From assembly GCA_046563655.1 (NCBI GenBank), contig CM102285.1:124001-188000 (forward strand): a DNA stretch of 64,000 nucleotides, given 5' to 3'. Both the position numbers and the translations under genes were made by a program. Within the stretch, counting starts at the first letter, position 1, and every line of letters starts with the position of its first letter. This DNA is from Yuukianura sp. NJ FZ-2021 (taxonomy: Eukaryota). Of this stretch, positions 1-64,000 are shown piece after piece. Below the pieces are notes generated by a model. That model had not been told where the DNA came from. It worked only from the letters and a program-made list of their open reading frames with translations, and searched no databases.

Positions 1-230
1 TTTCCTCTCCTACCAATTTCACCAGTTTTTGAACATGGTGTCTCTTCATCTTCTTCGTTTTTATTTTTAGTCACTCTGAAAACACGAATTGAATTAGACT
101 CTAGTATAATTAAATTATTAAATTAATCGATTAGGTACTTCAAGACTTACCGCACTGCACTGCACACAAGTTTTGCATTTCGTTTTGGCACGATGTTTCA
201 TGTGACAAAACATGTGTTTTTGTTTTGTTT
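1..230 (-). other. Possible 5' end of a minus-strand gene running off the window (UTR exon ending at 151, intron 150-76, candidate ATG at 49: MKRHHVQKLVKLVGEE...)
   Basis: Minus-strand GCG|GTAAGT donor at 150 and TTTCAG acceptor at 76; frame open to the window edge; head-to-head with the next gene. Too short to identify. Confidence 0.3.
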
Positions 231-1162
231 TTTTGATAGGTTTGCGGAATTCCCGCTCTAAAAATTCAAAAATGCAGAAATGAGAATGTGAGGGAGCGGA
301 GAGGGGCGGAATTACGAGGGAAAAACCACTTGAAAAACTTAAAGCAAAAGACATATTTACGAGAACGGGGTGTGGGAAAATTTTAAATAATTATAATTAT
401 TTATAACAAAACGCTACCCAAAAAAACTATAAATAAGTTAATCCAGATAAGAAAATTTGCAATTTTCTGTGTTTGGCGGTTTTACTGCTTAAACCGGAGT
501 TTCCTTATTACTATCGTGCCGGATTTTGGAATATAATTATTAATAAACTCAAAGCTTAAGTTTTACATTACTATAACTCTGATAGTTAGAACCATACAAG
601 GTGTCGATTTTATTCTCGATTTTATATATAGAGATTTTTAATATGTTTAAAACTTTTATTTAAATTTCATTTATAACATTAAATTCAACATTTAAAACTA
701 TTTTAATACTAAACATTCTCTTATTACACCGCACCCTGGGAGGGGCGCATATTTTGTTGGAGTGGTGCGGTTAGAAAGTGCATATGTGCTTAGGCGTGCC
801 GCGTCCGTCCTTTTGTCTGCGTGCGGAAAAAGAGAAGCTAAAGACGGAAAAGAGGGCCGTGTGTGCAAAATGCAGCTGTGATCTCCGTCTCTTTCATTTT
901 CTTCGATGTTTTGAAAAATTGAAGCGTCTCTTGTTATTGTTTACTTCCGGTTTCACACAAACCTTGTCATTAATCAATCCAAGGTCGAAGGTCAAGGGTG
1001 AACCACAGGAGTAGAAGGTATTGTTTAGTTAAATTATAACAGATAATGGAATCATTCATTACTGCTATGTTTGTTTGTTTACAAATGGCGAAAAAAGTTG
1101 TTAATCGTCCTCATATTCGTTTTGTTTACGTTTTAGGTGTATCCAGCTTCCTCAGCAGTGCA

Positions 1163-3089
1163 ATGGAGATGCCAAAGATAGTGCTGGACAGGATACTGGT
1201 GTCACAAATTAGTAGCGAGGGTGTGGAGACCGTGACTCTGATAGAAACTGAAGCAGATGAAGTGCAGGAGTTTACCGAGGAAAGTACTGGCGATTTTGGG
1301 GAGCTTATTGCTGTCAATCCAGGAGAAGTCATCGAAGTCCATGAACATGAAGAAGAAGGAAACCAACAGGAAATCACAGATGAACTTCAACAGGAAGAGG
1401 AAATCACAGCTGAACTTCAACAGGAACAGGAAATCACAGATCAGCTTCAACAGGAGCAGGAAATCACAGATCAGCTTCAACAGGAACAGGAAATCACAGA
1501 CCACCTTCAACAGGAACAGGAAGAGCAGCACCTTGTCCAGGATTCTTTAGAAGTAATTGAACTGAGGAAGAGAGTTGAGCAATTAGAACAAGAAGTTGAC
1601 AATTTACATAATCAATTGAGACTCATGAAGAGGAAGATGCGCAGTTACGATCCAAATGCAGAGGGTTACCAAGAAGAACTGGAGAAAACTATTCTCAGAG
1701 TCCTGGATTCACAGCACTGGACAATGTCTAGACTAATACGTAAGAATATACAAAGGTTTCAACCAAGGTTACAACTTGTAACTTGGTCAATTTCAACTAG
1801 TTTTCATAATTTTTAACTTTATTTCTCTCATGCTCAGATCGAAGGCCTGGAAGACCTTCGAAGATAAGCAAGTTCAGTCCGGCACGGGGTCATCGAGGTC
1901 AAAAACGAACTGCAGAGTACATTTATTCTGAAGAAGAAGAAGACAAAGATGCTGGAATTGGAATGGTGGATGATGAATATGGTGACCCAACTTATCGATA
2001 TGGACACACCGATTCAGAAAATGTGAAGCCCAAACCCACTTCGAAAAGTCAACCACAAAGAAATAAAGCACCACCAACGAAAAAACGCGGTCGCGGAAGG
2101 CCTCCAGCCAATCAGCGACGAGTTGTCATTATCAAGAAAGTAGAACCAGCATCACGTGAGTGGAAATTAGTGAATTTGAAATTTCTAAAGTTCTTAGTTG
2201 TTATTGTAATTCACTAATTAGTTGAATTTCTGTTTAGCACCTCCGGAAACTGAATACGACGACGGTATAGAATACAGAGACTTTGGAGAATATGCACTAA
2301 CGGCTCCAGGTTTAGCCCCAATTTAGATTTCAAAATCAAGATTCTTGACTTTGTTTTAAAATCCTGCGTTTACTTTTTTGTTTAGAAAAACCGAAAGACA
2401 AAGTGATTCGTGCCGGAGATGTGTCGGTTATTCTGGAAGATGAGGAAGAGGAGCAACAACTGGAAAAGTATGATTATGTCAAGAGTCCAACCAAACGAAT
2501 ACGAAAAAGTGGCGAACCAAATAGTAGACCTAAAGTAGTCAAATGCAGGTAAGCTTTTTTTTTTTATAAATTAAATTTTTAAATTACGTTCATACTAAAA
2601 ATAAAAGCCTCTTATTACACTTTTTCAATATATTTCAACTTTCTGTATTTTTTTTTCTAAAATGTAGCCTGTGCCCAAAAATGTTCCGCGATCAACATGA
2701 CGTAAGTTTTTTCAAGCCAAATTCTGAAATTTTAGTAAAAGAAGTTCTAATTTAGAACTCATAAATTGGATATTCTGGTTTCATGTTGTATTTTTTTTAC
2801 ATGATTTCATAGGTGACAAGACACGAGAGAACACACACTGGTAAGTGGATAGTTGCGACTTCACTTCCATTTGCATTTGCGTAATGAAAAAGTTGAAGTC
2901 TTTTCTTTTTTTTTTGAAAAAATGAAATTTTTTGAAAAAATGTTTGCCAATTTTTTTTCTTGTGTAGGTGAGAAACCGTTCTTCTGCGACGTCTGTGGAC
3001 CGAACATGCGATTTACACAAACCTACCACCTTCAGAGGCACAAAACCAAGTATCACCTCAGCGAAATGGACTTGGTGGCCAACGCGTAA
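1163..3089 (+). CDS. AT-hook / coiled-coil / 2x C2H2 zinc-finger protein (~437 aa). Exons 1163-1739, 1838-2155, 2238-2309, 2386-2548, 2668-2701, 2813-2840, 2968-3089
   Basis: All junctions are GT-AG and in phase. RRPGRPSK and KRGRGRPP AT-hooks; coiled coil ELRKRVEQLEQEVDNLHNQL; CSLC..HERTH-TGEKPF-CDVC..HKTKYH fingers. Confidence 0.85.
1365..1525 (+). repeat. Coding 30-bp tandem repeat (~5 copies) encoding QQEQEITDQL
   Basis: CAACAGGAACAGGAAATCACAGATCAGCTT variants read directly in the sequence. Confidence 0.95.
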
Positions 3090-3233
3090 CTTCAAAAACT
3101 ATAATTTTAGTTTAAAGAAAGATTATAATTATTTTATATTTTATGATGTTATAGGTTTTAATCCTGAAAAATTAAATTATGTCCATTTGATAACAAAAAT
3201 TAACCTCACCGAACGTCCGATCATGTTCATTCG

Positions 3234-4422
3234 TCAAGTTTCTGAAGGAAGCTGATTGGTTGGTTTTGTTTTGAGGTGAGACTGATGTCTGAGTACTGCA
3301 AACACTTTGACGCTTGTTTTGGTGAGGATGTCCATGCACTGAGACAGGAAGTCAGGATCCATCTTCCCTTCCATTGTGAACAGACAAACTTGTTCTCTCG
3401 ACGGCAAAAACCCCATCGTCACACAACCTCCGCCTTTGGCCGCCTTCAAACTGTCACTCAGCTCAAGTGTATCAACTTCATCTTTAGTCGGATCCAGGAA
3501 GATTCCTTTGCCATCGAACAGCTGACACAAATCATGGTAAAACTTCATTAGTTTAGAAACATCAGTCATGATTACATCATTACATAATAATGGTTACATC
3601 ATTACATAATAATGGTTACATGGTTACATCAGTTTATATCAGCGCTACTTACGAGGGAGACGCCAACAGGAATGTCGTAGATGGGAACTCCAGCTTCCAT
3701 GAGAGCCAAGCCAGCAGCTGTAATGCAAGCAGCCATCGTGGATCCACAATCTTCCAAAATTGTTAGCGAAATCTCCAGAAGACATTTAGGAAACTTCTCC
3801 TAAAATCACAGAAGTTGTAGCGGATTAGATCATTTTCAAAATTTTTGATTCATTTTGAAAAACAAAATTCGAAAAACCATACGAGGATGATGACTGCTTC
3901 GAGCGCTTCCTTCAGCAGGATGATGTCTTTCTCAGCAACTTTGGCACCGACAGCTTGAATTTCAACCGACAAAAGTCCAGTGGCACTAAACAAGCAGTAA
4001 ACGTAGTAAATCAAATTCCTAACACTGATTAATCAATTAATTGTGGAAAATCTGTGTCTCGGTGTTTACCTAAAGTCTATCTTGCGAGGTAAATCTTTTG
4101 GACCGTTGACAACACAAATGACTTTTGTATTTCCCATTTCAAAGTACGACGATCCACGAACGTTTGTCCTCACTCCAGTTTGGACATCTAGAAAAACAAT
4201 TACAAAAAATTTCTCATACTAAAGACAAATTAGAGTTTAATTTTCTACATTTTTAGTTCACTTACAGAGAGGCCTAATTTCACTGGGATTTCTGCCATCT
4301 TGTCTCTTCTTTGTAGTTGGATCAATTAACGGTAGTTTGGGCACAATTATGTCAGATTTACTCAGTCCTTTGAGTAATTCAATCTTCGCTTCGTCTGCTT
4401 CTGTCGTTACTGATGAGGACAT
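3234..4422 (-). CDS. EXOSC6: Exosome complex RNase PH-like subunit, MTR3-like (~270 aa). Exons 4422-4266, 4187-4070, 3985-3883, 3799-3653, 3521-3234
   Basis: RQDGRNPSEIRPL, GSSYFEMGNTKVICVVNGP, EKFPKCLLEISLTILEDCGS, ACITAAGLALMEAGVPIYD and FLDPTKDE are RNase PH motifs. MTR3 rather than RRP41 is a motif-level judgement. Confidence 0.85.
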
Positions 4423-5169
4423 CGTACAAGAAATCCAATTCCTGTGTAAAAAATCAACATAACGAAGTGTATTGATTACTAATCTTCAATTATCATAACT
4501 TTCTTGATTCCTTCCAAGAATCTCACCGAAAACGATGAAGCGATGTTCCTATTAGATTCCCGAAGGCCGGTTATCCAAATTTGATTAATAATTGACTGCA
4601 GATCCAATCAATTAAGGTCAATTGATTAAGGTCAATTGTTGATGAATTTTTAAAATTGGGAACGGTGATTTGTAATTTTTCTTGCTTTTTAGAATTTGAC
4701 AATTTTTTCCCGCTGCAAAGATTCAAATTGCAATAAACACGTTTTATGGTTGGAGTAGAGTTCGGCGTGCATCATTGTAGCTGAATTGAACTTTTGTTTT
4801 GTTTCTACAATAAGTTGCAAGCAGCTTTATGCTGCAACTCATGTTGCCACCTTACGTTAGCTTAGGTGATGCTAAAGTGGCTACAAAAGTTGCCACCAAC
4901 GTGCAGCATTCTATTGCGTCCGGAGCTGACAAAAACGTGCAGAGAAGACCGTGCTTTCACAGCGTGGTTTCAATTGATACAATTCAGGTTTTCCTCAAAG
5001 CACAAGTTTCTATCATTTTCCATTTTCATTTCTTTTGTGTTCTTCTGTTGACTAATCGTTTAAAAAACGTAAGATGTGGAAATCATTAATTACTTAATTC
5101 ATTGTCCATTAGTTAATTACTTTTTTTGCTTGTAGGAACTATACACAGAGAATACAAAGGGCAAAGGCA

Positions 5170-5803
5170 ATGGAGGACGAGCAGAACAATGTCGTCAAGA
5201 TTCCGTGTCCCGTTCAAGCTGAAAGTGGTTGCTGGATGTACTCTCGCCAACGACATAGCATTGACCACGTCCACCGCAGTCACTGGCCAATTCTACTCCA
5301 CAAGTTTGATCGCTGTTTCTACAACATGACACACTTTGTGCCTACTGGACATGGGAACATGGACACTCATCTGGACAGCTGTCCTGACTTCCTTGCCTGG
5401 AACAAACGGAACGAGTCGCTCGGAAGATCTTACTTTAGTAAAACGTTTAACTTCAATGAATTAGTAAAAAGTTTAAGTTCAATTAACATGATTAGTGTGT
5501 TACTTATCTAACCTTGTTCTGTTGGTTTCAGCATGGAACGAATCGTCGGTTGCTAAGTTAAAGGAAGAGCTGGACAAGGAGTTTAGACAGAAGAAGGAGC
5601 AACTTGGACGTGATTCCAGCCTAAGTCCAAGACAAGTTGCCATTCGTCTTCTGCAGAAACAGCAGCAAATGGTGACATGTCCCAGTCCAAAGAAACAGGC
5701 GACTCCACTCATGGCCAAAATGAGGGTATACCAGGCACAGAGTGACGACAAGTTCAAATCATTCTTCTCCTGTCCAATGTTAACCGAAACGATTTTAGAG
5801 TGA
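5170..5803 (+). CDS. GTSF1/Asterix-like CHHC (zf-U11-48K) zinc-finger protein (~179 aa). Exons 5170-5437, 5532-5803
   Basis: CFYNMTHFVPTGHGNMDTHLDSCP matches the CHHC pattern and follows a degenerate first finger. The splice joins in phase (YF-T-WNESS). Confidence 0.65.
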
Positions 5804-6114
5804 CAAACTTCCGAAACATTTCGTTTGAGAAACGTTTCATTTGTCATGAAAATCACAATTAAATTTACGACATGTAGTCCTTCCATGAAAAAAAAACGGA
5901 TAAATTGGTGTTGGATTGTCGTCGTAACAACGATTTTTTTAAACTTTGTTTTTTGGAGGTTTTGTCGTTCTGAAATCAACAAAGTGAGGCAGGGCAGGGT
6001 AGTTGCTGCTCGCTGCTTTTCAGCTCAGTGTTCATATTCAAAATTTTGACTTTTTAGTATTCATCTTAGTTTCAAAATTTTCAAAATCTGGTTACTTATT
6101 GATCCCGGAGCGAC

Positions 6115-9100
6115 ATGAGTTCGGAAAGAGGGAGTGGTGCAGGTCATGAGCACCGACATTCCTCGAAATGGAGCCAAGAAGAGGCCATGACACGCTTGCT
6201 CATCAGCGACAACTCCGCAGATCCACGATTTGACCTCCGACATGAAGAAGTTTTGGCCTCAAATCTCATGAAACAACTAACACACAAGTACGGCACCAGA
6301 GGGAAGTCCGCCAAGTTTATTTTCATGCAAGCATTCCAAGAAAGTCAGCGTCCAGATACCAAGGGCGTTTTGGGCAAGTTGTCACGCCCTCAGGCGGAGC
6401 TCTGTGACTCCGAAGAGTCACGGACACACGGATTCATGGACGATTTCGAGCTGGAACTGGAGGATTCGGACGCAGTCGGAACCACTCGGCACGAATCCGA
6501 CCAAAGCAAGCCAGAGTCAAAACTCTTGGTAATTCAAAAATACAAGTTCAACTTTGGACTTTTATAGTTACGTTTGACTTTTCGTTACTTTTGACTTTAG
6601 ACTTTTAGTTTTAGTTTACTTCTGAATTTTGACTTTTAGTTACTTTTGACTTTTGACTATTGGCGTTTATTTACTTTTTGACTTTTAGTTATTTTTGACT
6701 TTTGACTATTGACGTTTAGTTACTTTTGACTTTTAGTTACTTTTGACTTTTAGTTACTTTTGACTATTGACGTTCAGTTACTGTTGACTTTTGACTTTTA
6801 GCTGTCAACTACTTTTTTTTTTGAAAAGCTTCCTTTTTTTTTAAACATTTTTTGTAGTCACGACCAGCAGCGATGGTAACACAGTCTCATTTTGTGTCAC
6901 GGTTGGAGGATCAAGTGAAGACGGAAGTTCAGCGAAACGGTTGTCCAGCGCCACAGTTCGAAATGTCCTGGCTCTACGAACAAATTCGGCGCGAAAATCC
7001 GAAAACCGGTACCGGTACCGGTGTTGCCGAAGTTCCGGTAGACACGTACTCCATCCGGAACGGTCAGGACGAACCTGAGGAGAAGTTGGTGGCACGACTC
7101 AAAATTTATCGTCGGGCCTTTTCAGCCCTAATTCTGCACTTTCAAGCTTTGCGACCACTTCTGGGCGACATCAAGCAGCAGTACGACGCAATGTTGTCGT
7201 TTAAGGATCAGCAAGTCGCTGAGGCGGCAAAAGTGAACCAAAACCTCCATCATCTTGAGCTCAATCTGGAACAGAAGATGACCTCGACCAAGTTCGAAGG
7301 ATTCCGCCAAGTGGCTGCTCTGGAAAAGCAGTGTTTACTGCTCATGCGTCATGTCGACAGACAGGATTTGGCCATGCGCACGATCACTGACATTTTAAAC
7401 AAGTACAAAATTCAAAATTTTACATTTTTGTTTTTCCAAAATTGACTTTTTTTGATAAATTTTTTAACTTTTTTTCGTTTTTTCAGACTGGAAACGTCAT
7501 TGAGCGAGGAGCATGACCTGCGTCGTGACTCGGAAGATCAGTGTAAATTGCTGCTGGTGGAGATCAACGCAATCAGAAACAAACTTGGCATGGGCCCTCG
7601 TCCGGAGGCAACCGAAGAGGCAACAATCCGGATTGAGGATGAAGATGACTTGGATGCATTTGAAATGGAGCCCATCACCACCGAAGATCCAATTTTGCTC
7701 CACCGTGCTCTCGAAATCGCACGCAAAAATTTGGCTGAAGCCAACGACCGGTATTTTCACTTTTTTCAAAACGACTTTTCAATTTCTAACTTTTTTTGCG
7801 ACTAAAAAGTTGTTGTTTTTTAGACTCACAGTTTTGGAAGAGGAATACGCCGATGTCGTTCCGCGTCACGAATTTGAGGAACTAAAAATCGCTATTGCAA
7901 ATATGGAGAATGAGCATGAGCAAATGACCGAAACTTACAAAAACGTCCAATCCGAAGTCTCTGGACTGCATAAGCAAATTGAAAAACTGACGGGAGCAAA
8001 AAACAAGTTGGAGGTTTGCCAAATTTTCTTAAAATTTGAAAAAAAATCCTTAAAAGTTCACCTTTTTTTTGGGGTTTTGTGTTTCTTTTTTTAGTTTTTG
8101 TGTTTCTTCTAACCTTTTTTCTTGAATTTTTTTTATTTTAGTTTTTTTTTCTCACTTTTTGTCTGTTTTTCAGGTTTTGGTAAGCGACATGCGCAAACGA
8201 CCCACTCCGAGACCAAGCTGGGACAAAGTAGCTGAGCACATTGAAGGTGGCCTGCCAAAGTGGAGATCTTTGATCGACGGAAAATCTTCTGCCCAGATTG
8301 TACCGATTTTGATTCAAGAACTTGCCGGTAGAAAACTCGTCGGTCCAGCAGAATTCATTCACCCTCTGGGCTCAGGGTCCCACGTCCCACCCTACTTACG
8401 GTGGGACAGTCAAATTCGACGCCGAAATTTTTCACGTCGCGACGCCCTCCTCGTGATCCAAGATATTTGGCAGTTGCGAACAGATCTAGTGGAACCCCCT
8501 CCACGGCACCGGTACGACGAAACGGCTGAAGAAGAAGAAGAAGAAGATGAAGACGAAACCGGTTTGTTCGGACCAAAATATGACGATACCGGTGCCGGGT
8601 TCGGACCGAAATATGACGATACCGGTTCAGGGTTCGGAGCGAACGACATGCTGACGGATCTTCCCGAAATCCTGCCTGTGACACCATTTGACGAATTTGT
8701 TACGGATTATTTCAATTCAAATTTTAGCATTCCCGCTATTCGGATGGAGTGGATTTACAATCTGATCGAAGCTTGCAAAAACTTGGGCCAAATTGAGCCC
8801 AAGTTGACACAATTCCTGGACATTTTGGAAGGCCGGACTGACGAAGGCGTTTATCATCTTTTCCGCGCCCAAGTCGCGAAACTTCGCGCCGCGGTGACTC
8901 AAATGACGGAAGAAACGAACCAATCACGAGACTCCATTCTCTTTGGCCACTTTGGTCAACTTTTACGTGAACTTTTTAGCGAGAAATCGCAAGAAGAGGT
9001 CAAGGGTCTCCTGGCAGCAGTTTCGCGCCAAACTGGAATTTACGCTGAAATGTCAGCGTTCAACTACGCGCCATTTTTTGAAATGACGGACGAAGGGCTC

Positions 9101-10234
9101 GTGGGGCCCTTCATTGTAGAATTTGCTAAGCAGTTTGAACTGGACCGACACAAATATGTTCAAGAAGTTTTGGCCGAACTTGTCAACGGGCTCGGGTTGA
9201 CACTCGGATCGGCGGATCTTGAAACCGATCCGGCTGGTGACACGGACGTGCCGATGCAAAAAGTTTTCTCAGCGTTTGTCACTGCCGATCCAACCATGCG
9301 TAAGAAAATCTTAAAAATTACACCTTTTTTTCAAGGTTCCTTGACAACGGAATTGTATTTCCTACAACAGGTTGTCCAATAACTCTGGGTTTTCAAAAAC
9401 CTTGCTTCAAACAACTTTTAGCACTAATTTTGTTACAATAAAAATGCGAAAAAAATTTTCATAGAAATGGAGGCGAAATTTAGCCCGTTTGGTTTAGAGG
9501 ATTTTGACAAAGAATCGAAAAACCCCGAGTGATTGGACAACCTGGTGTAGAAAAAATATTTTCTTTGTTTAGGACCTTGTTTTTTTTTTGGCATAAATTT
9601 TTAAATTTTTTTTAAATTGTTTTTTTTTTCAGCCGATGCCAAACTTGTAGCCGCCATCACTTGGATATTTCTTGGACATTCCATGCTCCCCGGTGGGCCT
9701 GCTCTGCGAGGCCTCCGATTGGTTGAATTTTTGCGCCAAGCTTCGCGATTGGCCGAGGCCACAGGGGAGGAGCCACAAGGGGAGGAGCTTCCTGTATCGG
9801 TACCGGATGATGACGAATTTGAAAAAGCAATTGCCGATGTTTTGAGTGACCAAGAAGCTTTGGAACTGAACGAACTGACTGGACCGGAACACAGACGCTG
9901 GCTGCAGAAAAAGAGAGTGACGAACCTTGGAACCGTCGTTCGGAGACTCAAAGGCGGAGCTTTTGTGCGCCACGGTCCACGGCACGACTTCGATCCTTCT
10001 GCGCAGGTCACTGGAGAAGGTCAAGGTCACGATGCTGAAAATGGACTAGACACAACTTCTGACGAAGCTGTTGGTGGACCAAGTCGCAAATCACGCAAAG
10101 GACAAAAGAAATCCGGTGAAAAGAAAAAGAAAGCCGCTCGAAGCGCTTCTGCTTCAAAAGCAAAATCTGCTAAGCGCGTAAAGTCAAAAACTGGAAAGAA
10201 AGACAAGAAAAAGAAAAAGAAAGCCAAAAAGTAA
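6115..10234 (+). CDS. TSNAXIP1: Translin-associated factor X-interacting protein 1-like (~1046 aa). Exons 6115-6528, 6858-7402, 7487-7750, 7824-8013, 8174-9299, 9633-10234
   Basis: RLKIYRRAFSALILHFQALRPLLGDIKQQYD N-domain, coiled coils, TPRPSW and LGSGSHVPPYLRW...FSRRDALLVIQDIW motifs; phases consistent; Lys-rich tail. Confidence 0.85.
6565..6800. repeat. Intronic low-complexity TTTTGAC / TTTTAGTTAC minisatellite
   Basis: Repeated 7-10 bp units fill TSNAXIP1 intron 1. Confidence 0.9.
9332..9579. mobile_element. MITE family A (P-element-like, CAAGG...CCTTG ends), copy in TSNAXIP1 intron 5
   Basis: About 60-bp imperfect TIR with CAGGTTGTCCAATAACTC / GAGTGATTGGACAACCTG; T-run on both flanks. 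Confidence 0.85.
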
Positions 10235-10655
10235 AGCCGCCTGACTTTAAATTTTGACGATTTAAAATTTGGATTTGTTAACCAAAATCAAAATTGGGCC
10301 AAACTTGGGTTTTTACAATAAATACGGTATACGTTTTTCATGTTTGAAATAATTCAATTCCGAAATTTGGTTGGATTGAGGTGGACACAATGATGTTTGG
10401 AATTTGATGTTACTCTTGAAAGTACAAAGTATGGAAGCGTCTTCGTGGATTTTGAATTCTGCCTATGCGGCATCTATTGGACTTTCACTGCGATATTAAA
10501 AATCGATTTTTAAAAAAGTGAGCTCTTTTAACCGAAAAATTCGAGCAGAATCATTCGGCTGTCCTAAACACAACTATTTTCCGTATTTTTGTACCGTTTT
10601 TAACGTAATTTTTTAACATAACTTAACCATATTGCTTGGTTGTTACATAAAGGAC

Positions 10656-11618
10656 ATGATGCTGGAGGTGAATAAGACTTTGACGAAGGAATGCGAATAC
10701 TTGACATTCATACTTGACAGTATCTGCAATTCCTCGGAATCCAGCACTTCATCTCATTCCAGCACTTCCGGTTCCCACGATGCATTTATTAGAGCAATAT
10801 GTAAGCCTATACTTTATACGCACATAAGATATTGTGGTTGGATCCTAGAAACGCAGTCTGTTTTGGAATTTTTTTTGCGAGTGACATGGCCAATGAGAAT
10901 AACCTAAAAAATGACCTCTACAATAGTTGTTGGCCTTGATGAGTAGATCATTTTTTGTCGTGTGACATATGACCCTGTGACCTTCCGTTGAGGTCATAGG
11001 TCAATTTGAAAGTTAGGTTAGCTTAAAGCTTAGGTTAAACCTTCAAATTGACATATCAGCTCAACGGAAGGTCATAGGGTCATATGTCAGAGGATAAAGA
11101 ATGATCCCCTCATCAAGCCCAACAACTTTTGTAGCGGTCATTTTTTGAGTTGTCTGGGGTCATGTCAATGACAAAAAAATTTCTAACAGACTGCGTTTCT
11201 AGGGTCCAACCCTATTTAACACCCGAACTAAGTAGCACTCATCCATCGAACCATTGAACAAATAATCTTGCAACAACTGCATAACATGCTAACCATAAAA
11301 TGAAGTGATTGCGGTTTAAAATATTCTTTTTGGTTTGCTTGAATAGGTGTTCTACTGTTTGGTTTTGGACTGGGCATGTTCTGTTTATGGCGCGCGCACC
11401 GTGGGACCCACAGAAATGAGTTTAGTAAGGAACGGTAACATTAATTGTGCCGACACCAAACCTAATTAACTTTGTTTCTAGTCCAGGATGGACATGGGTC
11501 AGAGTTCGGATCGTTTCGGAAGGTTCGGGAAGAGACGGAGCCACTTGCGTCACTTGAACTGGTGGAAATAGTGTCTTTCGGAGCATCAATTCGCGTCACA
11601 CAGAAACGGAAAGACTGA
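10656..11618 (+). CDS. Orphan small single-pass membrane protein (119 aa). Exons 10656-10800, 11347-11424, 11482-11618
   Basis: Three exons join in phase via canonical sites (360 nt). The N-terminus has NKT and NSS sequons and a Ser-rich stalk, then the TM segment AICVLLFGFGLGMFCLW followed by basic residues. Confidence 0.65.
10835..11212. mobile_element. Near-fully palindromic (foldback) MITE in intron 1 of the small TM gene
   Basis: GGTTGGATCCTAGAAACGCAGTCTG vs CAGACTGCGTTTCTAGGGTCCAACC; the arms stay complementary for ~175 bp around a TTAGG-like core. Confidence 0.9.
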
Positions 11619-11910
11619 AGTGTTTCGGGGGGTGGGTGGACAACCAGCACTTTTATACCCACTGGGCATACAAGAACGCCGCAAAATTGGACAAGCCAGT
11701 CCCGCTGAAAAGCCAATTGAGAAAGCCAACCAGTTATTACATTACATTCACGAGTAGTAGTGAGAAGCTAATCACTAAAGTTTAGCATCTTTTGGAGGAA
11801 TATTGAGGCGCTTCTGCCCTGTTCGTTTATTACAACCTCTCCTCTGTAAGGTTTTAGTTGGCCTTGGTACCTGGCATAAATAAGATGTTCTTTGCTGTCG
11901 GTGCAAAATA

Positions 11911-12837
11911 ATGGAGCAACAAAGGGAGTTTGTTTGGACAACTAGAGTTTATCGGTACTTTATCAGTTCTGAAAATCGAAGAATTCGCTGGACTGTGTGT
12001 TCCCTTATTGTGTTCCTTGTCCCTATCCTATTCTGCATTCATACATTGGTGGAGTTCGATACACCGGTGAAATCGGATAAACGGGTAAAATCCGAAAGTC
12101 CGTCGCAAAGTCCTTCTCCTTACTACAAAAGCTTCCTAGCTACTGCCATTCTGGTGTTGGGAGCCGTTGTTGCCTGTTTAATTGGAAGGCTGTTGGACGG
12201 TAAACGATTTTTTTTTCAATTTATATACTCCAATTTGCAATTAGGATAACAATCGTAAATCTGGTTAGGAGTAAGGTTCAGGGTGGCAATTGTAACACCC
12301 GGTTGTAACACCGGATTGTAAAACCCAATTGTAATACCCATATTAGTTGCTTTATATAGGCTAGGTTAGGCATTGGTTAAAGATTAATACGAGTTTGATT
12401 CAAGACTATGTAAAACTGTACAATCGGGTATTACTGCAACTAGGGTGCTAGTTAATTAGTTAGGGTGTACACATTACCACCGTCAACCTTACTCCAGCCT
12501 AAATCTCAATTTTGGAAATATTTTGTTTATGCTGCTTTCGAAAGTCGAGAACGTAAACGTGAGTTAATAAGAAAAAAAATTAACCGGGTAAAGTTACCTA
12601 TAATACATTAATGCGTTTTTTTTTTAACTTTCAGAGATATTTGTGCGCCCACCACCTGAGACATCCGCGCCGCCGCCTGTTCCGTCATTAGAAAGACCTC
12701 AAATCGTCCATGTCATTTGTCCAAGTGAGATTCACGACCATTACATTCTGTATTCGGACGGGACTCAGGAGGTGTATCCGGAAACCAGACCTCGAACAGT
12801 GCACGATGTTCTTGCCGAAAGGAGGAGAAGGAGGTAG
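11911..12837 (+). CDS. Orphan two-TM protein (~163 aa) with Pro-rich and Arg-rich tail. Exons 11911-12199, 12635-12837
   Basis: TM segments WTVCSLIVFLVPILFCIHTLV and FLATAILVLGAVVACLIG; a phase-1 splice gives LLD-E-IFVRPPPET..RRRRR*. Confidence 0.55.
12263..12499. mobile_element. MITE with GG-terminal TIRs and TAAATCT direct flanks
   Basis: GGTTAGGAGTAAGGTTCAGGGTGG vs CCACCGTCAACCTTACTCCAGCC; TAAATCT at 12256-12262 and 12500-12506; internal TTGTAACACCC repeats. Confidence 0.75.
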
Positions 12838-15800
12838 ACCAACATCAGGTCCCCGAAATTCTGGTGATGGACCTGCATTATCAACTCGTGCACGATCTGG
12901 ATCCAAGAACAGAGATACTACTCCATTTCCGTCATTAGGCTCATCCGGCTCATCATCATCAGTTACTTCCTCTACTAAGTCGGCAGTATCCGCCTCATCC
13001 CAACAATCATTGGATGGAACTCCATCAGGAACCAACAGAGACATCACAGTCCTTTACTCCCAAAAACAACGACAGTGCAGTCATACGGAACCCTGTGACT
13101 GTGCGGAAGTGGCCGAAAATAAGTTTTATTTTGTGACTCCGGACAGAAGAAGCGAAAAAGTGTCCACTCTCATGAAATTGGTCTTTGAGGTAAAGTTTAA
13201 TTTAAGTGTTTTAGTCATTAGTAATTGAGAATCTTAACTAATTGATTAAAATCACTTGTTGGTTTATACTAGGCCTGCGTCGATCGAGAAATCAGCGTGG
13301 TATGGATCACCGAACGTGAAGTTGTTCAACTCGACTTTGAGAAAGGAGTTATCTTTGTCTTTGATCACTTTACCGGTCCAGGATTCGCTCATCTCGAGGC
13401 CAAACTACTCAAGCATCAAAATTTCATGTCAGTCTCAGTATCTCAGTCCAGACTTGCATCGCTTTATCCACTTACCGACTAACCGCTTATATCTTATCCA
13501 TTTACCGACTGACTGCTTATCTCCTATCCACTTATCCAGTTTCCGCTTATCTATTTGCTAAATATGATACACAATATGATACGATATATTATATGTCACA
13601 TATTATATGATATGAACATTCATTATTTGCTGTTTTTAGGATCATTGGACCGAACGTGCTGAGATACATGTTTGAGCGCAACGTGCCAGAATTTTTCAAG
13701 TGCACGGGATTTCCTATCTACACCCTTGCCATGATGAGTGTCGTTGTGACCACTACAGGCATGCGGGAGGTGAGACTGCTTCAAAATTCAAAAAAAAAAA
13801 AATCACAGTTCTCATTCTGAAAATATTACTCATCGTGACAACATTTTGAGGTAACTTTTTTGTTCTAAATTCTACAGAATGACAGGAAGAAGGAGATGAT
13901 ATCCATGATCTACCGGATGGGTGGGAACTACGACGCAAGTTACACGAACGCCATCACACATGTCGTTGCTGCTTCAATTGACACACCTAAAGTGCGTGCT
14001 GCTGGTGCTCGGAAGATTCCAGTCATGACGCCCGAATGGGTCTTCGGAGTTTGGCAAAAGAGTCAACGCGAAATCGTCCACTCAACTGACCCAGTCTTTG
14101 CTACCTACACAATGAAGATTTTTGATGGTCTCAGTTTCACTTCATCACAAATCACTTCCAGAGAGAAACAGAAGTTGCAACAGCTGATCGAGCAGAACGG
14201 TAAGTGGTAATCGAAGTTTAAGTTAATTAACTTAATTAGATTAATCAATTGATCGATTATTTTTTGTCTTAAGGTGGGACCTACTCTCATGATTTGATTC
14301 GGAAATCGACCAAAGTGCTGATCATACCGAGAGGCGAAGGAGACAAGTTTCGTCATGCCAAGGGCTGGAAGATCCCTTGCATCCGTCCAGAATGGATCTC
14401 TGACTCATGTGATGCTGGATATGCTCTGGAAATGACCCAGTACACGGTGGACTCACTTGGCTATCCACTGTCTTCTACTCTCATCCATGGTGGCACACCT
14501 ACTAATGTCAATGGTGAGTACTTTTCAAAAAGAAATTCCATTTTTCAAAGAAATTAAAAATTTCGAATTTTATTTTTCAAAAATTTTGATTTTGGTGGTT
14601 CCGCAGACCCTCCGCCAATGAACGTCTCCTGTATCAGTGCCATTCCAATGAATTCCACTGAAATGTCACATGCCGTCAACAGTTCCTGTGTTTCTAATGA
14701 CTCCGTCGTGGTCAAAGCAGGCGCTGTCCCCCCGGAGCTCCAGCAAGTAGCCAAGCACATGCAAAACTTCTTCGAAGGAGTCAACTCTGATAGTAGTACT
14801 GACTTGGAAGCAAACGACAATGAAGAGGAAAAGGAGGAACAAGTTACCCGAATTCCTGCCAACATTCCGTCCACTCGTCCAGAGTCGTCCAATTCCGTCC
14901 TCGTCCTTCCAGATTTAGAAAAGGACGAAAGGAAAAGTGGACATGAGGAGGCAGGCAGACCCAATTCTGGATCAGCTGATCGGTCGGCCTCGGCATCTTC
15001 CGGAAATCAAGATCGGAGTGTGACGTCAGAAGGTCAATGTCATCAGGAAGATGTTCAAGTTGAAGATGATGAAGACGAAAACGAAACTGCGACGACTCCG
15101 GAAGCACCGCTGAGTGTTTTCAAAGATAAACGCTTCTTTTTGGCGCTAAATGACGATCCGGAGGCCAAGAAGAGAACGGTGGAAAGTGTGCTGGAGGTGG
15201 GTGGGATTGTGACGTACAAGTGGAGACAACAACAGTTTGATTTCATCATCACCACACCAATCCACTCCAAGGCAGAGTTTCTGAAATATCAACACTACAC
15301 GGAATACTGGCTGGTAAGACGAAACGTTTTTAAATACTTTCAAATCGGTTTTTAAAAACTAAAATCGTACTGAAAACGTAAAAACAGGAACTTCCCTTCC
15401 TCTCTTTTTAGAAGATAAGTGAATAATTTTTGTTACTTGTGCAGGAGGATTGTGCCTACGTCAATTCGACTCAATGTGAACCTGCTTTCCAGCACTTCCC
15501 ATTGTTAGAAACGGTGGAATGCAAAGGACTGTTGACTGGCTGTGTTATAGCAGTTAGTAGTTACACTTGGGCTGAAAGATCCTATCTCAACGCACTTGCT
15601 GCTTACATGGGGGCAATGTAAGAAATTCAAAAAAAAACTCTCTTTTAAAATTTTGTATTTTGAAATGTAATTTGAAAATAATTTGGAACTTTTCCTTTTT
15701 TCCGTAGCCCACAGGAAGTGTTCTCAAAGAAACAAACTTCTAAACGTGGAGAAACCATTTTAGCTGCAACTCACCTCGTTTCTAAAACTATGTGCAGCGA

Positions 15801-16632
15801 TAAGGCTGACGCTGCAGTACGCTGGAACCTCCCTGTCGTCACATGTGATTGGATTCTCAAATGTTATTCCACAAAGACACGTCTGGACACTGCCGCTTTC
15901 GTACCACTGGACAATCCCCGCAAAGACGAAGAGGAAAAGGAGAACGAAGACGACGTTTCAGTCCAGCATCTTCCAGAACCGCCAGCACTTCCGTCCAACA
16001 CATCTTCTGCTCAAGCCAGCATCAGCATCGACGCTCAACTTCAAAAGCTGCCTTCCAATCAACATGCCCGCCGTGCCTCTGATAGCGCTGATGCTGCCAG
16101 TGACAATATTAATTGCAACGGAGGAGGAATCAGTGCTCCTCAGACACCATTCTGTGCTCATCCGAGAATCGCTGCAATCGGGGGCGGAGCCAGCGCTGCA
16201 ATTGGCGGCGGAGCCAGTGCGAAGAAGCTGTCATTTGGACTGGACAGTCCCACTGGGACACAAGAGCGACCAGCAGAATCTCCTGTGTACGAGTACATTT
16301 ATCCGTCGATGGATCAAATGCTGGATGATGCTGTAGCAGCGCGAGCCATGATACCCCCGCCACCGATGCTGGACATCCCGACTCCTGAAACTCCGCAACT
16401 CCGGAGACAGTGGCACGAGCACATGCGCAATCACTGGCTCAATGGTCGCCGTACTTTCGATGATTCCCTGAGCAGCGCCAACGAGGAGGAGGAGCCAAGT
16501 CCACCGGAAACCGTGGACGACGCTGTAACTGCGGCGAAACCAAAATCACGGCGCTTGATGCTGCCAAAGAAGAATGCTAGTGCCACGGTCCTGCCCGGAA
16601 TCGACTCCAAGCGTTCAAAAAGAACAGACTGA
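12806..16632 (+). CDS. TOPBP1: Shortened TopBP1/mus101/Cut5-like BRCT scaffold (~1011 aa; alternative in-frame ATG at 12710). Exons 12806-13189, 13273-13427, 13640-13769, 13878-14199, 14274-14513, 14607-15313, 15445-15617, 15708-16632
   Basis: BRCT0 (FDHFTGPGFAHL..IIGP), BRCT1 (RMGGNY..THVVA..PVMTPEWV), BRCT2 (EQNGGTY..GDKFRHAKGWKIPCIRPEWI), BRCT4-5 (LTGCVIAVSSY..ERSYL..THLV..DKADAAVRWNLPVVTCDWI); all in phase. Confidence 0.9.
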
Positions 16633-17257
16633 TTCATTTACCTTAAGTAAAACTCGACAATATTTGGATAATGTAAAGTTAACGTAATTACTTTTTTTAC
16701 CTTTTCTTAATATTCTGCTAATTACTTCGATGCGCCATGTTGCCTTAAATTTGAGTTCCTACAAATGTACAAATTGGCCTTTATGAATTTAAAAATGAAT
16801 GACTTTCGCTCAAATCTTCCCAACATTCAAAAGAATGCCATAACATTGAATAATTTTCACCATTGTGATTTCCTACTTGAATGTCCAATTTTTGATTCAC
16901 TTTTACAATTCAAATTCTCAACTCGAAAGCCAGTTGAATAAAATCAATTTTTTACATTTTGAATTTCAGTATTCAATTTTTGAACATTTAATTTTCAGTT
17001 TTCTTTTCAATTTTTCTGTTTCTCACTCTAGTATCCATTGATTTTATCTAAAGCCAAATTAAAAAAAATGACATTTGTAACGTTTTTGTATGGTATTCTG
17101 AATTGTTTAGGCGTTGTGTATTTAATCAATTCAAACCCCGCGGGCAAAGCACCGCCCCTTTGGATTCATCCATTTCTTCCACTGGACATCCGGCTGTGGA
17201 CAAAATGACGAAAAAGTGGAATAGAATGGATAGAATTCGTTGTCGAATGCTGCCTCC

Positions 17258-17539
17258 CAAGGTTCCTTGACAACCATTTAGATTTAGTATATAGGTTGCG
17301 TAATACCTTAGTTGTTTACGAAAAAATTAGAATAACAAAAAAAAAAAACGGAGCACCAAAGGTACCAATTTTTAAAAATATAATTTTTGGTACTAATTTC
17401 CTATGCAAAATATATAAAAATCATTTATAATGCTAGGGTTACCATAACCTGAATTGCAGCTGAACTTTTTTTTGTGAAATCTAAAAAAAACACGAGTTAT
17501 TACGCAACCTATTAAACAAAATCCAGTCAACAAACCTTG
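17258..17539. mobile_element. MITE family A copy with perfect 8-bp TSD CTGCCTCC
   Basis: CAAGGTTCCTTGACAAC...AACCTTG; CTGCCTCC at 17250-17257 and 17540-17547. Confidence 0.9.
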
Positions 17540-20500
17540 CTGCCTCCTCCATACGCTATTATTTCTGCAGCATGCCAATCACCCACTTTTCCAACTTTTG
17601 GCCTTGTTTCCAGCGATATTATTTTCCCACTAAAAATGTCGTCAAAGGCTAACGATTTCTTGGTTTTCAATTTGATACAAAAGGAATGTTGGAAATGACA
17701 GAAAGACAGAAGAAGAAAAGATCACAGAGCTTCCATGTCTCTCTTCAAATTCAAACTTTACCGCTTTCTCCCAAAATAAAGTTTTTTGATGTTCCATTTC
17801 AACTTTTTTTTGAAACTTCTAAGAACGACACAATTTTTCCAAAAGATCATCCCCGTTTTGGGTCTCAAAAACGGCTCATCTTCTTAATATTTCCTAACGA
17901 CAGCCTTTGTTTGCAGTTTGAAAGAAACCAAAAAGAAATTTTGAAAGTTCGCGCCGAGTGAAATTCTTGAAAATTGGCACTATTTTTGTAACTTGAAAAA
18001 ATGGCGGTTTCTTTTGAATTTCCTTTGAACAAACCCTTATCATTCATTTCACCTCTTTCATCGCTGATCTTGTTGTTTAGAACAAAATTCCTGTTTGAAA
18101 AGCTCCTTTTTAAAAAATTAGTTTTTAAACTAAACCAAAGTTTTCTAAATTTACTTACTCGATTGAGTGCGGTGATCATCTGCAGGCTGTATGAGTTTCT
18201 GCGTTTTTCTGAAATTTTGAAAAACAGACTCAGAAAAACAAAAACAAACTTTTAATTTCCTAAATTTTTAATTTTTTAAAAAGTATTTTTGCCAGCGTCC
18301 AACCTAACGTTTACAAACAAACTTTTCGAACTTCCTAAAAACCTTGTTTGACTTAAAATTTGCTCCGGGCAAAACACAGAATTAGGTTAATTAGGTTAAG
18401 TATGCGTTAGGCTAACTTATTAAATTTTAACCCTGACACAAAAATTCAAAAATAAACTCACTTTCAAAAACAAATTCTATTTTTTTGTGTTTCATTTCAG
18501 AAAAAGCTGCTTTCGTCTTAAATTTTTCCATTTTTGAAAATTAGACCACCTTTTTACTTAGAATTTGACTTTGTTTTGCCAAACTTGACCTCTTTTCAAA
18601 ATTAGCTACGTTTTTCTCTCAAAATGTGATATTTTTTTTGGTAAAATTTGACTTTTTTTTCGAAGTTGACATTCGTTTTATATTTGCTTTTGATTGAAAT
18701 GTAAGAATCCTTTCGTGAGATTTAATTAACCCAAATGCTTTTCCGGGCAACTTGGAGCACTTTTCCAATTTTTTCGTTCTTTTCACATTTTTTCGCGCTT
18801 TTCATCTTTCTTTCATATAATGAAAGTGAGTGGAGGTGACGTTGTCACCGCCTGGGCGACATCCTACACAAAAGATGACACGGCGACATATGGGCACTCG
18901 ACCATCTTCAGATTCCATTTACAACTCATTTGATGAGTCCATTAGCCCAAATGAGATTCGGAATTGAGATGATGATATTTTTCGAAAAGAAAAAAAAACG
19001 AACAAAATTTTGAATTTTTGCCCTCCCGCCCAAAAATTTCACTTTGACTTAATTAATCTTTTCCAAAGTTTGCACAAAGCTCGTCGCTGACCTCCAGGCA
19101 ACAGTTTAGCACCGCCGTGTTTTCCAGCGGAGGCGGTAACTCTTAATTTCCTCTTCATTTTGAATTTGAACAAGGAAATTTAGTACCCGCGGGAAAAACT
19201 TTCAAATTTAAACATACACAGTGTTTGTCTCACACTTAAGCTTCAGCAGAATAATTAACATGACCTTTTGACCTTTTCAAAACCAAAAGGCGGTTAGTAA
19301 GGTCAAAGTAGCAAAGTCACATGATTTTCAAAATGGCCGGCGAAAAATGCTAAATAGCAGCATTTCTAAAGTCAGGTTCAAAATTTCCGTCTAAATCTTT
19401 AAATCGTTTTTCGTTTCATAAGAAATGCACAATAAAAGAAGAAACTTTTTTTTTTTAAAAACACACTTTTTTGTATTCCCGAGAAATCTCGGCTTTTTAG
19501 GCTTTTTTAAATTCGGCCTTTTTATTTTCTGCTCACAAAGTTTTAGAGGGATTTGCTCGATAAAAGGAAAAGTTTTAAAGGAAAAACTCCCAAAAATATT
19601 TTTAGTTTCTTCAAAAATTTATAGAATTTTGAAAGTCTTTTTACTTTTGTTTGTGGTATTGATTCATAACATTTTGACTTGAGGGAGTGTTCAAAAAGTA
19701 CTTTTCATTGTTACTCTACTTTTTGGAAAATCTTTTTTGAAAAGTGCATTTGACTTATTTGGTTGTGAAGTTGATAACTTTTGGGCTAAGAAGAATATGA
19801 AATGGTTTGTGAATATTTGAAGAGGGAAACAGATGCTGCTGTGGATTTTAGATGATTATGAACAGACTTGTGCACCGACGTTCAATTTTTGTGAAAGTTC
19901 GAACAGACTTGTGCACCGACGTTGAAAGATTTCAGGGAAGCGGAGAGTTGTGTGCATGTGACAAAGGAAGACAAAAGTGTTGACAGGCCATGCAAAATCC
20001 AATGCCTTCTGCATCCGACTTCCACGGAGAAGGTGCTGGAACTCCTCTTTTCAACCAATTCACACTTCACATTCCAAGGAAAACGGTCCAAGTTGGATCA
20101 TCTCTTGCAGGGTTAGCCAGTAACACCAAAAGCATTGACCCAGCCTGGGTCAAACGCCTTTTTAACAGGTCAACGTCCAAAAATCACTCTTTGATACAAT
20201 TCACTTTTAACTCAATTCATTCTCCTACTATGCGCAGGTTTTTCAGAATAAATGTTTTACAAATTATATTCTAATTGAGTGTCTCTTTTCATAAAAAAAA
20301 ATCACAATTTACAATTTGGTAAAATTTACAATTACAATTTGTGTGTGTGTGATTGTATTGTAAATATTATGATTTGGCAGGGTGGAACTCTATGCTCTTA
20401 GAGTGTATCTCCCTGCTAAATACTAACATATTAAGTTGAAATACTTTAGTCAACTTCAATTTACCCACAAAGTAAAACCAGTTTAAGTTACATACTTGTA

Positions 20501-21102
20501 TTTGAATAACCCACGGGTTGACCTGCACCCATCTCCGTTGACCTGCAGGGTACCGCTTAACCCTGCCTCTTTTCCTCACTCCCCCGTCTCCTTGCGGATT
20601 AAGGAGAGATGGAGAACAGTTTGTTTCAGTTCGAATTTTGGCAACTCAAGGAAAAGCGTTAGTCGGGGTAAAAAGCCAGTGAAAGTCTTCTCTCCCTCTC
20701 ATTCACTCTCCGCCTCTCGCCAATCAACATCCTCCTCAACTGCTTACAAATTTTAAAAAGTCTGCTAAAAAGTACTTTATTGCACCAAAAGTAAACAAGA
20801 CTTTTCAATTTGGCGCCTCATTTGAACCTTCCTAATTAATTTCATCCCCTCTTCAAACACACGCAACGTACACCATAAAACGGACACTAATCAAAGAGAA
20901 AGAGAAAACTCTTTTCTCTTTTCGGCGTCTCCTTTTCTCTACTCAGCATCAAACCAAAAAAACTTCAATTTGTAACAACAGCAGTTGAGAAAGTCAAAGC
21001 TTTGACCAAGAACAGCAAATTCCTTTCAAATTTTGCCCAATTTCACACGCGCCATTCTCAAACTACAGGACAAGGACAACAGAACAAATTGAAGTCATTG
21101 CC

Positions 21103-21150
21103 AGCCAATCAGAAGAGGCCATAAAAGAATTCAACCAATCAGAAGACGCC
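21103..21150 (+). promoter_or_regulatory. Tandem CCAAT boxes (CCAATCAGAAGA x2, 30 bp apart) upstream of the GPCR ATG
   Basis: CCAAT at 21105 and 21135 in an NF-Y-like context; function inferred. Confidence 0.35.
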
Positions 21151-21412
21151 GTTTGCAAATCACGAAGAAGCCGTTTGAAATCGTTGCAAATCAAGAATAC
21201 ACCAATCCAAAAATAAATTTCAAGGCGGAATTTTCAAAAATTCAAAGTCGCAAAACGTTTCTACTCAACCTTCAACGTTGTTTTTTTGTTGCTGAGAAGT
21301 TGAGAAGACGCAGGCTTCCAGAACATTCTTTTGAAAATTGTTTTTTCTAAACAAGTCTTGTTTGAAAAAGTCCATTTTTCAAAAAAAAGTTGAAAAGCGT
21401 GAGACTAAGAAG

Positions 21413-24400
21413 ATGGATGACATTGGGGAGATTAGTTATCAAGAACTGGGTAGCGTTTCTATTTTGGAAAATTGCAACAGCACAGTACTGCTGTCGAGTG
21501 AAACTGAAAATTTAACATGTCTCAACGCAACTGCAAAAAACGATACAGACACAAGAAGTCTCTTTGATTTCTACAGGGTGAGTCACTTTTTAACTTCACT
21601 TTTTTGCTATCTTAGCCTAATTAGATTTAGTTAACCTAATTGAGTCGTTAAACCAGAATGTGGTTTGGTAATTAGCAGAATGAAAATCAAAAATTATCAC
21701 AATTTATTTTTCAGATCTTAGTTCTTCAGGCTAAAATTTTTGCGGAGTTGATTTATGAACAAAATTAAAAATTTGAACTTTTTTGAAAATTTGGAAAGCT
21801 CCTAAATTTTGAACAAGGTTTAGAACAAGATATTGCTTAATTTATTTTAAAAAAAAAACAGTGTGAGGAGGCGGAGGTTTTCGAATTTTGTAAAAAATTC
21901 TAGGTTTTCACAAAATTTTGGAAATTTTTGCTGACGTAAGACAAAATGTAGTCTAGACAGACTCATTTCATGAAATTTTTTTTCAATCACCAACAGTATC
22001 GAATTTCTGTTTGAACATGGCGGGACTTTTTTTTTAGAAAACGAGTGGAAGTTAGCGGTTTCCGCTTACAAGTGGTTAATTGACAACGTGCAAACACAGC
22101 AAAAAGTGACCAAACAAAGAGGTCAAAGAGGTCAAACAAGTCAAAAAACGAAAGCAAAATGAAAATTCAAATCTTGACGGTCTTAAATTTTAGACTTTCC
22201 CTTTTAGACAAAATGTTAAAAAGAACGTGTCTAGTTTTGAATTTTGAGTCTTATGAGTTTCTTTGAATGAAAACGCAGCAAAAGTTCTAATCCATTCACT
22301 AAAATGTTTAAGTGCAAAACTCTAAACTTAAAAATGCTCGCTTCAAATTTATGTTTTAAAAAACTGTCTAAATCAAAAAAATCTAAATTTTTTGTTCGCG
22401 AGTTACTGGAGCCGAAAATCTTTTTCCATTTCCTCAAACTTTACCGGAACCGGAAACAAACCGAAACTTTCACACCTCAGACGGTAATTTCCGGTGCTCA
22501 AAGGAACTCTAACGTGTTTTTGTCACGCGCCATTTTCAAATTTCGGTCCGTTTCTCAATTATGACTAATTTTGCGCCATTTTCAAAACTCCAAGGTTTAA
22601 ACCAACTTTTATGTGAGGTTGGTTAGGTTTAGTGTGAGGTTTGGAATACAAAATGTGAATGAACTTTGTTGAAATGCATAGAATTTGAATTTCTTCGTGG
22701 GAAAATCAATTTTATGAGGGCCATTTACAAAAGTGGACACTTTTACTTAATTACCATAAGAAACACAGCTTTAAAAGCGTCCCCAGCTTTCTATTTTCTA
22801 AGAAAACAAAGGCTACTTTCTCCTTATCACAAAACTATGCATGCATGTTCCAAAAAAAAAATTTTTTTTTTAGAAAACCTTGTTTTTCTACAAAAAAAAA
22901 ACACGCAAACTGGCTTTTTTTTTAAAGAAAAGACAAAAATCCGCTTTCAATTTCTCATTTTCCTTTCTTAGGAATTGCAAAAACAAAAATAAACTTTTCC
23001 TCTGTAGATGAAAAACTTTCATTTTCTTTTTCTAAAAAACTGTTTTTTAAATGTACATTTAGAACTTTGATTAAAATTTCACAAAAAAAGCCAAAATGTA
23101 AGAAAAAGAAAGAATATTTTTTTTTGCCTTTGAAAGAAAATTAAAATTGGGCAAGAAAAGGTATGGGTAGGTCAAAAATTGAAAAACAGAAATGCGGAAA
23201 ATTAGAAAATTCAAAGACATTTTTCCTTCTTTTTGAACTTTTAGCTTATTGAGTAAAAAAAAGCAAACTGTTTTCTCTTTTTTGGTAAAATTGGAAATTG
23301 AAAAGTGTAAATTTGTAGTTTCTGGCGAAATTTAGGAATTCATTCCCCTGTGTGCGATTTTGTTTTCCATTTGGGAATTGTGGATCTGATGGGACATAAA
23401 TTAAGTGTTGTAATTACAATTTCCACTGGAATGGAGATTGTTGTGTCTCCTTTGCGGGAATAAGTGGATTGAGACACAAACAGAAGAAAAGTTTAGTAAA
23501 AAAAGAGACAAGTTTAAAAAAGGAATTTAAAAAAGAGCGGGAAATTTAAACGGCACTTAACCCAAAATGGAGCGAGAGAACGATTGCTCAGTGGGCTTGA
23601 CAGCAGAAACGGCCTCTTTTCTTATCACTTAACAAATAGCAACTGCCTCTCACTAATTCATTCCTTCCGACACTCAGCACTAACCGATTACTACCATTTC
23701 TAATCGATTTTAATCATAGATTTTATAAATATATGATATTACTCAATTAAATTGCTAGTAAATACTGCTACCAACCTAAGTATTCAGGACGTTGAGCTTT
23801 AAAAAGGTGATTTTAATCGATGAAAAATGTAAAAACTGCAAAAATTTTGACATTTCCATTTATGGATTCAAAAGATTTGTCCTTATTTAGAAAAAGATGG
23901 AACGGAATTTAAAAAAAAACGATTTTGAAAAATTTGACACAAGAAAAATTGTGATTTGAGTCTTTGTTTGGACTTTTTCTTTTGCATTGCAGCAATTTAG
24001 CACACTTTTTGTTTGAAGTCGCAAATTCGTTAACTTTTACGTTTTTTTGTTTCAGTTTCAGTTTGACTTACTTTCGTCGATAGTTTCTATTATGGTGGCC
24101 TACCCTTAGCCTAACTCCAACTTAACCTTAACCTAATGTTAGCCTAACCTTAGCCTAACTTGAAGACTAACCTAATTGTGGTTTGAGTGGTGAGATTAGA
24201 GATAGATTAGGTCCAGTGGAAGATCATTCAATTAAGCCCAGGCTTACTTTAGTACTTCTTCGGAAAAAGTAGAGATTATTCTGCTCACAAGGGAGTTGGT
24301 CAAGAGAAAACAAAACAATTTACCGTAATGCTGCAAGGGAAAGTGACAATCGATTCCACACACACGTTTCATCTAATAGTTCTCCAGAGGCCACCAGGTC

Positions 24401-27400
24401 ATTGGGTCAACAGGAATTGCATCAACACTAATTTGCTCAACTCCCAACACCTCAACTTCAAAAACTACCCCAGACTACGCTAGTGGAAAAACCACCAACA
24501 ATCAATTGATCAACTGGAGAACATCCATTTCGAACCAATTCCAAGTTGATCTATTTCGAACCAATTTTTCATTTGACATTATTTTTCCCAATTTCCCCGT
24601 TGATTTTATTTCGAACCAATTCAAAAGTTGATGAATCTTGGTTCGACCAATTTCGGCAAAAGTTGATGCATTTGAGTTGGACCAATTTCTAAGTTGCGCT
24701 ACATGAGTTGATCCAATTTGTGTTGAACCAATGGCGCGCTGGTGTCCATACCCTCTAAAGACGTTAACTTTTAAAGTAAAAGCTGAAGCGGGAGGGCAGT
24801 TTCTTAGAATAGACTTTTCCTTTTGAGCTCAATTGAAATGGGGCCCTTAGTTCAGATGGGCACTCACAAACAAATTACTTGACACCGAAGACGTCACACT
24901 GAACAACGAAAACAATGGCCAAGATTACAGAGTTTTTAGCATTTAAGAGTCACGAATGCAACTTCATGCGCACCAAACTTATTCATTTTCAAAATTTAAG
25001 CTCTCTTCACAAATCCTCTTTTCTGCTTCTCTAACGTGAGACTTAATCCACTAACACCTCTTCTTTTCGAAATTTCATGTCGAAACCAAAATTTTTGAAA
25101 AAAATGAGCCTTTTTTTCTCAAAACACTGCGTGTGAACTGTAAAGCATATGAAACTTAGGACTCTGAAAACCAAAATTTTTGTAGCCAGTAATTGGTCTT
25201 TTTTTGAAACAAAAGTTTTCTAATCTAGCAGTAGTTTTTCGTTCTTCAAAAATTCCAACAACTAGGAATTTCTTGTTTCAATTTTTTGGGAAAACTTTCT
25301 TTTTTCAACTTTTTTTTTCAAAATGGCTAATGAGAACTGTAAGCTTTTACTTTAACCCGCAAAAATTACTTTTCAACGGACAGCGAAAGTTTCAAAAAAG
25401 TGTTTTCATGTCATTCGTGCCAAAAGGTGCATTTTTTTTTTCAAAAAACTAACTTTTCTAACTCTTAAAAAGAAAATGAGGATTTCGACTTTGACTTAGC
25501 GGGAGTTTTTGAAATTTCGTGAGTCTTTGTTCATTTTCTGAGAAGACGGAAAATATGAAGGAGATGAGCAGATGTCGTCCACTGAAAAGAATAAAATGAA
25601 ATTCCATTTCCAGAAAATGAAAAAAGAAAGAAATTTTCCCAAAAAACGAAAAATTTCGGGAAAAGAAGAGCGAACGTTGCGGTCGGGTGTCATTAATCTC
25701 ATAAGAGTCCCATTGTTCCTCTTGTTCTGGAAACTTGACCCCTGGAGTGACCTATCTAGTGACATTTTCAGAAAATAAAATTTTCAAAAAAAAATGACCG
25801 AGTATGATAAATTTTGATTTTGGAAGATTGGTTTGTGTTCTAACATTGTCCTCTGAGTGTCAGTAATTGAACTTGTCACAAAAACGGATTCAATTTTTCT
25901 CTATACTTAACTCTTTTTGTCTAAAAAAATGATTGATGATGATAAAACTTCGACATGCGGGAAAACCAATAAAAAAAAACTACATTTGAAAAAACGTACA
26001 CGTACACGTCAACACGTCCAAAAAAGTTCAACAAACACGTTTCATCAACAACGCATTTCATCCACATTTCCAAGATATCTTTTCAATGCTTCTTAAAAGT
26101 TAAACGGCTTTTGCCCATGATAAAGCCAAAAAACCGATATTTCTGAGCAAAACCGCTTTTAACTTGAGAAGACCCGTTTTAACATGAAATGAACCTGATT
26201 TTCCTCTGGATAAATATCAAGGTTCCTTGACAACCGAATTGTACGATAGGTTGTCTAATAACTCGTGGTTTGCAAAAATTTTGTTTAAAATAATTTTCCC
26301 TCTCAATTTTTCCTCAATTCCAATTGCTTGACTTGAAAATAATTACCATAAAATTTTTCAACAAAATAAAAAAGATCGAGTTATTGGACAACCTGGTGCA
26401 GAAAAACATTTTCTTACAGACCTTGATAAATCTGATTTTTGACTAAATAAAACCGGTTTTATCCGGCTTTGACATGGACTGGCTTTATTCACGGTGAAAA
26501 GTAGACTAAATTTTGTTCTCTTTTTTCAAAGTATCGTTTGGATTTGCGATTGTGGCCAAAAGAAGATCACTTTTTAGCTAGCAGGGAAGCTGGACACTGG
26601 TGGCGCTCTTTTTTTTTGAAAGATTGAAAGCCCGCCAAGGTTTGAATCCAATTTAAAGACGAAATGGACTGAACAGCAGGAGAAAATTGTCTTTTTGGAA
26701 TTGAAGAGGGAAGAGGTGAAAGAGGACTTCAATTTTCCTCTTGGACCAAATCAAGATGAAGAGATAGAATTGGCACAAGATTTCAAATTGGGAGGTCGTT
26801 CCCGCTTTTTTCAAATTCGACTTGTCTGTTTTCTTGGTAAAAGTAAGGAATGATGTCATAAGATGAACACATTTTGCCAAGAAAACATTACGCGAAGAGA
26901 AAGGAAAAATTAGAGTGAAATTGTGTCCACTTTGGGTGACAGGTCGTGTGGCGCTTAATTTAAAAACAAATTGTTTCATCACCATCATATTTTTCCAATT
27001 TCCCTCCAATTTTCTCTTTTTCTCTAACCTAATCAAAAACCTACTCAAAACAAAACCTAACATAAAAGCAGTTAGAGCAGAAGTTAGAGCTTAGCTAGAA
27101 AATCAAATCAGACAAAAAAAAACGAACGCCGAATCTAATTCTTCTTGCATCCGTATGTCAGCTTCCTCGTTATTTTTTTCAATTCTAATAGAAAGAAAAC
27201 TCAATTTTTTAAAAAATTTTTAGTTGTTGTTTTCCTGTTTTTAAATTTTGAAATTTCCCCTTAAGAGATTGTAGTAATTTCCGAATTTCAAATTGAAATC
27301 TTTTTCCAAAATTCTTCCTTAAAAAAGTTTTCACTCTTTTTCTTACTTTTCGAAAAAGTCATTTTTGATTTTTATGGTTCATAACTCGAGCCGTGCCGAA

Positions 27401-30400
27401 AGACACGACTTTATGGATAATGTGCCCATCTCTCCCGCTTCTCGTTACAAAAATCATAGTGACATCTCAGCATAACCTAACATTCTTAGAGTCTAACCTA
27501 ACATTTTTAGAACATAACCTAACATTTTTGAAACATAGCCTAACATTTTGTGAGAATAGCCTAACAATTGGAGTCGTAATTGTGTGTCAAGCATCTTCCG
27601 CTCACTTTTCAAATCCTTCCGCCATTTCTACTCTCACAGAAACTGAAGGAAACTTTTGAATTATGGCGCCAACTCAGAAAAAAAGTGAAAGCAGAGCGGA
27701 ATGTCAAAAACAAAGCGATTTCTTATTTAATGAACGGAGAGTTACTGGGGCGAAAAGAGACATTTCCTAAAGTCCTCTCCAGACACGCACACTTTCACTA
27801 CTTTCACTTCACTCAAAGTCATATGCACAACCTAACCTAACAACAAAATGTCACTAACATAACATAACAAAATTTTAATAGCCTAACCTCACTTTAACAT
27901 AACTTTTATCACAACAATTTCTAACTAATAACTCAACTTCAAACTAATCTTTTCTTAATATAGTTTTTAAACAAACATATAAAAAAAATCTGTTAACATA
28001 TTTTTTTAAGCAGGTTTTTGACCATTTAGAAAACAATTGTAATTTTTTTAATTCAAAACGTCCAAGGTCAAACTCTTGTTAAAAATAAGGTTGGTTTGTT
28101 ATGCTGCAAGGGTGTTAATTTTCATTGTTGAACTTTGACATAACCTAAAAGGAAGCACGAACTTCATTAACTAACTTAACTTCATAGTCTAACAACTTTA
28201 GACTTTCAGAAAGGAAGAAAGGACAAAATTCCTGAAAATTTCATGTTTTTGATGAAAATTAATTAGTGTTTTTTTCGTTTATTAAAAAGTGCAAATTGGT
28301 TTTAATTTCCGAGAAACCTTTACCTACCCCAACTTTGTGTTCACACGCCTACGCACGACCTTCTGAATTCCAATTTTCCTGTTTTTCAAAAAACTTGATT
28401 TCAAAAAGTATTTCATCTTTTAATTAATTTCTTTGTCTTCCTTACAAATAACTCGGAGTGCTAAAAATAAATAGTAGCCTAGGTCAGGTTTCTCCAAAAA
28501 GCAACTTTCTTCTTTTCTTCCGCAAGAAACGCAAAACTCCTCCTTTTTTAGAATAAAGTGGAAAGTTTTTCTTAAAAAAAGTCTCTTTTTTTAAAAAGTG
28601 GAGTGAAATGGAGGAGAAAGTGGGCCGGCGGGAAAGTTTGAAACTGGTTTACTTTTCGCGCCAACGTGAGTTTTGGTGAAATAATAATGACATGAAATGA
28701 CATGGCTGTTCAACTTCAAACGGAATTTGGTGGAGACTTGTCTCAGGGGCCCTTAAACTTTTCAACTTTGTTCAAGCGTAAGGGACGTTTTCTGGAAAAG
28801 TAGCCCTCCAAAGGGCCCCTTTTATGAGTGACACTTTTTGAAAAAATTTTGACTTGAAATATTAACGCTCGGATCTAATCTTGCATAGCAAATTTAACGA
28901 TAACGACATCATAATCTGAACTACGGTGTGTTTCACTCAATTTAACCGAAAAAATGACAATTCAAAAAGAATTCAAATTCAAAAACAATTTGTTCCAAAT
29001 TTTAAAAGTTTACATTTTTTGTTGAAAACTGGGTTTCATGTTAGTACTTTGTTTTTTGAAGCTTTTGAAATATTTTCAAAATGGGGGCAAGTGAAACTAG
29101 GATTTTGGAATTTAAAAAGCAGGAAATAAGGAATGAAGGAAGAGGTTTATATTTATTATTTTTAAAATTTTTGCGACGCAAAGGCGAAACTTAAGTGGAT
29201 TTCCAATATTCTCGGTGGAGTTTGATTCAAAATTTGAATTTTGAAAATTACTTTCATATTTCCATTTCTATTTTCCGAATTTCAATCTATTTGACGTCAA
29301 ATGATATCCGCGGGGAATTGGATTTTTGCCTTTGATCTTCTGTGCCTTTTGTATTTCGAAATACAATGTCTGGTGTAACCTACTTTGTTCGTTTGTAGTA
29401 TTTTTTGTAGTGATTTTGTGTAGTCTGGCATATGATTCGTATTTTGCGTACGATTGAACTATTTTTGTCATCAAAAAGGATTTGAGCTTTGAAAAAGTAG
29501 GGTTCAACCGCAACTGAAAACATGTTGGAGTAGGTCGCGCTCGTTTTTTGAAAAAAAATCTGCGTCTGGTAAAAAGGTGGCACAGAAGTACCGATGGCGA
29601 CAAAAAATTAATTTTGTTTGGAATTTTATCTGTGTAGATTGAAATATTTAATACTTAAATTTGAGTGGTTAACTTCTTACAGTGTGAACAGACAGACGGG
29701 CATTCAAATGAGGACGGACGGACACACTCACACAAGTAAAATTTTATATGTACAAATTCAGAAATTGTGACGTTCAAGGATCACATGACTTGAGCGACAA
29801 AGAACTAGAGTATAGGAAAAATAAAGCACAAAGTAGGATTCGAACCCATGTCTCTTCTATCGCGGAAGCACTCTAACCAGTGAGCCATCAGGCCCCATTC
29901 TACAAACACTCAAAAGATGGAGCAATTGCAAGACAAAGATGTTGACCGGTAGGCAGAAAAAAACATTTGACAGACAGACGGACATGCAAAACTGATTTAT
30001 TATTGTAGCTTTCACATAATGAAGTGACCTGAATACTCATAAAATTGTATAGTCAAAGCCCGCGTATTTTTTATTTCAAATAGAAGTTCAAAGGTAGGAT
30101 TTTCTTTGTTGCATGGAATTTGTTTACAAACAATCCAAGGGTGATCCGTTTCCTCGAATTTACGTTTTTGAAAGTTCGCGGGCTGAAGGGAGTCGTGCGG
30201 TTTGCGGTTTCTGTTACTGCACCACACTCTTGCTACTGCTGGTCAAAATGAAAGTACTTCTAGAGTTAGATTCCTACGATACGATTTTTGAAATTTGAAA
30301 AGTGCGCGCCATTTGGAAATTGAAACTTGTGGTGTAAGTGTGGGATTTGTGTGGGTTTGGTTTTTAGTAGCTTTGGACGGAATGAGAGTAATAAATAAAC

Positions 30401-33400
30401 TGTTGCCATCAAAATGTCTTCCTTATCTTCCCACCCACAACTCACACCGAGAAAGGAGAGCGGGATTTTCAAAAAAGAAGCCCGGGTTGTAAAAAACGGG
30501 CAAATTGAGAGGATAAGTCGGCTGGTCACAGATGAGAAAATGACCACTTCATATTTAGGGCAGTTCAAATAAAACGGACTCATTCATTCAAAACCGATTT
30601 TTCAAAAAAAACGCTGCTGCCCGTGACAAATTTTATTGGGTGAGATTACGGCGGGAAACCTTGAATGAATTTTTTTGAATATTTTGGCCCACGCGCCAAA
30701 CTCAAGTCAATTTATTACCACACCTTATGTGTTTACTGTTCCGCTATTGTTTTAGGAAAGCTGCGGGGTGCTGTGCCTACTCTTTCGTTATTGTTTTAGA
30801 AAAGCTGAAACCTGTGATGCGGGGTGCCTGCATTTCGCTATTGTTTTAGAAAAACTAAAAGCTGTTGGGTGTTTGAACACCCCACAGCTTTAAGGTTTGC
30901 TAAAACAATAGCGAAAAATAATCACGCTCCAGCTTTTAGTTTTGCTAAAACAATAGCGAAAACGTAATCAGCTCAACTATTGTTTTAAGGAATTTAAAAG
31001 CTGTGGGGTGTTCACTTTTTCGCTATTGTTTTAGGAAAACTAAAAGGCGAAAACGTAATCAGCTCAACTATTGTTTTAAGGAATTTAAAAGCTGTGGGGT
31101 GTTCACTTTTTCGCTATTGTTTTAGGAAAACTAAAAGCTGTGGGGTGTTTACTTTTTTGCTATTGTTTTAGAAAACTAAAAGCTATGGGGTGTCGTCACT
31201 TCTGACCATTTTCGATCGATCCTTGGAAAATTTCCAACTAAATTTCAATTTCCCTGGAAAATTGGAAATAGAATTATTCTGGAGAATAAATGAAAGAAAA
31301 ACGCGTAATTTTGAAATGACAGGAAATGAAAATAAGAAGCTCCAGAAAAAAATTACAAAGCGCGCCCAAAATCAGCCAAATGAAGCCAATTTGAATTGAA
31401 TTTTCACTTGAAAAAAAAATCCTTCTTTTTTGTGTCATCAAGCGTTGAGTTCAATCTGGTACTGTAATCAGTTTTCTACGACGTAGAACCCATTCAATCA
31501 AAATCCTTATTTTTTAAATTGAACTTTAGAAAAAAAACGGTAGCCTTTTAACAACGAAACACTTTTCTTTCAGGAACAAATCAGTATTTCCATGCTCTTT
31601 CATTATGGTTTTAGAAATTCTGTTTAAACTGAGATTTTCAGAACTTGTTAACGTCTCGAACTTTGTTGTTTTAAAAACTAGTTTTTGAAAACATTTCATA
31701 CGAAAACCTTGTTTTGGAAAATTTTGAATCCCAATTATATGAAAGCAATTTTCTGGAAATTTCTAACTTTTCGCAGCACTATGAGAAACTATGTTTTCAT
31801 TCATCAATCATGATTGTGTTCAAAGCTTCAAATGAGGGCCTTTTCAAATTTTGAAATTCCAAAAGCGCGTCAAAATTTCTTGTTTCGAACAAACTCGAAA
31901 CTTCGTATTGTGTGACAAGGTTTATTAATTACGTCACCTTTCACTCCATATGCTTAGCATTTGGATTTCAGAGGAATGTGATGAGGTCGTTGACGTCAAG
32001 GTTAGGCTAAGGTTAGGTTACGTTAGGCTAACATGTTAACCTAACGCGTTGTTCTTTTGTGGTGTCAGGGGAAATGGAACTTTGAATTTGAATGAAATCC
32101 ATCTCCCGCCCAAACCTTGCTCTCCGAATACAAAAGTTTAATCAACCCACATGATTCTGCGAACATTCAAAAATGAAACCAACCGCCCTTGAACTGAACA
32201 CAAAGAAGAACAGTCTCAAATCACCCCAACCAGATCCATTTCATTAATTAATTAAATTTCTACATTTCAAACTTATACTTAAAAGACGAGTGGGCTCAAG
32301 GTTAGTTTTTCACTGTAAGCAGCAAATGTCAGAGTTATTTTTAAACCCACGATTTTGAAATTCGCACGAATTTTGAATTTCACACGAATTTTGGGAAAGT
32401 GTTATTTGAAACTCGGGAGCATCAAAGTCAAGGACCGGATAAGATTACATCTTTAGTCATGGAGAAGTGTTTCAGTTTTTAAAAGCGTTTTTTAAGCCGC
32501 GAGCTTTTTAAAAAATTTAAACACGGAGACAAAAACGCGCCATTGAACTTTCCATTGTTTAAATTAAAATTTGGTGACTCTCGAGTTAAAAAAAAGTTGG
32601 AAGGATAAAGTGACTTTTTTCAAAAAGTTTTAAATTCTAGGACCATTAACAAAAATAATTTAAACTTTCCGGGGTGTTATTTAACCTTGGTCATTTCTCG
32701 CGCTTTGGGTGCGCAACTTTTGAAATTGGACTTTTGAATTAAAAGCTTAGTCATGACTAGAGTAAAGAGGTTAAAGTTAATTAAAACCGGAGAAAATCAG
32801 ACAAGGAACAAAGATTACTCTAACTTACACTTTTAAAAAGTTTTTTTTTGGCGCGCTTTTTGTCCGGGCTCAACTTGGCGGTAAATGATTCGAATTTAAA
32901 TTCTGCGGGCGCGTGTAGGACTGAATACAAAATTTACGACTTTCGAATGACGAACTGCACTAAAAGTGAAAACGTGAAAGTGAAAGCCCCTTTCACTAAA
33001 ATGTTCAAAATGTACAAAGTAGCTCAAAAGTGTGATTTACAAAGTCAGAAATACGTAGTTTAAGGACAAACTGACTATTTCGAGCGAAAAAAATATGAGC
33101 AACGCTGTACTTTTTTGACTTTTGCTAAAAATGTGCCCTCATTTCTTTGGTTATTGAAATTGCCGCCAAAAAATTTCAAAATTTATTGCATTTTTATTGC
33201 ACCCGTGAATGTCTATTCTATCACTTTCTGTTCAGAAGTTACGTGAACCACATATACTGACTTTTTGGTTTACTTTTGAAATTTTGATTCCAATCTCGAA
33301 TTTCAAAATTTCGAAGCTGTGTTTCATAATTTTCTAAACAGCTTTTAAAACGTGTTGTGCAATTTTCTAAACAGCTTTTTAAAAAATGGGTTGCGTATTC

Positions 33401-36400
33401 TTTTAAGTGATTTTTGTAAGACCTTTTATTTAAAAAAAAACTCGAGAAAGAATTTGTAATTTGAGCCCTATTCTGAAAATTAGTTTGAATTTTTTGAAAT
33501 TTTGACAAAAATGAAACCTGATTCGCTACGGCACTTCACTTACAAATTCAACAAAGGATTAACAGCATCATTTTCTAAAAACATTTCGGATTTTGAGATC
33601 TCTTGTTAATAATTTCCCGCCGTTTCTTCACTTTTCCTTTTCTTCAATTTATCGAATTAATGAGGGAAGATGGATTTCAAATTTCGGCTAATTAAGAAAG
33701 CTTTCTTTTTTGAAACTTTCCGCTTGTGCAGATTCTTAATTTTAAAAGTTCTCTTTTTGATCATACGTATATTTGAGCATAACAAAACGGAGAGTGATTT
33801 GGGGCCATTGACATTGACAGTGCTGTTAGTGACACTCGAAAACAAAAAGTTTCTTAAGAAAAAAATTCATTTTCAAAAAATTTTTCAGACCGGAACATTT
33901 CTCTTTCCACGCCTTTTTTCGTGCTCAACTAGCAGAAATTTTATTAGTTTTAGGTGCAACCTGAGACTTTTTTAAGACAATTTTAATTAGGCGACACGCC
34001 ACTTGCTTTGACTTTGAAAAAGTCACACACGCTTTACTTGTTTGTATTCCATTTTATTAAAAGGCGCACATTTTGAAATGCATTTTTGAAGTTTAATTTT
34101 CTCAAAAGCTAATTCGTCACAGCTTTGAACTTTCAATTCTTCAGTTTTTAATTTTATACACTTTACAACAAAGTTGCAGGAAGATTGCAATTTGTTTTTC
34201 ACAAACTTGCAGTTCTGGTTGTCCACTTCATGTTTTAGTTTTCACAAAAGTAAAATAGAAATCAAATTCCATACAACTTGAGAGCATTTTTTTTTCGTTT
34301 TAAAAACTTGTAGATGTCGGTTATTTTAAGCTCGTGGCACAAAATCAACCATATTTTGAAAACACTGGGAAGGAATGTCACGTTTTTCTTAAATTTCTGC
34401 TAAAGTTAGACAAAGTTGCAACAAAAATGACGAAAGTTTTGTAAGATTTCTAGTAAAATCTAAGGACTTAGCGTGGGAGGTCGAGAGGTCACATGACTTC
34501 TCGTCACGCGCTAAAACAAAAGTTAAATTAAAAGTTAAGAGGTCTGAGTGTTGCAAAAGTAAACAGCACACAGGAAACCGAATTGAGCCAATTTAATCTC
34601 CACTCCGCCATTCACTTTCAAGAGAAATCACGCTTTGCAGACACGTGCTTTACGATTTAAAGAAATTTCTGGACTTTTGAATTCTGCAATGAGAAATTTT
34701 GAATTAAAAAAAAAATTGGAGAATTTGGAGTTTTTAAATTGACATTTTTGACTTTTCAGATTGAGCAGTTGACATTCCTTGGCTTCCTTTTCTTCATGAT
34801 TGTCATTGGAAACTCAGCAGTTCTTGCTGCTCTCATCCTCACGAAAACCCCAAGGAAATCCAGAATGAACTTCTTCATCATGCACCTTGCTTTGGCTGGT
34901 AAGCTTACTAGAATAACCTAATCTTAACCTAAACTAAGCAGTCGTAACATAATTTAAACCTCAACTTAAATTATCACAACGTAAAAAGTCGAACTGGCTA
35001 CCAAAATAATTGGAAAAACTTTTAAAAAAAAAGAAAAAACTTTTCAAAGAAATCAATTTCAAAATGTGAATTTCTTAAAAAAAGTGGTTAATCCTACTTT
35101 ACGCGAGGGGGTGGGGTGGGGGTGCGGAACTTCGGAAATCAATGGCAACTGTCTGGAGAGGGGAGGGGCTGAGAAAGTTGGGGGGGAGGGGGGCAAAGTG
35201 TGGTGAAAAGTAATGTAGACCTGAGAGTGGGGGGTTGCGAAACTTTGCAAATCAATTACACCCGTCTAGGAGGGGAGGAGGGGGTGAAAGGTGCGAAAAG
35301 TCCTTAAGTGCCTTAAGTGACCATGTTTCTAGACTTTGATTTTCCAATTTAAGAAAAATGTCGTATCGATAGCCAAACTTTTCTGTTATCGTTAAACTCT
35401 TTGGACTTTGAGAGAGAAAAAGAGCGGAAAAAGTTGTAGTTTCAAAGTCTAACTTCTTCGCTTTTTTGGCGGGGTCAGACAGTAACCACTTCGGTTGTGT
35501 TTGTTTATTCTTGATTTTCAAAAGAAAGTGAAATGAACAAACAGAAGAAAAGAGAGGGAAAAGTTGAAGAAGAAAAAGGAGGAAAAGCACTTTGATTCAA
35601 AAAGATCTGGGAAAAGCTGTAAAGTGAACGAAAGAAAAAGAAGAGAGGGAGAGCAATGACACTTTGACTGAGGAGAAAAATGTTTTACTTTTCTTAAGAC
35701 TTTTATTTCCACTTTTCTGCTTTTCCAAAAACTTTAACTTCCACTCAATCGAACTTTTTGAACAAAAAATCTAAAAATATTTTGGTTGTCTGAAAGAAAC
35801 AAACAAAATTTTTTGTCTGTAATGTTGCGAAAACAAATTTTGAGTATGCAATGTTGCCATTTTTCTACTTTTATGCTTTTTTTATCTGCAATGTTGCCAT
35901 TTTCAAAAATATTTCTTTGTCTGCAATGTTGCCATTAAAAAAAAAATTCTCTTTTTCGTCTGTATATTGCCATTTTTAAATATTTCCATCTTTATGTCTG
36001 TAATGTTGCCATTTTTAAAAATATTTCATCTGTATGCAAAGTTGCCATTTTTGATACTTTCATGTATTTTTTCTGGAATGTTGCTAATTTCTCTATTTTC
36101 ATGTTTTTTTATTTGCAACGTTGCCATTACTAATATTTTTGTCTGCAATGTTGCCACTTTTTTTTAACATTTCATCCTTTTTTCTCAAGAAGGACGTAAA
36201 TGCGTGTAAAAGTGGAGAACATAAAGCATTGTCATTGTGTTTCTTGTTGGCAGCGGTCTTTGGCTTCTCTTTGAATGAGGTTGAGGTAACATGTTTTTCC
36301 GGGCATTTTTTGGCCGGGAGGGGAGGGGGCATTTCCCGTCTTCTTTGGGATATTAAATGGGTAAATTTGAGTTTCTGGCCTCCATCCATACTCTCCTCCT

Positions 36401-39400
36401 TGTTTCCTTCCTTCCGGTGTGCTAAGGATGGGCACATTCTGGTGTCAACATCCCATAAATCTCCCTTTCTCCATTTATCTCCCTGGAGAGACCGTGGACC
36501 CCTTCTGACCTCATCATCATGACCTCACCACCAACAACAAACTACTTCTGCCAAGCATAAGCGGCTTACTCCACAAATAACATACACTTCCCCTTAAACC
36601 CCCTCCAAAGCTCCGTTTTCGCGCTAAAAGCGCGCAAAATCTATTTTTCCCATCCAAAAGAACATTAGCTTCCAAGACGCTGCAAATCACTTCTCAAGTC
36701 CAGCACACTGGAGACATTCAAAATCCGTTTCGCTTTGAGCGAAATATTTAAAAAAATGATGAAAACTGGAAAAAGGAAAGCGCGGGAGAGCGGCGAGGAA
36801 AAAAAAAGAAAACTCGAAAACCCCTAAAGTTAGAATTCAAAAACAAAGAAAATTAAGTATGTTTTTTGATAGACTTATGTCCACCTGTACAAATACAAAC
36901 CAAAGTAAACAACACAAATTCACTACAAAAACAATGGTTAAAGTGTCAAACCGGGAAAAAGTAAACCAAAACAAAATAATCTTCCTAAAAATATCAAAAG
37001 AACAACAAGATTTTCAAAAAAAAAAAGACTTTTACCGCTTGAATCATTTTTTATATCAAGAGAATGCTGTGCGTTAGTGCTGAGGCGTCGCCTAAGACCA
37101 AATTCTTTCAATTTTGTTTTTTTAAAATAGCCGTTGAATTTCATTTTCAAAATTATGAAAACCAATTAGTACCTTGACCTGATTCACACAGACTTACACA
37201 AAATCATTTTTTCATACGAACAGAAAATCACAGATTTCTTTAGTATTTAGATCTCTGCCATCTCTTTGACACCGAATTTGCCCTTTATGCACCGAATTTG
37301 ACTTTTGTGCACCAAATTTGTTACTTGTGTCAAACTTTTTTTTTTATACTCGACCCCTGGCTTTTTTGTCACTCAAATGCCGGGAGCCCCAAGTGTCGCA
37401 TGTCACTTCCAACTTCCGGAGAACACATCCTCCGCAGCAGTATCACCGCCGCGGTGTTTCCAAATTCCAACAAAACTTGTTTCTCAAGAAGCAAATAAAA
37501 CTTTTGCGGAGGATGAACAACAGTTGTTGACACAAAAAGAACAACAACATGCTTACAAAAGTGCTTGAAGGGAGCTTACGAACTTGTTCAAAGTTTATTC
37601 CACTTCCTCCTTCCCGTGAAATCTCAAATTCCTGCCCATCATCATGCCAAAGGACGCATTCAAAATTACAAAACAGAAAAGGAGACGTTTGAAGGACTTT
37701 TAATTTTAAAAAATGCAATTTTAAAAATTCCCCTCTTCTCAAAAGTCAAGTATACGTCACAGCTTGCTTAAATTCCAACTTTCAACTTCACGGTAGAAGT
37801 TTACTTAAAAATTCCTGAGCCAAAGGACAAAATGGTTTGAAAACATTTTGTACTTTTAGGTAAACACAATTTACCTAAGCAGAAATTCCGTAAAAATTTA
37901 CGTAAATGTAAATAAGTTGCGTAGTTGTAGATTTACATAAATTAGTTAAAAAAAACTCATGTTGATGGAATTGCTGCTTAGGTAATGTTTGTGTACCAAA
38001 AAGTGCTAAACGCAGAAATAATAATTATTTCTATTTTTTTAATTTATTGCTTTTCTTGTTTCGGGAAAGTGAAGGTTTAATTAGCTGCTGCTACTTATAA
38101 TTTATGGGCGGGAGTTTTCGAAAAAAAAAATATTATTATTTATTTATTTATTTGAATTTTCGAAATTTGAATTCAGGCGCGTAGGCGATGTTTCATAAAG
38201 TGTCTAAAACTGGATTTAAGTTGAGAAATTTTATACTTTTTCAAAATCTCGTGTTACGTGTGCTGGATGCAAAAGCTTTTTCGTAATTAAAAAAAACTGC
38301 AAAGGCGTTTAATTAAAATGGAACTGTGTCTGCTCTAGGTTATGTTTTAAGTAGGGTCTTATAACACACAAGGTTAAGTACCATTGTTTGCACACTTTGT
38401 CAAATTTAATATTTAAACTAAAAGTTTATTACGCTTTCCAAGAAAAACGTTAACACTTTTTTTTTTCAAAATTTTAGATCTGGGCGTGGGACTCATCAAC
38501 GTTCTTTCTGACTTTCTCTGGAAAGTCACCGTGACTTGGTACGCAGGAAATTTTGGATGCAAATTTGTCAAATACTTTCAGGTAAAATTTCGAAAATTTT
38601 TTGAATTTGTACTGTGAAACGTAAATTTTGAGAAATTTTGGCTCAACAAGAGTCCAAGTTTTTCGAAATCGGTTTTTAAACATTTCCGCTCTAATTTCTC
38701 TTTTAGTAGAAAATTTACGGAGGAATTAAACGGTTGATAAGTTTGGAATTTGTGATGCTTTTCGCCAAGAATTTTTGGCAAATGCAAAAGTTACGCACAA
38801 AATTGTGTAAATGAGTTCAGAGACTCAAATTTTTGAAAAGTAAACCAAAATAACGCCTTTTGTCTCGCCAGCTTTTGTTTCTGTCAAAACAAAAATGTGG
38901 GAAACGAAAAACAAAATTCGGCTGAAAATAAAGTTCAGAAATAGCCGGATATTTTTTTTGAACTGGTTAGAATTGAGTAAAAATGAGATGAAATAAGCGT
39001 AAAACCAGAATAACTTCATTTCATACTTAATTTTTCACAGTGCACATGGTACAGAGCGTGACAGAGAAAAATGAGCCGAAGGAGGGAACTTTTGAATAAT
39101 TCCCATTTTCAGCCCAAAACCAAAAAACGAGCAAGTCTTTGCCAAAATAAATTTTAATCATCCTAATCCATATCTGTATAGTAGTAGAGAGCAGCAAAAT
39201 TCTACAAGTTCTCTCATTAGTTGTGAAGATGTTTCCAAATTTTAATCACAACTTGAGTTTTACTCGATTAATACCACATTGTCCTCTGAGATGATAAATA
39301 TTAACAAAACTTCATTTTCAATATGTTCAATTCTTAACACAGATTTCTAGCTGTAGTATGTTAGTTTTAATTTTGATCACATCATTACTTTTGTTCGATT

Positions 39401-42400
39401 AAAAACACTTCATGCCCTGTTAGTGTTGGAAAAAAAGCAACTGCAAAGTTTTTGTTAAACTTTATACAATACAATTTGTACACTTTTTTGTCACTTTGCA
39501 TCATTGAGCAAAGTCTTGATGCAAGAATTTTGTTCAAAGTGATTAAAACTATGACATATCGATTAATTGATGGTGTTTTAAACACACGGAGGAAAAGAAG
39601 TATGGTTTTTAAAAGGGAATAAGACATAAAATGAAGAGAGGAACAGTTCATAGATTTAAATCCAGTAAATTTAACATTCGCACTCACTTGCACTTAATTT
39701 ATTAGCTTTAGAAACCACTACGTTCACACATTTTACTAATCCCTTCCTCAATCTTCCTACCAACCACTTTTTAGCAAAAGTACTTTTCAAAAAAGTGCTT
39801 TTCAGCAGTCCTAAGCCCAATTGAAATTCTAGAATGCTTTTTTGGAAAGTTTTGAACTCAACTTGGGAAAATAAAGTGAGAAGTTTAGCTTCATGAATTT
39901 AACTGAAAAATTTGTTAAGCTCTTCCCCAATGACAGCTTTATTTGTCCCTAATTAATCTTTTTCGTAGATTTTTTTAAAACCACATTTCTTAAAAATAGA
40001 ATTCCAATTCCCAGTGGATATGTCGCTTGGTTTGAATAAAAAAAAACCAAGTTTTATTCAAAATTCAAACCAAGGTCACTTTTTTTGAAACACAATTTTA
40101 AAAAAAACTTAAACTTTTTTTTTCTCATTTTGACAACCAGAGAGGTGTCGATTTTTTCCAAAAATGTCTCCGAAGTAGCAAGAATTGCAAAAACACAAAA
40201 GAAAAAAGCCTTTTCTAGAAAACGCCTTTTTAAAAAACACAAAACGAGAATAAAAGCAAAAGAAAATTTAAGAAAAATGCTTCTTTAAAAAAAAAAAATT
40301 TTTTTTTGTATGGAAACCTGGAATTTAAATGTCGTCTTTCAGCAAGACACTTTTTGTAATGCAAAACGACGAGGAAAGTTGCTAGAATCAAAGTTTTTGG
40401 TGAAAGTCAACGTGAAAAGTGTTAGTCTTTTCTACAAAAAAGTTCCTCCGGGGTCAAAGGTCAACTTTTTTCCTATCCCAAAAACTTTTTCATGTTCATT
40501 TACGTGTTCACAAAACTCCGCCCTTTTAACAACTTTTTCCACCGCTTTTGTTCTTGTTCTAACTTTTTAATCCGCCTAATCATAATTTAATCCCCAACTT
40601 TCTTCTGCTTTCACTAAATCCATGTAATAAATTTCAATCTTCACAGGGGTCGTTCCAGGTCATTCACAAACTTTTTCTAGCATTTGAATACCATTTTGTG
40701 AGAATTTCAAAATTTTTATAGAATTCAAAAAATTACGTTTTTATTATAAAGAAATTAAGTTTCTGTGTATTTGATTTGAGCCTTTTGAAATTCGTGAAAG
40801 ATTTTAAAATTCCAGGCACTCTTAAAAGTAAACTGCAAATGGCATTTTAAAATGGAAAGTGAAACACCTAAGAAACCTTGAACATGAAAATTTTGAATGG
40901 AGAAAGCAAATCCCATTATTTAGCAAGACTGTTTGAAAGAAAGTGGCACTTGACTAAAAGTGGGAAATTTAAATAAACGACAAGAAAAGTAAATTGGGGC
41001 AATTTGGCACTTGGAAAAGAAATCGAGAACACTTCTACTCAATTCCAAATCATCAACGTCTCTCTTCCAAACCAATAAATTAGAATCAACACAAATTGCA
41101 CAGGGTTTGCTCTCACTTCTATTTTAGGCGGGCTTTTCAAAATTTCAAAAAAGTTCATATTTTCTTAAAAAAAAATAAAAGAAACAATTTCTTCCTTGGT
41201 AATTTAACTTCTGGATAACATAATCGCCGCGACGGGTATGCAGACAGACAGACAGGCAGCAGACAAACAGACGGACAGGCAGAGAACAGACAAACGGACG
41301 GACAGACAAACAGTCAAACTAATACGTAGCTTTCGATACGAATTAAAGTATCCCTGAGCCTGACAATGCTATTGTTTTAAAATTTGAAACTATTGTTTTA
41401 AACTTGTATTTCCTGTTGGCGGTTTATTGATTTTTGGATTTTCCCACCCATTTTGAAAATACCCGGATACCCACCAACCCTGGTGAAAGTTGCTAACAAG
41501 AGAAAGCAATCACGATAATGTTAAACAATTGAACTTAACTCTTAGAAAATCTTAGAAAATTGTTCAAATTTAAATCCAATTGGAAATGGAACTCAAATCT
41601 ATTCTTGAACTTTCGTACTTTGAAACATACATGCGCAAAAAAAAAATTAATTCGAGGCCATTGACCTCGAAATCTTGTTACATCCAATCACTTTTTCTCA
41701 TTCACAAAATCAACTTTTCCTAAAGCTAATTTTGTTTTATTTTTGAGGTTTTAAAATTTTAAAACTGTTTCGACTTTTTCAACATCATTTTTTCTTTCAA
41801 AATTTCAGACCGTGGTGCTCTACTCCTCCAATTACGTTTTGGTGGCTCTGAGCATCGATCGCTATGACGCCATCACTCACCCGCTAAAATTCTCCGGAAG
41901 TTGTAAGTTGTACGCGCCAAAGGCGCGTACTTTCAATTCCCTAAAATTACTTGTTACAAGGCAGAGGGCATTAACCGCAGTTGAATAACTTTGAAAAGTA
42001 ATTGTTTAGGGTAATTGAAAGTAATTACTTGTAATTACATTGTAATTACATGCTAATTACTTCATTGCATTAAAATTCCAGGGAGAAGGGCTCGGATGCT
42101 GATTGCCGCTGCTTGGTCTCTCTCCATTCTGTTCGCAATTCCGGCTTTTCTCTTCTTCCACGTTGAAAATCTACCACATGAAGGGGCTCTCAGTGAGTGG
42201 AATTAATTAATAACTTAATTAATTATTATAATAACTAAATTAATCAACTAATTAACACCAAAACTTAATGAATTTTATAGTTCCACAGTGTTGGGCCAAC
42301 TTGGAAGCCCATGAGTGGCAGATCTACATGACGATTGTGTTTACGATTCTGTTCATGCTTCCCGCCATCATCATTGCAGCTTGCTACACAATCATGGTTC

Positions 42401-45400
42401 ACACAATATGGACTCAGTCACGCATACTCACTCCACAAGCCAAACCATCAACTTCTTCTTCAAGTAAGAAAAAGGCGCGAAATTTAAAAAAGCGCGAAAT
42501 TTAACAAAAAAAAGTGTTCGAAGTTCTTTGATCTTTTGTTGATAATCTACGGAGCCAAATATGAAATTTGAGTTTTTCCCGTTCATCGGAAGACGTTTTC
42601 CCCAATGTTTATTTCCCTTTAGGCATGTTGTTCTAAAACTTATTTATCACCTTCAAAGACTTTTAGCCATAAAATTTGAACATCCGGAACTCTCCCGCGC
42701 GATCTTTCCAAATCGATGCCCATCTCTGATGGAGCCACTTCGATGCCCATGTCTGTTTTTGCCCATGTCTGACTCGCATATGCCCATACATAAGTCTTCA
42801 GTTTATGCATCCCAAGTGACTTTTTACTGAGAAAAGGAAAAACAAGTCTCTAGAGAATTTTTAGAAAAAATTCAAACAGAAAAAGTTAAAAAATTCAAAA
42901 TTCGACAGAGATGGGCGTCCAATTTTAGAAAAAAGTTTCAGTTTGAAAAATTGAAGTGCGGCATGAAGGCTTTTGGTTTCTTAGTTTTTCTTACACAACA
43001 AAGTGCTATATGGCTGAGTTTCAAAAATTGAGTGGGCGGGAATTTCAAAAATTTCAAAATTTCAAAAAAATTTGAAACGGAATTTGGGTGTAGCTGAAAG
43101 ATGAAAGTCGTGAAATTCTAAGGTTGGCTCTAAAACAATGCACTTTGAGAATGAAAAAAAATAAAAAAATGGGAGTAACAGAGTTGAGTCGCTGGAATTT
43201 AAATCATATAAACACAAATTACATCAACAGTAAATAACTCAACAGAAACAGCAAACAGTTGAAGTACAAAGTGTTGTATACCTATATTAAGTGTGAGTAA
43301 CAAGAAAGTTACAATTTATGTAAGAAGCTGTTGAACTAATTTTTCTGCTGAAATATTTAGTGCATATCTCTTTCGTGTTGACATAATAAGTTTACATTGT
43401 GCAGGGAGCATATGGCCAGGGGAAATTGAAGTATCGGGGCAAGTTGAGATTTTGAATTTTGTTTTCGTTGCTTTTGGTTTGAAGTTGAGTTAAAACCTTC
43501 TCAGGAAGTGTTTAAGCGTTTGTTTACGTTGAAAAGGAAGTGGGGAAAATTGATGGAAGGAAGTTTCTGTCTTGGCGGGAAAATCGGGCTTTTCAAGTTC
43601 AAATTCAAATTAGGTTTGAAAGGCGGCTTAATTGAGATGGGTTTGGGCAGGAAGGGAAGCGGGGAGATTTGAATTGAATTTCAATCTGTTTCCTTTCCTA
43701 ATCTCACATTTTCGTCAAGTGACGACGGCATTTTAAATTCAAAGCCTTCTTGGTTCTCAAAAGCGCGGGAGAGTTTTCCATGTGGCGGCAGATTTGAAAA
43801 TTGACGACGAGATTTGAAAATCCTTTGAAAAGTTCTCGGAAAATGCTTTTCCGGAAAATGTTGAAAAGATGCAAGTCTGAACAAGGTCGTGCTAATACAT
43901 AATATGCTTTTAGTAGTTACGCAAGAGGGAAATGGACATATTAGATTCGAAGTAAACGTGTCTTTTCAGGCGGCAAAATTCAAATTCAAACAAAACTTAA
44001 AATTACTACAAAGGTTATTCACCTCTTACAAGAATCGCTAGATTTGAGTTGTGATAATTTTAAATTTCTCACTTTGCCCCAAAGTGAGACTTATTCCCAC
44101 TGTGGCGCGAAATCAAATTTTGAGTTCCCAGTTTGGATCATTTAAAAAAAAATTCATAATTTTCGTTTCCTACAAGAGTTACCATTTGGACAAAAAATTT
44201 CCCGCGGTTTTGGCTCGTCGATGAAAAAGTGCTAGAATTCTTCAACATTCTGGAAAAACTCGAGTTTTACTGAACAAATTTGAGTTTATGCAGCTAAATC
44301 TTGAACCCGAAGCATATTGTGGCTCTTTTTAAGTAAAAATCTTTCAAAATTTTGATTTTTTTTGAAACTTTAGATGGATTTTTGCGGAGGTCAACTTGCA
44401 GGTCAAAGACGGAGGTTTTAGTTCCTTCTGAAGACGACTCTCGACGAGCCTCTTCGCGTGGACTCATTCCAAAGGCTAAAATTAAATCAGTCAAAATGAC
44501 ATTTGTCATTGTCTTTGGTAAGTTTCGCATTCCACGCACCTTTCAAAAAACTCTTTTCAAAAACGTGTTTTTTGAAAAACAAAACAGAAGCTTAGGTATT
44601 TAGAGTTTTACGCCTGCTCTGAGGTCGACATCAAGGTTCCTATACAAAGAAAAGTTATTTTTCTCTAACAGGTTGGGTACTACCACGCTTGTTGACAAAA
44701 AAAATTGTAACTAATTTTTTGTACCAATGAAAAATTGCTACCAATTCGTATGTAAAATTTAAAAAATTCGGCTGTATTGGAATGACTACGATGCCCTGAA
44801 ATGAAAAAAAAAAACACTTTTTTGCAAAATCAAAAAAAAACGTGAGGCATCACCCAACCTGTTAAAGAAAATCTAAGTCACCAAACCTTGGTGGACATGG
44901 TCTGAATAGTGGCACAAAGACTACAAGTGACAGATGACCTGCCTCATTCATCTTGTCTCCCTCTAATTCCTCTGCCCTTTGTTTCCTAAATCAAATCCTG
45001 TCATTGTCGGGGGCTCCCAGTTCGAATCCTCCCAGCTTCTTTTCTCTCCAAAAACTACTCATTTCTTTGTCCAGAGTTGGGCAAAAGCTTCATTAATTTG
45101 AAATTGCCTCCATTTCCCGGTAACTGGAGTGATACAATGAATTAGTGACAGTACAGTAGTTGTTCCCAAATGAGAAATACACACAGTAGGACAAAATAAC
45201 AAAAGTGCTGCCGCTTATGAATGCTCTAGTGACTCAGCAACTCTCTTTTCCGAGACAACTTTCAAAATTACGCAGAAAAAGCGCGGGAAAATTCGAAGAA
45301 AAAAGCGCGGGAGAATTTTTGCTCAAAAAGCGCTAAAAATTTTCTTGGTCAAAATGCAGGGGAAGGTTTGTAAAAGCTCGGGAAAAGAAACAAGGATTTC

Positions 45401-48400
45401 AGTTTAAAAAACATCAAAATCAGCAAGTTTTTCGCAAATCAGAGAGTTCAAGAAGAAAAATCAGCAGTTGACGCGTTTTTAGGTGTTCTGCGGATGAAAA
45501 TTTTTCGAAATTTTGAAGTTTTTAACTTTTTTTCAGTTTTCATTTTGTGTTCGAGTCCCTACTTTGTGTTTTCGCTGCTGCAAGCGTTCAGCGTAATTCC
45601 GATGACGCAATCCTTCATTGCCATCGCTACTTTCTTCCAGAGCTTGTCTCCCCTCAACTCTGCTGCAAATCCAATCATCTACTGTCTCTTCTCAACACAC
45701 ATCTGCAGAAACCTAAGGTAAACTTCAAAATTTTGAAAAAATACAATTTCAATTTTCAAATTTCATATTTTGATAAATTGAGTTTGAAGTGTGAGGAAAT
45801 CAAATTAAAAAACAACAACATGAAAAACTACCAAGCATGTGTTTTTTCTAAAAGAACAAAAAATGTTCTAAAGAAGAGCAGAGAATGAGGAGCGTTTTAA
45901 AATTCATAAAATACGCGCTAAAAAGTTAAAGACTGCCGTTAAAATTGAATTTCCAAAATTTCTCTCTTCCTGCAAAGTGAAAGTGCTCAACTTAAAACTC
46001 AATTTGAACTTGATTAGTCAAAGTCTGTCGCCCCAAATTGAATTTGAAGCATAGGAAAGTTCCATCAACGGAAACCAAAGTACGTAAACTAGGCTCTTTC
46101 AAAATTTAGGTCACACTGAAAAAATGAGAAAAAAACTAAACAAAATTTTAGTTTGATTTTTATTTTTTAGTCTTTTTCAAAATAACAACATCCTTTTTGT
46201 GTCAGTTTTTAAGCTGTTTAATTTTTTTGTTTCAGTTTGAAGCAAAAGATTTTTTCTGTTCCTTTTTTTCTGCTTTTTTTTTTAACTTGCGATTTTTGCG
46301 ATTTCTGCTGCTTCTGATTTTTGTGACTTCCGATTTCTTCTACTTGCGATTTTTGTGACTTTCGATTTATGCTGCTTGCGATTTTTGGTACGCAGTTTAG
46401 ATGGGATCGAGTGCGTGAGACTCAAAACTCTTTTGCACCGCTCCAATTTCTGCGTCCGGTTCGAATGGACACATGCACCCCACTGGGTATGTCATGCTGA
46501 CAGGCAGACGCTTCGAGTAACAGTCTAACCCTGTCGGAGGATTGCCTGGACCACAGTCTAGCCCAACCTTGGTCGCCTTCTTCTGCGCCTGCGTCAGAGT
46601 ATTCGGAAAGTTCACTTGGAACTTGATGATCAAGTCTCCACGCTTGTCTAAAAGCCACAAAATGTGAAAATTTAAAGTTGACCTTTGACCTTTGGAGGTC
46701 ATTGACCTTGAGTGACCTACTTGGTTCTCCGTAGATCGGAAATCCTTCTCCAGGAATCACTTTTTCGTAGCCAGGTCGAATGATGTGAACGACGGCGACA
46801 TTGAATTGTCGCTGGTCAAGTGAGGTCACGTGAATCACATGACCCGTCAAAGCCCCGCACAAATGTACCTCGTGTTCCAAAATTAAGTTGTTTTCTTGGC
46901 GCTGAAAAATCGGATGCTTCCGCTCACGCGTAATGAAAACAATGTCGGCTAAAACCAAAGCAAAAATTCAATTTTTTTGAAAGCATGCAACTTTTTGTTA
47001 AAAACATGAAACTTTTCTTGAAAACATGATGAAACATAAAACTTCTTGTCGAAAACATGAAGCTTTTGTTAAAAACGTGATGAAACATGAAACTTTTTGT
47101 TGAAAACTTGAAAATCTTACGCGCTTGGACATCCAGAGACTCATCGCCCTCATTCGGAAATGAGAATTTGGCACCATTCGGAGTTCCCGGTTTCACAGGA
47201 ATAGTGAGCACCTTTTCCTGGAATTCCGTCTTTTTTCCTTCCCCGGTCAAAACTTTTTTGCAAATCATGACTTTTTTGACACATCCTGTGTAGAATTCCT
47301 CAAGGTCAAGCCAGAGGTCACGGTAGATCGGGGGTTCTTTGACCTTTGACCCGTCAACATTGTTTCCCGCAAAGTAGTCCACTGGCACGCATGCGTCTGC
47401 CAGTAAATCAATGAAGGGATTGTCCGTTCCAAAGAAGTCTCGGAAAGTTTTGTGAGGATCTCCATGATAGGCATAAGGAGGAATGAATCCATCGGGCCCT
47501 TGAAGTCCCTCTTTAAGTCCCCTCTCTCCGTACAGGTCAAAGATGGCGCGTCGCATGGGGTCACCAAGGACGTCGTAAGCTTCTCCAACAATGTGGAACA
47601 TTTGAAACGAGTCCATTTGACGTCGTTGGTCACGCAAAATTTGTTCGCGCGCTCGGAGCGAAGGAGTCACAGGCCGCTCAACTCTGACGCGCGTTGGGTG
47701 GTGCAGCAGAGCCATCTTCTTGTAGCTGAAACAACAAAAATCTCATTTAGAAATCACAAATTATACTAAAAACTCTTTCGCGCTTTTGGTGCGTAATTCA
47801 GTTCCTGAGCACTGAGACTTACGCCTGCTTGACTTCGGCCTCTGTGGCCCCGCGTTCCAAGAAAAGTGGTTTGTAGTAGTCCAGTCCCATTGTCGATTTT
47901 CTGAAATTCGCGAGTTTTGAAAGATTTTTTTGCACGATTTGCGATTTTTGACAATCCAGAAAGCAAAACTATGAGAGCGAAAAGAAAGATGCTGTTGGGT
48001 CTGGTGACGGAGGAAGTAGAAAAGATGATTTTTTTTTGAGGTTTTTGATTGTTGGTGATTTTGTTGTTGAGGAAATCGTTGTCATGGAAACTTTTTTTCA
48101 TTTTTTTCAGAAAAATCAAGTTGATCAACTGGCTTTCTCTGAAATTCTGTCCGCGCCTGGGCAAAGCGAGTCCTGGTGCAGGAAATCGACGGAACAAGTT
48201 TGGACCTGCACATCACCATGGCGACACTTCAGCCAAAGGACGGTCGGAATTTACGACATCCATGACAGACTCACTCATGCGCTCTGGAAAGTCTACCCAC
48301 TCCACACGCTTCTCGACGACTATTGGAGGACCCAGGAGACAAATTGACTCTACTTGCTTCATAAACAACAAAGGTAAACCGCCAAGATTTCAAAAAAAAA

Positions 48401-49349
48401 AAACTTTTACTATTTTGAAAAAAAAACATCAAAGCGTTAAAGCTGTAACGCAAGATGTTAGGCCTAACCGATATAAATTGGAACAACTTGGTTTTGTTGT
48501 GTTTTGGAAATGGTGAAAGCAAAATTTGTTTGAAAAAGAATTTTTTTTTTGGGAAAACTAAGCTGCTTGTTGACAATTTCTTAAACACTGGCAGAATTTT
48601 TTTAAAAATCTGCAAAACTAGAGCATGTCACATTTGGCACAAAAATTCAAAACATTATTTCAAAAATATTTGCTGTTTTCAAAACAAATTCGTTCCGTGT
48701 TTTCATTTGCGTTTGAAAACCAAAGATTAATCGTGTTAACATAACCTAATTGATCCGGGTGGCTGAAAATTTTAAATTTTCAGTATGAAAAATTGTGTTT
48801 TGAAAGATTTCAAAAATTTAGAACAAAGTTTGTTTTAAATTTCCACAGAAGTACATTTCAAGACGAGTTTGGGTGGGGAGAGCGTGGGTGCGGGTGGTTC
48901 TCATTTGTCGAATGGCCACAATGGACGTGTCTCTTGACATTTGACCTCCCGCATGAGTCTGACGGAAGTTCTGGAGGTGCCAAGTGGAACAAACTTTCCA
49001 GTTGTCAAGGTAACGCCAAATCATTTTAATTAGAGTCACAACTTTAGCCAAATCTTCATTCAAATCCTCCCACGCTTTCCATTTCTTCCAAAAAGACGCC
49101 AATTTTGAAATTTTAAGAGAAAATATCACTTTCTCTCAAAGAAACAGAAAAGAAAGAGAGAAAGGATTTCTTTTTCACTTGGTTTAATTTCTCATTAAAT
49201 CTAAACACTCAACACTTAGTCTATCTGCTACTCAGTAGACACTGAAACAGAGTTGTGCTGCGTTTTAATCACTGTTTTAATCGATTAATACCATTTTAAG
49301 TAAATGATTAAAACCAAAATTGTTTTTTTTTTCAGATGGGAAAGTGTGA
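21413..49349 (+). CDS. CCAP-R: Crustacean cardioactive peptide receptor-like class A GPCR (~465 aa). Exons 21413-21577, 34760-34898, 38478-38581, 41809-41902, 42082-42192, 42281-42463, 44374-44517, 45537-45717, 48111-48373, 49336-49349
   Basis: [97 protein letters not shown]; ten exons total 1398 nt in phase. The last two exons are less certain. Confidence 0.92.
24515..24748. repeat. Modular repeat (TCGAACCAATT..GTTGA units), likely a non-autonomous element remnant
   Basis: About 7 degenerate ~25-30 bp units. Confidence 0.55.
26218..26425. mobile_element. MITE family A copy, TSD ATAAATAT/ATAAATCT
   Basis: Same termini and sub-terminal GGTTGTCTAATAACTCG / CGAGTTATTGGACAACC; TSD matches 7/8. 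Confidence 0.85.
27471..27567. repeat. 21-bp tandem repeat (CATAACCTAACATTTTTAGAA-like, ~5 copies)
   Basis: Direct reading; contains the CCTAA core. Confidence 0.85.
29829..29896 (-). mobile_element. tRNA-derived SINE head or tRNA pseudogene
   Basis: The minus strand reads GGGGCCTGATGGCTCACTGGTTAGAGTGC...GGGTTCGAATCCTAC: Pol III A and B boxes are present, but there is no paired acceptor stem or proper anticodon arm. Confidence 0.7.
30740..31192. repeat. ~45-bp satellite (CGCTATTGTTTTAGGAAAACTAAAAGCTGTGGGGTG) with an internal inversion and a ~90-bp exact duplication
   Basis: Forward units, two reverse units (~30875-30962), then forward units again. Confidence 0.9.
35815..36165. repeat. Degenerate ~35-45 bp minisatellite with TGCAATGTTGCCATTTT core
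   Basis: About 10 recurrences of the core. Confidence 0.85.
41240..41315. repeat. (CAGA/CGGA)n microsatellite, DINE-1/Helentron-like remnant
   Basis: CAGACAGACGGAC tract; similar tracts at 29688-29725 and 29970-29985. The element class is inferred. Confidence 0.5.
44632..44890. mobile_element. MITE family A (diverged) copy, TSD GTCGACAT/GTGGACAT
   Basis: CAAGGTTCC..AACAGGTTGGGT / ACCCAACCTGTT..AACCTTG; TSD matches 7/8. Confidence 0.8.
46397..47890 (-). CDS. DNAJB13: DnaJ subfamily B member 13-like (radial spoke RSP16 type), ~383 aa, nested in GPCR intron 8. Exons 47890-47823, 47725-47121, 46948-46721, 46647-46397
   Basis: [80 protein letters not shown] is replaced by HPT. Confidence 0.88.
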
Positions 49350-50494
49350 CTCCAAAACTCAACCGAAAGCTACACATCCTCTGGAAATGAATTCAGGAAC
49401 AGCTTTGCCATGCCCGTGCTAGTGAATCTTGCTTTTCAGCCATCATTTGCGCATGTGCACTCATCATTTTTAAATCCTACGCCTCATTACTACGCAAACG
49501 AGGAAAAAAACAACTCCAAAAGTGGCCAACATTCCCTCATCAGTGTTTGTAAAAAAAAACGCCGACATTTCATTCAAAAGTTACTATGCGAGGTTACCAA
49601 AATTTAAAAATTGTAAACTAAAATAGTTATGCGGTTTATAAATATATTCGGTGGTCGTGAAATGATAGATGGTCGGAAAGTGGTAGGTGGCCGTCAGGTG
49701 ACCGTGAGATGGTCGGTGGTAGTAAAAATGAGAGGTGGTCGGTGGTCGTGATTAGTAGATTATAATTTGATCTCACGCAGTATACGTTTAATACTTAACG
49801 TGAATGTTTAAAGCCGTAGCTGTTATAAAGTGTATTTTAATCAATATGAGCGTGGTGGACGCATGTATGTTTCCCGGCGCAAGTTTTAGAGTTAAAATGA
49901 AAACCAAAATATTCAAGTTCCTTGTAATGATTTAAATCGTGCAAAAACGCATAAAAATTAAGCTATTTTCTGTTAGTCAAATCAAAGCTTTTAGCATAAT
50001 TTTGAAAAGTAAACTCACAACGGAGATCTCCGAAGGCCTCTGTTAGGTCAACTTATGTTTGTTTAAATCTTGATTATTATAAAAAGTGAATTTAATAGTC
50101 AAAGTATATTCAAACTGTCAAAGTATATTTAAGTACTACTCATATTAAATTTAAAAATGAAGCTTATTTTTAAGTGTGACACTTTTGGTGCTTGCATAAA
50201 TTTAAATTCTACATCGGCTTTAAAAATATTTGCATAGTTTAGTTCATATTTTAATATAAACTACATAATTTTAAAAAACATACTTTGTCAATGCATGTCC
50301 CGAGAACTGAAGTTGTGCTAAAAATAAATTTTGAAAGAAAATTTTAGAAAGTACTTTACCCGACAGAAATTTTAACACCAACATTGAAAAGTCGTCAAAA
50401 AATTTTAAACAATTTTTGAGCAGCAAAATTTTCAATTCCAATTTTTTAGCAGTAAGATTTTGAAGTCCGATTTTTTAGAAACTTTCTCGCGCTT

Positions 50495-52096
50495 TTAGTG
50501 CATCATTTTCTTGAGCATTTTCTTGCGTTTGGATCTTTTGAGTGTAGCAACAAAAACGTCATCGTCATTGTTGTCCAAATGTTCGTCATCAGCATCCAGA
50601 ATTCCGTACTGCTGAAGAGCCGTCATGTCGCCCACTCCTGCGTCGTAATTTTGAATAGTCTTCACTGCCACTTCAACTAGTGCGTTGTGGTGAACTTTGA
50701 CCTCTACAAGTTTCCTTTCAGCCTCAATAATCGCTTCGATCGCTGCTTGGAAGAAGATGAAACTCTCATATTCAGAGGCTCCAAGTGAAGTGACATAGGA
50801 GTACACAAATTCCTCTCCCTGCTCACTCGGTGGCCGAGATTCACACAAACCGAACTCTCCCACAACTTTTTGACGTGCGTCACGGTGTCTTGATAACATT
50901 GGAATCTGCACATGCGCAATAATCCTCAAACCGTTGCCCATCCGCTGAGGATCCACCGTGTAAAATCCAATTCTACGATCATGAGCACACTCCAGCAGAG
51001 AATCCAGCTTGGTCATTGCTAAAAATGAAAAGTGAAATAGTTTTTCTTAAAAATTTCAAAAATTTCAAAATTTCGAAAGTTAACCATCGTAAAGTTGGAC
51101 ATAAGCAGCATGGAGGTTGCCATTGGGGTGTCGAATTATGACGCGAAGATGATCTTCTTGGTTGATCCAGATGACGAAAGTCTTTTGTTGGTTGTGGACC
51201 ACACATCGTCCAGTGGGCCAATGACGAAGGAAGTGCGCATGCTCATCAAACTGGTAAATGACAGGATAGTATGACCAGGCAGCTTGTTCTGGCGGAAGTG
51301 GCTCCCTCAGAGGCGGTTCTGTTTGAACTTCATATGTCAACTTATGGTTCATGTCCAGTTGAGCAATTGCCGCCTAAAAAGTTAAATTCAAAAGTTAAAA
51401 GTTAAAAGTCAAGTTTAAAAAGTTAAAAGTTTATTGACCTTGACTTTTGTTTCGACTGTAGTGAGATCCTGTGTGGTCATGCCTGGTAGAAAAGTGATTC
51501 CTTTGATGTTTCTGGAGCACTCGACTCTGAGGTGTTTGATGTAGGCATGCGTGGGGTCAAGGTGGTTGATCTGTGCAAAACTGCCGTAAAAAGTCGGCAT
51601 GTGACGACTCCTCCGTCGGAATCCGTGAAGGTGGTAAAACAAACTGTCAAAAAACGGCCTGAAGGCTCGAAAAGCGTCTGGATCAGGAGCAACAGCAACT
51701 GAAACAAAGAAAAGATTTGAATTTTCCCGCCAAAAGAGGTCAAAGGTCACGCACATCGTCCGTCATCGGGAGAAGTCATGGCAGCCTGGATGACTTCGCG
51801 AAACGAAGAGCCGAACTTGGTGTAGACGAATTCTACTTCAGCAAATCTGAACGGATTGAGCGCCGCTTTCAAAATCATGTAGTAGTCCGTCTTCTCGTGA
51901 ATTATTATCTAAAAAATTAAAATTTCAAGATCAAAAGTCAAAATTTGTAGGTCAAAGTTCAAAATTTCAAGGTCAAAGGTCAGACCTGGTACATGGCACA
52001 AATTTCGTCATGAACGTCCCAAATGTCCCGCTCTTCTCCGTTTGGAAGCGTCACCATTTTGTGATTTTTTACGTATGGCCAGCATTTCCAAAACAT
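50495..52096 (-). CDS. Divergent arginine kinase-like (ATP:guanido phosphotransferase fold) protein, ~445 aa. Exons 52096-51986, 51908-51755, 51698-51439, 51373-51085, 51018-50495
   Basis: TKFGSSFREVIQ, APDPDAFRAFRPFFD, LDPTHAYI, HWPTGRCVVHNQQKTFVIWINQEDHLRVI and HDRRIGFYT align with arginine kinase; in phase. Confidence 0.88.
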
Positions 52097-52354
52097 TTTG
52101 GAAAAGTAAATCTGGGGGGTCAAAGGTCAAATCTTCAACGCTAACGCACAGTGGGGTCGACTCGTACAAACAACGACAAGTGTTTCGGTCACAGGTCAAT
52201 TTTCTGAAACATAAAGCAAGACGTTGTTGTCAAACTAATAAAGTGGTAAGCAGAATGCTTCTGTTGGTTGGACAACCGAAACCACGATTTCGTTTAATCT
52301 TGTGAAATTCTTGTAGTATTTTGAAAAATTACGGACAATCCTAAATCCAAAATT

Positions 52355-53961
52355 CTAAACTCCAGCAGTTGTTCCTCCAGCCACGCCCATTTCCGAGTTA
52401 CTGTCATTCCCAAGAAAAAAAAAAGTAAAAATTTAAAAATCAACTAACACTTTTTTTTTGAAAAATTAGTAGCACGTACAGTGATTCTCCGCTAGTACGC
52501 GATCTAGTAGCAGATGGGGGAGGTCCCACATCAGATTCAGTCAGAAATCTGGAAAAAAAATCCAAAATATAAATGTAGTTTTAAAATTTCGCGTAAAATG
52601 GTTCAAATGAAATCCAAAATCAAAATTGCTAACTGTGTTGAAGCAGCGGGATTAGTTTTTTTGGGTTTCCAAAACAAGTGAAACCCAAAGACCTTGAAGG
52701 GCTGTCCCCTTACGTCACACACAAACGTCCACGTCACGATCATTCCAAAAACTGCGACAATCCAAGGGTAGGTGAACAGAAGAACGTGGATACCAGTAGT
52801 GTTGACTTTCTTGATTGCTTTCAGCAACTCTCCACTACAGCCCTGCAAGTAATCCGAGTAATCGAGTAATCAAATTCACGATTACTTGATTATGACGTTG
52901 AAATAGTAGGAATACTAGTTACTTTAGTGTTGATGTTGGTAGTTGTAGCGGGAAACACATTTTTGTTACAACCAGTAACTTTCGGTGACTTGCAGCAAGA
53001 GAGTGGTACGTCCTCGGAGGCCGACAACGTTTTTGCACTGATTCCAAACGTTTTAGTGCCATTGATTCCACAGTGATCTGTAAACGTATAACTAACGTTT
53101 GCTCCTGTGAGGAAATCGGTCCAAGTCAGCTTCGTGTCGATCTGCTTAACATCAGTGTCTTCCAAGTCCACTTCGTCTCCAATGGCACGATTAGCTGTGT
53201 ACTTGTTCTTTTCAAAGTCTTCGTATCCATTGAGGCCACAACATTTCTGTAAATTAAGTTAAGTTAATTAATCTTAGTTAAACAATTAGTTTAGTTCTTA
53301 CCATCTTGGACTGATATGAGTTGAGAAACGTCAATTGGTCAGCTGCGACATCCCGGTTCTCTTTGGTTCTCAAACTAAATGTCTTGAGTGTCTCCGTTTC
53401 GTATCGATAAGCTGACGATTTGAACTCAAAGACAAAAAATATTGAGAAGATTGCAAGCATCACAGTGGCAAACTGAAAATACAGGTCAGAGGTCACCTTT
53501 TTAGTTAATCCGGCTTAAGTTAATTAGATTAGCTTAGTTTATGTTACATTTTGTGGATTCTTGTTAACTTACGGCTAATCCGAATGGGACAGCTGGAGAC
53601 TCCGAACTGGCTGTAAGAGTAGTAATCGTCATGCAAAAAGTTGTCAACGTTAGTAAGTAGTTCATGACACGAAGTAGAAGGAGAATGGTGAGCAACATGC
53701 CAGATTGGGCAGAGATTTTGGTTTGGTCTAGTGCTGTCAGCTCAAACATGATCGTTGCGATGACGGATAAGATCTGGAAGAAAAATATCCACTTTTTAGA
53801 GCAAATGAGCTGGAGAATTTTATATCAGCGATTGACTGACAAGCGAATGACACAGAGACGAGTAGATAAAAACGACTAGAAAACGTTCTTGATCGATAGC
53901 TTACAAAAGTGAGGCTGACGAGAGAGGTGTACAGAAGTCGGACACGGATGCCAATGGCCAT
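52355..53961 (-). CDS. Tetraspanin (~358 aa). Exons 53961-53905, 53773-53573, 53472-53302, 53246-52923, 52842-52634, 52548-52480, 52400-52355
   Basis: Four hydrophobic helices and the QSKMKCCGLNGYEDF, VPLSCC and INTKGC EC2 signatures. The last two exons are less certain. Confidence 0.85.
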
Positions 53962-54946
53962 TGTTGTAGAAAGTGAGTCCAAAAAATTAAAGTAAGTGGA
54001 AAAAAGTAATTATGTTTTAAAAAACGTTAACCAAAATTGCATGGTCTTCCGAAGTGAAACAAAGAACGGAGAAACAACCAGTGCAAAATTCATTTGAAAG
54101 TTCCCGCCTCTTACTCCTGTCATACTGCCGCGCCATTCTAATTCTTAAGTTTCAATTTCAAACCTAATTTTAGTAGTTTGATAAATTACGTTGAATTTTG
54201 TCTGCTTTAGATCTACGATTAATTTTGCAAGAGAATTTATGAAATTTTATATCAAATTCTACTTTTCGAACGAATTTCTGGAATTTGTGATAGCCAATCA
54301 CAGAATAGCAATGGCTAAATTCTACAAAAAAGCGAAATGGCCTCCTGGAATTGCCATTCCTTTTGGAACTGGCATTGCAAAATTCGCTAAATTCAAAACA
54401 ATCAACTGCTATATCGTCACATTGAAAATGTGTTTAATTAATCATTTAAATACTTGGTCCAAACTTAACTTAATTCTAAACTAAGTCGGACTTACTCTTC
54501 TTAAATAAGTTAAACATTAGTTAATCGTGACTATATTGAATTCTAAATTTATTTTACCCAGTTGCAATGGCAAAACTCAATTGTTGAAGTTTTGCAATTT
54601 TCCAATCGCAATTGTTTTGGCAAAATCAAATACACGGAGAAAGAAAAAACATGAGGCAAGACTGATATCAGCTGTTACTTCTTAAATCATCTTTCAGTTT
54701 TAATTACTTCCTGTATTACTTTTAATTAATTGTGATTAATTATTTATTGATTCCTTTCCTTTAGCTCTTATCCTCGATTCTAGAAGCGGACGGATAAGGA
54801 AGGACCTAGCAGAAGTTATTTTTAGAGTAGAGAACAGACGGTAATTAAATTGGAATTAAGCTACTCAATTGTTCTACTTCTGTCTAACTGTGGAGTTTAA
54901 TTAGTTAATTGATTACCTAGGTTGACATACAACAGAAGAGCTAAAC

Positions 54947-57154
54947 ATGACGTCCATGGAGGAACTGAAACACTTTGAGCACTACTTCCTCCACTGGATG
55001 GGTGACCTTGAGTTATCCCCTGACTTGGCTCGTGACATGCGTTCAGAAGTGCCTTTTAGAAGACCCGACAGTTTTGAAGAAGACAAGGAAAGCTTCGGAG
55101 AGAGCATGCGCATGATGACCCTTCAAGATGTCGTTGGGCCCTTCGTCCTTTGCTTCCTGGAGTTCCAGACTTCGGACTTTGATGAGTCAGATGCTTCCAT
55201 TCAGTACATCGAAGACATGATTGCTCATATTGAAACCAAACCGTACTTGACAGAGTACTTGGACGGAGTTTACTACTTGTTTCGACTGATCAAACTACAT
55301 CGAGATTTGGTCCATCCAAGACTCGGAACACCTTCGGAGCAAGAACCGTCAATTGACGAATTGACTTCAGACTTCCATGAATTACAACCCAAGGCAAAGT
55401 CAATTGTGGCCACTGCTCATTGGATCCTCAACGAATCCATTCGATCCCGCAAGGAACTGGCTGTCGACTCTCTCAAAGAGGTAAACTGAACTACACGAAC
55501 TTTTTGTAGTAATTACACAGTAATTGAACTACTTAAGTAATTACAAACTTCTTTGATTGCAGATGCTCCAACTGGATCCAACTAACTGGGTCTGGAACTA
55601 CTTGATGTGCAGTAGAATGAGATTCCTGAGAAGAACGCATGGATTTGAAGGGAAGAAGTTCAATCCATCAAGTTATCCATGCAAAGAGGAAATTGATGGA
55701 GCCTTGTCAGCTGTTGAGCACTGCAAAGATTTGCACTATCGCCTGATTTGTACTGCCGCAGTATCACAAGTACTGGCGGAAATCGTTCGTGCCAAAGTCA
55801 ACTGTGGAGATTTTAGTTCCGTTAAAGTTGGAAACAAGGAGTATGCCAGTCTCCAGCTAGTCGTGGACGACATCATCGAATCGGCTTGGTAAGTTCCGCC
55901 AATCAGCTGAGACTAAAAAGTGCTAAAAACTACAAAAGTACTAAAAAAAAGTTTGATTTCGTTTTTTGAACGTTTCAGTGAGGCTCTGATGGAGATTTCT
56001 TGTGGATTTGCTGAGTACATTCGATACGGTGAAATCCTTGGCCTTATTCTTCCAGTGCAATTCAGAAACTACATGGTGGCCGCTGCTTGTATGAAAACTG
56101 CTTGGGCAATTGTGCCGTCCAACTCCAAGGTCAACCACAAAATGGGGTCAATCATTCTCAACTGGGTAAATTTCCAAAAAACGAAGGTTTTTTCATAAAA
56201 TTTTCAAAAATTTTCAGTCATAATTTTGGATTTGAGTAAACAGTTTGTGTTTTTTAGAGAAAGGATACGAAGAGAGCAGTCAAGTTTTTCCGAAATGCTG
56301 TGATTATTGAGCCGTTTAATTTTCCCGCCTGGATGGATTTGCTTCCCGCCCTGCTTTCAGATTTTGATGAAAATCGGACCAAGTTCGACGGTTTGTTTCA
56401 AATTGCCAAAAAGTCGGACGCTGATTGGTCGCCTGTTCAGCGCGGCACATTTCTCTTCTTCCAAGGATGTGTTGCCTTCCTCAGTGGAAATAAAGTAGAG
56501 GATTCTGGATTCTTGAACTTCTGGGTCCAGTCGTCTGCCACTGAATACAGTGGATTCAATGTAAAATTTCAAAATTTCACATTAGTTTTGAAAATTTTGT
56601 CAACTTCTTTTTTTTTTTCATTTTTTGACTTTTTTTAGGATTTATCCAGGATGAGAGCCCGATATGCTTGGCCACGGGACCATCCTCTGACAGTGGACGC
56701 AGTACTGGAGATGATTGATGCTCTCCAAGCATCCGGTGATTTCGAACCTGACGACTCAGGAATCGTCAGACTCCGAGGATTAGTCGCTGCTGCCAAGATA
56801 GAAGAAGGAGCTTACCATCAGCAGCGTCAACAGCGACATTTCGAAAGAACTGGAAGCCAGGATGGAACTGGAGACGCTGGAAATCAGCGACAACGGCAGC
56901 GATCTCGGAACTCCAATTCTTGGAGTGAAGCGGACAATGACAACATGTGGAGACGACCAAGTGGACCTAATGCTGGCAGTACTACTGGCAGTAGTCCTCG
57001 ACCGCTCCTGGAAACCGTTCCGGATGAAAGACGCTCCGGTACCGGTACCGGTTCGAAGTGGAACAACTCGGGTAGACGGTCAAGTGAAGACAAATACAAA
57101 CCGAAATACTCGTCGTCGAATCGGAGCGACTCCGCTCCGGACAGTTGGCGATAA
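54947..57154 (+). CDS. TPR/helical-repeat protein, possibly IFIT-like (~621 aa), with disordered R/S/G tail. Exons 54947-55480, 55563-55888, 55979-56165, 56258-56560, 56639-57154
   Basis: TPR-like units AVDSLKEMLQLDPTNWVWNY, AWAIVPSNSKVNHKMG and AVKFFRNAVIIEPFNFPAW; exons in phase. The family call is tentative. Confidence 0.7.
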
Positions 57155-57352
57155 TTTGGTTCCGCTCCGGTTTCCGCTCCTGGTTAAAGTTACTATGATT
57201 TATTGACTAATTTTGTTATCCAATAAAAAGACTGGATTCTGGATACTAATTTTTGGATATATTTCTTTCAGTATAAATTTGAAATGAATAAAAATAAGTT
57301 GAAAAGTTGTGAATTGAGCTGAAGATTTGATGAAAATTCAAAAGATTTAGCA

Positions 57353-59640
57353 TTAGGGTGGATCTGAAGCTTTGTTCATGTTTACAGACCTTAATTCTTC
57401 TTGACTTTTCTTTGTTTTGTTTCTGGGTGGAGGATCTCTGCTTTTTCGCATTTTCCCGCCGTTCAATTCGTATTTCTCGTGCACTTTTAAATGCGTTCCA
57501 AGGTTTTCCTTCCGATTGAATTCACGGCCACAACGCTCGCATTGAAACTTTTGAGTTGCGTCAAGGTGAACTTGCTCTTCATGTCGCCTGCAACACAATC
57601 ATCAACTCTATCAAAATCAATTTGAGTTTATAATATAAAATAAAATAATATATAAAAATAACAAAGACATACCTTAATTTTAAGCGTGTTTTGAATTTTA
57701 ATTGGCATCCTTCAAATGAGCACAGCCAAGGTTTATCGTCACTGTGTACCAGCATGTGAGTTTTTAATGCAGTTGCAGAAGGAAATTTTGCTCCGCAGAC
57801 ATGACACACTTGCGTTTTTAGTTCTTCCTTCTCTTCAGGCTTCAAATGGGTTCGTAAATGTTTTGTCAAACTTGGTTTATAAACCGTAGACCTGCAGTTT
57901 ACAAAAAAAAAAACTATCAAAATTCCTACAATAGAGAATTTTGCGAGTTTAAAATGAACAAGACAAAATCACAAAATTACAAAAAGAATGCAAAATTACT
58001 TACCAACCACACTGCTTACAAATGAATGGTTTGAGTCCCAAGTGCAAATTCATATGTACTTTATGCGCCCCTGCATTCTGAAAGACTTTGCCACAGTTTT
58101 CAACAGAACATCTGAACGGGCCATCCGGGTCAAAGTCACTATCGCTGTCATCTGGGCTCAAGCCATCATCTGTGGATTCATCTTCAAACTCTAACAGAGA
58201 CACCAAAATACTTAAGACATTTATCAAACAGGGCAAATTATACAGTAGTCTATCCAACTTAGGAAATAGACCAAATACAAAACAATCGCAAATGCAAAAG
58301 AAAATTAGAAAATTACATGAGGCGGAGAGCCAATTGCCATTGCAAAATGCCCCACTTGTCATTTCATGTTTCATTTTGTCAATTTATTGCCAAGCTGAGT
58401 TTAGCATGTTGATCAAAATGGAGCATAAATGAAGGGATACATTGTATTTAGATAATTACGGCAATGGTTCAAGTTTTTCATTTCTCAATTGCCATTGTTT
58501 TGTATTTTGTACAATTTCATAAGTTGGAGAGACTACTGTATTTGTATGTTACTGTTATGTTACATTACCTTTGAATGGAGTTTCATCAATTGGGTTGCCC
58601 ATTGGTATGAGCAACGGATCTTCAAGCGGACGTTTCCTTGGTGTTCCCCTCTGGGGAATATCAACTTGATCTGTATTTTTATAGAAATGTATTGAATTAG
58701 ATTAGTAATTAATACATAATTACACAACTACATAACTACAGTGTCCTCTACCAACTTATTCCATGTGCAAAATACAAAACGAATTGCAATTGCACTCCAA
58801 TGGGGTTAGAAAATTGCATGCCTGAGGTCAAATTGCCATTGCAAAATACCCCATTTCCCATTTCATTTTGTCTGTTTACCGCCAGTTTACCAGTGCAGTT
58901 TTGTATTTGTCAATTGCAATGTGTTTTGTATTTTGCACATTTCATAAGTCACAGACTTTTCTGTATGTTACCTTCCAATGGAATTTCAATCGTGTTGTCA
59001 ACTGGTATGAACAACGGATCTTCTTCTTCATGCGGCCGTTTCCTTGGTGTTCCCCTTCCCCGCTTGGGAGTTTCAACTCCATCTATATTTTAGAAATGTA
59101 TTGATTTAAATTAATAAGTAATAACTAATTAACTAACTAACACTCTGAATGTGTTAAATAGTTCAGGAACATACCAATATCAGTATTAGGATTTTGAATT
59201 GATTTAGGACGTCTAGCAATCCTTGCCTCCAGTCTATCCTTTGACATAGTTTCAGCTTCTAATTGAAACGTAGGATCTGGACTGCTGTTTCCATCACAAG
59301 TTTCGTTGCAGTTGTCCTTTGAGAAAACGGAACCAAAAGCACTAGATGACTTCGTCTTGCCCTTAAACGATGTCCAAACAGGATATAAATCCTGGAGAAC
59401 AGCAGAACAGTCGCAGCATAACTTAGATTGCATCATTTCCTCTGACATGTTGCACTTAAAAATGGCTGATACAGCCTCGCCAACCGTAATGAACTTGTAG
59501 TGTTGTTTGAAATGTGCTTCAGGATAAAGTAGATCCTTCACTGACAACTGCACGTAGCCATCAGGTGGATCTGTTTCCAACTTGACATCACAATTGCCAC
59601 AGCGCCCAATGTTTACAACAGGTAAATATTCGGATGCCAT
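57353..59640 (-). CDS. ZAD + 5x C2H2 zinc-finger protein (~439 aa). Exons 59640-59175, 59082-58972, 58670-58569, 58190-58004, 57891-57673, 57587-57353
   Basis: CGNC...LCCDC ZAD-like N-terminus; five C2H2 fingers with LGLKPF/SDDKPW linkers; in phase. Confidence 0.85.
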
Positions 59641-60072
59641 TCCTTGTTGCGTCTAAAAATTTAGAAAAACAAACGTTTTTCAGTCGATTCGACGATTGTT
59701 AAAAGTTAGACTTAGAAAAATTAGAACTTAGTCCAATTACCTGGTTATCGCACAAGGATTTAGTGGCTCCAAAGTAGAAAACAAAAAGCTTAACTGATTA
59801 ATTAACTTGTCAATTAATCTGTAACTGTTAAGTAATTACATTTTATGAGAGAGAGAAGAGATCCACTGTATGAAAGTTGAAATGTAAACAACGATGTCCT
59901 TGTAGAGCATACTGCAGTATTACCCAATCACTCTCATTTTGTAATTTGAGCAGATATGGGCACATTGATAAATTATTGAATTAAAGTGAATAAATTTATA
60001 AATAAAATGAAATATTTAAATACTTAAATTTTTCATTTTAATTTAAAGTATTTAAATTAAAATGTAAATTAC

Positions 60073-60216
60073 CAAGGGCCGGATAAGAAAATAAATTTTT
60101 TTTAAAACTTTCCCGCCTTTAAAAACCTGTAAAAACTTTAAAATCTTATAAATACAATTTTTATTTTCGAATTCGAACTATTACGCAACCTGTTTAAAGG
60201 AATTCAACAGACCTTG
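60073..60216. mobile_element. Short degenerate MITE family A-related copy
   Basis: CAAGGGCCGGATAAG start and TATTACGCAACCTG..GACCTTG end, as in the 17258 copy; no TSD visible. Confidence 0.5.
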
Positions 60217-60398
60217 GGATTTTCTAAGACAATGTAAAAAAAAAAAAAACACTTTAGAAATAAATATACAAAAAAAAAATGGAATTAACTCGTGAAATCG
60301 TTGTAGCTCCGATTACATTTCAGAATATTTACAATTGACTTGCTGTAATAGTAGGAGTATTATCTACTTACAACGAATCCTAGTGAGCCTAACATTTT

Positions 60399-63300
60399 CT
60401 AGCAGAATTCATTCATTTGATTTATAATTTCCATGGACTCGGATACTGGATTGGTTGATTCTTTTGTACGTCCACCTTTTTTCCGTTGTTTAGGTGGCTG
60501 CTTAACTGCGACTCCATTTTCATCTCGATCTCGGTAAGGACAGTGGAATTTTTCATGCTGCCAAAGGTAATTCATCAATCCAAAGGTTTTACCACATTTC
60601 GGACAAGGCAAACTCTCCCTAGCGTGGATCTTTAAATGACGCTAAAAAGTTCACACGAAAATACATTATTATCATTAGAATTTACATAAGAAAATCCTAT
60701 CGACGCGTTAAGTTTGAGTACTTCCTGCAACTGAAGTTCCTTACCTGCAGTACTTGTTGTCGTGCAAATTCCTTCCCACATGTACCACACTTCCATCCTC
60801 TTTCTTGATGCGCAGATGAAACATGTCTGGACAACTGATACTACCAAACAAAATAATTTCTGTATAGTAAATTCTTAAAAAAATACTAAACTGAATAAGA
60901 TGAGAACTTTTAACCCAAGGTTCCTTAACAACGGAACTGCATTTCCTACAACAGGTTGTCCAGTAACTCGGGGTTTTCCGAAATCTCGCTTCAAACAATT
61001 TTTTGAACCAATTCCATTTAAATCACAGAAAAATACCCGAGGAAGGAATTTTTGCTATTCTTTAAACAAAATTTAAAACTTCGAGTTATTGGACAACCTG
61101 GTGTAGAACTAACAATTTCCTTGTTTACGAACCTTGTTCAGTTACTACTTCGTAAGTAAGATTTTTATTAACATTAAAATGCGTAAACTCATGTAAAAAG
61201 TACTCACCGAGTTTGCGCAGGTGACATTACACTGCTGACAAGAAACACGAACTTTTGGTGCGACGTGTTTCGTTTCTTTCCTGTGTGCGCTTAGATCCTT
61301 CTAAAATAAGGTTTTTAAAAAAAATGAACAACAAAATAGAACATTGTGCTTTAACTCAAATTTTTAAGTTTTTACCTGATTTTTGAAACCAAGTCCACAA
61401 CCACTATGGCTACAAATCTTCAAAGCTTTTTCATGTTTTTCTTTTCTCTTCTTCACTTGGTCGGGATGTGCTGTTTGCTTATGCTTCCATAACCCAGTTA
61501 CACTTTTAAATGTCATTGGACACTGGTCACATTGTTGTGGAGGTTTACACAAGTGTATTTCTCTAACATGGCTTCGAAGATCTTTGAGATTCGGGAATTC
61601 ACGTTCTTCAGATGAGCAAGGACTCATGACACAAAGGATGGCTGGAGATTTGGCAACATGCAGTGATTCATGCTCTTCCAAATCAGCGTTTCCAGTTTGA
61701 GGGAATTCCAAGTGACAAAACTGGCAGGGTAAAGTTGACTTCTTGCGATGACTCATTTTGAGCTTGTTTAGAACTTGACAGCGGCGGATAACCATGGAAT
61801 TCAATGATTCAGTTCGGTTTGAACAAACGCTTTTATGATTGATGAGGTACTTTTTAGTACGAAATCCTTTTCCACATCTGGGACACAGGAATTCACGTGT
61901 AGTGTTGTGTGTATCTTGGTGAGCCTTTAAAAGACAAAAACGTTTTAGGAACGTATTTTAAAACAGGTCGAAAATAGAGAGAAGGATATGTTACCGTAAG
62001 TTTGGTAATTGAGTTGAAAGTTTTGTCACAGTATTTACATTTCCTGATGACATTTGAATGAGTAGCTCTTTTATGGCGCCTTAGCTGAGCCTGAAAGAGA
62101 AAAAAAATTATAGTCAAATCAAAATCAATTTACTAAACACAGATCGTTTCAACAACGATTAGGACTACGTTCACTTTTTCACTAAAAATTGTTTGTACTA
62201 AACCCTTACCTCAATGAAATATGTTTTTCCACATTCATCACAAGCTACTTCCCTTGGAACTTGAGGATGTTTTGATTGGTAATGTTCATTCAGTTGGTTG
62301 TTTTTTGCAAAGGAGTCATTGCATGTTGTAATATGGCATCTATATATAAGATATGGACGTTGCAAATGAATACGGCGAAAATGATGACGGAGAGACAGTC
62401 GACTGCTATAAGGTTTTCCACATATGTGACACTTTGTTTTGCTCCGTTTTTCATTTTCTGCCAGCGGATCAGATTCTGATAAAGAAATTCAAATCAAATT
62501 AACGAGTGATTACATTGCCAAATTGCCATTAGATTTCAAAGAGATGGAGAGGGACAAAGGTTCTTATAGCAAACAAAATAGTTTTTCGTTAACAGGTTAG
62601 GGAATAACTACATTTTTCGATTTTTCACAAAATCTCACAGCTAACACTTTTTTCCGCCAATCCCAATGTACAACATACAAATCATTGCCACGACAGAAAA
62701 GAACGAACGGTGAAAAGTTTTGCTAATTTTTTTAAACAAAATTTGAGAAGTTTGAGTTATTGCGTAAGTTATTAAAGAAAAAACTATTTACTTGTTCGCG
62801 AACCTTGGTGAGTGAGACGAAGCGATTAATAATGAAATTACCTTGCATGGCAGAACCCTCATCACGGTCACAAAACACTTCTTTCTGCTCCGAGTCGTAA
62901 ACTGTGTGTTTAGTTTCTTCGATAACAGATGCTCTAGAATTCCATTGCTGATATTCATTTGCTCTGCTCCTAACTGGATGCTCGGGTTCATCAGATGATG
63001 TAAAATGTTGATCCAATGGATCTGCCTCCTCTTCTGCTCCAGAATCCACTTCTACTTTTATCGGTTGGTTACAAGTACTTTTGAGATTCAGTTCTTTAGC
63101 CAATGCTAGAATGATCTGTTGCGGATCTTGTTCGGGGTTCGATCTTCTCGCAAGTCCCGTCAGCTGACCGTAGTGCTTGGCAATTGAATCCAGAATTTCC
63201 TTCTTTTGGAGTTTCACAACTCGTTTTAGATCTTGTATCTTCTTCATTGTGTAGTCAATGTTCAACAGTGCTTGGAAACACTTTTTACAGTAGAAGCCTT

Positions 63301-63642
63301 GTTCAAACGTTGACTTGTAGCGTTTGACATTCACGGCTAAGGCGTTACATAACGACTGAGCCCGACTCTTCTGCCATTGCTTAAGTAATCGTTCATTGGC
63401 TTTAGTTGACTTGGTCGTAGTAATCCAATTGTAGCATTTCTGGCCACATAAAAGACAGCGACAGGGCCTTCGGTTTCGTCGGTGGTGTGGTGAAGAGGTG
63501 TCGGAGTCTTGCAAATCGTCAGATTCATCGACGTTGTCATCCGGCAGAAAATCGTTTGGGTTTAGTAATACTTCCGCTCTAAAATGGCTCTCACTCTCTT
63601 CCACTTTGCAACCCGAACTCGTTCAGCTGAATCAACCTCCAT
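60399..63642 (-). CDS. ZAD + ~12 C2H2 zinc-finger protein with an apparent 1-nt frameshift near 63606. Exons 63642-62842, 62475-62210, 62090-61995, 61924-61376, 61300-61208, 60840-60745, 60641-60399
   Basis: CLLC...YCKKC ZAD plus coiled coil and 12 finger motifs. Downstream exons are in phase; the first exon is one base short from ATG 63642. Confidence 0.8.
60916..61136. mobile_element. MITE family A copy in a zinc-finger gene intron
   Basis: Closely matches the 9332 copy at both TIRs; no clear TSD. Confidence 0.85.
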
Positions 63643-64000
63643 TTTCAAATCTGTAATGAAACATACGAGTTAGTAAGTAGCGGTTATCTTTGGTGTTAAG
63701 ATTAAAGAACAATGACCTCACCATTTGCTTTTCAACTAGGAGCAGACCTTTAGCAGGAGCTAAACGTTTGCCCTCCGTTTCATGAACTTGTATCAGCTGA
63801 CAGATACATGGTAGTGGTACAGTATAAATGTCAATTCAACACAATGAATTACTGGCTATAAGATGACTGTTACCCGTAGTAGTTGTGACTTCCGGTTTAT
63901 TCCGGAGGAAGAAGGACGATTCCCTGAGATTCCTATTTTGCGAAACTAACTAAATTAGATCTCTTTTTTATAATGAGAATTTACCAAATTCTGCTGAATT

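Follow-up and report, generated by a model that had tools for sequence, protein, structure and literature searches.

A predicted TopBP1-family scaffold with BRCT0-1-2 and BRCT4-5 and no detectable BRCT3 in Yuukianura sp. NJ FZ-2021

A predicted gene in DNA of Yuukianura sp. NJ FZ-2021 (contig CM102285.1, positions 124,001 to 188,000, a 64-kb stretch hereafter called the window) carries TopBP1-like BRCT domains in a shortened series, which raises the question of whether it encodes a whole protein and, if so, of what kind. Here, we report that this locus of a divergent animal probably encodes a complete and functional scaffold of the TopBP1/Mus101/Cut5/Dpb11 family, one that on its predicted sequence is reduced to BRCT0-1-2 and BRCT4-5 with a disordered acidic linker and tail. 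What makes the case interesting is the loss of BRCT3 as the DONSON-docking site, a point that went unnoticed in the original prediction, which was made by a model from the DNA letters. TopBP1 is a scaffold protein of DNA replication and checkpoint signaling. In 2023, according to the cited parts of PMC7615117 and PMC10801813, BRCT3 of TopBP1 was shown to be the docking domain for DONSON/DNSN-1, which delivers GINS to MCM in helicase assembly. Xenopus and Caenorhabditis elegans require it to initiate replication, and it is essential in Xenopus extracts.

The gene lies on the plus strand (12806 to 16632) and comprises eight exons encoding 1,011 amino acids (Table 1), with an ATG at 12806, a stop codon at 16630 to 16632, and a spliced frame that is open throughout. 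All seven introns are GT..AG and 74 to 213 nt long, and every BRCT is interrupted by introns. The coding frame of exon 6 holds no stops (9 and 16 in the other two frames). This is the extent and anatomy first proposed for the locus, and the AATAAA expected near 16938 was found at 16937. The start codon and the exon 2 donor are predicted, as, most of all, is the 3' end; the same ORF holds a second in-frame ATG some 96 nt upstream of 12806, so that translation may start at either. The N-terminal extension of about 100 residues in exon 1 has no homologue, as the aligned homologues start at about residue 99 of the model. Two ORFs on the minus strand overlap the gene (12688 to 13053 and 14554 to 15006) and are attributed to the low complexity of the coding sequence.

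Table 1. Exons of the predicted gene and candidate poly(A) signal (window positions)
Feature	Position	Strand	Content	Evidence
Exon 1	12806..13189	+	aa 1-128; ~100-aa Ser-rich N-terminal extension, then BRCT0 start	ATG, GT donor; BRCT0 HMM from aa 102
Exon 2	13273..13427	+	aa 129-179; BRCT0 core	Pfam TopBP1_BRCT0 E 0.004 (below gathering score); six-frame B0 HMM iE 2.7e-7; donor AT|GTCAGT
Exon 3	13640..13769	+	aa 180-223; BRCT0 end and first BRCT1 strand with pocket Thr219	Splice model, alignment, pocket column
Exon 4	13878..14199	+	aa 224-330; remaining BRCT1 (K227, K261) and BRCT2 start (S313, K320)	Pfam BRCT 6.3e-14, PTCB-BRCT 8.2e-12; PDB TopBP1 6hm5 2.3e-11; pocket columns
Exon 5	14274..14513	+	aa 331-410; remaining BRCT2 (K355) and start of post-BRCT2 linker	Pfam PTCB-BRCT 4.6e-10; six-frame B2 HMM 3.2e-20
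Exon 6	14607..15313	+	aa 411-646; acidic low-complexity linker to aa 581, then first 2/3 of BRCT4	B4 HMM 18.4 bits, aa 582-665; Pfam BRCT_2 E 0.043
Exon 7	15445..15617	+	aa 647-703; BRCT4 end and BRCT5 start (S684, R691)	Six-frame B5 HMM iE 2.6e-6; pocket columns
Exon 8	15708..16632	+	aa 704-1011 and stop; remaining BRCT5 (K736), then 236-aa disordered tail	PDB TopBP1 BRCT4/5 entries 8ok2, 3uen
AATAAA, first after stop codon	16937..16942	+	Candidate poly(A) signal, 305 nt downstream of stop	Pattern scan

Position-specific BRCT HMMs were built from 14 full-length homologues and run on the spliced protein and on six frames of the window. In the spliced protein they recovered BRCT0 (aa 102 to 194, 54 bits), BRCT1 (aa 207 to 297, 80 bits), BRCT2 (aa 300 to 391, 102 bits), and BRCT5 (aa 675 to 769, 96 bits), with a weak match to BRCT4. 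On single exons, Pfam BRCT or PTCB-BRCT matched exons 4, 5, and 8 (E values, 6e-14 to 8e-7), and PDB sequence searches led from exon 4 to TopBP1 BRCT0-2 entries and from the start of exon 8 to TopBP1 BRCT4/5 entries (8ok2, 8.8e-9; 3uen, 2.1e-8). The five domain scores fall within the range of homologues outside the HMM training set (e.g., 33/96/96/27/78 bits for BRCT0/1/2/4/5 of P0063), which argues for constraint on the retained BRCTs. Phosphate-pocket triplets are present in BRCT1 (T219/K227/K261), BRCT2 (S313/K320/K355), and BRCT5 (S684/R691/K736), the BRCTs of this region of TopBP1 that carry a phosphate-binding motif according to the cited part of PMC8651625, and all nine residues stand in conserved T/S, R/K, and K columns of the 14 homologues. 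The domain set and the retained pockets claimed in the original prediction were thus borne out, the former by HMM, Pfam, and PDB matches alike. As in the TopBP1/Dpb11/Rad4 family, a tandem BRCT1-BRCT2 with a triplet in each domain is followed by a second pair (BRCT4-5, or BRCT3-4 in Rad4) with a triplet in its second domain, BRCT4 itself scoring weakly; as in animal-type TOPBP1, a BRCT0 is packed before BRCT1.

The singleton BRCT3 that stands between BRCT2 and BRCT4 in animal-type TOPBP1, and in 14 of the 14 aligned full-length homologues, was not found; the predicted protein is gapped there. Its place is taken, as originally proposed, by an acidic, low-complexity linker of 190 residues (aa 392 to 581), with a hydrophobic fraction of 0.22 versus 0.33 to 0.44 in the five BRCTs. 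No BRCT HMM matched within aa 392 to 581 of the spliced protein at an E value of ≤10, including the 14.6- to 15.1-kb interval in which a BRCT3 would have counted against the prediction, and, in the six-frame scan of the window, the B3 HMM had no match apart from those on other BRCTs. Only a 93-nt intron separates exon 5 from exon 6, so no DNA remains that could encode this domain. A candidate vestige at aa 456 to 474, aligned by MAFFT under the BRCT3 lead-in and first strand and placed likewise by a PSSM, was rejected as not significant (2,568 of 20,000 shuffles score just as high). For the GINI core, a GINS-binding helix of the DEDLLSQY type that lies between BRCT3 and BRCT4 in animal-type TOPBP1 and is barely conserved with yeast (PMC10899662), the linker scored nowhere above zero with an HMM of the short x-[ILV]-[ILV]-x-Q-Y-type motif built from the 14 homologues. 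Judged by their sequences, library homologues rarely lack BRCT3 and commonly lack BRCT6-8. To our knowledge, fungi are without both BRCT3 and DONSON.

Downstream of BRCT5, the frame runs through 236 codons with no stop (14 and 6 stops in the other two frames) and stays open in only 3 of 20,000 shuffles, so the tail is coding. It contains six S/T-P sites, a single aromatic-acidic triplet (F954-D-D), an in-frame 24-nt tandem duplication (16170 to 16217), and, at its end, a basic stretch like those that close several homologues; the tail has no homologue among the 68 library proteins matched. No BRCT HMM matched aa 776 to 1011 of the spliced protein. The B6 HMM, built from 7 usable rows, gave only cross-matches on BRCT1, BRCT2, and BRCT5, and the B7 and B8 HMMs matched neither the protein nor any of the six frames of the window, so neither the BRCT6 singleton nor the canonical BRCT7-BRCT8 pair of animal-type TOPBP1 was found in either; BRCT6 is also missing from 7 of the 14 aligned homologues, and the pair is present in 13. 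An HMM of the ATR-activation domain (AAD) had no match in the tail, and its W-D/E-D/E-P motif, carried by 12 of the 14 homologues, was not found in the protein. HMMs for conserved post-BRCT5 motifs gave no positive match, which leaves unsupported the pairs that MAFFT formed in the tail, for instance, "APQTPF" with "TPETPY". The disordered, S/T-P-rich tail reaching 16632 therefore stands as originally described, with no recognizable AAD motif in the protein and no BRCT6 or BRCT7/8 in the protein or the window. The accompanying suggestion that the protein may not activate ATR does not hold as reasoning: in Dpb11 and Rad4, the cited part of PMC3386226 places the AAD, a short aromatic-centered motif, in the disordered region that follows the last BRCT pair, which is where the 236-residue tail lies here, and from the lack of a recognizable AAD one cannot conclude that ATR activation is lost.

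The rest of the window was searched for further domains. It has no N and hence no assembly gap after 16.6 kb, where a break had been named as grounds for withdrawing the original prediction. The six-frame HMM scan (3,199 ORFs of at least 12 aa) gave best matches outside the gene at iE values of 0.13 and 0.15, tblastn with 68 homologues gave a best E value of 0.03 among 204 outside HSPs, and neither strand held a BRCT match with an iE value of <0.1 in the 12 kb upstream of the gene or the 47 kb downstream. Out of 230 ORFs of at least 48 aa between 16633 and 45400, all 118 on the plus strand and 61 of 112 on the minus strand (those up to 34.8 kb) were scanned with Pfam; the plus-strand set, from the stop codon to 45.4 kb, yielded no BRCT-family match. 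A motif like a BRCT C-terminal helix at 22016 to 22117 (+) was matched by 9 of the 68 homologues in tblastn (E values, 0.3 to 7) and by the B5 HMM (iE value, 0.15); it was dismissed as chance, because about two such matches are expected from the 12 HMMs searched and Pfam gave no match at this site. Short exons are hard to detect in this way: the genuine piece of BRCT4 in exon 6 reached only 8.7 bits (iE value, 0.38) in the six-frame scan, which could likewise pass over an exon of a divergent BRCT6 or BRCT8. The first recognizable exon of a rhodopsin-type GPCR gene on the same strand lies at about 34.7 kb, with others at 41.8 to 42.5 kb and at 45.4 kb. The claim that no further exons precede it held insofar as no BRCT-like exon was found in the window; the apparently empty stretch is about 18 kb rather than about 29 kb long, given where the GPCR gene begins. 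Rfam returned no matches on the whole window.

Against the 68-protein set, phmmer gave E values down to 1.6e-78 (local), with two blocks colinear with full-length TopBP1-type proteins (model aa ~100 to 450, BRCT0-2; ~560 to 810, BRCT4-5). The nearest library protein is 34% identical, over BRCT5 only. With exon 4 as the query for longer proteins, none of 105 word-sharing candidates reached an E value of ≤1e-5, and the ESM Atlas returned for exon 8 only generic BRCT clusters with scores of 0.78 to 0.82, below the level that counts; Atlas BRCT clusters measure 663 to 1,044 aa in Streptophyta and 479 to 660 aa in Ascomycota. Among 40 library homologues with BRCT2 through BRCT5, 17 have no BRCT after BRCT5, some of them probably fragments. 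The premise that metazoan TOPBP1 has BRCT0-8 was therefore too general, the more so as the cited part of PMC1899495 gives six BRCTs for C. elegans, seven for Drosophila, and eight for vertebrates.

Set beside known systems, the predicted protein shares with vertebrate TOPBP1 the BRCT0-1-2 triple and BRCT4-5 pair in the same order, the triplets of BRCT1, BRCT2, and BRCT5, a short conserved segment after BRCT2, and the best PDB matches; it differs in the missing BRCT3, GINI core, BRCT6, W-D/E-D/E-P motif, and BRCT7/8, none of them detected here, in its N-terminal extension, and in length (1,011 versus ~1,500 aa). Closest in layout are yeast Dpb11 and Rad4 (Cut5), with two phospho-binding BRCT modules, a disordered C-terminal tail, and no BRCT3, BRCT6, or BRCT7/8, and exon 4 also matches Rad4 structures (4bmc, 1.3e-9). 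BRCT0, however, is absent from Rad4 according to the cited part of PMC8651625, and the sequence is closest to animal-type proteins in the library, which together indicate that the reduction is secondary rather than ancestral. C. elegans MUS-101 ("6 BRCT repeats"; PMC7771872) and Drosophila Mus101 likewise have fewer BRCTs than vertebrates, indicating that the C-terminal part varies among animals, but MUS-101 keeps a BRCT3 (residues 434 to 561) that binds DNSN-1/DONSON in the cited part of PMC7615117, with nothing at that position here. Short TopBP1-like library proteins (BRCT0/1-5 only, 650 to 1,190 aa) also have no BRCT after BRCT5, but most retain a BRCT3-type domain between BRCT2 and BRCT4. 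ECT2 resembles the model in its N-terminal triple BRCT (4n40, 2.1e-9; 6l30, 7.7e-9) and was rejected as an identity, because the model has no DH/PH domain and a TopBP1-type BRCT4-5 pair follows instead.

Other readings of the locus were weighed against a complete, reduced TopBP1. The gene could be a lineage-specific paralog, a sub-functionalized or tissue-specific phospho-adaptor, with a canonical TopBP1 bearing BRCT3, BRCT6-8, and the AAD elsewhere in the genome; no rewiring of initiation would then be implied, and the finding would be merely a divergent paralog. We consider this somewhat unlikely. Strong divergence (24 to 37% identity to the 14 homologues over the retained domains) and the unusual N-terminal extension would fit such a copy, but the window holds no second TopBP1-like sequence, the retained domains score like ordinary orthologues, and a generally fast-evolving lineage would explain the divergence with no paralog needed, since neighboring genes are also weak against their Pfam families (e.g., DnaJ, 5e-5; guanido kinase, 1.8e-8). 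Decay of a truncated TopBP1 into a pseudogene appears very improbable: lost domains, a low-complexity linker and tail, and a micro-duplication in the tail are what such decay might leave, yet the reading frame runs intact through eight exons with canonical splice sites, the retained domains score in the orthologue range and preserve all nine pocket residues, the tail frame is open beyond chance, and the duplication keeps that frame.

It is also unlikely, in our judgment, that the model is incomplete, with exons for BRCT6, the AAD, and BRCT7/8 lying outside the window or separated from exon 8 by a long intron, or with the C-terminal half split off as a separate gene. Introns of several kilobases occur in the adjacent GPCR gene (one of ~6.8 kb), so intron size does not exclude distant 3' exons, and the limited sensitivity of the exon-level scan and the weak motif near 22 kb also lean this way. 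Against it, exon 8 continues far past BRCT5 to a basic end with a poly(A) signal nearby, none of the gene's own seven introns exceeds 213 nt, the flanking sequence has no BRCT match with an iE value of <0.1, the 22-kb motif is at chance level with no Pfam match, and the GPCR gene begins on the same strand at about 34.7 kb.

As a complete scaffold, the protein would by homology act as a phosphorylation-dependent adaptor. The pockets of BRCT1 and BRCT2 would bind CDK-phosphorylated ligands of the Treslin/Sld3 and Rad9-tail types, BRCT5 would bind a third phospho-ligand, and BRCT4 may offer a surface for GINS (Psf1), so that the protein would link partners at origins of replication and sites of damage in much the way of yeast Dpb11/Rad4. 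Through known elements, the protein as predicted cannot dock DONSON via BRCT3 or bind BRCT7/8 ligands. A broader reading is possible, and we offer it tentatively: this may be the sole TopBP1 of the animal, in a lineage that lost BRCT6-8, the canonical AAD, and the GINI core along with the BRCT3-DONSON link, on which CMG helicase assembly depends in frogs and worms. A minimal scaffold of the yeast type would then serve replication initiation, with Treslin bound by BRCT1/2 and GINS by BRCT4/5. The animal would have lost DONSON or would dock it at another site, and activation of ATR would fall to a different factor or to a cryptic aromatic motif in the tail, such as one near F954-D-D. If true, evolution would have defined a minimal animal TopBP1 as BRCT0-1-2 plus BRCT4-5, and if BRCT3 was secondarily lost, the lineage would be a natural experiment on the joint loss of BRCT3 and DONSON and the rewiring of the pre-loading complex.

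Eight open segments on the + strand were joined into one frame of 1,011 codons (ATG at 12806, stop at 16630-16632), predicted to encode a TopBP1-type protein and referred to here as the model. Its seven introns, of 74 to 213 nt, all follow the GT..AG rule; the exon 2 donor (AT/GTCAGT) is the weakest, and the resulting junction is alignable with homologues. The 64-kb window (31-45% G+C) contains no N and hence no assembly gap after 16.6 kb, a break there having been named as a refuting condition.

Features of the predicted TopBP1 gene, its product, and its neighbours. BRCT positions are residues of the predicted protein (bits, best non-overlapping HMM match on the model); all others are nucleotides.
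Feature	Position	Strand	Score
TopBP1 exon 1	12806-13189	+	
TopBP1 exon 2	13273-13427	+	
TopBP1 exon 3	13640-13769	+	
TopBP1 exon 4	13878-14199	+	
TopBP1 exon 5	14274-14513	+	
TopBP1 exon 6	14607-15313	+	
TopBP1 exon 7	15445-15617	+	
TopBP1 exon 8	15708-16632	+	
BRCT0	aa 102-194		54 bits
BRCT1	aa 207-297		80 bits
BRCT2	aa 300-391		102 bits
BRCT4	aa 582-665		18 bits
BRCT5	aa 675-769		96 bits
TSNAXIP1 N-terminal domain gene (upstream neighbour)	6858-10234	+	E 9e-11
Rhodopsin-family GPCR gene (at least 5 exons)	34703-34918, 41755-41985, 42057-42203, 42256-42501, 45374-45721	+	
DnaJ gene (J domain plus DnaJ_C)	46422-47742	-	
ATP:guanido phosphotransferase fragment	50495-51046	-	
Tetraspanin match (weak)	52890-53258	-	
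C2H2 zinc-finger genes	57579-63622	-	

Single-exon Pfam searches gave BRCT or PTCB-BRCT matches on exons 4, 5, and 8, a weak BRCT_2 match on exon 6, and a sub-threshold TopBP1_BRCT0 match on exon 2. In PDB sequence searches, exon 4 best matched TopBP1 BRCT0-2 structures (6hm5, 2.3e-11), with Rad4 and ECT2 structures also found, and the start of exon 8 matched TopBP1 BRCT4/5 structures (8ok2, 3uen); exon 6 alone had no PDB match. Exon 8 was searched against 1.84 billion representative proteins (full scan), yielding 68 matches, every one confined to BRCT5 (top identity, 34%); the tail behind BRCT5 found no relative among these proteins. The spliced protein aligned colinearly with the long library matches over two regions, BRCT0-2 and BRCT4-5, and its identity with 14 full-length homologues was 26-37% in the first and 24-33% in the second. 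Two TopBP1-like library proteins, P0001 (~70 aa repeated verbatim) and P0034, have a duplicated BRCT5 or BRCT4-5 block; these duplications are probably assembly or gene-model artefacts of those records.

The model was aligned with the 14 homologues, including one vertebrate-type TopBP1 of 1,519 aa, and 12 segments of the alignment were converted into 12 HMMs. The retained BRCTs scored comparably to homologues left out of HMM building. On the model, the BRCT3, BRCT6, BRCT7, and BRCT8 HMMs gave only weaker cross-matches onto BRCT0, 1, 2, 4, and 5, and those for the GINS-binding region (GINI), the ATR-activation domain (AAD), and the post-BRCT5 motif had no positive match. Within the BRCT0-5 region, the phosphate-binding motif is reported for BRCT1, BRCT2, and BRCT5 (PMC8651625). 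The model's triplets are intact in all three (T219/K227/K261, S313/K320/K355, and S684/R691/K736, respectively), and these nine residues occupy columns that are T/S, R/K, or K in 14/14 homologues, in line with the pocket retention noted originally.

BRCT3 is genuinely missing from the predicted protein, as had been claimed. It stands between BRCT2 and BRCT4 in 14/14 homologues, where the model is gapped; the model's 190-residue linker there, which has no BRCT3 HMM match, has a hydrophobic fraction of 0.22 (best 85-aa window, 0.31), against 0.33-0.44 in the five BRCTs. No BRCT3 exon can have been overlooked in the DNA: a 93-nt intron is all that separates exon 5 from exon 6. A possible vestige of the first BRCT3 strand (aa 456-474) was rejected as non-significant (2,568 of 20,000 shuffles scored equally high). 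In 40 of the 68 library proteins a BRCT2 precedes a BRCT5, and the two are separated by two BRCTs in 31, three in 1, one in 7, and none in 1. Where one intervened, it was BRCT3-type in five of the seven and lay at BRCT3's position in a sixth; only P0008 (416 aa) and P0041, an odd case, may be similar to the model.

No stop interrupts the frame in the 236 codons past BRCT5, a result matched by only 3 of 20,000 shuffles, and the two other frames hold 14 and 6 stops. The C-terminal end of the tail is basic, a trait shared with several homologues, and 3' of the stop codon a candidate AATAAA lies at 16937, agreeing with the position near 16938 given originally. An in-frame 24-nt tandem duplication (16170-16217, +), encoding a repeated Gly/Ala-rich octapeptide, points to turnover of low-complexity sequence in this predicted tail.

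All 68 homologues were compared with the window by tblastn, giving 581 HSPs, 377 of them within the TopBP1 gene; the 204 outside reached E 0.03 at best. No match outside the gene fell below iE 0.13 when the 12 HMMs were run on the 3,199 six-frame ORFs of the window. Pfam recognised no BRCT family in any of the 118 + strand ORFs (at least 48 aa, from the stop to 45.4 kb) and nothing credible in the 61 ORFs scanned on the - strand as far as 34.8 kb. The claim that no further exons precede the GPCR gene holds for recognisable BRCT exons; a divergent short exon could escape, since even the true BRCT4 piece of exon 6 reached just 8.7 bits when the six-frame ORFs were scanned, and the GPCR gene shows that multi-kb introns exist in the window. 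A short + strand ORF segment at 22016-22117, 5.4 kb 3' of the stop, resembles a BRCT C-terminal helix ('...W-K-L-A-V-...-W-L-I-D') and is weakly matched by 9 of the 68 homologues (E 0.3-7) and the BRCT5 HMM (iE 0.15). The similarity is at chance level; less probably, the segment is a decayed relic of a former 3' exon.

Pfam recognises no ORF on either strand of the ~18 kb at 16633-34700, an AT-rich stretch (32-40% G+C) whose only repeats are small tandem ones (e.g., a 45/91-nt array at 30885-31193). Four of the 118 scanned ORFs (at 34.7 kb and within 41.8-42.5 kb) belong to the GPCR gene, as does 45374-45721. The first exon of this gene lies ~10 kb further upstream than originally placed; its introns reach ~6.8 kb, versus at most 213 nt in the TopBP1 gene. 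Pfam identified the neighbours as TSNAXIP1-like, 7tm_1 GPCR, DnaJ, guanido kinase, tetraspanin, and C2H2 zinc-finger genes, a set that suggests an animal genome. The TSNAXIP1-like gene, of a cilium- or sperm-associated family and so a sign against nematode ancestry, has long low-complexity exons, acidic and basic. An ORF at 1040-1816 (+), assigned to no Pfam family, contains successive acidic repeats of an imperfect 'QQEQEITDQL' type. The - strand genes are all unusually divergent from their own Pfam models; DnaJ has a J domain and DnaJ_C, the ATP:guanido phosphotransferase is a fragment, and the tetraspanin match is weak. That the neighbours score so weakly against Pfam suggests that the lineage evolves rapidly.

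By homology, the model would be a phospho-dependent adaptor. The expected ligands of BRCT1/2 are CDK-phosphorylated Treslin/Sld3 and Rad9-type tails, and another phospho-ligand would be bound by BRCT5 (PMC8651625). BRCT4 would present a GINS (Psf1) surface, which in Xenopus extract is reported to sustain origin firing with the GINI core mutated (PMC10899662). DONSON docking through BRCT3, a contact described as essential in Xenopus and used in C. elegans (PMC7615117, PMC10801813), would not be possible. In layout the protein matches yeast Dpb11/Rad4 plus a BRCT0, in keeping with the yeast-like scaffold first proposed. The suggested loss of ATR activation is not a necessary consequence of the AAD HMM's lack of a match: in yeast, AADs are described as short motifs centred on an aromatic residue and placed C-terminal to the final BRCT pair, in a disordered tail (PMC3386226), and the model's disordered tail, of this type, holds a single aromatic-acidic triplet, F954-D-D.

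Invertebrate orthologues with fewer BRCTs are in print (six in C. elegans, seven in Drosophila; PMC1899495, PMC7771872, PMC4426357), and a BRCT after BRCT5 is absent in 17 of the 40 library homologues with BRCT2 then BRCT5. An animal TopBP1 without BRCT3 was undescribed in the literature titles and abstracts searched, a search not built to prove absence. The unusual point is that BRCT3 is missing from an otherwise animal-type, BRCT0-bearing protein.
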